This document shows, one piece after another, positions 1 through 32,000 of a stretch of 32,000 bases of DNA; position 1 is the stretch's first letter, and each line of letters begins with the position of its first letter. The position numbers were made by a program, and so were the translations under genes. The DNA is from Methylophaga frappieri (GTDB lineage: Bacteria > Pseudomonadota > Gammaproteobacteria > Nitrosococcales > Methylophagaceae): NCBI RefSeq assembly GCF_000260965.1, contig NC_017856.1, forward strand, positions 390,001 to 422,000, read 5' to 3'. The notes beneath the pieces were generated by a model that was not told where the DNA came from, made no database searches, and saw only the letters and a list, made by a program, of their open reading frames with translations.

Positions 1-218
1 TCGGCACACCGCTACTCACCGAGCAATGTCACACCAGTTTGGGTGATCTGCATTACATGATTTCACAAACGCCCCAAGTGTGGCTCGACCATCAACTTTA
101 TGAAATGCATGATGGTTTGTTGCTTGCCTGGGATGCAGTCGATGCCTTGTTTCCTGCACAATTAATTGACGACATGTTCAGTGCCTATACGAACCTTCTC
201 GAATGGTTAGCCGCTGAT
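1..218 (+). other. C-terminal part of a heterocyclization (Cy) domain
   Basis: SQTPQVWLDHQLYE...WDAVDALFP...DDMFSAYTNLL parallels the C-terminal ends of the two complete Cy domains downstream. Confidence 0.85.
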
Positions 219-3200
219 CGTCAGCATTGGCAACAAATACCGCCAGAATTAATGCCTGCTTATCAATTAACCACCCGCGAAGCAGTCAACCAAACCCAAG
301 CCCCCATAATCGACCGGGTGTTGCATCAAGGTGTGTTTGAACACGCCAAACGCTCAGCAGACAAGGTAGCCCTTATCTCAGACAATGCGTCTGTCACTTA
401 CGCTGCATTGGCCGATAAAGCCCTGCGTATCGCCCGTCTGTTACACGATAACGGTCTGCAATCCGGTGATCCCGTGGCAGTCACATTGCCAAGAGGCATT
501 GACCAGATTGCCGCTGTATTGGGTATTTTGGCCGCAGGCGGTTGTTATGTGCCTGTCGGTATTCATCAACCCGCTGCTCGGCAGGCCAAAATCCATCACA
601 CCGCTGGCATAAAACTAGTGTTAACGGCTTCCGATTATCTTGAGGTGGAGACCCTGGCCTCGGTCACGCGATTGGATGTGGCGCTAGCCCGTTCACTGTC
701 GCCTTTGGCTGAACCGGTTTCGGTCTCGCCGCAGCAGGCGGCGTATATCATCTTTACTTCCGGTTCGACCGGTGAGCCTAAAGGTGTGGAGATGGCCCAT
801 GCGGCTACCGCCAATACCATTGACCATTTAAATCAGCGTTATCAGGTGGGACAGCATAGTACAGGCCTTGCCATCTCGGCGCTCGATTTCGATTTGTCGG
901 TCTACGATATCTTTGGCTTGTTACAGGTCGGTGGCGCGCTGGTGTTGGTAGATGAGTCTCAACGGCGGGATGCAAATGCCTGGTTGAGTTTGATTCATCA
1001 ACATCAGGTCACGCTCTGGAATAGTGTGCCGGTGTTGTTGGATATGTTGTTGGTGGTCGCACAGAACGATAGCCGTCAATTGCCGTTTGAGCAGGTGATG
1101 TTGTCGGGCGATTGGATTGGTTTGGATTTACCGCCTCGCCTATTGGCCACGACCCAAACGATGCCGGCATTTATTGCGATGGGCGGTGCCACGGAAGCGG
1201 CGATTTGGTCGAATGTGTTTGAGGTGAATACGGCGATGGAAGATGGCCACTTGCCTTCGCAGTGGACGTCAATTCCCTATGGGAAGCCGTTAGCCAATCA
1301 GGCTTATCGCGTGGTCGATAGTTTGGGACGTGATTGTCCGGACTGGGTGCCGGGTGAGTTATGGATTGGTGGCCTCGGTTTGGCTAACGGCTATCGCGGT
1401 GATGCGACGCTGACGGCAGAGCGGTTTGTTGAGGTGGCGGGCAAGCGTTGGTATCGCACGGGTGACCGGGGCCGTTATTGGCCTGATGGCAATCTGGAGT
1501 TTTTAGGTCGGATTGACCATCAGGTGAAAGTACGTGGTCACCGGATTGAGTTAGGTGAAATCGATGCGGCGATGGCGACACTCCCCGAGATTGCCAGAGC
1601 GGTGGCGGTAACAGTAGGACAGCCGCCGGCATTAGCGGCCGCGTTTGTGGCAAAAGCCTCTAACTCGCTCGATACGGATGCCATTCGACAGGCGTTACAG
1701 CAAATCTTACCGGATTATATGGTACCGCCTACTTTGGTGCAGATGGCGGATTTACCGCTCAGTGCCAATGGCAAGCTCGATAGAAAACAGCTCGCCGCTC
1801 TGCTTGTGGAGCAGGTCGCAACCACCGAACACATCATCACGCCACCACAGACCACAGCAGAAAAAGTGGTCGCTGAACTGTGGCAGTCATTACTCGGGAT
1901 TGCGTCGGTTGGAAGAGAAAGTAATTTCTTTACTTTAGGTGGTGATAGTTTATTGGCCACACAGGTGGTGGCACAGTTAAGACAGCAAGGCTTGAGTGCT
2001 TCTCAGCCGTTACGTTTGTTGTTTGCCAAACCGGTGTTGATGGATTTCGCTGCTGAGTTAGCGGAAACCACGCAGGCGAAAACGGTAAAGGTGGTGGCCG
2101 AACCGCAGCAGCGTCATGAGCCGTTCCCGTTAACGGAAATCCAGCGCGCTTACTGGATGGGACAATCACCGGGGCTGCCGCTCAGTTGTGGTACGCATTA
2201 TCTGGTCGAACTCGATGGTGAGCAGGTCGATTTAGAACGCATTGAGCGTGCATGGCAGAAACTCGTTGAGCGTCATGAGATGATGCGTGCTGTCGTCGAT
2301 GAAAATGGTATGCAACGCATTTTGCAGCAGGTTTCTCCCGTCCGCATCAGCCGTCATCAATTGGATGAGCAAGACAGTGCAGAAACCGCGCAAGCCGTGT
2401 TACATGAATTGTGGCATCAACAATCACAGCAACAGCGTCAACAACCTCAGCAGGATGCTGCTGTTCCCTATCAGCTCCATGCGGTTTTTTATGGTAAACA
2501 TCGCTGCCGACTGGGCATTAATTTCAATTATTTGACGCTGGATGGTTTCAGTATCAAGTTACTGCTAGAACAATTGGCCGATCTGTATCAAAATCCAAGC
2601 CGCGATCTGCCTGAACTGGCATTATCATTCCGCGATTACGTTAATCAAGTTCATTATGATGCTGTTGCAATCGACAAAGCGGAGAAATACTGGCGCAATC
2701 GACTTCAGGATTTGCCATTAGCCCCGGAATTACCGCTTGCCGTTGATCCGGAAACTCTGTCACATGTCGAATTTAAACGCCGTGAAGCGAAACTTGATGC
2801 AACCCGCTGGCAGGCGTTGAAAGAAAAAGCAAGAGCCCACCAAATCACGCCGTCTGTATTACTTTTGGTTGCTTACAGCCAGATCCTTCGCCGCTGGAGT
2901 GGCGGTGGCAATCATACGCTCAACCTGACCCTATTTGATCGTCAACCTGTGCATGCAGATATTAATCAGATATTGGGTGATTTTACCTCGTTGGCACCGG
3001 TGGCTTTTTGCCATGAAAATGGTAATACCTTGATCGATCAGGCTCGTGCGACACAACAAGAAATCGCCAGTGCACTGGAGCATCGTGAAATCTCTTCTAT
3101 CTGGATTCAGCGCGAACGCTCACATCAGATGAGTTTGACCTCAGCGGCATTGCCCGTTGTGTTCACCAGTACGTTAGGGCTCGGCAATGGTTTATTCGAA

Positions 3201-6200
3201 AATCCACCGGCCGGTTTCCCGGAAATGGTCGCCGGCGGTTTGTCGGAAACACCGCAAGTCTGGCTTGATCATCAATTATACGAATATCGTGGTGAGCTCG
3301 TTTTATCGTGGGATGCTGTAGAGGACTTATTCCCTGCGGGTTTACTCGATGACATGTTCCAGTCTTACCAACAACTGCTAAATGAGCTTATTACGCAAGA
3401 CTGGACACAACCCTTTAATTTTTGCTTACCCACAAACCAAGCCGCCACCCGCGAAGCAGTCAACCAAACCCAAGCCCCCATAATCGACCGGGTGTTGCAT
3501 CAAGGTGTGTTTGAACACGCCAAACGCTCAGCAGACAAGGTAGCCCTTATCTCAGACAATGCGTCTGTCACTTACGCTGCATTGGCCGATAAAGCCCTGC
3601 GTATCGCCCGTCTGTTACACGATAACGGTCTGCAATCCGGTGATCCCGTGGCAGTCACATTGCCAAGAGGCATTGACCAGATTGCCGCTGTATTGGGTAT
3701 TTTGGCCGCAGGCGGTTGTTATGTGCCTGTCGGTATTCATCAACCCGCTGCTCGGCAGGCCAAAATCCATCACACCGCTGGCATAAAACTAGTGTTAACG
3801 GCTTCCGATTATCTTGAGGTGGAGACCCTGGCCTCGGTCACGCGATTGGATGTGGCGCTAGCCCGTTCACTGTCGCCTTTGGCTGAACCGGTTTCGGTCT
3901 CGCCGCAGCAGGCGGCGTATATCATCTTTACTTCCGGTTCGACCGGTGAGCCTAAAGGTGTGGAGATGGCCCATGCGGCTACCGCCAATACCATTGACCA
4001 TTTAAATCAGCGTTATCAGGTGGGACAGCATAGTACAGGCCTTGCCATCTCGGCGCTCGATTTCGATTTGTCGGTCTACGATATCTTTGGCTTGTTACAG
4101 GTCGGTGGCGCGCTGGTGTTGGTAGATGAGTCTCAACGGCGGGATGCAAATGCCTGGTTGAGTTTGATTCATCAACATCAGGTCACGCTCTGGAATAGTG
4201 TGCCGGTGTTGTTGGATATGTTGTTGGTGGTCGCACAGAACGATAGCCGTCAATTGCCGTTTGAGCAGGTGATGTTGTCGGGCGATTGGATTGGTTTGGA
4301 TTTACCGCCTCGCCTATTGGCCACGACCCAAACGATGCCGGCATTTATTGCGATGGGCGGTGCCACGGAAGCGGCGATTTGGTCGAATGTGTTTGAGGTG
4401 AATACGGCGATGGAAGATGGCCACTTGCCTTCGCAGTGGACGTCAATTCCCTATGGGAAGCCGTTAGCCAATCAGGCTTATCGCGTGGTCGATAGTTTGG
4501 GACGTGATTGTCCGGACTGGGTGCCGGGTGAGTTATGGATTGGTGGCCTCGGTTTGGCTAACGGCTATCGCGGTGATGCGACGCTGACGGCAGAGCGGTT
4601 TGTTGAGGTGGCGGGCAAGCGTTGGTATCGCACGGGTGACCGGGGCCGTTATTGGCCTGATGGCAATCTGGAGTTTTTAGGTCGGATTGACCATCAGGTG
4701 AAAGTACGTGGTCACCGGATTGAGTTAGGTGAAATCGATGCGGCGATGGCGACACTCCCCGAGATTGCCAGAGCGGTGGCGGTAACAGTAGGACAGCCGC
4801 CGGCATTAGCGGCCGCGTTTGTGGCAAAAGCCTCTAACTCGCTCGATACGGATGCCATTCGACAGGCGTTACAGCAAATCTTACCGGATTATATGGTACC
4901 GCCTACTTTGGTGCAGATGGCGGATTTACCGCTCAGTGCCAATGGCAAGCTCGATAGAAAACAGCTCGCCGCTCTGCTTGTGGAGCAGGTCGCAACCACC
5001 GAACACATCATCACGCCACCACAGACCACAGCAGAAAAAGTGGTCGCTGAACTGTGGCAGTCATTACTCGGGATTGCGTCGGTTGGAAGAGAAAGTAATT
5101 TCTTTACTTTAGGTGGTGATAGTTTATTGGCCACACAGGTGGTGGCACAGTTAAGACAGCAAGGCTTGAGTGCTTCTCAGCCGTTACGTTTGTTGTTTGC
5201 CAAACCGGTGTTGATGGATTTCGCTGCTGAGTTAGCGGAAACCACGCAGGCGAAAACGGTAAAGGTGGTGGCCGAACCGCAGCAGCGTCATGAGCCGTTC
5301 CCGTTAACGGAAATCCAGCGCGCTTACTGGATGGGACAATCACCGGGGCTGCCGCTCAGTTGTGGTACGCATTATCTGGTCGAACTCGATGGTGAGCAGG
5401 TCGATTTAGAACGCATTGAGCGTGCATGGCAGAAACTCGTTCAGCGCCATGAGATGCTGAGGGTCAGGATTAACAACCAAGGTCAGCAGCAAATTCTGTC
5501 TGTCGAGCAAACACCAGCTCTGCAGCTTGTTCAAGGTAAGGCTGCTGATCTCAATTCAGCGAGAGCACGTATTCACTCCTGGTGGCAACATTATTCAGAG
5601 CATGACCGTGAGACGTTATTTGCCTTAAATGCTGTGAGCTACCTGGATCAGGCTGGACAACAACGTTATCGACTCGGTTTATTGTTCAGCTACATGACCT
5701 TGGACGGCTTTAGTATCAAGCTGTTGTTAAACGAACTTGCGACGCTATACAGTCAGCCAGAATCGTCATGGCCGACATTGACATTGTCTTTCCGTGATTA
5801 TGTCAATCAAGTACAACCCGATCCTCAAGCATTAGAGCGTGCCGAGCAATACTGGCATCAACGGTTGCCAGAACTGCCTTCGGCTGCTGCCCTGCCCTTG
5901 GCGAAAGATCCGCTTAATGTGGGGTCGGTACAGTTTTCTCGTCGGGAAGCTCGATTGGAGAAATCACGTTGGGCAGCCTTGCGCCAGTCAGCACAAACTC
6001 ATGGTATTACACCATCAGTTGCTATTCTGGTTGCTTATGCGGAAATTTTGAGTCAGTGGAGTGGTGGCCATGCCCATACTTTGAATTTGACCTTATTTGA
6101 TCGGCAGCCAGTTCATCAGGATATCGATAAAATCGTCGGTGATTTCACTTCACTGGCACCGGTTTCCTACTATCCAGATCAACAACAAACCTTATTAATG

Positions 6201-8468
6201 CAAGCCCAGCAAGTACAAAAAACGCTGGCTGAAGTATTGGAGCATCGCGAAGTCTCTTCTGTTTGGGTGCAACGTGAACGCGCCAGAACAATGGGGTTGA
6301 CGGCAGCAGCGCTGCCTATTGTCTTTACCAGCACGCTAGGCATGTCTGATAGTTTATTTGATGAACTACCGGCAGACGGTTTTCCTGATTTGGCCGGTGG
6401 CGGTTTATCCGAAACACCGCAAGTCTGGCTTGATCATCAGATGTATGAGCATCGTGGCGAACTGCTGATTTCCTGGGATGCAGTTGATGAACTGTTTCCG
6501 TCAGGATTGGTGGATGACATGTTCACTGCCTTTATTGATCTGCTACAGCGCTTGGCAGATAACTGGCACGAGCCTTTGCCGGTGGCGTTACCTGCAAACC
6601 AAGCTGCCACCCGCGAAGCAGTCAACCAAACCCAAGCCCCCATAATCGACCGGGTGTTGCATCAAGGTGTGTTTGAACACGCCAAACGCTCAGCAGACAA
6701 GGTAGCCCTTATCTCAGACAATGCGTCTGTCACTTACGCTGCATTGGCCGATAAAGCCCTGCGTATCGCCCGTCTGTTACACGATAACGGTCTGCAATCC
6801 GGTGATCCCGTGGCAGTCACATTGCCAAGAGGCATTGACCAGATTGCCGCTGTATTGGGTATTTTGGCCGCAGGCGGTTGTTATGTGCCTGTCGGTATTC
6901 ATCAACCCGCTGCTCGGCAGGCCAAAATCCATCACACCGCTGGCATAAAACTAGTGTTAACGGCTTCCGATTATCTTGAGGTGGAGACCCTGGCCTCGGT
7001 CACGCGATTGGATGTGGCGCTAGCCCGTTCACTGTCGCCTTTGGCTGAACCGGTTTCGGTCTCGCCGCAGCAGGCGGCGTATATCATCTTTACTTCCGGT
7101 TCGACCGGTGAGCCTAAAGGTGTGGAGATGGCCCATGCGGCTACCGCCAATACCATTGACCATTTAAATCAGCGTTATCAGGTGGGACAGCATAGTACAG
7201 GCCTTGCCATCTCGGCGCTCGATTTCGATTTGTCGGTCTACGATATCTTTGGCTTGTTACAGGTCGGTGGCGCGCTGGTGTTGGTAGATGAGTCTCAACG
7301 GCGGGATGCAAATGCCTGGTTGAGTTTGATTCATCAACATCAGGTCACGCTCTGGAATAGTGTGCCGGTGTTGTTGGATATGTTGTTGGTGGTCGCACAG
7401 AACGATAGCCGTCAATTGCCGTTTGAGCAGGTGATGTTGTCGGGCGATTGGATTGGTTTGGATTTACCGCCTCGCCTATTGGCCACGACCCAAACGATGC
7501 CGGCATTTATTGCGATGGGCGGTGCCACGGAAGCGGCGATTTGGTCGAATGTGTTTGAGGTGAATACGGCGATGGAAGATGGCCACTTGCCTTCGCAGTG
7601 GACGTCAATTCCCTATGGGAAGCCGTTAGCCAATCAGGCTTATCGCGTGGTCGATAGTTTGGGACGTGATTGTCCGGACTGGGTGCCGGGTGAGTTATGG
7701 ATTGGTGGCCTCGGTTTGGCTAACGGCTATCGCGGTGATGCGACGCTGACGGCAGAGCGGTTTGTTGAGGTGGCGGGCAAGCGTTGGTATCGCACGGGTG
7801 ACCGGGGCCGTTATTGGCCTGATGGCAATCTGGAGTTTTTAGGTCGGATTGACCATCAGGTGAAAGTACGTGGTCACCGGATTGAGTTAGGTGAAATCGA
7901 TGCGGCGATGGCGACACTCCCCGAGATTGCCAGAGCGGTGGCGGTAACAGTAGGACAGCCGCCGGCATTAGCGGCCGCGTTTGTGGCAAAAGCCTCTAAC
8001 TCGCTCGATACGGATGCCATTCGACAGGCGTTACAGCAAATCTTACCGGATTATATGGTACCGCCTACTTTGGTGCAGATGGCGGATTTACCGCTCAGTG
8101 CCAATGGCAAGCTCGATAGAAAACAGCTCGCCGCTCTGCTTGTGGAGCAGGTGATTGAGCAACAAACATACGAAGCACCTAAAGACCAGCTCGAACAACA
8201 AATCGCCGATGTCTGGTGTGAGGTCTTGCAATGTTGGCAGATTTCTCGTCATGACGATTTTTTCCAAATCGGTGGCGACAGTCTCACAGCAACTCAACTT
8301 GTACAGCAATTACAAACACGTCGAGTCAGCCCAGAAGCAATTTCATTACTTACCCTGTTCGGTTCGCCAACCATAGCCGGACTCGCAGATGAAATACGCC
8401 ACCAATGGCAAGCCATTGGCATTCAAACGAATAATGATGAATTAATTTTTGAAGAAGGAACGTTATGA
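1..8468 (+). CDS. Non-ribosomal peptide synthetase, 5'-truncated by the window edge; visible architecture (Cy)-A-T-Cy-A-T-Cy-A-T
   Basis: The frame of the 39..8468 ORF stays open back to nt 3. The residues upstream of the TTG at 39 (GTPLLTEQCHTS) continue a Cy domain, so the true start lies upstream of the window. Cy motifs: FPLTEIQRAYWMGQ, GDFTS, VVFTST, SETPQVWLDHQ. A motifs: AYIIFTSGSTGEPKG, YRTGDRGRY, GRIDHQVKVRGHRIELGEI, NGKLDRK. Carrier motifs: FFTLGGDS (twice) and FFQIGGDS. Stop TGA at 8466-8468. Confidence 0.97.
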   Translation, partial: GTPLLTEQCHTSLGDLHYMISQTPQVWLDHQLYEMHDGLLLAWDAVDALFPAQLIDDMFSAYTNLLEWLAADRQHWQQIPPELMPAYQLTTREAVNQTQAPIIDRVLHQGVFEHAKRSADKVALISDNASVTYAALADKALRIARLLHDNGLQSGDPVAVTLPRGIDQIAAVLGILAAGGCYVPVGIHQPAARQAKIHHTAGIKLVLTASDYLEVETLASVTRLDVALARSLSPLAEPVSVSPQQAAYIIFTSGSTGEPKGVEMAHAATANTIDHLNQRYQVGQHSTGLAISALDFDLSVYDIFGLLQVGGALVLVDESQRRDANAWLSLIHQHQVTLWNSVPVLLDMLLVVAQNDSRQLPFEQVMLSGDWIGLDLPPRLLATTQTMPAFIAMGGATEAAIWSNVFEVNTAMEDGHLPSQWTSIPYGKPLANQAYRVVDSLGRDCPDWVPGELWIGGLGLANGYRGDATLTAERFVEVAGKRWYRTGDRGRYWPDGNLEFLGRIDHQVKVRGHRIELGEIDAAMATLPEIARAVAVTVGQPPALAAAFVAKASNSLDTDAIRQALQQILPDYMVPPTLVQMADLPLSANGKLDRKQLAALLVEQVATTEHIITPPQTTAEKVVAELWQSLLGIASVGRESNFFTLGGDSLLATQVVAQLRQQGLSASQPLRLLFAKPVLMDFAAELAETTQAKTVKVVAEPQQRHEPFPLTEIQRAYWMGQSPGLPLSCGTHYLVELDGEQVDLERIERAWQKLVERHEMMRAVVDENGMQRILQQVSPVRISRHQLDEQDSAETAQAVLHELWHQQSQQQRQQPQQDAAVPYQLHAVFYGKHRCRLGINFNYLTLDGFSIKLLLEQLADLYQNPSRDLPELALSFRDYVNQVHYDAVAIDKAEKYWRNRLQDLPLAPELPLAVDPETLSHVEFKRREAKLDATRWQALKEKARAHQITPSVLLLVAYSQILRRWSGGGNHTLNLTLFDRQPVHADINQILGDFTSLAPVAFCHENGNTLIDQARATQQEIASALEHREISSIWIQRERSHQMSLTSAALPVVFTSTLGLGNGLFENPPAGFPEMVAGGLSETPQVWLDHQLYEYRGELVLSWDAVEDLFPAGLLDDMFQSYQQLLNELITQDWTQPFNFCLPTNQAATREAVNQTQAPIIDRVLHQGVFEHAKRSADKVALISDNASVTYAALADKALRIARLLHDNGLQSGDPVAVTLPRGIDQIAAVLGILAAGGCYVPVGIHQPAARQAKIHHTAGIKLVLTASDYLEVETLASVTRLDVALARSLSPLAEPVSVSPQQAAYIIFTSGSTGEPKGVEMAHAATANTIDHLNQRYQVGQHSTGLAISALDFDLSVYDIFGLLQVGGALVLVDESQRRDANAWLSLIHQHQVTLWNSVPVLLDMLLVVAQNDSRQLPFEQVMLSGDWIGLDLPPRLLATTQTMPAFIAMGGATEAAIWSNVFEVNTAMEDGHLPSQWTSIPYGKPLANQAYRVVDSLGRDCPDWVPGELWIGGLGLANGYRGDATLTAERFVEVAGKRWYRTGDRGRYWPDGNLEFLGRIDHQVKVRGHRIELGEIDAAMATLPEIARAVAVTVGQPPALAAAFVAKASNSLDTDAIRQALQQILPDYMVPPTLVQMADLPLSANGKLDRKQLAALLVEQVATTEHIITPPQTTAEKVVAELWQSLLGIASVGRESNFFTLGGDSLLATQVVAQLRQQGLSASQPLRLLFAKPVLMDFAAELAETTQAKTVKVVAEPQQRHEPFPLTEIQRAYWMGQSPGLPLSCGTHYLVELDGEQVDLERIERAWQKLVQRHEMLRVRINNQGQQQILSVEQTPALQLVQGKAADLNSARARIHSWWQHYSEHDRETLFALNAVSYLDQAGQQRYRLGLLFSYMTLDGFSIKLLLNELATLYSQPESSWPTLTLSFRDYVNQVQPDPQALERAEQYWHQRLPELPSAAALPLAKDPLNVGSVQFSRREARLEKSRWAALRQSAQTHGITPSVAILVAYAEILSQWSGGHAHTLNLTLFDRQPVHQDIDKIVGDFTSLAPVSYYPDQQQTLLMQAQQVQKTLAEVLEHREVSSVWVQRERARTMGLTAAALPIVFTSTLGMSDSLFDELPADGFPDLAGGGLSETPQVWLDHQMYEHRGELLISWDAVDELFPSGLVDDMFTAFIDLLQRLADNWHEPLPVALPANQAATREAVNQTQAPIIDRVLHQGVFEHAKRSADKVALISDNASVTYAALADKALRIARLLHDNGLQSGDPVAVTLPRGIDQIAAVLGILAAGGCYVPVGIHQPAARQAKIHHTAGIKLVLTASDYLEVETLASVTRLDVALARSLSPLAEPVSVSPQQAAYIIFTSGSTGEPKGVEMAHAATANTIDHLNQRYQVGQHSTGLAISALDFDLSVYDIFGLLQVGGALVLVDESQRRDANAWLSLIHQHQVTLWNSVPVLLDMLLVVAQNDSRQLPFEQVMLSGDWIGLDLPPRLLATTQTMPAFIAMGGATEAAIWSNVFEVNTAMEDGHLPSQWTSIPYGKPLANQAYRVVDSLGRDCPDWVPGELWIGGLGLANGYRGDATLTAERFVEVAGKRWYRTGDRGRYWPDGNLEFLGRIDHQVKVRGHRIELGEIDAAMATLPEIARAVAVTVGQPPALAAAFVAKASNSLDTDAIRQALQQILPDYMVPPTLVQMADLPLSANGKLDRKQLAALLVEQVIEQQTYEAPKDQLEQQIADVWCEVLQCWQISRHDDFFQIGGDSLTATQLVQQLQTRRVSPEAISLLTLFGSPTIAGLADEIRHQWQAIGIQTNNDELIFEEGTL
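318..1794 (+). other. Adenylation domain 1 (Cys-type signature)
   Basis: A3 FTSGSTGEPKG, A4 LDFDLSVYDIF, A5 AMGGATEAAIWSN, A7 YRTGDRG, A8 GRIDHQVKVRGHRIELGEI, A10 NGKLDRK. The specificity positions, read by eye, give D-L-Y-N-M-S-M-I-W-K. Confidence 0.9.
1854..2060 (+). other. Thiolation (PCP) domain 1
   Basis: AEKVVAELWQSLLGI...NFFTLGGDSLLATQVV; phosphopantetheinyl Ser codon at 1947-1949. Confidence 0.9.
2118..3392 (+). other. Heterocyclization (Cy) domain with non-canonical NxxxxDxxS core
   Basis: FPLTEIQRAYWMGQ, RHEMMRAV, NYLTLDGFS (2526-2552) in place of DxxxxDxxS, LPLAPELPL, TPSVLLLVAYSQILRRWS, LNLTLFDR, GDFTS, VVFTST, SETPQVWLDHQ. Confidence 0.9.
3492..4968 (+). other. Adenylation domain 2 (identical to A1)
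   Basis: Lies within repeat copy 2; identical translation to A1. Confidence 0.9.
5028..5234 (+). other. Thiolation (PCP) domain 2 (identical to T1)
   Basis: Lies within repeat copy 2; Ser codon at 5121-5123. Confidence 0.9.
5292..6560 (+). other. Heterocyclization (Cy) domain with non-canonical SxxxxDxxS core
   Basis: FPLTEIQRAYWMGQ, RHEMLRVRI, SYMTLDGFS (5688-5714), LNLTLFDR, GDFTS, IVFTST, SETPQVWLDHQ. Confidence 0.9.
6607..8152 (+). repeat. Intragenic direct repeat, copy 3 (A domain only)
   Basis: Offset 3162 nt from copy 2. Identity ends after ...gagcaggt (8152 = 1816 in copy 1), then diverges into a different T domain. Confidence 0.95.
6654..8130 (+). other. Adenylation domain 3 (identical to A1 and A2)
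   Basis: Lies within repeat copy 3; identical translation. Confidence 0.9.
8190..8396 (+). other. Thiolation (PCP) domain 3 (unrelated in sequence to T1/T2)
   Basis: LEQQIADVWCEVL...DDFFQIGGDSLTATQLV; Ser codon at 8280-8282. Confidence 0.88.
8430..8465 (+). other. C-terminal docking tail of the first NRPS
   Basis: The terminal peptide NNDELIFEEGTL is acidic and ends in EEGxL. This resembles the short tails that partner with TubC-type N-terminal docking domains. Confidence 0.5.
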
Positions 8469-8623
8469 GTATCGCTACTATCGTCTCGGATTTTGAAGCG
8501 CTTGGCGTTTATCTCTGGGCTGAACACGATCAGCTGAAGTTTAAGGCCCCGGCTGGTGTGTTAAGTGATGCGCATAAAGAAAAGCTAAAACACCATAAAG
8601 ATGAACTTATCGCCTTTCTAGCC
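8465..8623 (+). other. TubC_N-type (beta-hairpin) N-terminal docking domain
   Basis: MSIATIVSDFEALGVYLWAEHDQLKFKAPAGVLSDAHKEKLKHHKDELIAFL fits the pattern GV.LW.e.d.L.f.AP.G.L...l...L..hK.eL...L recalled for TubC/EpoB-type docking domains. Confidence 0.65.
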
Positions 8624-11600
8624 GATCCTGTCATCGACGGTATTCAGCCAGATTTAGAAAATCGTTACAGCCCTTTTCCTTTGACAGATTTACAACTGGC
8701 GTATCTGGTTGGCCGGACCAATGCCATCGAATATGGTGGTGTTGGCTGTCATAGTTATATTGAACTGGATATGGTTGCTGTCGATTTAGAAAAGCTGCAA
8801 ACAGCATGGCACAAACTCATTTCTCGCCACGAGATGTTGCGGGCACGTATAACTCAAAATGGTTACCAACAGATTTTACGTGATGTTTCCTCTCCCCCAG
8901 TAATACACCATGATTTTCGGCAACAACCTGCTGAAACGATCGAAAACAAGATGTTGGCATTAAGGGAACGCCTGGCCCACCGATGCTATCAACCTGATCA
9001 ATGGCCGCAGTATGAAATGCATTTAAGTAGCTATGATGAGGGCGCTGTTCTGCATTTTTCTATTGATTTGCTCATTGCAGATTTTGCCAGTATTCAAATT
9101 CTGCTCGCAGAACTTGGTGAACTCTACAACCATCCCCAGCGCGACTTGCCGAAATTAAGTATTTCTTATCGCGATGTTGTCTTGGCCAGAAAAGCCATTC
9201 AGGACAATCCGAAAGCGCTCACGCGTTATGAAAAACATAAAGCCTATTGGCTAAAGCGCCTTGAAACCATGCCAATGCCACCAGAACTGCCTATGGCTCG
9301 GCAATCACGCCGAACAAGTGAAATTCAGCAAGCAACTGTTACATTTAATCGATTACATTTCGAACTACCAGCCGATCAATGGCAATCACTAAGTCAGCAA
9401 GCTACGACAAAAAAAATTACCCCGTCCAGTGTTGTCTTGACAGCGTTTACAGAAACCCTGTCCCGCTGGTCTCGACACCAGGAGTTTTGCCTTAATCTGA
9501 CCATGCTGAATCGCTCCACGGCACACCCTGATATTCGTGGCCTGGTAGGTGACTTTATTGAAGTAAATGTCCTCGGCGTAACCCCCAACCCTGAGCATAG
9601 CTTTGCAGAACGCGCTGTGTCCATCCAGCAACGCCTGTGGCAGGATTTGGAGCACACTGACTTTTCAGGTATCGAAGTGCTACGCGAAATGAGCCGGCAA
9701 CAAGGCAGTAATGTCATTGTGCCAATTGTTTACACCAGTACAGTGGGTCTAAGCGGCGATCAATTAGATGCCAACGAATTTATGCATAATGCCAAACTCC
9801 GTTATGGCATTACCCAGACCCCTCAGGTATGGCTAGACTGCCAAGTTACCGAACGTAACGAGCAGTTATTAGTCGACTGGGATATCCGTAGTGATATTTT
9901 CAAAAGCGGAGTCATTGAGCAGGCTCATGGTGTTTTTTGCAAACTTCTGCAAGACCTGGCTAGTGATGCTGCTATCTGGCAATCAACACAGCCAATTTCA
10001 TTGCCAGAAGCCATGCAACACATTCGTGAAGAGACCAATAATACTGACGGCCGATTACCTGCAGAATTTCTCCATACGGGTTTTTGTCGCCAGGCTTTAA
10101 CCCGTCCTGATGCCGTTGCTGTTATCAGTGGTGATCGTCAAATTACCTATCATGATCTGGCCCGACAGGCTCTGACACTGCGGAGTTTCATGACCGACCA
10201 TGTCAATACCGGCGATCGGGTAGCCATTGTCATGGATAAAGGCGAAGACCAAATTGCTGCTGTATTGGCAGTACTGCTTGCGAATGCCACTTATGTACCG
10301 ATTGAGGGTGCGCAGCCTGTTGCGCGACGCAACACGATTCTTTCAGATGCCAATATTCAGGTTGTGCTCACCGATAACAGTCGCCTTGATTCTAATTGGC
10401 CAGCAAATACCACGGTTATTATTGTAGATAAGATTGACGCCTTGCCTGATAGCGAAACAACACGACAGATTTTGAATAATACCCTTGTAGATCATCAAGA
10501 TACATTTCGTAAAAACACAAACCGTATTGGTTACATTATTTACACCTCAGGTACAACGGGACGCCCCAAAGGGGTGATGATGTCACACCGAGCGGCTCTG
10601 AATACCGTCGCAGACATCAATGATCGGTTTAATATCAGCGAGATAGACAATGTATTAGGCTTGGTCAGTTTTGCTTTTGACCTGTCAATCTGGGATATAT
10701 TTGGCACCCTTGGTGCTGGCGCAACGCTCGTTCTGCCTGACGCGGATAAGCGTGCTGATCCTGCGCACTGGGCTCAGGTCATGTCATCTCATGCCGTGAC
10801 GGTATGGAACTCTGTCCCGGCACAATTGCAAATGCTAACAACGCAATTGGAATGGCAATCTGACGCTAATCTGAATCCATTACGACTGGCTATGTTGTCA
10901 GGAGACTGGATTCCTATATCTTTGCCGGATGCAGCGCGCAAGCACTTACCGCAACTGCAGGTTGTCAGTCTGGGCGGCCCAACTGAAACCGCGATTTGGT
11001 GTGTTAGCCATCTGATTGGTGAAGTACCCGACAATGCCTACAGTATCCCCTATGGTAAACCCCTGACAAATCACCAGATTCATATTCTTAACACACGACT
11101 GGAGCCTTGCCCTGATTGGGTTACCGGTGAAATGTATATTGGTGGTGCAGGTTTGGCGGCAGGTTACGCTGGTGACTCAGAGCAAACCAAGGCGCGCTTT
11201 ATCTATCATCCAGACACGGGCCAATGTTTATACCGATCAGGTGACCTCGGGCGTTATCGCCCAGATGGCATCATAGAAATTCAAGGACGTGACGATGGCC
11301 AAGTCAAAATTCATGGTCAACGTATTGAGCTTGGCGAAGTAGAAGCGGTCATTTGCAGCCATGAGGGTGTTCGTAGTGCTGCGGTCGTCTGTATCGGCTC
11401 CCCGGCACTGTTAGCGGCAGCAGTTGTACCCGATGAAACATCACCACTGCAGAATTCAAGTCTGGTAAACGAATTAAATCACTTTTTAACCGAGCGCCTG
11501 CCCGGTTATATGATTCCAGCTAATTTAATGATAATGCCGTCATTACCGTTGAGTAGCAATGGCAAGCTGGATCGAAAAACATTGCAAAAAACCTTATCAG

Positions 11601-13024
11601 AAAATAAGAACCATCAGGCAGATTTTGAAGCGCCTCTTGAGACACCGTTAGAGCAAAATGTCGCTCGAATTTGGCGTGAGTTACTAAACATCGAAACGCT
11701 GTCACGTCATGATGATTTTTTCAGTATCGGTGGTTCCAGCCTGACGGCTATCAATCTGCTGAGCGCTTTCCTCGCCGAAGGTTATCCAGCAGATATTGAT
11801 CTGATCTTTAATAATCCAACGTTCAGTGCCATGGTGTTTGCGCTGGAACAATCCAATGCCGCAAAAACTGAATGGTTAGATAGTATTGACCTGTCCAAAA
11901 TGGCGAGTCATGCAATGGCTGGTCTGAAAGATGCTCAGCCTTACGAGGCAACATCATCCATTAAAACTATCTTATTAACCGGTGCGAGTGGCTATCTTGG
12001 CAGTTATTTACTGAACCGCTTATTACGCGATACCGATTATCACCTTTATTGTTTACTACGTTGTGATGACCCGGAACATGGCATTGAACGTCTAATTCAT
12101 TCTGCAGCAGAAAAAGGCTTGAATATTGAACTCAATACCTCACGCCTTACTATTCTGCCTGGCGAGCTATCAGAACCAAAATTCGGCCTGAGTGATACAG
12201 CGTATCAGCATCTTGCTGAAAACGTTGATGTAGTAATCCATAATGCCTCGATTATTAACTTGATGGATCCCCTTTCCGGACTATATCCAACCAATGTTGA
12301 GGGGGTCAGCCATATTTTATCGCTGGCAAGTACAACGAAAATCAAGCCGATTCACTACATTTCCACCATTGGTGTTCATCATGCCTTACCAGAAGATACT
12401 GCACAGCCGGTATTAGAGCACACACCGGTCATGCACTGGCGACCCGTTACGCTGACTTATGAGCAGTCAAAAATCATGGCGGAAACCTTGTTTGGCTATG
12501 CACGTGAACACGGCATGCCCGTTAACATCCTGCGTCCGGGTACGATTACCTGGGATACCGGCGAAAAACCGTTTATTAATGATGATGCCTTCTTGAAGTT
12601 TTATCGGGCGTGTCTTGCCATCAAGTCCTATCCCGCTTCATCACTTGCCGTCAACATTGTTCCTGTAGATTATGTGGCGGATTGTATTGTTGCCATTACA
12701 CTGAGTAAAACCGGCAAAAGCGAGAATTTTCACCTGGTTTCTGAACAAAGCACACCTGTTGAAACGGTATATCAATGGTGTAATGAGCTTGGCTGTTCGA
12801 TCATGGCTAACAGTTTCAAGGACTGGAAAAACGCGTTGGATGATAACTTTATTCTGGGTTTCGTCAATCTGTATTTCGGCGATGACATGGATAATGGCGG
12901 GCATCATCAATACAGCACAGAAAACTTGCAGCAAGTTACTGCCAGCCATGGTATTGAGAGCTTTAGCGTTACCAAGGGTTACCTGAAATCATTAACAGAT
13001 CAATTTCACAATGCTGATGCGTGA
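8465..13024 (+). CDS. Terminal NRPS: docking domain-Cy-A-T-R (thioester reductase)
   Basis: The ATG overlaps the upstream stop (ATGA at 8465-8468). Cy motifs: FPLTDLQLAYLVGR, RHEMLRARI, canonical DLLIADFAS (9065-9091), LNLTMLNR, GDFIE, IVYTSTVG, TQTPQVWLDCQ. A motifs: YIIYTSGTTGRPKG, FAFDLSIWDIF, SLGGPTETAIWC, YRSGDLGRY, GRDDGQVKIHGQRIELGEVE, SNGKLDRK. T motif: FFSIGGSSL. R motifs: LLTGASGYLGSYLL and YEQSK. Confidence 0.96.
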   Translation: MSIATIVSDFEALGVYLWAEHDQLKFKAPAGVLSDAHKEKLKHHKDELIAFLADPVIDGIQPDLENRYSPFPLTDLQLAYLVGRTNAIEYGGVGCHSYIELDMVAVDLEKLQTAWHKLISRHEMLRARITQNGYQQILRDVSSPPVIHHDFRQQPAETIENKMLALRERLAHRCYQPDQWPQYEMHLSSYDEGAVLHFSIDLLIADFASIQILLAELGELYNHPQRDLPKLSISYRDVVLARKAIQDNPKALTRYEKHKAYWLKRLETMPMPPELPMARQSRRTSEIQQATVTFNRLHFELPADQWQSLSQQATTKKITPSSVVLTAFTETLSRWSRHQEFCLNLTMLNRSTAHPDIRGLVGDFIEVNVLGVTPNPEHSFAERAVSIQQRLWQDLEHTDFSGIEVLREMSRQQGSNVIVPIVYTSTVGLSGDQLDANEFMHNAKLRYGITQTPQVWLDCQVTERNEQLLVDWDIRSDIFKSGVIEQAHGVFCKLLQDLASDAAIWQSTQPISLPEAMQHIREETNNTDGRLPAEFLHTGFCRQALTRPDAVAVISGDRQITYHDLARQALTLRSFMTDHVNTGDRVAIVMDKGEDQIAAVLAVLLANATYVPIEGAQPVARRNTILSDANIQVVLTDNSRLDSNWPANTTVIIVDKIDALPDSETTRQILNNTLVDHQDTFRKNTNRIGYIIYTSGTTGRPKGVMMSHRAALNTVADINDRFNISEIDNVLGLVSFAFDLSIWDIFGTLGAGATLVLPDADKRADPAHWAQVMSSHAVTVWNSVPAQLQMLTTQLEWQSDANLNPLRLAMLSGDWIPISLPDAARKHLPQLQVVSLGGPTETAIWCVSHLIGEVPDNAYSIPYGKPLTNHQIHILNTRLEPCPDWVTGEMYIGGAGLAAGYAGDSEQTKARFIYHPDTGQCLYRSGDLGRYRPDGIIEIQGRDDGQVKIHGQRIELGEVEAVICSHEGVRSAAVVCIGSPALLAAAVVPDETSPLQNSSLVNELNHFLTERLPGYMIPANLMIMPSLPLSSNGKLDRKTLQKTLSENKNHQADFEAPLETPLEQNVARIWRELLNIETLSRHDDFFSIGGSSLTAINLLSAFLAEGYPADIDLIFNNPTFSAMVFALEQSNAAKTEWLDSIDLSKMASHAMAGLKDAQPYEATSSIKTILLTGASGYLGSYLLNRLLRDTDYHLYCLLRCDDPEHGIERLIHSAAEKGLNIELNTSRLTILPGELSEPKFGLSDTAYQHLAENVDVVIHNASIINLMDPLSGLYPTNVEGVSHILSLASTTKIKPIHYISTIGVHHALPEDTAQPVLEHTPVMHWRPVTLTYEQSKIMAETLFGYAREHGMPVNILRPGTITWDTGEKPFINDDAFLKFYRACLAIKSYPASSLAVNIVPVDYVADCIVAITLSKTGKSENFHLVSEQSTPVETVYQWCNELGCSIMANSFKDWKNALDDNFILGFVNLYFGDDMDNGGHHQYSTENLQQVTASHGIESFSVTKGYLKSLTDQFHNADA
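8666..9965 (+). other. Heterocyclization (Cy) domain, canonical DxxxxDxxS
   Basis: See the motifs listed for the terminal NRPS CDS. Confidence 0.9.
10067..11584 (+). other. Adenylation domain 4 (Cys-like but distinct signature)
   Basis: Specificity positions read by eye give D-L-W-N-M-S-L-I-W-K. There is no insertion between A8 and A9, so no embedded methyltransferase. Confidence 0.85.
11648..11848 (+). other. Thiolation (PCP) domain 4
   Basis: LEQNVARIWRELL...DDFFSIGGSSLTAINLL; Ser codon at 11738-11740. Confidence 0.88.
11963..13021 (+). other. Terminal thioester reductase (SDR-type R) domain
   Basis: NAD(P)-binding TGASGYLG and the catalytic YEQSK (YxxxK). About 350 aa located after the last T domain. 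Confidence 0.88.
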
Positions 13025-13080
13025 TGTTGGTGCTGCCTGAACCACGTTAAATATAATATTGAATATGAGGATAGTCAGTT

Positions 13081-13896
13081 ATGTTTACTGAATCTGTCGC
13101 GTTGCGACCTGCGATCCAGTCTGTTGCCGAGAAGTGGTTTCGCATTTATCAGGCTCGACCCGGTGCTAGCCAGCGTATTATTTTGCTGCCACATGCTGGT
13201 GGCTCTGCCAGTTTCTTCAGGCATTGGAGCACCGCCTTTCCAGATTCCATAGAAGTGGTTTCAGTTCAGTATCCTGGCCGGGAAGCGCGTATTAATGATG
13301 CTTTGATTGATTCCATGCCCGAGCTGGTAGCCCAGTTAAGTGAAGGCTTGGAAGAAGTACTGGACAAACCTTATGTGCTTTTCGGTCACAGTATGGGTGG
13401 GGCCGTCGCTTACGAATTGTATCTGGCACTGCTGCGTCAAAAATTACCCTTACCAACGCATTTAGTGATTTCTGCTATTGAAGCCCCAACGCGCCGTCAT
13501 GTTGGCGATTTACACAAGCAAAGTGATAAAGCCTTGATGACTGAGTTAAAAAAACTTGATGGTTCCCAAGTCAATCTGGCGGACTACCCGGAACTGGCAG
13601 AAATTGTATTGCCATTAATGCGTAACGATTATCAATTGATAGAGACCTATCAACCTGTGCTGCCAACAACGCCGCTTAACTGCCCGATTACTGTCATGAC
13701 TGGTGATTCCGATACAGAGTTAAATCCAGGCGATGCAGATGCCTGGCAGGCAGAGACAACAGCCAACTTCAGACTACTCAGTTTTAAAGGCGGTCATTTT
13801 TATCTAAGGCCAGAGCAACAAGCGGTTGTTCGCGCCTTGACCAAAATTTGTCATCAGACACAAGGCGCTGGTTCACGTCAGCTTTATCTGCCCTGA
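13081..13896 (+). CDS. Type II (editing) thioesterase
   Basis: 271 aa. LLPHAGGSASFF, nucleophile elbow GHSMGG, C-terminal GGHFYL. GAGGA RBS about 10 nt upstream. Confidence 0.88.
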   Translation: MFTESVALRPAIQSVAEKWFRIYQARPGASQRIILLPHAGGSASFFRHWSTAFPDSIEVVSVQYPGREARINDALIDSMPELVAQLSEGLEEVLDKPYVLFGHSMGGAVAYELYLALLRQKLPLPTHLVISAIEAPTRRHVGDLHKQSDKALMTELKKLDGSQVNLADYPELAEIVLPLMRNDYQLIETYQPVLPTTPLNCPITVMTGDSDTELNPGDADAWQAETTANFRLLSFKGGHFYLRPEQQAVVRALTKICHQTQGAGSRQLYLP

Positions 13897-13997
13897 TGAT
13901 CCATTTGAGAGCATTATTTTACCGATCTGGGTAGCGCCGTATTCAGATTTAACGGATGTTAGTAGGTTTTGATTGGTTGATTCTTTAGGAGACAAGC

Positions 13998-14957
13998 ATG
14001 CGTTTATCCAAGGCCATATTGCTATCCGTGATGCCCTTGTGGTTTAGTCTCTCCGCGCATAGTGCCGACTACCCGTTGACCATTACCGATGATCGGGGCA
14101 AACAGGTGACCTTTAACGCCCAGCCAGAGTCGATTGCCTCTATCTCCGCATTTGGGGCTGATCTGTTGGCAGCACTGGGAAAACAGGCAACCGGTATGTC
14201 AACGCTGAATCATCAGCAGTCAGCTTTTCTGGGGGATACGATTAACGATATGGTTGATCTGGGGGAAATCCATGAAACCAATATGGAGTTACTCACCGAA
14301 CTTAATCCGGATCTGACCATTGGTATTCGTACCTATACCGAGCCATTTGAAAAAAAATTTGAAGAAATAGGCAAGTTTCTAGCTTTTGATCTGGTGACCT
14401 ATGCTGATTCGGTTGAAAGCGTCGAGGCTGTCAGCGCTGCACTCGGCGAAGCGGATAAAGGCAAACAACTGAATGCCGAGTTTGCTGACAGTTTGAAAGC
14501 CCATCAAGCGAAAGCGCCTGGTCGTCCCAGTGTGGTTTTTTTATGGCATTGGGCCGATGTACCTTATGGCTTTTATAATCATCATTTAACCATGGAAATC
14601 GTCTCTGCTTTACAGGCACATAACGCTATCGGCGACAGTCCACAACCCGATGTTCAGCCACTGGATTCCGCACCAGTTTCTATGGAAACCCTATTGCAGC
14701 TTGATCCGGACATTATCGTCTCCTTCAAAGGTGATGCCGGTCCAATCCAGAATCACCCTGTCTGGCATCGGTTAAGTGCGGTTAAAAATGGTCGTGCTTA
14801 TCGTGTCGGTGATCAATATGTCATGCCACACGGCCCCATTGCCCGGGATATGATTTTGCGTGAGCTGGCTTATCTGTTCTATCCGGATCACTTTCCAGAA
14901 CCGGCTGATATCCCTGCTGCTGCCCGTGCAACCGCAATGACTTTTACCGAGAATTAA
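13998..14957 (+). CDS. Periplasmic siderophore/iron-chelate substrate-binding protein (Peripla_BP_2, FecB/FhuD-like)
   Basis: Signal peptide MRLSKAILLSVMPLWFSLSAHSA. About 300-aa mature protein with the typical ...ESIASIS..GADLLAALG... N-lobe. AGGAG RBS. Immediately followed by FecCD permease genes. Confidence 0.82.
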   Translation: MRLSKAILLSVMPLWFSLSAHSADYPLTITDDRGKQVTFNAQPESIASISAFGADLLAALGKQATGMSTLNHQQSAFLGDTINDMVDLGEIHETNMELLTELNPDLTIGIRTYTEPFEKKFEEIGKFLAFDLVTYADSVESVEAVSAALGEADKGKQLNAEFADSLKAHQAKAPGRPSVVFLWHWADVPYGFYNHHLTMEIVSALQAHNAIGDSPQPDVQPLDSAPVSMETLLQLDPDIIVSFKGDAGPIQNHPVWHRLSAVKNGRAYRVGDQYVMPHGPIARDMILRELAYLFYPDHFPEPADIPAAARATAMTFTEN

Positions 14958-14981
14958 TCAAAGTCGATCCTAACGCTCATC

Positions 14982-15989
14982 ATGGCCGTGCCATCTGCTC
15001 CTGCTGATACCCCTTTTCTGACCTTGCTGCCAGTTGTTCTGGTGGCCGTTTTGGTCATTTTCTTATCCGGGCTGGGTGCATTGCTGCTCGGCGATTTTGA
15101 TCTGGACTTCGTAACCCTGATGCAAATTTTGTCAGTCCGCAGTCATTCAACTCTGGATTTTGTTGTCTGGGAGTTGCGCTTTCCGCGTTACATTGTTGCC
15201 ATTCTTGCCGGTTCGGCATTGGCCATGGCGGGCACAATTGTCCAATCCATCACACGTAATCCGCTAGGTTCACCCAGTTTGATGGGGGTGACCTCTGGTG
15301 CCGCATTCGCGATTGTCATCAGTTTTGTCATTTTTACCTTTGATACCTCAAGTCGACTGGTATTCGGCACACTCGGCGGCATGCTGGCGGCCTCTTTAAC
15401 TTTTGCACTGGCCTGGAAAACACAGTTAAACCCGATTAATTTAACGTTAGCCGGCATGAGCATTTCCCTATTCTTTATGGCTGCTATCACGGTGATGCTG
15501 GTTTCCGCTGATGCCGATGCGAGAGGTATTTATTATTGGCTTACTGGCAGTCTGGCAAACCTGACATGGCAACATGTTCAGCTGTTATACCCGTACGTGA
15601 TTGCCGGTTTAATTATTGGAGTTGGTTTTGCCCGTCCGCTCAATCTGTTAATGCTTGATGAACAAGTTGCGCATTCGCTGGGCCTGGCAATACAGTGGTG
15701 GCGGCTGGCATTGGGTATCGTTGCTGTCGTCCTGACCGCGGCAACTGTCGCTGTTGCTGGGCCAATCAGTTTTGTTGGTTTAATCGCCCCGCATCTGTCT
15801 CGTTTTGCCTTGGGTATGCCTGCCGCGAATAATCATCGTTTTGTCTTACCGCTGTCGGCGTTGATTGGCGCTGCGCTGGTCAGTAGTGCCGATTTACTGG
15901 CCAAATTTCAGGAAGTGCCTGTTGGCATACTTTGTATTCTGATTGGCGGCCCGTTATTTGTTGTGCTGATTCGGCGGCAACCTCAGTGA
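14982..15989 (+). CDS. FecCD-family iron-chelate ABC permease (first subunit)
   Basis: 335 aa and polytopic. Family-typical LRFPRYIVAILAGSALAMAGTIVQSITRNPL and GPISFVGLIAPH segments. Confidence 0.9.
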   Translation: MAVPSAPADTPFLTLLPVVLVAVLVIFLSGLGALLLGDFDLDFVTLMQILSVRSHSTLDFVVWELRFPRYIVAILAGSALAMAGTIVQSITRNPLGSPSLMGVTSGAAFAIVISFVIFTFDTSSRLVFGTLGGMLAASLTFALAWKTQLNPINLTLAGMSISLFFMAAITVMLVSADADARGIYYWLTGSLANLTWQHVQLLYPYVIAGLIIGVGFARPLNLLMLDEQVAHSLGLAIQWWRLALGIVAVVLTAATVAVAGPISFVGLIAPHLSRFALGMPAANNHRFVLPLSALIGAALVSSADLLAKFQEVPVGILCILIGGPLFVVLIRRQPQ

Positions 15990-17077
15990 GTCGTTCAAGC
16001 TATTGGCCAAAAGTGTGCTCTGCGGTTTGCCGATATCTCAGAGGACAGCTTGGACAGCACCGCTTTACAGCCGTATTGAGTCTCCTGATAAGCCTGCTTG
16101 TGGTACTGGTAATCAGTTCTCTTTTAATGGGATCAGCTTCATTAACGCCGCAGCAGGTTTATAGTGGGTTGTTTGATGGGCAAATTGGCAACACGGCCTA
16201 CGACGTGTTGTGGAATTTGCGTCTGCCGCGCACCCTGCTGGCTGTTTTGGTTGGTGTCCATTTTGCGCTCGCCGGTTTGATCTTACAGGCGGTGATTCGA
16301 AATCCACTGGCTGATCCCAGTGTCATCGGCGTGTCTGGTGGCGCCAGCCTGATGATCGTCATCTTTTTGTTAGTTGCAGATATCATCAACGGCACCTTAT
16401 TTTCAGGTAAAACGGTGGTGTCGTTAACGTGGCTGCCTTTTGCCGCACTTTTGGGCGGCTTGCTGACAGCGGCGCTGGTACTCAGCCTGTCCAAACGTTC
16501 TGGTATGAATCCCACCAAATTAGCGCTTAATGGGGTGGCCGTGGGTGCCATACTGAACGCGGCCGTGATGTGGACTATTCTGGCATGGGGTGGCGGTCGC
16601 ACTGAAACCAGTATTCTTTGGCTGGCTGGCAGTTTTTATGGTCGTGACTTTAGCCATGTCTATACCATACTGCCCTGGACGGTACTGGGATTATTGGCAT
16701 TGTGCCTTGTTCAACGGCCCTTGGCGCTGCTGCGATTTAATGATGATCTGGCACATTCTCTCGGCTTATCTGTTTTTCAGTGGCGGATTATTACCATCAG
16801 CATTGCCGTCGCATTAGCCGCCAGTGCCACTGCGGTCGCTGGCCCGGTTGGTTTTGTCGGTTTAATCGTTCCCCATCTGGCACGCCTACTGGTTGGCAAT
16901 CAACTTTCACATTTAACGATCAGCACCTTGCTGCTGGGCGGTTGTTTGACGCTGGGCGCCGATATTCTGAGTCGTATCTTGGTGCATCCGCTGGAATTGC
17001 CTGCCGGGGCACTGACAACGCTGATTGGCATCCCGGTGCTGCTCTTTTTATTACAACGCCAAAGCAGGGAAAGCTAA
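15986..17077 (+). CDS. FecCD-family iron-chelate ABC permease (second subunit)
   Basis: Start re-called to the in-frame GTG at 15986, which forms a GTGA overlap with the upstream stop at 15987-15989. LRLPRTLLAVLVGVHFALAGLILQAVIRNPL and GPVGFVGLIVPH segments. Confidence 0.85.
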   Translation: MSRSSYWPKVCSAVCRYLRGQLGQHRFTAVLSLLISLLVVLVISSLLMGSASLTPQQVYSGLFDGQIGNTAYDVLWNLRLPRTLLAVLVGVHFALAGLILQAVIRNPLADPSVIGVSGGASLMIVIFLLVADIINGTLFSGKTVVSLTWLPFAALLGGLLTAALVLSLSKRSGMNPTKLALNGVAVGAILNAAVMWTILAWGGGRTETSILWLAGSFYGRDFSHVYTILPWTVLGLLALCLVQRPLALLRFNDDLAHSLGLSVFQWRIITISIAVALAASATAVAGPVGFVGLIVPHLARLLVGNQLSHLTISTLLLGGCLTLGADILSRILVHPLELPAGALTTLIGIPVLLFLLQRQSRES

Positions 17078-17880
17078 TGCTTGAAACCCGCCATCTCTCG
17101 TTATCCTACCAGGATAAGGTCGTGATTCCGTCGACCTCACTGCAATTTGAATCCAGCAAAATCCATTGTCTGATTGGTCCCAACGGTTGTGGCAAATCGA
17201 CGTTATTACGTGGCTTGGCGGGTTTACTCATGCCACTGGCTGGCAACGTTCTGCTGGATAACCGCGATATTGGTCGGTGGCGACGCAAAGCGCTGGCACA
17301 ACGTCTGGCACTATTACCGCAAAACCCGATTGCCCCTGAAGGTATTTCGGTTAAGCAACTGGTCAGTCATGGCCGCTTTCCCTATCAAGGTTTGTTTCGA
17401 CAAAATAGTCAAGAGGATATTGATGCTGTGGACTGGGCACTGGATGCCACCGCCATGGCACCGTTACAACACCGCCTCTTTCAAACACTGTCTGGAGGGG
17501 AACGCCAACGTGCCTGGATTGCACTGGCATTGGCACAACAATCCGATATTTTACTGTTGGATGAACCCACTACCTACCTCGATATTGGTCATCAACTAGA
17601 AGTACTGAATCTGCTCGAAAAGCTGAATCAGCATCATCAGATAACCATCATTATGGTGTTGCACGATATCAATCAGGCAAGCCAATACGCCGACCGAATC
17701 CTTGCGATGCGTGCGGGTCAGATCGTTGCTGATAACCCGCCGTTGGACCTCATGCATTCGGCGTTAATACAGACTGTTTTTGGCGTGAATGTCGAATTTA
17801 TTACTCGTCAACATGGCGATAAAACTTATCGGCACAGTTTACCACTGCCTTCAGCCAGCAAAAATCACACACCGGAATAA
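17077..17880 (+). CDS. Iron-chelate ABC importer ATPase (FepC/FecE/FhuC-like)
   Basis: Start re-called to the ATG at 17077 (TAATG overlap with the permease stop). Walker A GPNGCGKST, signature LSGGERQR, Walker B LLLDEPTTYLD, H-loop VLHDIN. Confidence 0.9.
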   Translation: MLETRHLSLSYQDKVVIPSTSLQFESSKIHCLIGPNGCGKSTLLRGLAGLLMPLAGNVLLDNRDIGRWRRKALAQRLALLPQNPIAPEGISVKQLVSHGRFPYQGLFRQNSQEDIDAVDWALDATAMAPLQHRLFQTLSGGERQRAWIALALAQQSDILLLDEPTTYLDIGHQLEVLNLLEKLNQHHQITIIMVLHDINQASQYADRILAMRAGQIVADNPPLDLMHSALIQTVFGVNVEFITRQHGDKTYRHSLPLPSASKNHTPE

Positions 17881-17906
17881 CCCGGTCATCACAGGTAAGA
17901 CAAGTC

Positions 17907-18782
17907 ATGCAACTCACCATCAAAAATATTTCAAAGACTTACTCAAATGGCGTTCATGCCCTGAAACAGGTCAATCTGACTATTGGTCAGGGTATGTTTG
18001 GTCTGCTTGGTCCCAATGGCGCTGGAAAAAGCAGCATTATACGTACCTTGGCAACCTTGCAAGAACCCGATGAGGGCGAGATTTTATTTGATGGTTGGAA
18101 CATTTTAAAAAATCCACAGAAATTTCGGCGACTGCTGGGCTATTTACCTCAGGATTTTGGTGTCTACCCCAATGCTAGTGCCGTCGAACTACTGAATTAT
18201 TTTGCCCGCTTAAAAGGCTTTACTGATGCCAGAAAACGACAGCAACAAGTCCATTATTTACTGGATCTGGTGAACCTCACCAGCGCCAGAAACAAAAATG
18301 TGGATACGTTCTCAGGCGGGATGCGTCAACGCTTTGGGATTGCCCAGACACTGATTTCAGATCCCAAAGTCATTATTGTCGATGAACCCACGGCGGGCCT
18401 TGATCCGGCTGAACGAAACCGTTTTTACGGTATTTTGCACCGTTTGGGCGATCAAGCGATTGTCATCCTCTCAACTCACATCGTTGGCGATGTGACCAAT
18501 CTGTGCAGGGACATGGCTATTCTCAGCCAAGGGCAAATTCTGGCCAGAGGGGTTCCGGCTACATTGATTGCAGACATTGAAGGCCAACTCTGGCGCAAGA
18601 CGGTCACCCCTGAACAGTTGGAACACTATCGCGGCAAATACAAGGTTATTGCCACCCGCCTCCAGCAAGGTGAGGTTCAGGTGATTATTCAATCCCAGGA
18701 TAACCCCGGCGAAGGCTTTATCCCTAAAGCAGCTGACCTGGAAGATTTTTATTTCAGCTATATCCCCGAGCTCGCTATTTAA
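17907..18782 (+). CDS. ABC-2-type transporter ATP-binding protein
   Basis: Walker A GPNGAGKSS, signature FSGGMRQR, Walker B IIVDEPTAGLD. 291 aa with the C-terminal extension typical of ABC-2 ATPases. Confidence 0.9.
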   Translation: MQLTIKNISKTYSNGVHALKQVNLTIGQGMFGLLGPNGAGKSSIIRTLATLQEPDEGEILFDGWNILKNPQKFRRLLGYLPQDFGVYPNASAVELLNYFARLKGFTDARKRQQQVHYLLDLVNLTSARNKNVDTFSGGMRQRFGIAQTLISDPKVIIVDEPTAGLDPAERNRFYGILHRLGDQAIVILSTHIVGDVTNLCRDMAILSQGQILARGVPATLIADIEGQLWRKTVTPEQLEHYRGKYKVIATRLQQGEVQVIIQSQDNPGEGFIPKAADLEDFYFSYIPELAI

Positions 18783-18797
18783 GGACAGAAGACGCGC

Positions 18798-21700
18798 ATG
18801 TTTAAGAGCAGTTTTTTATTTGAGCTCAGATATCGCCTGACTTCCATCGGCACTTGGGTGTGTTTTCTGGCGTTATTTCTGATGGCTTATCGAGAAATGC
18901 TGGCTGGGGAATGGGATGTGTTAATCCAAAGTGGCCGAGTTGCCAGAAACGCGCCTTACACCGTTTACTACCTGTTTATGTATTACACCTTTTGGGCAGC
19001 GACCGTTGGCAGTGCCCTTATGTTGCCAACGTTATTGCGAGATTTGAAATCTGGCTCGGCTGAGCTGCTTTACAGCTATCCTATCAACAGTAAATCGTAT
19101 TTTTTGGGTAAATATCTGGCCAGTATGTTGATATTTATTTTGGTCATGAGTTCGGTTGCGGCTGCGTTTATTACCATGCCATGGGTAACCACTACGCTTG
19201 GCACCCATGATCCTGCCGATTACATTGCAACACCCTGGGCGCATATTGGCCACGCTTTTTTGATCTGGGTGTTGCCTGCCTGTTTCGTCTATGGCTCACT
19301 CACTATCGCCTTGACGGCGATAACTGGTCGCAATGGACCGGTTTACGCCATGATGATGCTTGCCGTCGGTCTGTTTGTCATGATCACCGCCATTTATGGT
19401 GATGGTGCACCACAATCCACACTGGTCCAGGTTCTGGATCCGCTGGGTAAAGTGACGGTTGAAGGCCAAATCTATTACTGGACGGCTGAAGAACGCATGC
19501 AACGGTTCCTGTCTCTTGAAGGTGCACTGTTGCAAAACCGCCTGCTTTACATCGGCTTAGCAGCCGTATTTTTAATCCTGGCGCTATGGCGATTTGATCT
19601 CAGAAAACTATTAGAAAGAGCAAAACACCGAGGGGCTAAACAGACAAAAGAGCCCATACAAGATGCAGACACGCCGGCGGTTTTTCTCGCACCGCGTAGT
19701 ATCCATTTTGACACGCTGACAGCGGCGAACTGGCATTATTGGCTTCAGCACGCGCTGATCTCTGGCTATCAGGCCTTTGCCATCATCTTTAAAAACAAAG
19801 CTTTTTATCTGTCGATGTTAACGTTAATCGCCATGTTGGTCTTGGCTGGTTTTTCTTATGAATCGACTGATTTTGAGGGCACTGGCAAGTTATTGCCCAA
19901 AGTCTTCATTCTGATGCCTGCATTGATTTATCCCAGCCTGATATTTACCTTGGTTGCCGCTGCATTTTTCTCGATTGAGTTGTTTGACCGGGAGCGGAAT
20001 TATCGTCTTAATCAACTGGTTGAGTCCTGTCCGGTGCCTACGTGGTCTTTGTTTTTGACCAAATTGATTGGTGCCGTGCTCATGGCCGCCACGCTCGCTT
20101 TGATACCTGGCTTATCTGTTCTAATCATTCAATTCGGTCAGGGCTTTTTTGACACTAACTGGCTAATGATGGGCCACATCACCTTTTTGGTGTTACTGCC
20201 ATTAATGCTGGCCTATGTGTTAATTGCATTATTTAGCTACGCGCTATTTCAAAATAAAGCATTGGCACAAGCAGTCGCCATCATCATCTGCATCACACCC
20301 GCGATTTTCAATGAATTAAAAACCGTTGAAAACTTCATGCTGTTATGGGCTTGGCCCTTTTTTGTTCAATTATCTGACTTTGATGCCAGTGGCCAATTTT
20401 TGCAGCGTAATCTTCGGTTTTCCGTGTATTGGTTGTCGCTGTATGCGGCTTTGATAATGATCGCTTATTGGCTGTGGCCAAGGGGTACAGCTGCCCCCTT
20501 TGCCATTCGTCTCAAGCAAAGTGCAAACCGATTGGGTACTGTCAGTGTGTCACTGGCGCTTCTGTTTACGGGTATTTTTGGCTGGAGTGCCTTTTCAATA
20601 CACCGTGACATGGTGGTAAACAATAATTACCAAAGCAGTCAGCAAGCACAGGCAGATCAGGCTGATTACGAAAAAAAATATGGCCCTACGCGACGGGTGC
20701 TACAACCCAAAATCGTCTTTGCCGATCTCAAGGTTGATCTGTATCCTGCTGACCGGCAGGCCAAATATGCTGCCGATCTCACCTTGATGAACCTTTACAC
20801 CACGCCCATAGAAGCGTTAACGCTCAATTATGCTGAGTTCACGCAAATCCTCTTGGCAACTTATGATGAACAACCGCTTCAGGCAACGCAGCATGATTTA
20901 ACCCATCGACGGCTGGTGTATCCACTGCCGTCACCGCTGCGTCCCGGCGAGCAGGCGACCTTAAACCTGCAACTTGATGCGACCTATCACAATTTCAGTA
21001 ATGCAGAGTTTGATTATCACGGTACTATCGTGCTGGATGGCAGTTATTTTGCTCACACCATGTGGCCAACTTTTGGCTATATCCGGGATCGAGAGCTGAC
21101 AACAGCGGGTCTCAGAAAAATCTACCAACTTGGCGAACGTCAGCCTTTACCCAGCCATGATAAGGCTGCTCTGGTTTCTGCTCTCATTGATTCTGATGAT
21201 GCCAACCTCATAAATAGTCGGATCCAAATCAGCACCGCAGTCAATCAACGCGCGCTTACCCCCGGCACTGCAGCGTTTGATAACGGAACAGCCTGTCAGG
21301 TTAAAGCGCAACGTCAAGTTTGTATGTATGAAAACAGGCAAGTCACGCCGTGGCATCTGCCAATGGTATCCGGCCGTTACCAACTCACCAGCGCAAGCTG
21401 GCAGCCAGACAATGGCGATCCGCCGGTTCAAATTGAAATCTATGCACATCCGGCGCATCACTACAACGTACAGCGCATGATCGATGCGGCCAAACTGGCC
21501 TTGTCAGCAGGCACTGAACAATGGGGAACCTTCCCCTACCAACAACTTCGCATCGCCGAAATTCCCAACGGCATGGCTGAAACGCAGGTGAGTGGCAATC
21601 TCGTTATTATCCCGGAAAAACAGGCCTGGCTGAATGACAAGCGACCGTCAGCAACGTCAGACTGGATAACTTATCAAATAACACGGGATATCAGTCGTAT

Positions 21701-22442
21701 CTGGTGGCAGCAAATCGCTGTCGCCGCACTGCAAGGCCATCAACTTATCACGCAGGCTATTCCCGCAGTTGAGGGACTTCGGGCACTTGAACACAAATTT
21801 GGCCAACCAGCCAGTACCGACTTTATTGATCAAATCAGTGATGCGTATTTACGGCAACGGACCACTGAAGATCAACAGGAAGCGGCCGTCAGGTACCTTG
21901 ATGATGAAGCGTATGCCAACCACAAGGCAACACTCTCTCTGTTTTCTGCCTACAAACTGCTGGGGCAAGATGCCTATCATCAGCTGTTAAAACGATTTTA
22001 CTCGTCACACCGGCAACTGAGCTCAGCCCCATTTACCAATAGCGGCGCCCTGGTAAAACAACTTCTCAGTCAAGCCAAAGCGGCGCAGAGAAAGCAACTC
22101 GATCCCTTGTTTCATGACAGCCGTTTTTATGACTTTCAGATAGAGCAAACCGACATTTCACCCCGAAATCAAGGCCGCTACCGGGTTCAGGCAACCTTCT
22201 CGGCCACCCAATATCGCTATCTGAATGGAAAAGATGTTGCGGCTGAATACAACGGCTTTGTTCGCGTACAGATAACATCCCAAAAACCTAATTCGCCGCT
22301 TCTTTTTGACCAGCTTGTCCAATTCGAACATGGCCGCGCATTCATAAATATCGAACTGGAGTATGAACCCGCGGCCATCTTGATAAACCCGGACAGACAA
22401 CTGCTGGAGAGAAGTCCGAGCAATAACGCACGACCGTTATAG
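18798..22442 (+). CDS. ABC-2-like polytopic permease (about 13-14 predicted TM segments) fused to a degenerate M1-aminopeptidase-like C-terminal domain
   Basis: Residues 1-600 are two blocks of hydrophobic helices. Residues about 640-1214 are soluble and align by eye with the M1 catalytic core. GAMEN corresponds to GMAET (21570-21584). HExxH corresponds to RDISR (21684-21698). The distal Glu ligand corresponds to Gln (21753-21755). Confidence 0.65.
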   Translation: MFKSSFLFELRYRLTSIGTWVCFLALFLMAYREMLAGEWDVLIQSGRVARNAPYTVYYLFMYYTFWAATVGSALMLPTLLRDLKSGSAELLYSYPINSKSYFLGKYLASMLIFILVMSSVAAAFITMPWVTTTLGTHDPADYIATPWAHIGHAFLIWVLPACFVYGSLTIALTAITGRNGPVYAMMMLAVGLFVMITAIYGDGAPQSTLVQVLDPLGKVTVEGQIYYWTAEERMQRFLSLEGALLQNRLLYIGLAAVFLILALWRFDLRKLLERAKHRGAKQTKEPIQDADTPAVFLAPRSIHFDTLTAANWHYWLQHALISGYQAFAIIFKNKAFYLSMLTLIAMLVLAGFSYESTDFEGTGKLLPKVFILMPALIYPSLIFTLVAAAFFSIELFDRERNYRLNQLVESCPVPTWSLFLTKLIGAVLMAATLALIPGLSVLIIQFGQGFFDTNWLMMGHITFLVLLPLMLAYVLIALFSYALFQNKALAQAVAIIICITPAIFNELKTVENFMLLWAWPFFVQLSDFDASGQFLQRNLRFSVYWLSLYAALIMIAYWLWPRGTAAPFAIRLKQSANRLGTVSVSLALLFTGIFGWSAFSIHRDMVVNNNYQSSQQAQADQADYEKKYGPTRRVLQPKIVFADLKVDLYPADRQAKYAADLTLMNLYTTPIEALTLNYAEFTQILLATYDEQPLQATQHDLTHRRLVYPLPSPLRPGEQATLNLQLDATYHNFSNAEFDYHGTIVLDGSYFAHTMWPTFGYIRDRELTTAGLRKIYQLGERQPLPSHDKAALVSALIDSDDANLINSRIQISTAVNQRALTPGTAAFDNGTACQVKAQRQVCMYENRQVTPWHLPMVSGRYQLTSASWQPDNGDPPVQIEIYAHPAHHYNVQRMIDAAKLALSAGTEQWGTFPYQQLRIAEIPNGMAETQVSGNLVIIPEKQAWLNDKRPSATSDWITYQITRDISRIWWQQIAVAALQGHQLITQAIPAVEGLRALEHKFGQPASTDFIDQISDAYLRQRTTEDQQEAAVRYLDDEAYANHKATLSLFSAYKLLGQDAYHQLLKRFYSSHRQLSSAPFTNSGALVKQLLSQAKAAQRKQLDPLFHDSRFYDFQIEQTDISPRNQGRYRVQATFSATQYRYLNGKDVAAEYNGFVRVQITSQKPNSPLLFDQLVQFEHGRAFINIELEYEPAAILINPDRQLLERSPSNNARPL

Positions 22443-22488
22443 CGTGATAAAGACCAATTAACTTAACCCCAAAATCAGGAATAGTAAT

Positions 22489-22719
22489 GTGAGTGAGACA
22501 GCGCCCCTTAATAAACTGGAACTCGTTGACTATATTCGAACACTAGCCCCTTTTATTGAGCACATTGATGCACAGGATAATCTACTGGAAAGCGGGCTGG
22601 ATTCAATGCATATCCTGCAGTTGGTAAATTACTGCCGCGCCAAAGGCAGTAAAGTCACCTTTACTCAATTGATTGTCTCGCCCACGCTGGCCGACTGGCA
22701 AACCCTCATCTGCCAGTAA
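22489..22719 (+). CDS. Free-standing carrier protein, aryl-carrier (EntB/VibB C-terminal ArCP)-like
   Basis: 76 aa with a GTG start; CAGGA lies 9 nt upstream. DNLLESGLDSMHILQLVNY...VSPTLADWQTLI parallels my recollection of EntB ArCP (DNLIDYGLDSVRMMAL...NPTIDAWWKLL). Ser of GLDS is the likely Ppant site. Confidence 0.72.
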   Translation: MSETAPLNKLELVDYIRTLAPFIEHIDAQDNLLESGLDSMHILQLVNYCRAKGSKVTFTQLIVSPTLADWQTLICQ

Positions 22720-22773
22720 CAACGCCTTTCTTTTTCAGACTGACATCATTCACTTCAATTGACAGGCACAGCT

Positions 22774-24168
22774 ATGCTTAGCAACTTTAAAAATCAACAA
22801 ATTTCCAAACTGGATGCCTCCATGGTGCGTTGTGGCATCACGTTTATTTTTGCCTATCGTTTCTCCGGTAGCATCGATCCGGATTTGCTGGAAGAGAGTG
22901 TCAATACCCTCTTGAGTCAAGTGCCTCGGTTGCAGAAAAAAATGGTTTTATTGGAAAAATATCGAGGCCAGTGGCAAACACCAAACTTCATCAAACCGTT
23001 ATTTTCAATTGATGACAACGCCGTACTGGATGAGGTACTGAGTATGGCCTATCAAAATGTGGGCATGACAAGTGAGGATCCGAAAGTCCCCCCAATGCAT
23101 TTCACCCTGTGTCTTGAACCGACTCAGCCGACGCAGTTCATTATTTTACAAACCGGAAAACACAGTTATTGCGACGGCAAATCCGCAACGATGATGTTTA
23201 ATCACGTTATTACTTTCTACAACGCATTATTGACCGATGATAAACAAGCACAACAAACCACCATAGATGCGGTCAGCGCACTGACCTCGCCGACGCCAGA
23301 TGACGTGTTTGCATTACGCAAACAAACACAGCCTATAATCGAAATTAGTCGCTGGCAACATATCAAGAATATCGCCCGATTAATGACTTACAAAGTGTCT
23401 GATAAAGCGCAGCATAGTACCTCACACAAACAGTTACCGAATCAATTTAAACAATTTCAACAAACCTCAGCCACGCCATTAGTGCAGCGTTTCGATATGT
23501 CGAGCCTCATTGATTATGCAAATCAACACTGTCCGGATGTATCACCAAACAACTTGATTTGTGCCTTGATTGCCAAAGCAACCTATGCCGTTAATCGCAA
23601 ATTCAAGAATCAACCAACCGCGTATCAAATCAGTTTCCGCATGATGATCGATATTTTTAATGCACCAATGCGCAAACGTTTTATCGGTAATTACATTGCT
23701 TACCTGCCAGTGACCGTAGATGCACGTATGCCATTGATGAGCATCGCAGATCGTATTAATGATCGACTTTTTAACGCGCGGTTAAAGCGAGAAGATATCA
23801 GCATGTACAAACTGCTGGAATTTGCGCTTGGCAGTGGTATGGCCAATAAAACCAACGATCCGGTTTCGTATATTATTGCCAATATCGATAATATTACGTT
23901 AAATCACAACCCCACATTAATGCAGGGTGCGACGTATTTAAAAACGGACGTCACCGCTAATTCTGTCCCACAAGACCTGGGGGGAGCTCAGCTCAACAAT
24001 CGCCCGACACTTTGCTTTAATCTCAGCAAAGAAAATCTATTAATGATCAGTTTTTTCAATACCGTGACCAACCCGCTAGCCGGTCAACAACTGCTTGAAA
24101 GTGTTGCTGCCGAGCTCGACAGCCTGGACCTGACGGATGCGGAAAGTGTCACGGTGGCTCATATTTAA
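22774..24168 (+). CDS. Free-standing condensation-domain-like acyltransferase (HxxxDG superfamily; VibH/PapA5-like size)
   Basis: About 465 aa. The single KHSYCDGKS motif fits (H)HxxxDGxS at about one third of the length, as in C domains. ATG at 22774 is preferred over the TTG at 22759. No other family-diagnostic motif recognised. Confidence 0.55.
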   Translation: MLSNFKNQQISKLDASMVRCGITFIFAYRFSGSIDPDLLEESVNTLLSQVPRLQKKMVLLEKYRGQWQTPNFIKPLFSIDDNAVLDEVLSMAYQNVGMTSEDPKVPPMHFTLCLEPTQPTQFIILQTGKHSYCDGKSATMMFNHVITFYNALLTDDKQAQQTTIDAVSALTSPTPDDVFALRKQTQPIIEISRWQHIKNIARLMTYKVSDKAQHSTSHKQLPNQFKQFQQTSATPLVQRFDMSSLIDYANQHCPDVSPNNLICALIAKATYAVNRKFKNQPTAYQISFRMMIDIFNAPMRKRFIGNYIAYLPVTVDARMPLMSIADRINDRLFNARLKREDISMYKLLEFALGSGMANKTNDPVSYIIANIDNITLNHNPTLMQGATYLKTDVTANSVPQDLGGAQLNNRPTLCFNLSKENLLMISFFNTVTNPLAGQQLLESVAAELDSLDLTDAESVTVAHI

Positions 24169-24301
24169 ACGTTTTTTGCTTAATTTTTGTGAACTCTATC
24201 CAGAATGGGGCGGAAAAAACCCTTTATGGGTAGTGCCCACTAGCAGTGCACCGGAAAATGGGGATTACGTTATATCTCAAACAAAATGGAAATCAATTGA
24301 T

Positions 24302-26428
24302 ATGAAATCGCCCACAAAACGAGGATTTAGCCCCAAACCGCGACTACTTAGCTCGCTAATGCTGCTGAGTCTGACAACAGGCAGTGCATTCGCTAACACT
24401 GAAGCTGACGACGAAAATACCAGCGCATTGGAAACCTTTGTTGTGACCGCAGAAAAGCGGGAAGACAAAGTGTTGGAAATCCCCTCCAGTATTTCTGTGA
24501 TGACTAGCGATACCATTGAAGATGCCGGTATTGAATCTTTAACTGAAATCAGTCAATACGTGCCCAACCTGCATAACTTTACCTGGGGTGGCCGTCGCGA
24601 TAGTAATATCTTTATTCGTGGCATTGGTCCAGGCCTGTTTACCGATCCTACTGTTGGCTTTTACGTTGATGGTGTCAATTATACCAGTAACGGTATGTTC
24701 GATATGGATCTGCTTAATATCGAGCGTATTGAGGTGTTGCGTGGCCCACAAGGCACACTTTATGGCGGCAACTCATTAGCGGGTGTCATTAATATCGTCA
24801 CCAAACAACCGACAAACCGCACTGAAGGACGGGCGTCAATTTCAACTGACAGCCTCCATCAACACCGTTTTCTCGGTAACTTCAGCACTCCTTTGGTGGA
24901 AGACAGCCTGTTTTTTGGTGGCGCCATCTCAGCCTTAAAATCTGATGGTTATATCGATAACACCTTCAATGGCGATGATTACGGTGCACGCGAAGATTAC
25001 AGTGGCCGTGGCACATTACGCTGGTTTGCAACCGATCGCCTGGAAGCCACCTTGGCAATGAATTTTGAAAAATTCCGTGGTGATTCCTATGCCTTTGGCC
25101 CGGCAGCCGCTATTGAGGATGATCCTGATGAAATTAGCAATGACTTTGATGGCGTTGATGAACGCGATTCATTTGGCACAGCATTAACCCTGGACTGGGC
25201 GGGAGATAATGTTGACATCACCTCTATTACCAGTTGGCAGCAATGGGATGGTTTAAATAGTGCCGACCAAGATGCCGGCAGTATGCCAGGATTCTCCTTT
25301 ACCAGTACCACTGAAGAAGAGCATCAACAAATTAGCCAAGAGCTTCGCTTTGCATCGAATCATGATCATTGGATTGACTGGCTGTTTGGGCTTTACGCTT
25401 ACAAGAGTGAGTTTGATGTCGACAGCGTGAACGTTTCTGATTTCACTGCTTTTGGACAAGGTGGTCCGTACATTGATGCGACTGCTTCTAAACGTGAAAA
25501 CACAGGATATGCTGCTTTTGGTCAGTTAGACTTTGCTCTTACCGATAGACTAACCCTAACCACAGGGCTTCGTGTAGATCACGAAGAACGTGAAGCAACC
25601 GTCAAAATCAACGGCGAATCCAGTGGTACCTTCGCGACCTTTAGCGGTGACGATGATTTTAATGAGTTGCTGCCAAAAGTTGCTTTATCGTACCTGACTG
25701 AGAATAACAGCTTGATTTACGGTTCTATCAGTAAGGGGTATCGCGCAGGTGGCTTCGATACACTCTATCCTAACCTGGAAAATCCAACCTATGACTCTGA
25801 AAGCAGCATCAATTATGAAGTGGGTTTCAAGAGTCGCTTTCTGGATGACCGGCTTGAGTTAAGCAGTGCTCTCTTCCTGATTGATATTGATGATCAGCAA
25901 GTTCAGCAATTACTGTCTTCAGGCACCATCATCACTGACAATGCTGCATCAAGTCGAAGCCAGGGTGTTGAATTGGAGCTGCGCTTTAAACCTGCCGATG
26001 GCTGGTTGATTTCCTTAGCGGGTAATTATACGGATGCGACTTTTGATGATTATCAAGGTATTAATCTCGCCACGTTTGCACCTGAGGATTACTCGGATAA
26101 CAAGTTACCGAATGCACCGAAATTTACCGCAAACTTGTCGATACAAAACCGCCGCCCTCTGGGCAATGGGCTGACCTTGTTTACCCGTATCGATAACCAG
26201 TACATCGACTCTTACTATTTCGATGCGCCAAATGCCCTTAAACAAGATGCCTACAACCTGGTTAATGCCAGAATTGGTGTTGAATCACATAACTGGAGTG
26301 CTTACTTGTGGGTGAAAAATGCCTTGGATGAGTACTACTCTAAAGCCGAGTTTGAATTTGGCTTTGGTCCAACCGCTGAAGCAGGTGACCCACGCTCATT
26401 TGGTATCACAGTGGCAACCACTTTTTAA
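24302..26428 (+). CDS. TonB-dependent outer-membrane receptor
   Basis: Start re-called to the ATG at 24302, which gives the signal peptide MKSPTKRGF...SLTTGSAFA. TonB-box-like ETFVVTA. Plug motifs IEVLRGPQGTLYGGNSLAGVINIVTK. Beta-barrel ending in the C-terminal Phe (...VATTF). Confidence 0.93.
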   Translation: MKSPTKRGFSPKPRLLSSLMLLSLTTGSAFANTEADDENTSALETFVVTAEKREDKVLEIPSSISVMTSDTIEDAGIESLTEISQYVPNLHNFTWGGRRDSNIFIRGIGPGLFTDPTVGFYVDGVNYTSNGMFDMDLLNIERIEVLRGPQGTLYGGNSLAGVINIVTKQPTNRTEGRASISTDSLHQHRFLGNFSTPLVEDSLFFGGAISALKSDGYIDNTFNGDDYGAREDYSGRGTLRWFATDRLEATLAMNFEKFRGDSYAFGPAAAIEDDPDEISNDFDGVDERDSFGTALTLDWAGDNVDITSITSWQQWDGLNSADQDAGSMPGFSFTSTTEEEHQQISQELRFASNHDHWIDWLFGLYAYKSEFDVDSVNVSDFTAFGQGGPYIDATASKRENTGYAAFGQLDFALTDRLTLTTGLRVDHEEREATVKINGESSGTFATFSGDDDFNELLPKVALSYLTENNSLIYGSISKGYRAGGFDTLYPNLENPTYDSESSINYEVGFKSRFLDDRLELSSALFLIDIDDQQVQQLLSSGTIITDNAASSRSQGVELELRFKPADGWLISLAGNYTDATFDDYQGINLATFAPEDYSDNKLPNAPKFTANLSIQNRRPLGNGLTLFTRIDNQYIDSYYFDAPNALKQDAYNLVNARIGVESHNWSAYLWVKNALDEYYSKAEFEFGFGPTAEAGDPRSFGITVATTF

Positions 26429-26437
26429 GTAACTTGT

Positions 26438-26476
26438 TATCCGTGCTGCTCCGCTACTTCGGGAGCAGCACGGATA
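26438..26476 (+). terminator. Perfect 15-bp stem hairpin downstream of the receptor gene
   Basis: tatccgtgctgctcc (26438-26452), loop gctacttcg, ggagcagcacggata (26462-26476). No U-tract follows, so it may be a weak or RNA-stabilising hairpin rather than a classical intrinsic terminator. Confidence 0.55.
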
Positions 26477-26545
26477 GCCTCACATCATTTGCACCACGTT
26501 TTTCCATACCGACATCTTTAAATTAAACCTATTCCAAACTAAACC

Positions 26546-27667
26546 ATGGCCAACCAAAATTTACTTATCCTAGGCGGTTTCGGCAGAGTGGGCATGGAAG
26601 CAGCGACACACCTGTTAAAGAATACAACTGCAAATCTGACGCTTGCCTCACGGACAATACGCGCTATCCCATCAGCATTACAGTCTCGATTCGGCGATAG
26701 AATCGCGACCTTGCAACTTGATGTGAATGACGAGAAAACCTTGATTGCTGCCTGTCATCAGGCTGACGTCATGATTTCTTGTATCGGCCCCTCAGGAATT
26801 GTCGGTGACACGGTCGCCCAGGTTTGTAAAAAGACTCAAACGCCGTTGGTGGATGCAGGCGGCTATGATCCAGTCTGGCATCGTCTTGAGCAAGCTGAAG
26901 CTATCACTGCCAGTACAATTCCCTTGATTATTAATGTGGGTTTATTGCCGGGCTTGTCTGGCATGTTTCCCAAGTATGTTATTGATGCAACGGCACAGGG
27001 CAGGAAAGTAAAACAGCTGGATGTGCAGTATGTTGGCAGAGATGCCTGGAGCTACAACTCCGCCTGGGACATCATCAATGGCTTAGGGGATTTCGGTAAC
27101 GAAAAAGGCTTTTGCTTTATCCATCGTCATCAAATGGTCAAGGTCCCGATGCGAAAAGCAACCAATAAAGCCCATTTTCCAGATCCAATTGGCCGTGTCT
27201 CAACCATGCTGCTTTACGCAGAAGAAATCACCCGCCTGGCTAAACAATACGATATTGAAACAGCCCGCGTCTTTGGTGCCAACATTGGCCCAAGAGCCAC
27301 TTTTGTTGCGCTTATTGCCAAAGTTTTTCGCCTGTATCAATCCCGCAAAGGCATTGATCGGGCGGCAAAATGGATGGCTAAAGCCTCTAAAAAGGATATG
27401 CGCAAATTGGCACCCGCCTATGGGATTCAGGTTGATATCACTTATGAGTCAGGCCACCCCGTTACTGCCCAGTTGATGTTGGCAGATACCTATCAGGCAA
27501 CAGGCGCGATTATGGCCATTGCTACCAGAGCAGTGCTTGATGGCAAAACAGCCGGCCCGGGGGTCTATTCCTTGCATGAAGCCATGACAAGCCAGCGTTT
27601 CATGCAAGACCTTGAAGCGAGTGGTCTGTTGACATTTAACACCGCCAAGTCTATCGAAAATAAATAA
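26546..27667 (+). CDS. Saccharopine-dehydrogenase-like NAD(P)-binding oxidoreductase
   Basis: N-terminal Rossmann LILGGFGRVG (GxGxxG), then LDVNDEKTLIAACHQADVMISCIGP, the pattern typical of Sacchrp_dh_NADP proteins. 373 aa. Confidence 0.6.
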   Translation: MANQNLLILGGFGRVGMEAATHLLKNTTANLTLASRTIRAIPSALQSRFGDRIATLQLDVNDEKTLIAACHQADVMISCIGPSGIVGDTVAQVCKKTQTPLVDAGGYDPVWHRLEQAEAITASTIPLIINVGLLPGLSGMFPKYVIDATAQGRKVKQLDVQYVGRDAWSYNSAWDIINGLGDFGNEKGFCFIHRHQMVKVPMRKATNKAHFPDPIGRVSTMLLYAEEITRLAKQYDIETARVFGANIGPRATFVALIAKVFRLYQSRKGIDRAAKWMAKASKKDMRKLAPAYGIQVDITYESGHPVTAQLMLADTYQATGAIMAIATRAVLDGKTAGPGVYSLHEAMTSQRFMQDLEASGLLTFNTAKSIENK

Positions 27668-27677
27668 GGATCTGCCA

Positions 27678-29588
27678 ATGAAATCGTTCAATAAAAAAGT
27701 GATCGTGATTGGCGGTAGTGGTGAAACCGGTAAACGCATCGTCAGCCAACTCAGCAAAACCTATCCCGATTTAATCATTGCAAGTGCGGCACGCCGCCAA
27801 CAACAAAAAGCCGAACTGCCAGAAAATATACAAGCCATCGTGCTTGATATTAATGACAAAAAATCCGCTGTAACAACCATAGCCAATTATGATCTGGCCA
27901 TTATTGCGCTTGGCCCGATGGACCAGTTTGGTAATACGCCACACCAGTTATGTATTGAAGCGGGTGTCGATGCAATTGATATCAATGACAGTCTTGATGC
28001 TGCCGATAAAATTTTATCGCTACATGAACAAGCAGAAAACCATGGTCGTGGCCTGTTTACCGGCATGGGCTTTACCCCTGGTTTATCGACCTTATTGCTG
28101 ATGCAATTAGCCAGCGAGCAGGCTTCCGAAAAAGGGATTTATCGCGTGCGCTTGCATATGGGCGCGGCCTATGGTGGCGGGGAAACCAGCCCCTATGCGA
28201 TGCTTGCCAGTTTCCGAAACAAAATTGATTGCTATCGGGGCAGGCAACGGTTTACGAACAAAACCCCGTGGAAAGACAAACACAGCCAATTCCTGTTTCC
28301 AGGGCAAAGCAAAAAAGCTGCCTTGATTCCTTTCGCCACACCTGAAATTGCCGGTTTATCAGATAGTCGAACTGCCGAGAAAGTATTAATAACCGAACTG
28401 GACAGCCGTTATCAGATTCAATATTTGAATCAAGGCTTTGCTCGCATGCTGGCGCGATGCAACCTCAAACCCGGTGCAGTCGACTATCTTGCCAAAAAGT
28501 TTTATACCAGTGGTCAGTCAATGAAGCACAAAAAAGATGCTGATCCGGATACAACCCTATGGGTCTACCCTGACCAACAACCGGAAAAAGGCTTGATTGT
28601 GCATGGCGTTGTTTCTTCTTATGATTTAACGGCATTAATGGCCTGCGCGGTTGCAGATTGTTGGCTTCAGGGTGAGCTGAGTAGCTATCAGGGTGTGTTC
28701 GGCACTGAACACCTGCCCGCCGATATTCGCGATAAATTCAGCAATGCATTAACAAAGCGCGGCATAACCCGTCGCAAGGCAACAGCAGAAAATATTGACA
28801 TTGCCGATAAACACTTCGGCTGGGTTGATTCGGCCAGCCCTGATATTGCTTCACTTCGCAACTTTGGCAAGAACTGGTATAGCTTTGACAAACCGCACCC
28901 CAAGATGGCCCAACTGCAAAAGCAGTTTTTACTGACGTCTGATATCTGGCAAAGCCTTAAACAAAAGCAAAATTCGCTTGGATTTACCAAATTCGTCATT
29001 AAAACGTTGTTACGTTGGAAGAAACATAATCAGCTGCTTGCCCCCTATCGCGAGAATCGAGAATCAACCAACAACTCCCGCTGGCAGGCAATCACCAAAG
29101 ACGTCAGCATGTTTACTTCCGGCTATTCTTGTGCCCGCGAGGTATTAGGAGATAAAACGGCGTTCTCACAATATCGAAAAATGTTTCTAGAAACCGGAAA
29201 AATGGAAATGCGCTGGCTTTGGCCAAAGCCAGAGAGCTTTGCGGCGTTTTCAGACCCGGAACAGGCTATCATCACCTACTGGTTGGCTTTTATGAGCAAT
29301 TATCAACAACTCGGTGTGTTTCATCTTGATGTAAACCAAAAGCATGAATACGAATGGCAATTACGTATCTCAAATTGTGCCTACGCAACTATGTTCCACG
29401 ATCTGGACTGTGCAGAATTATCGGGTCTGGTCAGAGAAATGGAGCGTGAAGCACTTCACTTCATCACCCATCAGAGTAATATCAAAGTCACTTGGTTAAC
29501 TGGTGCTCGGGGGGCAGCAGAAATCACGCTCAGCTATCCTGGCCATCAAGAACAACAACCAAGCCAGACGGCGGCCCTGTCAGGTTAA
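27678..29588 (+). CDS. Saccharopine-dehydrogenase-like oxidoreductase paralogue with an extra ~240-aa C-terminal domain of unclear family
   Basis: VIVIGGSGETGKRI and LDINDKKSAVTTIANYDLAIIALGP mirror the upstream gene. AAGGA RBS. Residues about 400-636 have no motif I can assign confidently. Confidence 0.55.
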   Translation: MKSFNKKVIVIGGSGETGKRIVSQLSKTYPDLIIASAARRQQQKAELPENIQAIVLDINDKKSAVTTIANYDLAIIALGPMDQFGNTPHQLCIEAGVDAIDINDSLDAADKILSLHEQAENHGRGLFTGMGFTPGLSTLLLMQLASEQASEKGIYRVRLHMGAAYGGGETSPYAMLASFRNKIDCYRGRQRFTNKTPWKDKHSQFLFPGQSKKAALIPFATPEIAGLSDSRTAEKVLITELDSRYQIQYLNQGFARMLARCNLKPGAVDYLAKKFYTSGQSMKHKKDADPDTTLWVYPDQQPEKGLIVHGVVSSYDLTALMACAVADCWLQGELSSYQGVFGTEHLPADIRDKFSNALTKRGITRRKATAENIDIADKHFGWVDSASPDIASLRNFGKNWYSFDKPHPKMAQLQKQFLLTSDIWQSLKQKQNSLGFTKFVIKTLLRWKKHNQLLAPYRENRESTNNSRWQAITKDVSMFTSGYSCAREVLGDKTAFSQYRKMFLETGKMEMRWLWPKPESFAAFSDPEQAIITYWLAFMSNYQQLGVFHLDVNQKHEYEWQLRISNCAYATMFHDLDCAELSGLVREMEREALHFITHQSNIKVTWLTGARGAAEITLSYPGHQEQQPSQTAALSG

Positions 29589-29600
29589 TTTAGAATAAAA

Positions 29601-29641
29601 CTCGGCAACCTTGTTTGATTAAAAAACCGGGTTGCGCCGAG
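29601..29641. terminator. Imperfect hairpin between convergent genes (possible bidirectional terminator)
   Basis: ctcggcaacc (29601-29610) pairs with ggtt..gccgag (29630-29641), with a 2-nt bulge and a long A-rich loop. It sits between the stop at 29588 (+) and the stop at 29643 (-). Confidence 0.3.
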
Positions 29642-29642
29642 C

Positions 29643-30569
29643 CTAATTCATTGCAATCGCAATGTCCGGCATTAAATCCCGCCGTGCCACGCTGGGTACC
29701 ACGCCAAATTGTTTACGAAATGCACTACTGAAATGACTGACATTGCTATACCCCAGAATCATGGCAGTTTCTGTCACATTGTTATTTTTCAGTAGATTCA
29801 TGGCTCTTAACATGCGCTCCTCTTGGAAATAAGCGTAGATACTCTTTCCATAGCGAATTTTAAACCCCTTTTTCAACTTACATTGGTTTAAACCGACCGT
29901 TTTCGCCAAACTGGCAATCGTTGGCGGCGCACTCAAATCAGTGAGTAAATAGCTTTTGGCAACATTGAGTTGCTGCTCTTCTCGAGGAGATAGTCTGTCC
30001 GTATCCTGATGACGCTTATCTCCACGCAGCGCAAGTAATTGCCAGTAGAGGCAGTCTAATACTGCAGATTGCAAGAGCAACGAGTGCTCAACACCATCCT
30101 GAATTAACGATGCTACCCTAGATGCCGCCGCTGAGCCACGTTGACATTGAGAGGCACTTTTAATGAAAAAAGCTAAATCCGCATCAAAGTTTAAACCCGA
30201 CAGTTCTTCACCAGCCAACTCATATAAAAGCTGGGGACTAATCATCAATTCAAGATTGAGCAAATTTTCACAGTGTTCGGTGTGAAAAATTTCGCCATCA
30301 GAAAAGCCCATATTGACATGGCCTTGCTCACAGAGCAGTGAAACATCTTTAACTTTTGCCGCATATTTGCCAGATAACAGACAATTAAGGTGAATGTATT
30401 CGTTATCGCCTTGAGCCGGCTCGTCATCAGCATGTTCAGGTGTCTCGAAGGCGGACGTGACACAGGCGATTAAACCCGGCTGAACTTCCAACATTCGGGT
30501 TTGAAAACCACCATCCTGAATCGGTGATATTTCCTTATCTGCAAACGATTGCGATGCATTAGAACGCAT
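29643..30569 (-). CDS. AraC-family transcriptional regulator (PchR/YbtA-like by context)
   Basis: 308 aa. C-terminal double HTH: PTIASLAKTVGLNQCKLKKGFK and ILGYSNVSHFSSAFRKQFGVVPS. The N-terminal ~190 aa is the presumed ligand domain. Confidence 0.9.
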   Translation of the reverse strand: MRSNASQSFADKEISPIQDGGFQTRMLEVQPGLIACVTSAFETPEHADDEPAQGDNEYIHLNCLLSGKYAAKVKDVSLLCEQGHVNMGFSDGEIFHTEHCENLLNLELMISPQLLYELAGEELSGLNFDADLAFFIKSASQCQRGSAAASRVASLIQDGVEHSLLLQSAVLDCLYWQLLALRGDKRHQDTDRLSPREEQQLNVAKSYLLTDLSAPPTIASLAKTVGLNQCKLKKGFKIRYGKSIYAYFQEERMLRAMNLLKNNNVTETAMILGYSNVSHFSSAFRKQFGVVPSVARRDLMPDIAIAMN

Positions 30570-30707
30570 ACTCTTACCTCAATTTGTCAATACTCTGCCA
30601 GCAGAAACATACCGACAGCGTTAACCTGGGCAAGCAACCATAAATATGATACAATATATCATAAAAGGCGCGTGATAAAGCTATCTTATCCGCTTTCTTT
30701 CGTTGAT

Positions 30708-30726
30708 GCAAATAAGATTCATTATC
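30708..30726. promoter_or_regulatory. Candidate Fur box upstream of the AraC regulator gene
   Basis: GCAAATAAGATTCATTATC matches 13 of 19 positions of GATAATGATAATCATTATC, with the right half TCATTATC perfect. It lies about 140 nt upstream of the araC-type start. Confidence 0.3.
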
Positions 30727-30759
30727 AATAAAGACGGGTTTCAATAATTAAAAATGGGG

Positions 30760-30789
30760 TTCGCAATCAACGCCCAGCATCGGTAAAAT
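30760..30789 (+). promoter_or_regulatory. Candidate sigma70 promoter of ettA
   Basis: TTCGCA (30760-30765), 18-nt spacer, TAAAAT (30784-30789). GGAG RBS at 30810-30813, 6 nt before the ATG. Confidence 0.3.
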
Positions 30790-30819
30790 CTGCCCATCAT
30801 TACCGTAACGGAGCCAGCC

Positions 30820-32000
30820 ATGGCACAGTATGTCTATAGCATGAATCGGGTGGGCAAAATTGTTCCGCCTAAACGCGAAATCCTCAAAGATATTTCTCTT
30901 TCTTTTTTTCCTGGCGCCAAAATTGGCGTATTAGGCTTGAATGGTGCCGGTAAATCTTCCCTACTTCGGATCATGGCAGGTGTCGATACCGATTACATTG
31001 GCGAAGCACGGCCAATGCCGGATATCAAGGTTGGTTATCTGCCGCAAGAACCCGAGCTTGATGAATCCAAAACGGTCCGCGAAATCGTCGAAGAGTCTGT
31101 TTCAGATGTGAAAGAGGCATTGGCTGAACTGGATGCGGTTTATGCCGCTTACGCTGAGCCGGATGCAGACTTTGACGCCCTGGCCAAAAAACAGGCCGAA
31201 CTGGAAAACCTGATTACTGCCAAGGACGGACATAATCTGGAAAATGCATTGGAACGGGCAGCCGATGCGCTGCGCCTGCCTGCCTGGGATAGCAAAGTCA
31301 GTGTCTTGTCTGGTGGTGAACGCCGCCGCGTCGCCCTCTGTCGATTATTACTTGATAACCCGGACATGCTCTTATTAGATGAACCGACCAACCATCTGGA
31401 TGCCGAGTCAATTGCCTGGATAGAGCGATTTTTGCAGGAGTATCCTGGTACCGTGGTGGCGATTACCCACGATCGTTATTTTCTTGATAACGCGGCAGGC
31501 TGGATTCTCGAACTGGATCGCGGTCGGGGTATTCCTTATGAAGGGAATTACTCTTCTTGGCTGGAGCAAAAAGAAAAACGACTCGAGCAAGAAGCCAAAG
31601 AAGAAGCGTCGCATCGAAAAGCAATTCAAGCAGAGTTGGAATGGGTACGCCAAGGTGCCAAAGGCCGCCAGACCAAGTCGAAAGCGCGCATGAAACAATT
31701 TGAAGAAATGAATTCTCGTGAGTTTCAAAAACGTAATGAAACGCAGGAAATTTATATCCCGCCAGGTCCTCGCTTAGGTGACAAAGTCATTGAGTTGAAT
31801 AATGTGACCAAGTCGTACGGCGACAAATTGTTGTTTGAAAACCTGAATTTATCCATTCCAGCCGGGGCAATTGTTGGCATTATTGGTCCAAATGGTGCGG
31901 GTAAATCCACTCTGTTCCGTATGATCTCTGGCGAGGAAAAACCAGATGCGGGTGATATCGACATCGGCAGCACAGTCCAATTAGCCTACGTCAACCAGTC
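30820..32000 (+). CDS. ettA: Energy-dependent translational throttle ABC-F protein EttA, 3'-truncated by the window edge
   Basis: Not in the ORF track because no stop is reached. My translation is [54 protein letters not shown]...[16 protein letters not shown]...[11 protein letters not shown]...[16 protein letters not shown]. This is near-identical to my recollection of E. coli EttA ([54 protein letters not shown]...). Confidence 0.95.
   Translation, partial: [393 protein letters not shown]

Follow-up and report, generated by a model that had tools for sequence, protein, structure and literature searches.

The pyochelin system of Pseudomonas aeruginosa (PchD, PchE, PchF and PchG) starts from salicylate, follows an ArCP-Cy-A-T logic (ArCP, aryl carrier protein; Cy, heterocyclisation domain), incorporates two cysteines and ends with TE release. 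Coelibactin-like pathways (mupirochelin mch, sorangibactin srb, bulbichelin and coelibactin) place three or four consecutive heterocycles, including tandem thiazolidines, after salicylate, using fewer modules than described below, some of them iterative, and a TE end (PMC10080011, PMC10127202, PMC13573596). Ulbactins also consist of salicylate and cysteine-derived thiazoline and thiazolidine rings. Their producer Pseudoalteromonas flavipulchra S16 is a marine gammaproteobacterium, and the title of a 2025 paper (Gu et al., J Agric Food Chem 73:8352; cited in PMC12819058) indicates that two novel non-classical thiazolinyl imine reductases take part in ulbactin biosynthesis in that strain.

We analyzed a stretch of 32,000 nucleotides of DNA from the marine methylotroph Methylophaga frappieri, hereafter called the window. 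It probably contains most of an intact cluster for the biosynthesis, export, uptake and regulation of a metallophore that is built from cysteine, carries an aryl cap and falls into the pyochelin/yersiniabactin/coelibactin/ulbactin class. The locus shares with the pyochelin system the ArCP-Cy-A-T logic, a probable salicylate starter, a type II thioesterase, a TonB receptor and an AraC regulator, but it appears to use four cysteines instead of two, has an R domain in place of the TE and saccharopine-reductase-like (SDH-like) enzymes in place of PchG, and lacks the epimerase insert and the N-methyltransferase. It differs from the coelibactin-like lines by its four discrete modules and R-domain end, and the Irp3-type reductase, SAM methyltransferases and P450 of those lines are found neither in the window nor in Pseudoalteromonas sp. 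NC201. Ulbactins D and F contain three cysteines, compared with a probable four in the M. frappieri line.

Synteny with NC201 is maintained gene by gene from the first NRPS gene to the AraC gene, both reductases included, at 42-67% identity. Genomes of the Pseudoalteromonas piscicida group, close relatives of the ulbactin producer, carry a fully syntenic cluster with two SDH-like genes, and full-length homologues of both NRPS genes occur in many other proteobacterial genera. The M. frappieri cluster is thus a modest variant within the aryl-thiazoline siderophore class: it belongs to a widespread gene-cluster family, carries one rare extra enzyme pair and is not a new kind of system. Its NRPS architecture and gene order are probably those of the ulbactin-type pathway described for P. 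flavipulchra in 2025. An earlier note on this DNA had argued for novelty on the grounds that known pyochelin and yersiniabactin lines have at most two adjacent cysteine heterocyclisations; that argument is not supported, as coelibactin-type lines have three or four and the identical architecture is widespread. The resemblance to thiangazole, tantazole and mirabazole that it saw is superficial only.

Two NRPS genes encode four Cy-A-T modules and a terminal reductase

The NRPS features are as follows; borders within ORF1 are approximate.

3..8468, plus strand: ORF1, left end beyond the window; residues 460-3280 of P0121, 100% match (translation, Pfam, motif positions)
3-260, 303-1805 and 1863-2075, plus strand: ORF1 module 1 (Cy1 tail, A1 and T1)
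2118-3425, 3477-4979 and 5037-5249, plus strand: ORF1 module 2 (Cy2, A2 and T2)
5292-6590, 6639-8141, 8193-8405 and 8406-8465, plus strand: ORF1 module 3 (Cy3, A3 and T3) and tail
8465..13024, plus strand: ORF2, protein P0001, 1519 aa (Pfam TubC_N, Condensation, AMP-binding, PP-binding, NAD_binding_4)
8471-8623, 8669-9979, 10088-11584, 11660-11836 and 11957-13021, plus strand: ORF2 domains (TubC_N docking, Cy4, A4, T4 and R)

P0121 is 3280 aa long, and positions 3-8468 encode its C-terminal 2821 residues. Frame 3 of this interval is open from end to end in translation. Pfam identified in it three AMP-binding, three AMP-binding_C and three PP-binding domains, together with two complete Condensation-type domains and, cut off by the left edge, the end of a third, whereas full-length P0121 has four PP-binding and three Condensation stretches. 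Its complete order is ArCP-Cy1-A1-T1-Cy2-A2-T2-Cy3-A3-T3, followed by a C-terminal docking tail. ORF1 and ORF2 overlap by 4 nt (ATGA), and there is no stop or frameshift inside either gene. Pfam, the motifs, TubC_N and the R domain support what the earlier note had described, namely, four consecutive Cy-A-T modules, docking between two proteins and reductive release. It had also reported the absence of Ox, MT, E and KR domains, and Pfam indeed detected none in full P0121 and ORF2; the A domains are 501-504 residues long and therefore contain no insertion.

The condensation-type domains are heterocyclisation domains, with FPLTxxQxAY, (D/N/S)xxxxDxxS replacing HHxxxDG, VVFTS, and TPQVWLD, the last retained in all four. 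The active-site motif reads DLLVADVQS in Cy1, NYLTLDGFS in Cy2, SYMTLDGFS in Cy3 and DLLIADFAS (canonical) in Cy4; the first Asp of DxxxxD is absent in Cy2 and Cy3, at a position that is D or N family-wide and S in M. frappieri Cy3. Among solved Cy domains, Cy1 matched PchE best (E=2.5e-98), followed by HMWP2, EpoB and BmdB. The alignment with PchE covers 420 residues, and the two share the VVFA(S/C) variant of the Cy6 motif.

The last carrier domain is followed immediately by an SDR-type R domain, as had been proposed in place of a TE, with TGASGYLG and YEQSK motifs (NAD_binding_4, E=8e-53). Its closest solved relative is the MxaA terminal reductase of myxalamid synthesis (4u7w, E=5.6e-51), and the TGxxGxxG and YxxxK motifs are common to both. 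MxaA is located in a PKS/NRPS hybrid and performs a four-electron reduction to the alcohol; the R domain here may do the same or stop at the aldehyde.

The A domains were aligned to GrsA residues 184-526, after the GrsA sequence had been confirmed as 100% identical to 1amu_A. This alignment reproduced the previously read code DLYNMSMIWK in A1, A2 and A3. All 10 residues are the same in AngR (plasmid pJM1, Vibrio anguillarum), the cysteine module of anguibactin synthesis, with 49.7% identity over the A domain. The thiazoline of anguibactin derives from the cysteine loaded by AngR; unlike the M. frappieri line, that system has one module only, starts from dihydroxybenzoate and releases its chain onto N-hydroxyhistamine. 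The shared code upholds the cysteine-type specificity put forward for modules 1-3. A4 has a different code, DLWNMSLIWK, which is kept within its own subfamily and is close to the reference cysteine codes compared but identical with none of them. The code of a Pseudomonas matsuisoli homologue is DLYNLSLIWK, which we take to be the canonical Cys code. By its code alone, A4 is a candidate cysteine domain.

The chain is probably primed with salicylate

Only 459 residues of P0121 lie upstream of the window, and they comprise an aryl carrier domain (residues ~10-85, LGLDS motif) and the N-terminal part of Cy1, the whole of which was aligned with PchE residues 103-521. The line thus has exactly four modules and is primed with an aryl acid. 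The earlier note had placed both the starter and possible further modules upstream; an aryl carrier domain for the former was found there, and the latter do not exist. In five of the related loci examined, genes for a salicylate synthase and an aryl-AMP ligase immediately precede the homologous NRPS gene; these loci are from Pseudoalteromonas luteoviolacea, Pseudoalteromonas sp. NC201, Grimontia, Enterovibrio and Brevibacillus (L001, L006, L013, L082, L003), four of the five being of the (Cy-A-T)3 type. Synteny with these loci suggests that the M. frappieri chain is probably salicylate-capped.

Proposed pathway and product

We propose that the N-terminal aryl carrier of ORF1 receives an aryl acid, presumably salicylate, whose synthesis and adenylation would be encoded immediately upstream of the window. 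The domains and codes of Cy1-A1-T1, Cy2-A2-T2 and Cy3-A3-T3 are observed, and each module would add and cyclodehydrate one cysteine. The C-terminal tail and the TubC-type docking domain would hand the chain to ORF2, where Cy4-A4-T4 would add a fourth residue, probably cysteine, and the terminal R domain would use NAD(P)H to release the chain as an aldehyde, possibly reduced on to the alcohol. Two SDH-like enzymes would act in trans on carrier-bound thiazolines to yield thiazolidines. The full-length product would then be hydroxyphenyl-thiazoline-thiazolidine-thiazolidine-thiazoline-CH2OH or -CHO, with a calculated [M+H]+ of 469.086 or 467.070, and early self-release from T3 through lactamisation might give ulbactin-D-type tricycles. 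In the subfamily to which M. frappieri belongs, a second aryl carrier and a C-fold acyltransferase could, more speculatively, put another aryl group on the released molecule. A DrrA-type ATPase and a giant permease would export the compound, a TonB receptor and a FecBCDE-type transporter would re-import its metal complex, and the AraC regulator would control the system.

It is rather unlikely, though not implausible, that the main product is instead a three-cysteine ulbactin-D-like tricycle ([M+H]+ 380.056) leaving T3 by intramolecular lactam formation, with ORF2 contributing little or yielding just a minor full-length congener. As read from its IUPAC name (PMC9450019), ulbactin consists of Sal-thiazoline-thiazolidine-thiazolidine, in which the third carboxyl closes a lactam on the second ring nitrogen. 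This ring system needs exactly modules 1-3 and two ring reductions, and ulbactin analogues have been isolated from a Pseudoalteromonas of the group that carries the cluster (PMC12819058). However, ORF2 shows no disruption and its translation is coupled to that of ORF1; the two are strictly conserved together in different genera, and this conservation makes an unused 1519-aa enzyme unlikely. In addition, the summary given in PMC12819058 describes strong iron chelation by only one ulbactin analogue, suggesting that a true end product exists alongside shunt products.

Two SDH-like enzymes are candidate ring reductases

For the four-cysteine product, the state of the rings depends on the following genes.

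26546..27667, plus strand: saccharopine-reductase-like NADP oxidoreductase, 373 aa (Pfam Sacchrp_dh_NADP; PDB 2axq, E=1.6e-8)
27678..29588, plus strand: second oxidoreductase, 636 aa (Pfam; profile match to 3abi, E=2e-5)

The 373-aa enzyme has a 51% identical orthologue in the same place in NC201 and is present in L084 and L086 too. The 636-aa enzyme, whose NC201 orthologue is 50% identical, is a distant paralogue of it; residues 1 to ~364 align (hhalign, 97.5% probability against the 373-aa family), and the extra C-terminal domain of ~270 aa gave a weak ATC_hydrolase-like signal. Neither the window nor the complete NC201 cluster with its flanking regions contains a PchG/Irp3-type thiazolinyl imine reductase. 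Two SDH-like genes without Irp3/PchG, in the window as in the Pseudoalteromonas cluster, parallel the two reductases named in the title of the P. flavipulchra S16 report. Coelibactin-like clusters with tandem-thiazolidine products repeatedly encode SDH-NADP proteins (MchE and SrbE, where M. frappieri has two such enzymes), and such proteins are essential or conserved in the sorangibactin, mupirochelin and equibactin clusters, for which thiazolidines are made or predicted (PMC10127202, PMC10080011, PMC3672683). The two enzymes are probably trans-acting reductases converting thiazolines to thiazolidines. Two conserved SDH-like reductases, the missing PchG/Irp3 and the thiazolidine-making relatives make a mixed thiazoline/thiazolidine chain likelier than the tetra-thiazoline chain proposed in the earlier note.

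We therefore regard as improbable an all-thiazoline tetra-heterocyclic aldehyde or alcohol (calculated [M+H]+ 463.039 or 465.054) with its rings unreduced. The SDH-like enzymes would then serve otherwise, e.g., by reducing the aldehyde after its release, or an imine derived from that aldehyde. Saccharopine reductases reduce the imine that arises when an aldehyde condenses with an amine, and this chemistry would fit a released aldehyde as well. The NRPS itself has no reductase or oxidase domain acting on the rings, and as late as 2023 the role that SDH-NADP proteins play in the coelibactin-like clusters was termed unknown (PMC10127202). Nevertheless, the conservation of both reductases without a PchG/Irp3 homologue and the thiazolidines of the characterized relatives (PMC10080011) argue against unreduced rings, as do the thiazolinyl imine reductases that the 2025 ulbactin title announces for Pseudoalteromonas.

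Export, uptake and regulation

The mixed-ring product would be handled by the following genes.

13081..13896, plus strand: stand-alone type II thioesterase (Pfam Thioesterase, E=1.5e-42), same position in Pseudoalteromonas
13998..17880, plus strand: FecBCDE-type importer (Pfam Peripla_BP_2, FecCD twice, ABC_tran)
13998-14957, 14982-15989, ~15986-17077 and ~17074-17880, plus strand: its periplasmic binding protein, two FecCD permeases and ATPase
17907-18782 and 18798-22442, plus strand: DrrA-like ABC ATPase and 1214-aa membrane protein (Pfam, NCBIfam)
24137..26428, plus strand: TonB-dependent siderophore receptor (Pfam Plug and barrel; 52% identity to NC201)
29643..30569, minus strand: AraC-family regulator (ORF translation, NCBIfam AraC-type matches; 51% identical NC201 orthologue, on the opposite strand there too)

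By analogy with YbtT and PchC, the thioesterase would be an editing enzyme. The importer genes are 50-58% identical to the syntenic NC201 genes, and the DrrA-like ATPase and the 1214-aa protein are 67% and 42% identical to theirs. In the 1214-aa protein, an ABC-2-type permease region is followed by ~600 C-terminal residues that match no family in Pfam or NCBIfam; the pair is probably an exporter. The mupirochelin cluster lists a similarly annotated ATPase and membrane-protein pair, mchO/mchP, likened here by annotation and not by sequence, along with TonB receptors and an AraC regulator (PMC10080011). The AraC gene is placed as PchR/YbtA-type regulators are and forms the right border of the cluster, with an ettA-like housekeeping gene from ~30.9 kb. 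All the uptake and control elements listed in the earlier note, i.e., TonB receptor, FecBCDE-like importer and AraC regulator, were found, and the context is of siderophore type.

There is only a small likelihood, in our view, that the compound mainly acquires or detoxifies a metal other than iron, be it zinc, copper or, in a methylotroph, a lanthanide. N- and S-rich thiazoline/thiazolidine ligands are soft donors, coelibactin is described as a zincophore in work that PMC10127202 cites, piscibactin-type products bind Cu and Ga besides Fe (PMC9177418), and mupirochelin has been called a weak iron chelator (PMC10080011). The window also lacks a strong Fur box: the top candidate, upstream of the AraC gene at 30708, matches at 14 of 19 positions, the main promoter being beyond the window, and none was found at the homologous Pseudoalteromonas locus. 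In contrast, the promoter of the homologous Grimontia operon has a 16/19 Fur box, no Zur-type box above 15/23 occurs in the window, the importer is FecBCDE-type, and profile scoring places the receptor with TonB-dependent siderophore receptors, although slightly below the TIGR01783 cutoff (220.6 against 223.5 bits).

Identical A-domain repeats

The identity of the first three A domains, noted earlier, extends to their DNA.

255..2290, plus strand: repeat copy 1 (A1, T1 and the start of Cy2), 100% identical in DNA to copy 2 at 3429-5464 (repeat search, base-by-base comparison in register)

Copies 1 and 2 are identical over about 2.03 kb, and copy 3 (6591-~8140, A domain only) is identical to the first ~1.55 kb of copy 1. 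That these units are an assembly artefact of collapsed or duplicated repeats, hiding a different module number or a disrupted gene, is very improbable: exact repeats of 1.5-2 kb do exceed short-read length and related metagenomic contigs end within ORF1, but distinct Cy domains flank each copy in one continuous frame, homologues from about ten genera have three modules and the same length (3224-3291 aa), and Aquaspirillum (99-100%), a metagenomic homologue (100%) and Janthinobacterium (93-97%) each have near-identical A domains independently, which points to real gene conversion.

A second aryl carrier protein and a free-standing C-fold enzyme

Two genes lie between those for the putative exporter and the receptor. 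The earlier note had overlooked this pair (22489-24168).

22489..22719, plus strand: stand-alone aryl carrier protein ArCP2, 76 aa (ORF list; serine within GLDSM)
22774..24168, plus strand: free-standing condensation-fold acyltransferase Q7C_395, 464 aa (invariant H130-x3-D134-G135)

ArCP2 is 42% identical to the ORF1 ArCP over its whole length (E=2e-16); in BLAST it matched the NC201 ArCP at E=3e-23, and PCP domains at E>=0.002. Orthologous PP-binding genes of 74-76 aa are found at the same location in L084, L086 and L089. The gene for Q7C_395 is directly 3' of this dedicated aryl-type carrier gene. Only 17 homologues of Q7C_395 were found among 5.8e9 proteins, and a search of 1.84e9 proteins gave about 33 cluster representatives of its family at E<=1e-30. 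The AlphaFold2 model (pLDDT 88.8) gave C domains, PapA5, SgcC5 and BAHD/TRI3 enzymes as top Foldseek matches, with E values down to 4e-16. VibH (with VibB-ArCP), PapA5 and SgcC5 are stand-alone enzymes of the C fold; they move an acyl group from its carrier onto a free amine or alcohol. Q7C_395 resembles them in its C-domain fold, the invariant HxxxDG and the adjoining carrier protein gene, but it is only 10-14% identical to them in sequence and belongs to its own small family.

The pair is kept in the closest relatives of the M. frappieri cluster and defines a Methylophaga/P. tunicata subfamily; the P. piscicida/luteoviolacea clusters lack it. ArCP2 and the C-fold enzyme may add a second aryl group. 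Tentatively, and with low confidence, we suggest that this subfamily makes an undescribed scaffold, a reductively released four-cysteine thiazoline/thiazolidine alcohol that would be O- or N-acylated by a second salicylate to give a bis-phenolate chelator (calculated [M+H]+ 589.107), and that the SDH-like pair would represent another family of thiazoline reductases, of separate evolutionary origin. If such a bis-phenolate compound is indeed made, it might, in a methylotroph, serve a metal other than iron.

Domain organization of the two NRPS genes

The observation in an earlier note that the window holds a four-module metallophore assembly line was correct, far beyond chance. The cluster comprises the following genes.

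Genes of the cluster in the window
3-8468, + strand: NRPS gene ORF1, left-truncated by the window
8465-13024, + strand: NRPS gene ORF2, encoding 1519 residues
type II thioesterase and importer of the FecBCDE type
DrrA-like ATPase, then a permease-like protein of 1214 residues (18798-22442)
22489-24168: 76-residue carrier protein (22489-22719), then a 464-residue protein without Pfam family (Q7C_395)
TonB-dependent siderophore receptor
26546-29588: two NADP oxidoreductases with a saccharopine dehydrogenase N-terminal domain
AraC regulator, divergent

Both NRPS frames were uninterrupted, with an overlap of ATGA at 8465-8468. The reading frame truncated at the window's left end corresponded to residues 460-3280 of a 3280-residue M. 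frappieri protein (100% identity), and ORF2 was likewise 100% identical to an NCBI protein of this organism. Pfam searches of the visible part of ORF1 detected three AMP-binding, three AMP-binding_C and three PP-binding domains, along with two complete condensation-type domains and the tail of a third, while the full protein contained four PP-binding domains and three condensation-type stretches. The extra carrier was at the N terminus of the full protein (residues ~10-85, motif LGLDS), directly followed by a Cy domain, Cy1, which aligned to the first Cy domain of PchE over 420 residues (E=2.5e-98) and also to the solved Cy domains of HMWP2, EpoB and BmdB. With this N-terminal carrier and PchE-aligned Cy domain included, ORF1 is organized as ArCP-Cy-A-T-Cy-A-T-Cy-A-T. 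Any further modules had been placed upstream of the window, but only 459 residues of ORF1 are outside the window, leaving no hidden module in that gene. ORF2 was organized as TubC_N docking-Cy-A-T-R by Pfam. Its R domain carries TGASGYLG and YEQSK, and its best solved relative was the alcohol-forming reductase MxaA (E=5.6e-51). Pfam revealed no embedded methyltransferase, oxidase, epimerase or ketoreductase domain in ORF1 or ORF2.

The Cy motifs were then compared along the line. Cy1 and Cy4 have the canonical DxxxxDxxS motif, and the first Asp of DxxxxD is replaced by Asn in Cy2 (2118-3425) and by Ser in Cy3 (5292-6590). Across the family this position is alternately Asp or Asn, Ser being found only in M. 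frappieri Cy3. We rejected the idea that Cy2 and Cy3 are inactive, as substitutions at that position recur across the family. Cy1 reads VVFAC where BmdB-type Cy domains have VVFTS; inactivity for lack of the Thr was similarly rejected, given that PchE, which is functional, has VVFAS.

Specificity of the adenylation domains

The A domains, 501-504 residues long, were all aligned by MAFFT to a GrsA reference (residues 184-526, 100% identical to 1amu_A). Codes were read from motif-consistent alignments, one alignment that shifted position 331 by one residue being left out. A1 to A3 in ORF1 all yielded DLYNMSMIWK, the code that had previously been read by eye, and the same ten residues were found in the translated sequence of AngR, the cysteine module for anguibactin encoded on pJM1. 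The code of the Pseudomonas matsuisoli homologue was DLYNLSLIWK, which we take to be the canonical cysteine code. A Klebsiella plasmid match (H37) was ruled out as yersiniabactin, and hence HMWP2 was not among the references.

A4 in ORF2 (10088-11584) had the code DLWNMSLIWK. Its orthologues have DLWNMSQIWK in Pseudoalteromonas and DLLNFSLV(T/A)K in Oceanospirillum, Burkholderia, Marichromatium, Grimontia and Thauera, and A4 thus forms a class of its own, separate and conserved. The A4 substrate is likely cysteine, because a canonical Cy domain precedes it, and the last building block may differ between subfamilies.

Distribution and synteny of the cluster

Full-length homologues of ORF1 (3224-3538 aa, 56-61% identity) and ORF2 (~1505-1581 aa, 45-66% identity) were found in many genera. 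They include Pseudoalteromonas (luteoviolacea, piscicida, galatheae and tunicata), Oceanospirillum, Burkholderia, Janthinobacterium, Pseudomonas, Aquaspirillum, Entomomonas, Marichromatium, Thauera, Photobacterium, Enterovibrio and Grimontia. Metagenome contigs scanned for exact 40-mers gave no match. The entire locus of Pseudoalteromonas sp. NC201 had the same gene order as the window, from ORF1 through the AraC gene and with both oxidoreductases, at 42-67% protein identity. In NC201 and P. luteoviolacea the NRPS gene is preceded by a fused aryl-AMP ligase / salicylate synthase; in Grimontia and Enterovibrio separate genes encode these two functions there. A divergent ABC exporter pair was also present upstream in all four, with an additional MFS gene in NC201.

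Among the matches listed, the best Brevibacillus match to the ArCP-Cy1 region was in B. formosus (locus L003, 6936-20278). This line starts with a fused ligase / salicylate synthase and continues with ArCP-Cy-A(MT)-T-Cy-A(MT)-T (3023 aa); immediately after it comes a 400-aa oxidoreductase of the saccharopine-reductase-like (SDH-like) type. The locus has strong Fur-like boxes upstream. Its two-module, methyltransferase-containing architecture led us to reject the Brevibacillus loci as direct orthologues.

SDH-like oxidoreductases and a probable relationship to ulbactin

No PchG/Irp3-type reductase was found in the whole NC201 cluster or its flanks, and the SDH-like enzymes stand where such a reductase would be expected. 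The 373-residue enzyme matched saccharopine reductase 2axq (E=1.6e-8), and the 636-residue enzyme is distantly paralogous to it over its first ~364 residues (hhalign 97.5%). For the last ~270 residues of the latter (~28770-29588), two of four orthologues gave a weak, sub-threshold match to Pfam ATC_hydrolase, L-2-amino-thiazoline-4-carboxylate hydrolase (best E=1.2e-4). No PDB relative of this C-terminal part was found at the sequence level; it may be a thiazoline-binding domain. An SDH-type N-terminal domain is also found in proteins of the equibactin, mupirochelin and sorangibactin clusters (PMC3672683, PMC10080011, PMC10127202). The sorangibactin protein is indispensable, its function being unknown in 2023 (PMC10127202), and the role of this class in coelibactin-type clusters was an open question as late as that year.

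The ulbactin pathway of Pseudoalteromonas flavipulchra is reported to involve two novel thiazolinyl imine reductases, in 2025 work cited by a 2026 paper of the same group (PMC12819058). In P. piscicida-group genomes the present cluster contains exactly two candidates for non-classical reductases, so the window likely encodes an orthologue of that pathway. From the ring nomenclature (PMC9450019), we take ulbactin D/F to be a salicyl-thiazoline-thiazolidine-thiazolidine whose third carboxyl forms a lactam with the nitrogen of the second ring. A four-module line would yield ulbactin D/F by self-release from T3, and its R domain would release the full-length product, which would have four rings from cysteine. 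In outline the earlier reading, a cysteine-rich, reductively released metallophore, was right; on the starter, the oxidation state of the rings, the novelty and the content of the cluster it was wrong or incomplete.

A rare carrier and condensation-like protein pair

Aligned along its full length, the 76-residue carrier shared 42% identity with the aryl carrier domain of ORF1. It matched the NC201 aryl carrier with E=3e-23, versus E>=0.002 for peptidyl carrier domains of the same cluster. The adjacent C-like protein Q7C_395 had only 17 homologues among 5.8 billion proteins and about 33 cluster representatives at E<=1e-30 among 1.84 billion, weaker matches being to N-terminal halves of NRPS C domains; scanning metagenome contigs with a C-like profile retrieved one short contig. 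H130, D134 and G135 of Q7C_395 are invariant, and its AlphaFold2 model (pLDDT 88.8) resembles C domains, PapA5, SgcC5 and BAHD/TRI3 acyltransferases. The pair occupies the same place in the same cluster in P. tunicata, a TARA scaffold and the closest metagenomic relative of ORF2, and is absent from the P. luteoviolacea and NC201 loci. By analogy to VibB/VibH, PapA5 and SgcC5, we speculate that the C-like enzyme might move the carrier-bound aryl group onto the released alcohol or a ring nitrogen.

The N-terminal part of the 1214-residue membrane protein resembles an ABC-2 permease, with the DrrA-like ATPase as its partner, and its C-terminal ~600-680 residues matched no family. Pseudoalteromonas retains this protein (42% identity), and the TARA scaffold lacks it.

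Homogenized adenylation domains

The segment comprising A1, T1 and the start of Cy2 (255-2290) was DNA-identical over about 2.03 kb to that comprising A2, T2 and the start of Cy3 (3429-5464), and A3 (6591-~8140) was DNA-identical to the other copies over about 1.55 kb. Identity among the three A domains was 99-100% in Aquaspirillum, 100% in a metagenomic homologue and 93-97% in Janthinobacterium, and only 63-72% in Pseudoalteromonas, while the Cy domains within homologues shared 29-68% everywhere. This pattern looks less like an assembly error than like gene conversion within the gene, recurring independently and limited to the A(-T) segment. A few differences between the copies could still be hidden by short-read assembly. 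Contigs of three related clusters (L084, L086 and L089) tend to end within or just ahead of the ORF1 homologue, which fits assembly breaks at repeated A domains.

Cluster border and regulation

A gene for an ABC-F (EttA-like) translation factor (~30900-32000) leaves the window at its right end, and small minus-strand ORFs there are antisense artefacts of it. With this housekeeping gene next in line, the cluster therefore ends at about 30.6 kb. Consensus scans detected no strong Fur or Zur box in the window, the main promoter being outside it. The best Fur match (14/19) was in the intergenic region 30643-30726 upstream of the AraC gene. An AT-rich palindrome (AATATGATACAATATATCATAAA) lies in this region too. 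In Grimontia the promoter carries a Fur box of 16/19, and none was found in Pseudoalteromonas promoters by consensus scan. From the types of receptor and importer, iron was taken as the metal by default.

Significance for the siderophore family

The system is a variant of the aryl-thiazoline siderophore class; it is itself widely distributed and probably already partly characterized in Pseudoalteromonas. The M. frappieri cluster also carries an extra enzyme pair specific to its subfamily. These findings leave the accepted picture of how such systems work unchanged. The cluster carries the pyochelin/yersiniabactin logic further, to four discrete cysteine modules and a reductive release step. 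With its A domains homogenized and its Cy domains diverging, the family is a clean case, provided by nature, of gene conversion within an NRPS gene. Through the rare pair, acylation of a siderophore after its release becomes open to concrete tests.

Follow-up and report, generated by a model that had tools for sequence, protein, structure and literature searches.

The NRPS1 gene of Methylophaga frappieri strain JAM7 raises the question of how long segments within a single NRPS gene can be identical at every nucleotide when the segments adjoining them are not. In the window, the 32,000-nt stretch of the M. frappieri genome analysed here, exact nucleotide comparison of copies 1 and 2 (positions 271-2267 and 3445-5441) revealed 0 mismatches over 1997 nt, and comparison of all three copies (271-1816, 3445-4990 and 6607-8152) revealed 0 mismatches over 1546 nt. 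The copy starts lie 3174 and 3162 nt apart, corresponding to 1058 and 1054 codons, so that both offsets are in frame, and at the protein level the identical stretches amount to 515 aa in three copies and 666 aa in copies 1 and 2. Beyond the block edges ungapped identity falls immediately to about 20-40% (60-nt windows). The three in-frame identical copies reported by the first-pass annotation are thus borne out in both position and spacing, and the exact pairwise alignment that it called for contains no synonymous differences, with zero differences among the three copies at the 205 four-fold codons of the tract, unlike the adjoining Cy2 and Cy3 segments, which share 55% protein and 58% DNA identity. 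The matching shadow ORFs that it had listed are a trivial consequence of this nucleotide identity. Since the identity extends to silent sites, it is not due to protein-level selection, and chance would be no issue as its source.

NRPS1 is a protein of 3280 aa (P0001), annotated as 'Irp2' in GenBank, with the architecture ArCP-(Cy-A-T)x3. The window holds the 3' 8.4 kb of the gene (residues 460-3280, positions 3-8468, on the forward strand like all features described here), which matches P0001 at 100% identity; the reading frame, open from nt 3, extends upstream beyond the window start and ends with the stop codon at 8466-8468, and the 5' end and the upstream genes are inferred from P0001 and relatives. 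Pfam detects three AMP-binding, two Condensation and three PP-binding domains on the frame in the window. Copy 1 of the three-way tract (271-1816) comprises the end of the Cy1-A linker and the whole of A1 (motifs A1-A10) and stops 11 residues past NGKLDR; it continues into a two-way extension (1817-2267), which carries T1 (GGDSL at 1938) and the T-Cy linker and reaches 48 residues into Cy2 (FPLTEIQ at 2124). The unique core of Cy2, a heterocyclisation domain, follows at 2268-3444, then copy 2 of the three-way tract with A2 (3445-4990), its extension, which runs through T2 and the linker and likewise reaches 48 residues into Cy3 (4991-5441), the unique core of Cy3 (5442-6606) and copy 3 with A3 (6607-8152). 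The remainder (8153-8468) encodes T3 (GGDSL at 8271) and a C-terminal tail and is unique and unhomogenised, T1 and T3 sharing 36% protein identity; the tail precedes a TubC_N-type docking domain (Pfam) at the N-terminus of the next protein, NRPS2. The earlier description of a whole A or A-T unit triplicated therefore applies to the A domain, which is present three times in identical form, and not to the T-containing extension, which is present only twice.

Regarding the predicted function of these modules, the Cys-loading Cy-A-T organisation proposed earlier is supported by the Pfam domains, the A-domain code and the structural matches of the Cy domains. The code of the A domains, DLYNMSMIWK, is of the Cys type when compared with the canonical DLYNLSLIWK; it was extracted against a GrsA reference, which gave DAWTIAAICK, and positions 330 and 331, which lie beyond a gap in the alignment, were assigned by eye. 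The GGDSL carrier-domain motif was found in T1, T2 and T3. The closest solved structures to the Cy domains are those of Irp2/HMWP2, EpoB, BmdB and PchE (E values of 7e-87 to 1.5e-54), and a motif scan did not detect HHxxxDG in the Cy domains. The DxxxxD signature is carried by Cy1 (DLLVAD) and by Cy4 of NRPS2 (DLLIAD), the corresponding position reading NYLTLD in Cy2 and SYMTLD in Cy3, and the first residue of this motif varies between D, N and S across the homologue family.

The history of the modules can be read from their flanking Cy domains. In a comparison with homologues of about 60% identity drawn from eight further lineages, Cy domains sort according to their position in the module order (bootstrap 81-100), with clade supports of 100/100 for Cy1, 81/100 for Cy2 and 90/100 for Cy3, and Cy2 and Cy3 of Methylophaga were paired in 0/100 bootstrap replicates. 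Methylophaga Cy2 is 66% identical to Cy2 of Oceanospirillum and 55% identical to its own Cy3; Cy2 and Cy3 both have orthologues in Oceanospirillum and in Aeromonas/Photobacterium, which they match at 66% identity, compared with 52-55% for the paralogue. Cy1 shares only 35% identity with either of them, and between the Cy2 and Cy3 cores the four-fold sites at conserved residues agree in only 22/69 cases, indicating saturation. The A domains, on the other hand, cluster by organism in all 13 of the 13 proteins analysed, and A1, A2 and A3 of Methylophaga share 100% identity among themselves and about 60-68% with the A domains of any other organism. Because the flanking Cy segments keep positional orthology, the repeat units are old, and the three-module architecture is, judged from these trees, old as well and not a recent triplication. 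In the sense of a recent module duplication, the 'triplicated' of the first-pass annotation is not supported, as other genera have positional orthologues of each of Cy1, Cy2 and Cy3.

Similar homogenisation to different degrees is present in the homologues of about 60% identity. A-A identity within one protein ranges from 63-72% in Pseudoalteromonas through 83-85% in Burkholderia and 93-97% in Janthinobacterium to 99-100% in Aquaspirillum, Gilliamella-type bacteria, Marichromatium and Methylophaga, whereas A domains from different organisms share only about 60% identity. At the DNA level, Aquaspirillum sp. LM1 (L002) has a tract of about 2040 nt with 7 mismatches and one of 1593 nt with 4 (99.6-99.7% identity), and a Gilliamella-type contig (L003) has 1900 nt with 1 mismatch and 1536 nt with 0 (99.9-100%); in both, the tract edges lie at most about 100 nt from the homologous positions of the window. 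In three strains of Gilliamella, about 8 of 19 variable tract residues are strain-specific and common to all three copies, and a few others are partly spread among the copies. Homogenisation is patchy in module 1 of Janthinobacterium, giving a mosaic tract, and is found only in modules 2 and 3 of Oceanospirillum. In Burkholderia the homogenised stretch spans motif A3 to A10 only, and as it begins later, near motif A3, the tract boundaries are not fixed. Near-identical A(-T) tracts with comparable edges have thus arisen separately in Aquaspirillum, Gilliamella and Marichromatium, and they are present in independent assemblies of bacteria that are not related to one another.

Taken from the sequences, the most probable explanation, held with good confidence, is that the Cys-A tracts belong to an old three-module NRPS and are kept identical by intragenic gene conversion, that is, by concerted evolution. 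Homologous recombination among the direct repeats of the gene, non-reciprocal, recurrent and presumably of the RecA type, would overwrite the A copies with one another. Conversion would be tolerated where the copies share a job, namely loading of Cys and its presentation in cis to the next Cy domain, and it would be counter-selected where jobs are specific to a position, as Cy1, Cy2 and Cy3 would each handle a different growing chain and T3 would hand over in trans to NRPS2 via a docking pair. Such position-specific jobs would explain the sharp ends of the tracts in the Cy-A linker, after A10 in module 3 and, for modules 1 and 2, some 50 residues inside the following Cy domain, and would thus suggest a selective reason for the tract boundaries. 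Conversion in Methylophaga may be ongoing rather than a single recent event, with which the data from this genus, where a single genome contains the cluster, are as compatible. Three causes had been put forward in the first-pass annotation, and the clustering of A domains by organism and of Cy domains by position, the independent recurrence of the tracts and the copy-wide substitutions in Gilliamella favour gene conversion; recent duplication is contradicted by Cy orthology (0/100 replicates), and a mis-assembled copy number is unlikely, with the zero differences perhaps representing a consensus effect.

The alternative that survives best, albeit as an unlikely one, is that the copies are similar rather than identical, or that their number is wrong, a consensus of the repeat from short-read or 454 data having been placed three times at finishing. 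The JAM7 genome reportedly stems from the same 2012 genome announcement as that of JAM1 and from a method of the pyrosequencing (454) era, and such an assembly could have merged copies that differ by as much as about 1-2% into one consensus pasted three times; for the sister genome JAM1, PacBio re-sequencing was needed for correcting assembly discrepancies. Short-read drafts of relatives likewise fail at the repeats in Gilliamella, Enterovibrio, Vibrio, Ruminobacter and actinomycetes, leaving lone Cy segments on contigs of 1.4-2.1 kb or genes ending within an A domain at contig ends, and the draft genome of Psychromonas hadalis has one module only. However, an architecture of three modules in about 3250 aa is conserved across many independent genomes, some of them single-contig chromosomes, which makes a wrong copy number unlikely, and the copies in the window are flanked in the expected order by the unique segments of Cy2, Cy3 and T3, each with its proper positional orthologues. 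The Aquaspirillum LM1 assembly, moreover, resolves a few copy-specific SNPs and its copies are still 99.6-99.7% identical, so that near-zero divergence does exist in nature. The exact identity, on which the indirect evidence is neutral, may be overstated by an assembly of the 454 era, the structure not, and at most 'exactly 0 differences' would become 'very few differences'.

It is far less probable that a GC-richer Cys-A domain was gained by horizontal transfer and copied into the three modules in one recent replacement. The composition of the tract would fit such an origin, with 54.7% GC and a GC3 of 0.57 against a GC3 of about 0.46 in the rest of the cluster, but the Methylophaga A domains adjoin those of Oceanospirillum in the A tree, as do the Methylophaga Cy domains in theirs, and no closer donor was found among 5.8 billion proteins, the next best protein being 61% identical. 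A GC3 excess is also seen in three other homogenised lineages and in 0/3 non-homogenised ones, which is better accounted for by a bias linked to the process than by four imports, and the spread of a foreign domain to three sites would itself need gene conversion. Very recent double duplication of one Cy-A-T module, with the Cy parts then diverging or being replaced, can be set aside as the least credible reading, since the regular in-frame spacing of 3174 and 3162 nt and the changes in module number implied by two-, three- and four-module homologues in the wider family stand against Cy2 and Cy3 cores that are saturated at silent sites and nearer to their orthologues (66%; bootstrap 81-90) than to each other, and against a Cy1 of just 35% identity to both.

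Regarding the genomic context, the concerted evolution proposed here would concern a gene of a predicted salicylate/thiazoline siderophore cluster. NRPS2 (8465-13024; Pfam, A code) is composed of a docking domain, Cy4, A4, a T domain and a thioester reductase; its A4 is just 39% identical to A1-A3 and lies outside the conversion. The predicted product would be a salicyl-tetra-thiazol(id)ine, released as aldehyde or alcohol. The remaining cluster (13081-29588; Pfam) encodes a FecBCD-type ABC importer, an ABC-2-type exporter, a TonB-dependent siderophore receptor, a type II thioesterase, a conserved protein of unknown function and two saccharopine-dehydrogenase-like oxidoreductases, and in relatives a salicylate-synthase/ligase gene precedes the NRPS1 homologue. 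Pfam detected no PKS domain among the fourteen ORFs of at least 150 aa in the window, which also contained no tRNA genes, no Rfam matches and no match within 3 mismatches to the E. coli Fur-box consensus.

HMWP2 has the architecture ArCP-Cy-A-T-Cy-T, in which one A domain serves several carrier domains, and works with a PKS/NRPS partner. NRPS1 resembles HMWP2 (Irp2) of yersiniabactin and PchE/PchF of pyochelin in its N-terminal aryl carrier and Cys-type A code, the Cy structures of HMWP2, EpoB and BmdB are the nearest to its own, and genes for a TonB receptor and ABC import are present at the locus. The GenBank name was nevertheless rejected as a statement of orthology with Irp2, as NRPS1 has three A and three T domains in three complete modules against a single A domain, and in place of an HMWP1-type partner with thioesterase release the downstream protein is of the docking-Cy-A-T-reductase type and has no PKS domain. 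The coelibactin and sorangibactin clusters (Gao et al., 2023; PMC10127202) have in common with this cluster a type of gene that it carries twice, at 26546-29588; they contain MT domains and release the product by a thioesterase, whereas the NRPS1/NRPS2 cluster has no MT domain and a terminal reductase for release. No described product of this cluster family, including that of Gilliamella, and no paper describing the homogenised family were found in the literature.

Concerted evolution by conversion is already known for NRPS and PKS (Medema et al., 2014; PMC4256081), of which NRPS1 of Methylophaga would be a further case. In that study, loading domains were found to be homogenised and condensing domains not, as in the AT versus KS domains of the rapamycin family and the A domains of daptomycin and CDA; loading domains branch by gene cluster and chain-handling domains keep positional orthology, a pattern explained by internal recombination and gene conversion with a near-neutral effect on the product. 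NRPS1 shows the same pattern in its A versus Cy domains, and differs from those cases in that the nucleotide identity is absolute over 1.5-2 kb, that the gene encodes a predicted salicylate-capped poly-thiazoline siderophore NRPS and that a tract with similar ends was homogenised independently in several distant bacterial lineages. The mycolactone PKS of Mycobacterium ulcerans and the syringopeptin NRPS have been named as cases of extreme internal repetition (PMC4256081). Like the NRPS1 gene, both are megasynthase genes in which domain-coding segments recur in near-identical form, and they differ from it in being thought young and built by serial module duplication, the module set of NRPS1 being old and each module only partly homogenised. 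For mycolactone, recombination between the repeats is able to delete modules.

NRPS recombination centred on the A domain, as in NRPS1, has also been described by Baunach et al. (2021; PMC8097286); compared with the units in that study, the NRPS1 tract covers the complete A domain, Asub included, and the greater part of the Cy-A linker; in modules 1 and 2 it extends through T into the beginning of the following Cy domain. NRPS1 points to the whole A domain, joined in cis hand-over by T and roughly 50 N-terminal residues of the following Cy domain, as interchangeable parts and to the Cy cores and the last T domain, which docks in trans, as non-interchangeable ones, a map that bears on the choice of cut sites for engineering heterocyclising modules. 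As genes of the NRPS1 type are systematically broken or collapsed in short-read assemblies, genome mining will miscount their modules and mispredict their products.

The possibility of in-frame deletion or duplication of modules raised in the first-pass annotation is arithmetically correct, as 3174 and 3162 nt are whole codons, and in-frame module loss is thus arithmetically possible; perfect in-frame repeats predict n-1 and n-2 deletion alleles at low frequency in any culture. No n+1 or n-1 length variants were found in eight 90%-identity protein clusters of relatives, whose apparently short members proved to be split genes, such as the 2276 + 998 aa pair of Pseudoalteromonas DL2-H6, or fragments at the ends of contigs. 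A metagenome scan with the Cy2 core recovered only a relative of 39% identity and no second Methylophaga-like copy. The sole candidate n-2 deletion is the one-module gene of Psychromonas hadalis, with the architecture ArCP-Cy1-A-T3, which is ambiguous between a deletion product and assembly collapse. This gene (strain ATCC BAA-638, L001) contains in-frame stops and, if the deletion is genuine, would also be decaying. Neither separate fragments of Cy2 or Cy3 type nor close relatives of the gene appeared among the 8000 scored candidates with the greatest word overlap with the query, an absence that is weak evidence for either alternative, and a genome scan with the NRPS2 N-terminus had P. hadalis as its only match.

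A side observation concerns base composition, as the homogenised tracts are enriched in GC3. In 4 of 5 homogenised lineages the tract GC3 is 5-13 points above that of the unconverted Cy domains of the same gene, the difference between A and Cy domains being about 0 in three lineages without homogenisation, and in the unconverted fourth module no lineage shows a GC3 difference between A and Cy domains. The GC3 of the Methylophaga tract exceeds that of all 74 background windows (maximum 0.547). Tentatively, and with rather less than even odds, the tracts might serve as an internally controlled natural experiment for GC-biased conversion in bacteria, in genes whose repeats could make module number switchable by recombination and of which the P. 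hadalis gene would be a fixed n-2 product. If the GC3 enrichment holds with polarised substitutions, such genes would provide replicated within-gene controls for the debated process of bacterial GC-biased gene conversion.

Base-by-base comparison of the three modules of the nonribosomal peptide synthetase NRPS1, together with a repeat finder, detected no mismatch over 1546 nt among positions 271-1816 (A1), 3445-4990 (A2), and 6607-8152 (A3), all on the + strand, and no mismatch over 1997 nt between 271-2267 and 3445-5441, reproducing both the coordinates and the zero divergence reported in the first-pass annotation. The copies are offset by 3174 nt (1058 codons) and 3162 nt (1054 codons) and share a single reading frame, open from nt 3 and closed by the stop at 8466-8468; in the flanks of the blocks the drop is immediate, to an ungapped identity of ~20-40% per 60-nt window. 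Core-motif mapping places the left end of all copies in the Cy-A linker, 40 residues N-terminal of motif A1 (VTYAAL), and the end of the three-way tract 11 residues past motif A10 (NGKLDR), while the two-way extension in modules 1 and 2 (1817-2267 and 4991-5441, + strand) covers the T domain (GGDSL), the T-Cy linker, and the start of the next Cy domain, 48 residues of it counted from FPLTEIQ. The earlier description of a triplicated A or A-T unit holds for the A domain, but A-T with the start of Cy is identical only in two copies; T3, the carrier domain ahead of the docking hand-over to NRPS2, has only 36% identity to T1.

The window frame corresponds to residues 460-3280 of a 3280-aa M. frappieri protein (100% identity; contig of 2,697,465 bp), so that NRPS1 begins outside the window, which starts within the gene. 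In the part of NRPS1 covered by the window, Pfam detected three AMP-binding, three carrier, and two condensation-type domains, and the N-terminus of the full protein has an aryl-carrier-like segment followed by the first Cy domain. The GenBank annotation of the protein, 'iron aquisition yersiniabactin synthesis enzyme (Irp2)', is a misnomer, its architecture and partner proteins being unlike those of HMWP2. The condensation-type domains of NRPS1 are heterocyclisation (Cy) domains; their best solved-structure matches are the Cy domains of Irp2/HMWP2, EpoB, BmdB, and PchE (E 7e-87 to 1.5e-54), and the HHxxxDG motif, looked for in these domains, is absent. The DxxxxD signature is canonical in Cy1 (DLLVAD) and in Cy4 of NRPS2 (DLLIAD) and the site reads NYLTLD in Cy2 (~2514-2531) and SYMTLD in Cy3 (~5673-5690); in internal Cy domains family-wide its first residue is D, N, or S. 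Specificity codes were read by alignment to a GrsA sequence, which returned its own code DAWTIAAICK; positions 330 and 331 of both A codes lie beyond an alignment gap and were assigned by eye. The repeated A domain (A1-3) has the Cys-type code DLYNMSMIWK and A4 of NRPS2 the Cys-like DLWNMSLIWK, with only 39% identity between A4 and A1-3. Cysteine-loading Cy-A-T modules, as first proposed, are supported by this code, the Cy-structure matches, and the Pfam domains found.

Protein searches revealed a family of ~3250-aa homologues with 56-61% identity to NRPS1 in Oceanospirillum, Pseudoalteromonas, Burkholderia, Janthinobacterium, Pseudomonas matsuisoli, Aquaspirillum, Aeromonas/Photobacterium, and the Gilliamella group, and relatives with two and with four modules were also among the matches. 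The identity of A domains within a protein is 63-72% in Pseudoalteromonas, 65-70% in Aeromonas/Photobacterium, 81-86% in Burkholderia and P. matsuisoli, 93-97% in Janthinobacterium, and 99-100% in Aquaspirillum, the Gilliamella group, Marichromatium (two modules), and Methylophaga. In neighbour-joining trees the A domains grouped by organism in all cases and the Cy domains by module position. When the Cy tree was redone on the unique cores alone (100 bootstraps), the Cy1 clade was recovered in 100/100, a Cy2 clade of Methylophaga, Oceanospirillum, and Aeromonas/Photobacterium in 81/100, and the Cy3 clade of the corresponding lineages in 90/100, with Methylophaga Cy2 and Cy3 as sisters in 0/100; Methylophaga Cy2 has 66% identity to Oceanospirillum Cy2 vs 55% to its own Cy3. 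The cause of the identical tracts is thus very probably concerted evolution via intragenic gene conversion in an old three-module NRPS gene whose structure is genuine, an option that the first-pass annotation had included and that is also favored by its recurrence in other lineages.

Regarding the assembly artefact that had also been raised, a repeat consensus could mask a handful of real differences among the copies, and 'exactly zero' is therefore best taken to mean 'at most very few'. The JAM7 assembly dates from the pyrosequencing era; its genome reportedly appeared in the same 2012 announcement as that of its sister strain JAM1, for which PacBio re-sequencing was required to correct discrepancies in the assembly. 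A wrong copy number or order is unlikely, since three modules are the conserved architecture of the homologues, every unique segment has a positional orthologue in the expected order, and near-identity is also present in assemblies that resolve copy-specific SNPs. The remaining suggestion, a recent duplication or triplication of the module, is contradicted by the positional Cy clades and by four-fold sites at conserved residues, of which 22/69 match between Cy2 and Cy3 (saturation), against no differences among the copies at 205 four-fold codons of the tract; zero and saturated divergence adjoin within one repeat unit, a pattern that such a duplication cannot create and that requires overwriting of a portion of every module.

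Homogenised tracts are also present on the Aquaspirillum sp. LM1 chromosome (modules 1/2, ~2040 nt with 7 mismatches; modules 2/3, 1593 nt with 4 mismatches) and on a Gilliamella-type contig (1900 nt with 1 mismatch; 1536 nt with 0 mismatches), and their ends and those in the window lie no more than ~100 nt apart relative to motif A3, motif A10, and the Cy N-terminus. Janthinobacterium has the same outer boundaries as the window with divergent patches in module 1, homogenisation in Burkholderia is limited to the stretch from motif A3 to A10, and in Oceanospirillum to modules 2 and 3. As A domains of different organisms are only ~60% identical, each lineage was homogenised separately. Three full-length Gilliamella proteins have 19 variable residues in the tract, ~8 of them strain-specific and present in all three copies of a strain and a few in only one or two copies, the signature that would be expected if homogenisation went on after strain divergence.

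Both the pathway of recombination and selection as the reason for where the tracts end are inferred: gene conversion acting between the direct repeats inside NRPS1 would overwrite A(-T) segments and would be tolerated where the copies are equivalent, in Cys loading and in-cis presentation to the next Cy domain, and selection would remove conversion at position-specific parts, namely the Cy cores, no two of which act on the same chain, and T3 with its in-trans docking. The phenomenon is already known, and NRPS1 is an unusually clean case. Concerted evolution in NRPS and PKS clusters, with an asymmetry of loading vs condensing domains, has been described, as have single crossovers able to alter module architecture (Medema et al., 2014; PMC4256081). 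Diversifying recombination uses Acore-centred exchange units that preserve the C-A linker and Asub (Baunach et al., 2021; PMC8097286), whereas the NRPS1 tract takes the whole A domain, plus T in two modules.

GC3 is 0.57 in the tract, 0.45 in the Cy2 and Cy3 cores, 0.43 in A4, and 0.36 in T3, and 300-codon windows of the tract (0.57-0.61) lie above all 74 such windows from elsewhere in the cluster (mean 0.457, maximum 0.547). The GC3 difference, A1-3 minus Cy domains, was compared in eight lineages and is +0.128 in Methylophaga, +0.075 in Gilliamella, +0.072 in Burkholderia, +0.054 in Janthinobacterium, and +0.004 in Aquaspirillum (homogenised), vs -0.002 in Oceanospirillum, +0.004 in Pseudoalteromonas, and -0.012 in Aeromonas/Photobacterium (non-homogenised), an excess of 5-13 points in 4/5 and 0/3 lineages, respectively. 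The A4-vs-Cy4 control ranges from -0.040 to +0.021 in all lineages, the excess never occurring in the unconverted module 4; Spearman rho is 0.71 (p = 0.05, n = 8), from a small sample with unpolarised substitutions. The excess may reflect GC-biased gene conversion, with a GC-richer donor as the alternative source.

The in-frame deletion arithmetic of the first-pass annotation was confirmed: crossovers 1/2, 2/3, and 1/3 delete 3174, 3162, and 6336 nt and are computed to leave Cy1-A-T-Cy3-A-T3, Cy1-A-T-Cy2-A-T3, and Cy1-A-T3, respectively. The Psychromonas hadalis draft (NZ_ATUO01000039.1; 6525-10004 of the locus) has, after the salicylate gene, a one-module NRPS1, ArCP-Cy1-A-T3, the architecture expected from an A1/A3 crossover; its Cy domain shares 65.5% identity with Methylophaga Cy1 vs 33% with Cy2 and Cy3, its tail shares 55.6% with T3 vs 35% with T1, and its NRPS2 is the closest relative (70% over the first 500 residues). 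The NRPS1 frame has in-frame stops at codons 92 and 621 and NRPS2 a frameshift at its start. Two readings fit this gene, a true n-2 deletion within a cluster that is decaying or the collapse of identical repeats during short-read assembly, as an assembler passing from Cy1 through the identical A to T3 would give the same picture. Many short-read drafts of relatives break at the A repeats, with lone Cy segments stranded on contigs of 1.4-2.1 kb or genes cut off within an A domain where a contig ends; such drafts (Gilliamella, Enterovibrio, Vibrio lentus, Ruminobacter, Marichromatium gracile, and several actinomycetes) were seen in the protein clusters of P0014, P0179-P0200, and P0253-P0260. Identical A repeats are probably widespread in relatives, and where they occur short-read assemblies break and module counts from genome mining go wrong systematically. 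No n+1 or n-1 variants were found among relatives clustered at 90% protein identity, which suggests selection on module number; module-number heterogeneity in Methylophaga populations is a reasonable prediction from the repeats. A joint reading, GC-biased conversion together with a module number switchable by recombination, is offered tentatively and is less likely than not.

Regarding the surrounding cluster, in every relative locus compared the gene upstream of NRPS1 is a salicyl-AMP-ligase/chorismate-binding (salicylate synthase) gene, fused or split, and NRPS2 (8465-13024, +) has TubC_N docking, Cy, A, T, and thioester reductase domains in Pfam. As judged from its genes, the cluster makes a salicylate-capped poly-thiazoline siderophore, with a predicted product of a salicyl cap and four Cys-derived rings released by the reductase as aldehyde or alcohol; no characterised compound was found for this NRPS1/NRPS2 cluster family and the product appears uncharacterised. 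The next best protein to NRPS1 among 5.8 billion has only 61% identity and the cluster was not found in other Methylophaga, which suggests horizontal acquisition. The window holds no tRNA genes or Rfam families and, despite the siderophore context, no match to the E. coli Fur-box consensus with <=3 mismatches. Further genes encode a type II thioesterase, a FecBCD-type ABC importer, a TonB-dependent siderophore receptor, and an unusually long ABC-2-type membrane protein (1214 aa; 18798-22442, +) with only weak ABC-2-type permease matches, whose gene follows one for an ABC ATPase and which is presumably the cluster's exporter. A conserved 469-aa protein (22759-24168, +) without Pfam or NCBIfam match has a counterpart in the Aquaspirillum cluster (29% identity, E 5e-70) and a motif H-S-Y-C-D-G (HAYCDA in Aquaspirillum) that recalls HxxxD of condensation/acyltransferase enzymes; a so far unrecognised tailoring function in the cluster family is possible. 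The sole regulator seen within the window is a divergently oriented AraC-type gene (29643-30569). Two saccharopine-dehydrogenase-like oxidoreductases (26546-27667 and 27678-29588, +), the second of 636 aa with a weak L-2-amino-thiazoline-4-carboxylate-hydrolase-like match at its C-terminus, are kept as a pair in the Aquaspirillum and Gilliamella-type loci; the related SrbE is essential for sorangibactin biosynthesis (PMC10127202).

Follow-up and report, generated by a model that had tools for sequence, protein, structure and literature searches.

The ATPase-permease pair and its gene cluster

The window (the whole stretch of 32,000 nucleotides that was analysed) carries, at positions 17907-22442, two open reading frames that match exactly the coordinates originally predicted for an ATPase and a giant permease; all features given below lie on the + strand. 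The first (17907..18782) encodes a 291-aa ABC-2-type ATP-binding subunit (PF00005, E=3.8e-30) with intact Walker A (GPNGAGKS), signature (SGGMRQR), Walker B (IIVDEP) and H-loop (STH) motifs. Its best NCBIfam matches are of the DrrA, GldA and NodI types, and it shares 50-77% identity with the ATPases adjoining every homologous permease examined. The second (18798..22442) encodes a 1214-aa permease composed of two ABC-2 transmembrane (TM) blocks, a thirteenth TM helix (TM13) and an M1-like pseudo-peptidase. The predicted arrangement is real: an M1-like domain is fused to a permease with two ABC-2 units, and an ABC-2 ATPase is its partner. The pair is a type-V (ABC-2) ABC machine with both six-helix transmembrane domains (TMDs) in one polypeptide. 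Presumably, two copies of the ATPase are needed per complex.

By hydropathy and a full-length AF2 model, the TM helices number 13 and are arranged 6+6+1; the two ABC-2-like blocks first described are thus present, and the helix count, then put at about 13-14, is 13. TMD block 1 (residues 1-284, 18798..19649) comprises an N-terminal amphipathic helix and TM1-6; TMD block 2 (residues 312-558, 19731..20471) comprises a second amphipathic helix and TM7-12, and a disordered linker in the cytoplasm (residues 282-308) precedes it. Both blocks rest on AF2 helices and on weak Pfam matches, to ABC2_membrane_2/3/5 at residues 9-269 and to ABC2_membrane_4 at residues 332-498, with a GldF-like match in block 2. 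TM13 (residues 581-607, 20538..20618), placed by hydropathy, AF2 and charge counts, leads the polypeptide out of the cytoplasm into the periplasm: the loop before it (559-580) holds four K/R and no D/E, and the cytoplasmic loops count 18 K/R against 8 in the periplasmic loops. The soluble C-terminal domain that follows (residues 608-1214) is slightly larger, at about 607 aa, than the ~570 aa first estimated. The helix count of 13, together with the positive-inside rule, predicts that this domain, whose side of the membrane had been left to topology prediction, is periplasmic.

The pair lies, as proposed, inside a peptide-metallophore cluster, which is borne out by its NRPS, TEII, Peripla_BP_2, FecCD, TonB-dependent receptor (TBDR) and AraC genes. 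The two NRPS genes of the cluster, of which the second has a terminal reductase domain, are accompanied by TEII, Peripla_BP_2, two FecCD and an ATPase; also present are the ATPase-permease pair, PCP, a C-like protein, a TBDR within 1.7 kb after the pair, two Sacchrp_dh and AraC, and an EttA-like gene marks the right-hand boundary of the cluster. The importer is already complete (Peripla_BP_2, two FecCD, ATPase and TBDR). No other exporter was found in the window; the region upstream of NRPS1 lies beyond it and might hold one. Next to the pair, no gene for an outer-membrane or adaptor component is present.

An M1 fold with a dismantled active site

The relationship to M1 peptidases, originally claimed by eye, holds, and direct HMM searching is blind to it. 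Peptidase_M1 gave no Pfam match in the query at E<=10, the C-terminal domain had no phmmer match among PDB sequences, and a profile built from the degenerate clade did not recognise M1 either. Structure comparison revealed the fold: with the AF2 model (pLDDT 91.5), all of the top 50 Foldseek matches in the PDB are M1 aminopeptidases, the best being ERAP1 (E=7e-27, ~600 columns aligned, TMq ~0.6; the targets are ~860 residues long and are covered over these ~600 columns only, with TMt ~0.44). In addition, the domain alone matches HExxH-bearing family members by phmmer (E~1e-50), full-length homologues of the query carry PF01433 (Peptidase_M1), and a mixed-clade profile matches ERAP2 at 1.7e-9, with HEVAHQWW aligned on HELAHQWF. 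Three M1-like domains can be delimited: the N-terminal beta domain I (residues ~632-830, 20691..21287; AF2 secondary structure and the ~600 Foldseek columns), the thermolysin-like, former catalytic domain II (residues ~831-1106, 21288..22115; profile alignment, AF2 and Foldseek) and the beta-sandwich domain III (residues ~1107-1214, 22116..22439; AF2 secondary structure). The protein ends there and so has no counterpart of the helical domain IV of M1 aminopeptidases, which would leave the dead M1 groove open.

Every zinc and catalytic position of this fold is replaced, in agreement with the claim of a pseudo-peptidase. Alignments and translation place R963-D-I-S-R967 (21684..21698) at the HExxH position, both zinc His being Arg and the catalytic Glu being Asp, and Q986 (21753..21755) at that of the third zinc ligand Glu, at +19; both replacements had been correctly predicted. 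The GxMEN exopeptidase motif had been read as GMAET, three residues out of register; its equivalent is E928-T-Q-V-S932 (21579..21593; ERAP2 profile alignment, family alignment and translation), and the motif is lost under both readings. The catalytic Tyr of Y-x-K-G, which the original prediction did not consider, is also gone, by a one-residue deletion (YAN-HK vs Y-I-H-Y-x-K-G; Y1039-A-N-H-K1043, 21912..21926, from the family alignment and translation), Y1039 being another, structurally conserved Tyr. Scanning the whole 1214-aa sequence revealed no intact HExxH elsewhere. With neither His, no catalytic Glu, no third ligand, no GxMEN Glu and no catalytic Tyr left, the M1-fold domain predicted in the periplasm cannot act as a zinc peptidase.

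The suggestion that the two Arg form an anion or carboxylate-binding site is unsupported, because orthologues in the same cluster lack the Arg pair: those of Pseudoalteromonas in the syntenic cluster have HSAVAQ, HHLVAQ, HDAVAQ or GEAIAK at the HExxH position. Across degenerate members, R/K at both His positions comes together with retained carboxylates in 18/20 cases, and judging from these alignments the R/K pair looks more like an internal charge replacement of the lost Zn2+ than an anion site.

A degenerate lineage of a fusion family

The query descends from a large uncharacterised ABC-2-permease/M1-peptidase fusion family with a strictly conserved catalytic set. Full-length homologues with Peptidase_M1 have the same architecture and are 21-25% identical to the query. 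Whether homologues retain HExxH, which the first reading had left undecided, was surveyed in the 150 closest cluster representatives: 113/150 retain the H, E, H, E set plus the catalytic Tyr without exception (113/113), and 36/150 are degenerate. The catalytic Tyr is missing in 35/36 of the latter; 19/36 have Glu at the catalytic-Glu position, where the query has Asp964. Monophyly of the degenerate clade is roughly supported by the sequences: in an NJ tree built on all columns, 27/29 degenerate members fall in one 30-tip clade, a grouping that single-domain trees do not resolve. Domains I-II are kept in all members examined, and several members of ~1100 aa are without domain III. At equal TMD divergence, pairwise identity in the former catalytic domain II drops from 45% in the intact clade to 27% in the degenerate clade; no part of the cluster evolves faster (28% identity to P. 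luteoviolacea vs 47-68% for its neighbours). By dN/dS, the dead domain (0.09-0.13) evolves faster than the TMD (0.05-0.06) and is still under purifying selection; it is therefore not junk. The query lineage has lost catalysis but kept its fold through purifying selection, and it occurs in siderophore/TonB-receptor loci.

Synteny of the entire NRPS/TonB-receptor/FecCD cluster extends to Pseudoalteromonas luteoviolacea, P. piscicida and P. tunicata, to a Kangiellaceae MAG and to one metagenome contig. A 54%-identical homologue lies in a different, aryl-capped siderophore cluster. In four degenerate loci (L011, L012, L017 and L022), a co-oriented TBDR lies directly upstream of the ATPase-permease genes (127 nt from the ATPase in L012, 12 nt in L022), and the sampled flanks contain no biosynthetic genes. 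At these TBDR-only loci a dedicated secretion pump would be needless; recycling still fits. A further degenerate homologue, P0025, has neither TBDR nor NRPS nearby. The intact pairs, at the four loci examined, form isolated two-gene modules whose neighbourhoods are unrelated; an adjacent TBDR is present in 0/4. The context sample is small (7 degenerate and 4 intact loci).

Proposed role and known systems

We propose, with moderate confidence, that the pair is an ATP-driven handler of the cluster's metallophore, probably an exporter or recycler, with a periplasmic pseudo-peptidase module; the old peptidase fold is now probably a non-catalytic handling module for an iron chelator. Hydrolysis of ATP by the cytoplasmic ATPase would let the permease drive the peptide metallophore out of the cell, from the cytoplasm or, once iron has been released, from the periplasm (recycling). 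The dead M1 groove would serve, without catalysis, to bind the peptide-like metallophore in the periplasm or hand it off, and the Arg pair would most likely fill the empty zinc site by pairing with whichever carboxylate(s) remain, instead of forming a ligand site. In favour of the exporter reading, the cluster holds a complete importer and the window shows no second exporter. Of the original 'module of an exporter', the non-catalytic M1 module in a metallophore cluster stands, and the export half is weakened: for the four TBDR-adjacent degenerate loci without biosynthesis genes, uptake or recycling is no worse an explanation than primary export.

It is possible, if somewhat doubtful, that the pair acts downstream of the adjacent TBDR in receptor-coupled uptake or processing: the dead-peptidase domain would behave as a tethered binding protein that catches the ferri-metallophore on its way in, and the ABC-2 motor would import it, or mechanically pass it on or strip it (NosDFY- or FtsEX-type mechanotransmission). 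This would account for the co-oriented upstream TBDR and missing biosynthesis genes at L011, L012, L017 and L022, for the TBDR <=1.7 kb after the pair in the query cluster, and for its absence from the intact-clade loci (0/4). A similar layout occurs in the mupirochelin cluster, where the operon mchO (294-aa ABC ATPase), mchP (1020-aa, no recognised domain) and mchQ (TBDR), also present in non-producer strains, has a predicted role in internalisation (PMC10080011); the analogy takes MchP as a putative counterpart of the permease. However, the query cluster already has a canonical importer (Peripla_BP_2, two FecCD and ATPase), few contexts were sampled (7 degenerate, 4 intact), and an exporter beside a receptor is the normal layout of siderophore secretion and recycling loci too. 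Moreover, the characterised ABC-2/type-V systems are, to our knowledge, exporters, flippases or mechanotransducers and none is a solute importer, which also argues against uptake.

The former active-site positions vary freely between same-cluster orthologues, the extra conservation of this fastest-evolving domain is gone (45% to 27%) and the ~1100-aa forms lack domain III, all of which would suit a scaffold without a ligand of its own, kept for folding, assembly or gating of the permease (a plug in the periplasm or a dimerisation surface, for instance) in a general efflux or self-protection pump co-opted by the cluster. We consider this unlikely: a dN/dS of ~0.1 over 600 residues and the constant retention of domains I-II argue for a selected function, although a structural role would be selected too, and the repeated, specific siderophore/TBDR association is unexpected for a generic pump. 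Finally, the domain might still be a peptidase or amidase that uses a non-canonical site (for example, Asp964 and others, or a different metal site) to process the NRPS product in the periplasm, as prodrug peptidases of the ClbP type do. The fold is intact and confidently modelled (pLDDT 91.5), the position of the catalytic Glu is still acidic (Asp964 in the query; Glu in 19/36 degenerate members), and peptidase/ABC fusions in NRPS clusters have precedent in the ClbP family and ZmaM. Nevertheless, such a hydrolase is highly improbable, given the joint loss of three metal ligands, the GxMEN Glu and the transition-state Tyr, the lack of conservation of the replaced positions between orthologues, the absence of HExxH or an alternative motif from the whole protein, and the vanished extra conservation (45% to 27%).

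As a putative metallophore handler with a pseudo-peptidase module, the query can be set beside several known systems. The intact ABC-2 permease/M1 fusions, named 'ABC transporter permease/M1 family aminopeptidase' or 'ABC-2 type transport system permease protein' in databases and among which we found no characterised member, have the same ~1200-aa architecture end to end (6+6+1 TM helices and M1 domains I-III) and the same adjoining ~291-aa ATPase, 50-52% identical even across clades. They keep HExxH, the third Glu and the catalytic Tyr (113/113) and match PF01433, whereas the query has none of these; they are isolated two-gene modules (4 loci examined), whereas the degenerate ones lie in siderophore/TBDR loci. 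With the M1 aminopeptidases (ERAP1/ERAP2/IRAP, PepN, PfA-M1; MEROPS M1, PF01433/PF17900) the query shares the fold of domains I-III, the W-W that follows the former HExxH helix, and the K in the Y-x-K-G region; unlike them, it lacks zinc ligands, GxMEN, catalytic Tyr and domain IV, shows 10-13% identity, and is tethered to a 13-TM ABC permease with a predicted periplasmic location. TAF2 and other MEROPS M1 'non-peptidase homologues' use the M1 fold without its catalytic zinc site as an interaction module, but TAF2 is eukaryotic, soluble and nuclear, with neither transporter fusion nor metallophore link. In NosDFY (with the ABC-2-type NosFY) and FtsEX, the ATP cycle works on a large periplasmic protein, in NosDFY for metal-cofactor delivery; by analogy, the ABC motor of the query may act on its big periplasmic part rather than, or besides, a solute, although in those systems the periplasmic partner is separate, of another fold (the NosD beta-helix; EnvC/PcsB) and not homologous. 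The C39-like domain (CLD) of the haemolysin exporter HlyB, reportedly described by Lecher et al. in 2012, binds substrate and has lost its catalytic residues, and PCAT bacteriocin exporters carry active C39 peptidase domains; here too, one ABC family contains active peptidase fusions and a catalytically dead lineage. The HlyB CLD is papain-like (C39), cytoplasmic and N-terminal in a type IV system, whereas the query domain is an M1 gluzincin, periplasmic by prediction and C-terminal in an ABC-2/type V system; the binding role demonstrated for the former is the one that we infer for the latter.

An ABC-2 permease fused to an M1-like domain

We found both co-directional open reading frames exactly where the original prediction had placed them. 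The first (17907-18782, + strand) encodes a 291-aa ABC ATPase (PF00005, E=3.8e-30) with intact Walker A, signature, Walker B and H-loop motifs, and its best curated-family matches, DrrA, GldA and NodI, are subunits of ABC-2-type systems. The second (18798-22442, + strand) starts 15 nt after the ATPase frame and encodes the 1214-aa permease; the two genes adjoin in every homologous locus examined. The permease scores near threshold with ABC2_membrane profiles on both of its blocks (PF12698, 30.6 bits for a cut-off of 31.6; PF13346, 24.9 bits for a cut-off of 25), and the homologous proteins P0025 and P0029 lie above the cut-offs (42.5 bits with PF12698 and 29.5 bits with PF12730, respectively). 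Hydropathy together with a full-length AlphaFold model (residues 1-1200, pLDDT 86) delineated an amphipathic helix (H2-15) followed by TM1-6, a disordered linker (282-308), a second amphipathic helix (H312-332) followed by TM7-12, a short basic loop, TM13 (581-607) and finally a soluble domain of ~607 residues. The modelled helices and the positive-inside count display a hallmark of ABC-2 permeases: a cytoplasmic N-terminus and a six-helix transmembrane domain (TMD) unit behind an amphipathic interface helix. In this orientation, 18 K/R residues are found among the 138 residues of the cytoplasmic loops versus 8 among the 113 residues of the periplasmic loops; since the cytoplasmic loops are the richer, the positive-inside rule predicts that the C-terminal domain is periplasmic.

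Three independent routes establish the relationship of this domain to M1 peptidases, which had been proposed from an alignment by eye. Firstly, PF01433 is present in homologues that share 21-25% identity with the query, align over 91-100% of it and match it in length, distant full-length homologues scoring 33.9 and 44.1 bits (cut-off 27.7); the soluble domain alone matches HExxH-bearing members at E~1e-50. Secondly, a profile combining the members that keep the zinc and catalytic residues (intact) and those that do not (degenerate) matches ERAP2 (E=1.7e-9), with HEVAHQWW aligned on HELAHQWF. Thirdly, we compared an AlphaFold model of residues 602-1214 (pLDDT 91.5, pTM 0.90) with the PDB using Foldseek: M1 aminopeptidases occupy every one of the top 50 places, with E values from 7e-27 to 2e-24 and ~600 aligned columns, ERAP1 matching with E=6.9e-27 and a TM of ~0.6 over ~600 columns. 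The relationship was visible through the mixed-clade profile and the fold search but not through the other direct profile or sequence searches of the query: we obtained no Peptidase_M1 match at E<=10 in Pfam with the whole protein, the isolated domain or two sub-ranges, no M1 match for the protein in NCBIfam, no PDB match by phmmer and no M1 structure in the PDB with a profile of the 17 closest relatives, all from the degenerate clade. The model has the arrangement that characterizes the M1 fold, a thermolysin-like domain behind an N-terminal beta domain, followed by a beta-sandwich domain with which the chain ends. Helical domain IV, which caps the active site in M1 aminopeptidases, is missing. 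Degenerate members of ~1100-1140 aa (P0008, P0009, P0014, P0017, P0019-P0022, P0026, P0040 and P0049) stop ~100 residues early, without domain III. As many degenerate members lack this C-terminal beta-sandwich, domain III appears dispensable.

Catalytic site loss within a large fusion family

A family alignment, checked against the translation, confirmed that the equivalent of HExxH is R963-D-I-S-R967 and that the Glu serving as third zinc ligand is replaced by Q986, as originally read. The loss of the GAMEN motif was also correctly recognized, but the register proposed for it (GMAET) was off by three residues; the true equivalent is E928-TQVS932, which leaves the conclusion unchanged. No HExxH occurs elsewhere in the whole 1214 aa. 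In addition, a one-residue deletion that had escaped the prediction removes the catalytic Tyr of Y-x-K-G (YAN-HK versus Y-I-H-Y-x-K-G). The query therefore lacks HExxH-x18-E, GxMEN and the catalytic Tyr, and falls below the PF01433 gathering threshold. Since it keeps the M1 fold but not the defining catalytic features, the protein is, judged by its residues, an M1 non-peptidase homologue.

An exhaustive HMMER search with the soluble domain, in which representatives were clustered at 50% identity, returned 1,538 cluster representatives, 370 of them at E<1e-30. Fusions of ~1,200 aa make up nearly the whole of the best 150, and P0027-P0037 are homologous to the query end to end with the same domain order (E 5e-91 to 5e-73, coverage 91-100%, 1174-1218 aa). 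When the best 150 were surveyed for retention of HExxH, 113 proved to have H, E, H and E together with the catalytic Tyr, with zero exceptions; another 36 are degenerate, the Tyr too being absent from 35 of them. The Tyr column itself reads Y in 113/113 intact members and is a gap in 22/36 degenerate ones. Having no intact metallopeptidase site, the query departs from the family majority. Such an all-or-none pattern indicates genuine metallopeptidases in the majority and a truly non-catalytic minority. In a rough NJ tree computed on all columns, 27 of the 29 full-length degenerate members fall inside one 30-tip clade, suggesting that they may be monophyletic; yet NJ trees from TMD columns alone or M1 columns alone did not resolve this monophyly, and we therefore claim no single loss event. 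The ten degenerate representatives that we looked up are all metagenomic.

The mean pairwise identity of the TMD is equal in the two groups (28% versus 27%), whereas that of the former catalytic domain is 45% in intact members, where it is the best-conserved part, and 27% in degenerate members, no better than the TMD. The dead domain nonetheless remains under purifying selection, with a dN/dS of 0.09-0.13 among Pseudoalteromonas orthologues versus 0.05-0.06 for the TMD. Its conserved residues include E940, W944, D955, W969, Y1017, E1024, E1028 and Y1039. R or K stands at both His positions in 20/36 degenerate members, and the neighbouring acidic residue is retained in 18 of these 20; cationic side chains probably fill the former zinc site. 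The more specific proposal of a two-Arg anion-binding site was not supported, because orthologues from the same cluster carry HSAVAQ, HHLVAQ, HDAVAQ or GEAIAK at this place.

Intact fusions (for example P0053, P0028 and, from Hymenobacter nivis, P0029; alignment A4) have FAQSF at the GxMEN position, without the N-terminus-binding Glu, show an HExxH-x19-E spacing and are also devoid of domain IV. With these features, they may not be aminopeptidases but endopeptidases, or enzymes with N-blocked peptides as substrates. The fusion is annotated in databases under names such as 'ABC transporter permease/M1 family aminopeptidase'; our literature search found no paper or experimental study on permease/M1 fusions, and we found no curated NCBIfam model for the family.

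Metallophore cluster and neighbourhoods of homologues

The pair is encoded inside, and conserved together with, a metallophore biosynthesis and uptake cluster. The cluster runs from an NRPS with three adenylation domains, a C-A-T-reductase NRPS and a type II thioesterase, through a Peripla_BP_2 protein, two FecCD permeases and an importer ATPase, to the ABC-2 pair; next come a 76-aa carrier protein, a 469-aa HxxxDG protein, a TonB-dependent receptor (TBDR), two saccharopine-dehydrogenase-like proteins and a divergent AraC regulator. An EttA/ABC-F-like housekeeping gene (~30850-32000, + strand), truncated at the window's right end, marks the right border. The frames listed for the second FecCD permease (15932-17077, + strand) and the importer ATPase (16780-17880, + strand) overlap by ~300 nt; their true starts are probably internal, that of the ATPase lying near 17077 ('MLETRHLSL'), as in the Pseudoalteromonas loci.

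The carrier protein (22489-22719, + strand; GLDSM phosphopantetheine motif) and the 469-aa protein (22759-24168, + strand; HxxxDG motif KHSYCDGKS, no Pfam match) are probably a free-standing condensation/acyltransferase pair. P. tunicata and the homologous locus L016 also have both genes, and a Kangiellaceae MAG carries at least the one for the 469-aa protein; the P. luteoviolacea loci lack the pair. The saccharopine-dehydrogenase-like proteins (373 and 636 aa; 26546-29588, + strand) are kept in every cluster copy, and their presence beside a reductase-terminated NRPS suggests reductive chemistry on a peptide aldehyde. Alterobactin and amphibactin were considered as possible products and rejected, since neither the four-module NRPS with its terminal reductase nor the set of tailoring genes fits them. 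Scanning for Fur boxes yielded a single weak match (14/19), located at 30708 and upstream of the AraC gene; as this does not exceed the shuffled expectation, we claim no iron regulation from the sequence.

Locus searches with the narrower alignments A3 and A7 yielded seven loci in genomes and four short ones in metagenomes. The same gene order is found in six Pseudoalteromonas genomes, the Kangiellaceae MAG, P. tunicata, P. piscicida and one metagenome contig, and conservation within the cluster is lowest for the permease (40% versus 47-68%); our literature search found no description of the Pseudoalteromonas cluster. A 54%-identical degenerate member sits in a different, aryl-capped siderophore cluster, which comprises a chorismate-utilising/adenylating enzyme, an NRPS, two YbtPQ-like half-transporters and a PPTase, and one further degenerate member lies in an unrelated small-molecule cluster. 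At four more loci (L011, L012, L017 and L022), a TBDR lies directly upstream of the degenerate ATPase-permease pair in the same orientation, and the flanks that were sampled contain no NRPS or biosynthetic genes. The pair of four intact members stands isolated, as a module of two genes in unrelated surroundings. This small sample points to a possible recruitment of the degenerate lineage to iron/siderophore loci.

A comparable layout is described in the mupirochelin cluster of Pseudomonas sp. NCIMB 10586, with an operon composed of mchO (294-aa ABC ATPase), mchP (1020 aa, no InterPro domain) and mchQ (TBDR), which is also present in non-producer strains (PMC10080011). The operon resembles the TBDR-linked degenerate modules in gene layout; a homologue search from the family protein P0058 found no Pseudomonas protein, and a profile search with alignment A6 returned no further family members.

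Possible roles and comparison with known systems

Our analysis shows an ABC-2 ATPase and a fused double permease carrying a zinc-less, catalytically dead yet selected M1 fold, predicted to be periplasmic, that are conserved in a metallophore cluster. Given that a full importer is already encoded in the cluster and that the window shows no exporter besides the pair, we favour, at about an even chance, a pair that moves the metallophore out of the cell. It would do so by primary secretion, by recycling from the periplasm or by both, the open, dead M1 groove acting as a periplasmic module for binding or hand-off. Of the two routes, recycling accounts better for the receptor-only loci than primary secretion does. 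These same TBDR-ATPase-permease loci keep alive a rather unlikely alternative, in which the pair would serve receptor-coupled uptake or mechanotransduction, and uptake is what was predicted by the mupirochelin authors for the similarly arranged mchOPQ operon (PMC10080011). That the dead M1 domain is a pure scaffold we regard as improbable, and residual hydrolase activity of the M1-like domain as very improbable indeed.

Beyond export or recycling by this pair, we tentatively propose a wider and doubtful generalization: the degenerate clade would be an unrecognised siderophore-handling class, in which an ABC-2 motor works with a TBDR and a zinc-less periplasmic M1 fold captures, strips or recycles (ferri-)metallophores, and the parent family would consist of ATP-coupled periplasmic metallopeptidases, none of them characterised. 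In that case, one unstudied function would be common to receptor-adjacent 'membrane protein' genes at several siderophore loci, perhaps also to mchOP. Of all the steps in siderophore traffic, export and periplasmic recycling are the least well understood, and it is rare for ABC-2 systems to be assigned to them; a selected pseudo-enzyme module that marks an ABC-2 lineage co-travelling with TBDRs and at least two kinds of siderophore cluster offers a testable candidate. The finding also exposes a very large family of ABC-2 permease fusions (>1,500 representatives) with a strictly conserved, presumably periplasmic M1 peptidase. Within it, a natural experiment in pseudo-enzyme evolution has taken place: five catalytic positions disappeared as a set, cationic residues took over the places of the zinc ligands, the domain stayed conserved though less strictly, and the genomic context changed.

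The pseudo-enzyme concept is already familiar; what is new here is a dead M1 module, predicted to be periplasmic, on an ABC-2 permease, its link to siderophore and receptor loci, and how large the unstudied parent family is. Among peptidase-containing ABC exporters, the nearest functional precedent is HlyB, which carries an inactive C39-like domain, and the likeness is one of analogy, not homology. In PCAT/HlyB-CLD exporters, the papain-like C39 domain is N-terminal and cytoplasmic on a type IV exporter, whereas the domain described here is C-terminal, has an M1 fold and is predicted to be periplasmic. NosDFY and FtsEX are ABC motors that act on periplasmic partners, and their resemblance to the pair is likewise by analogy only, with no homology.
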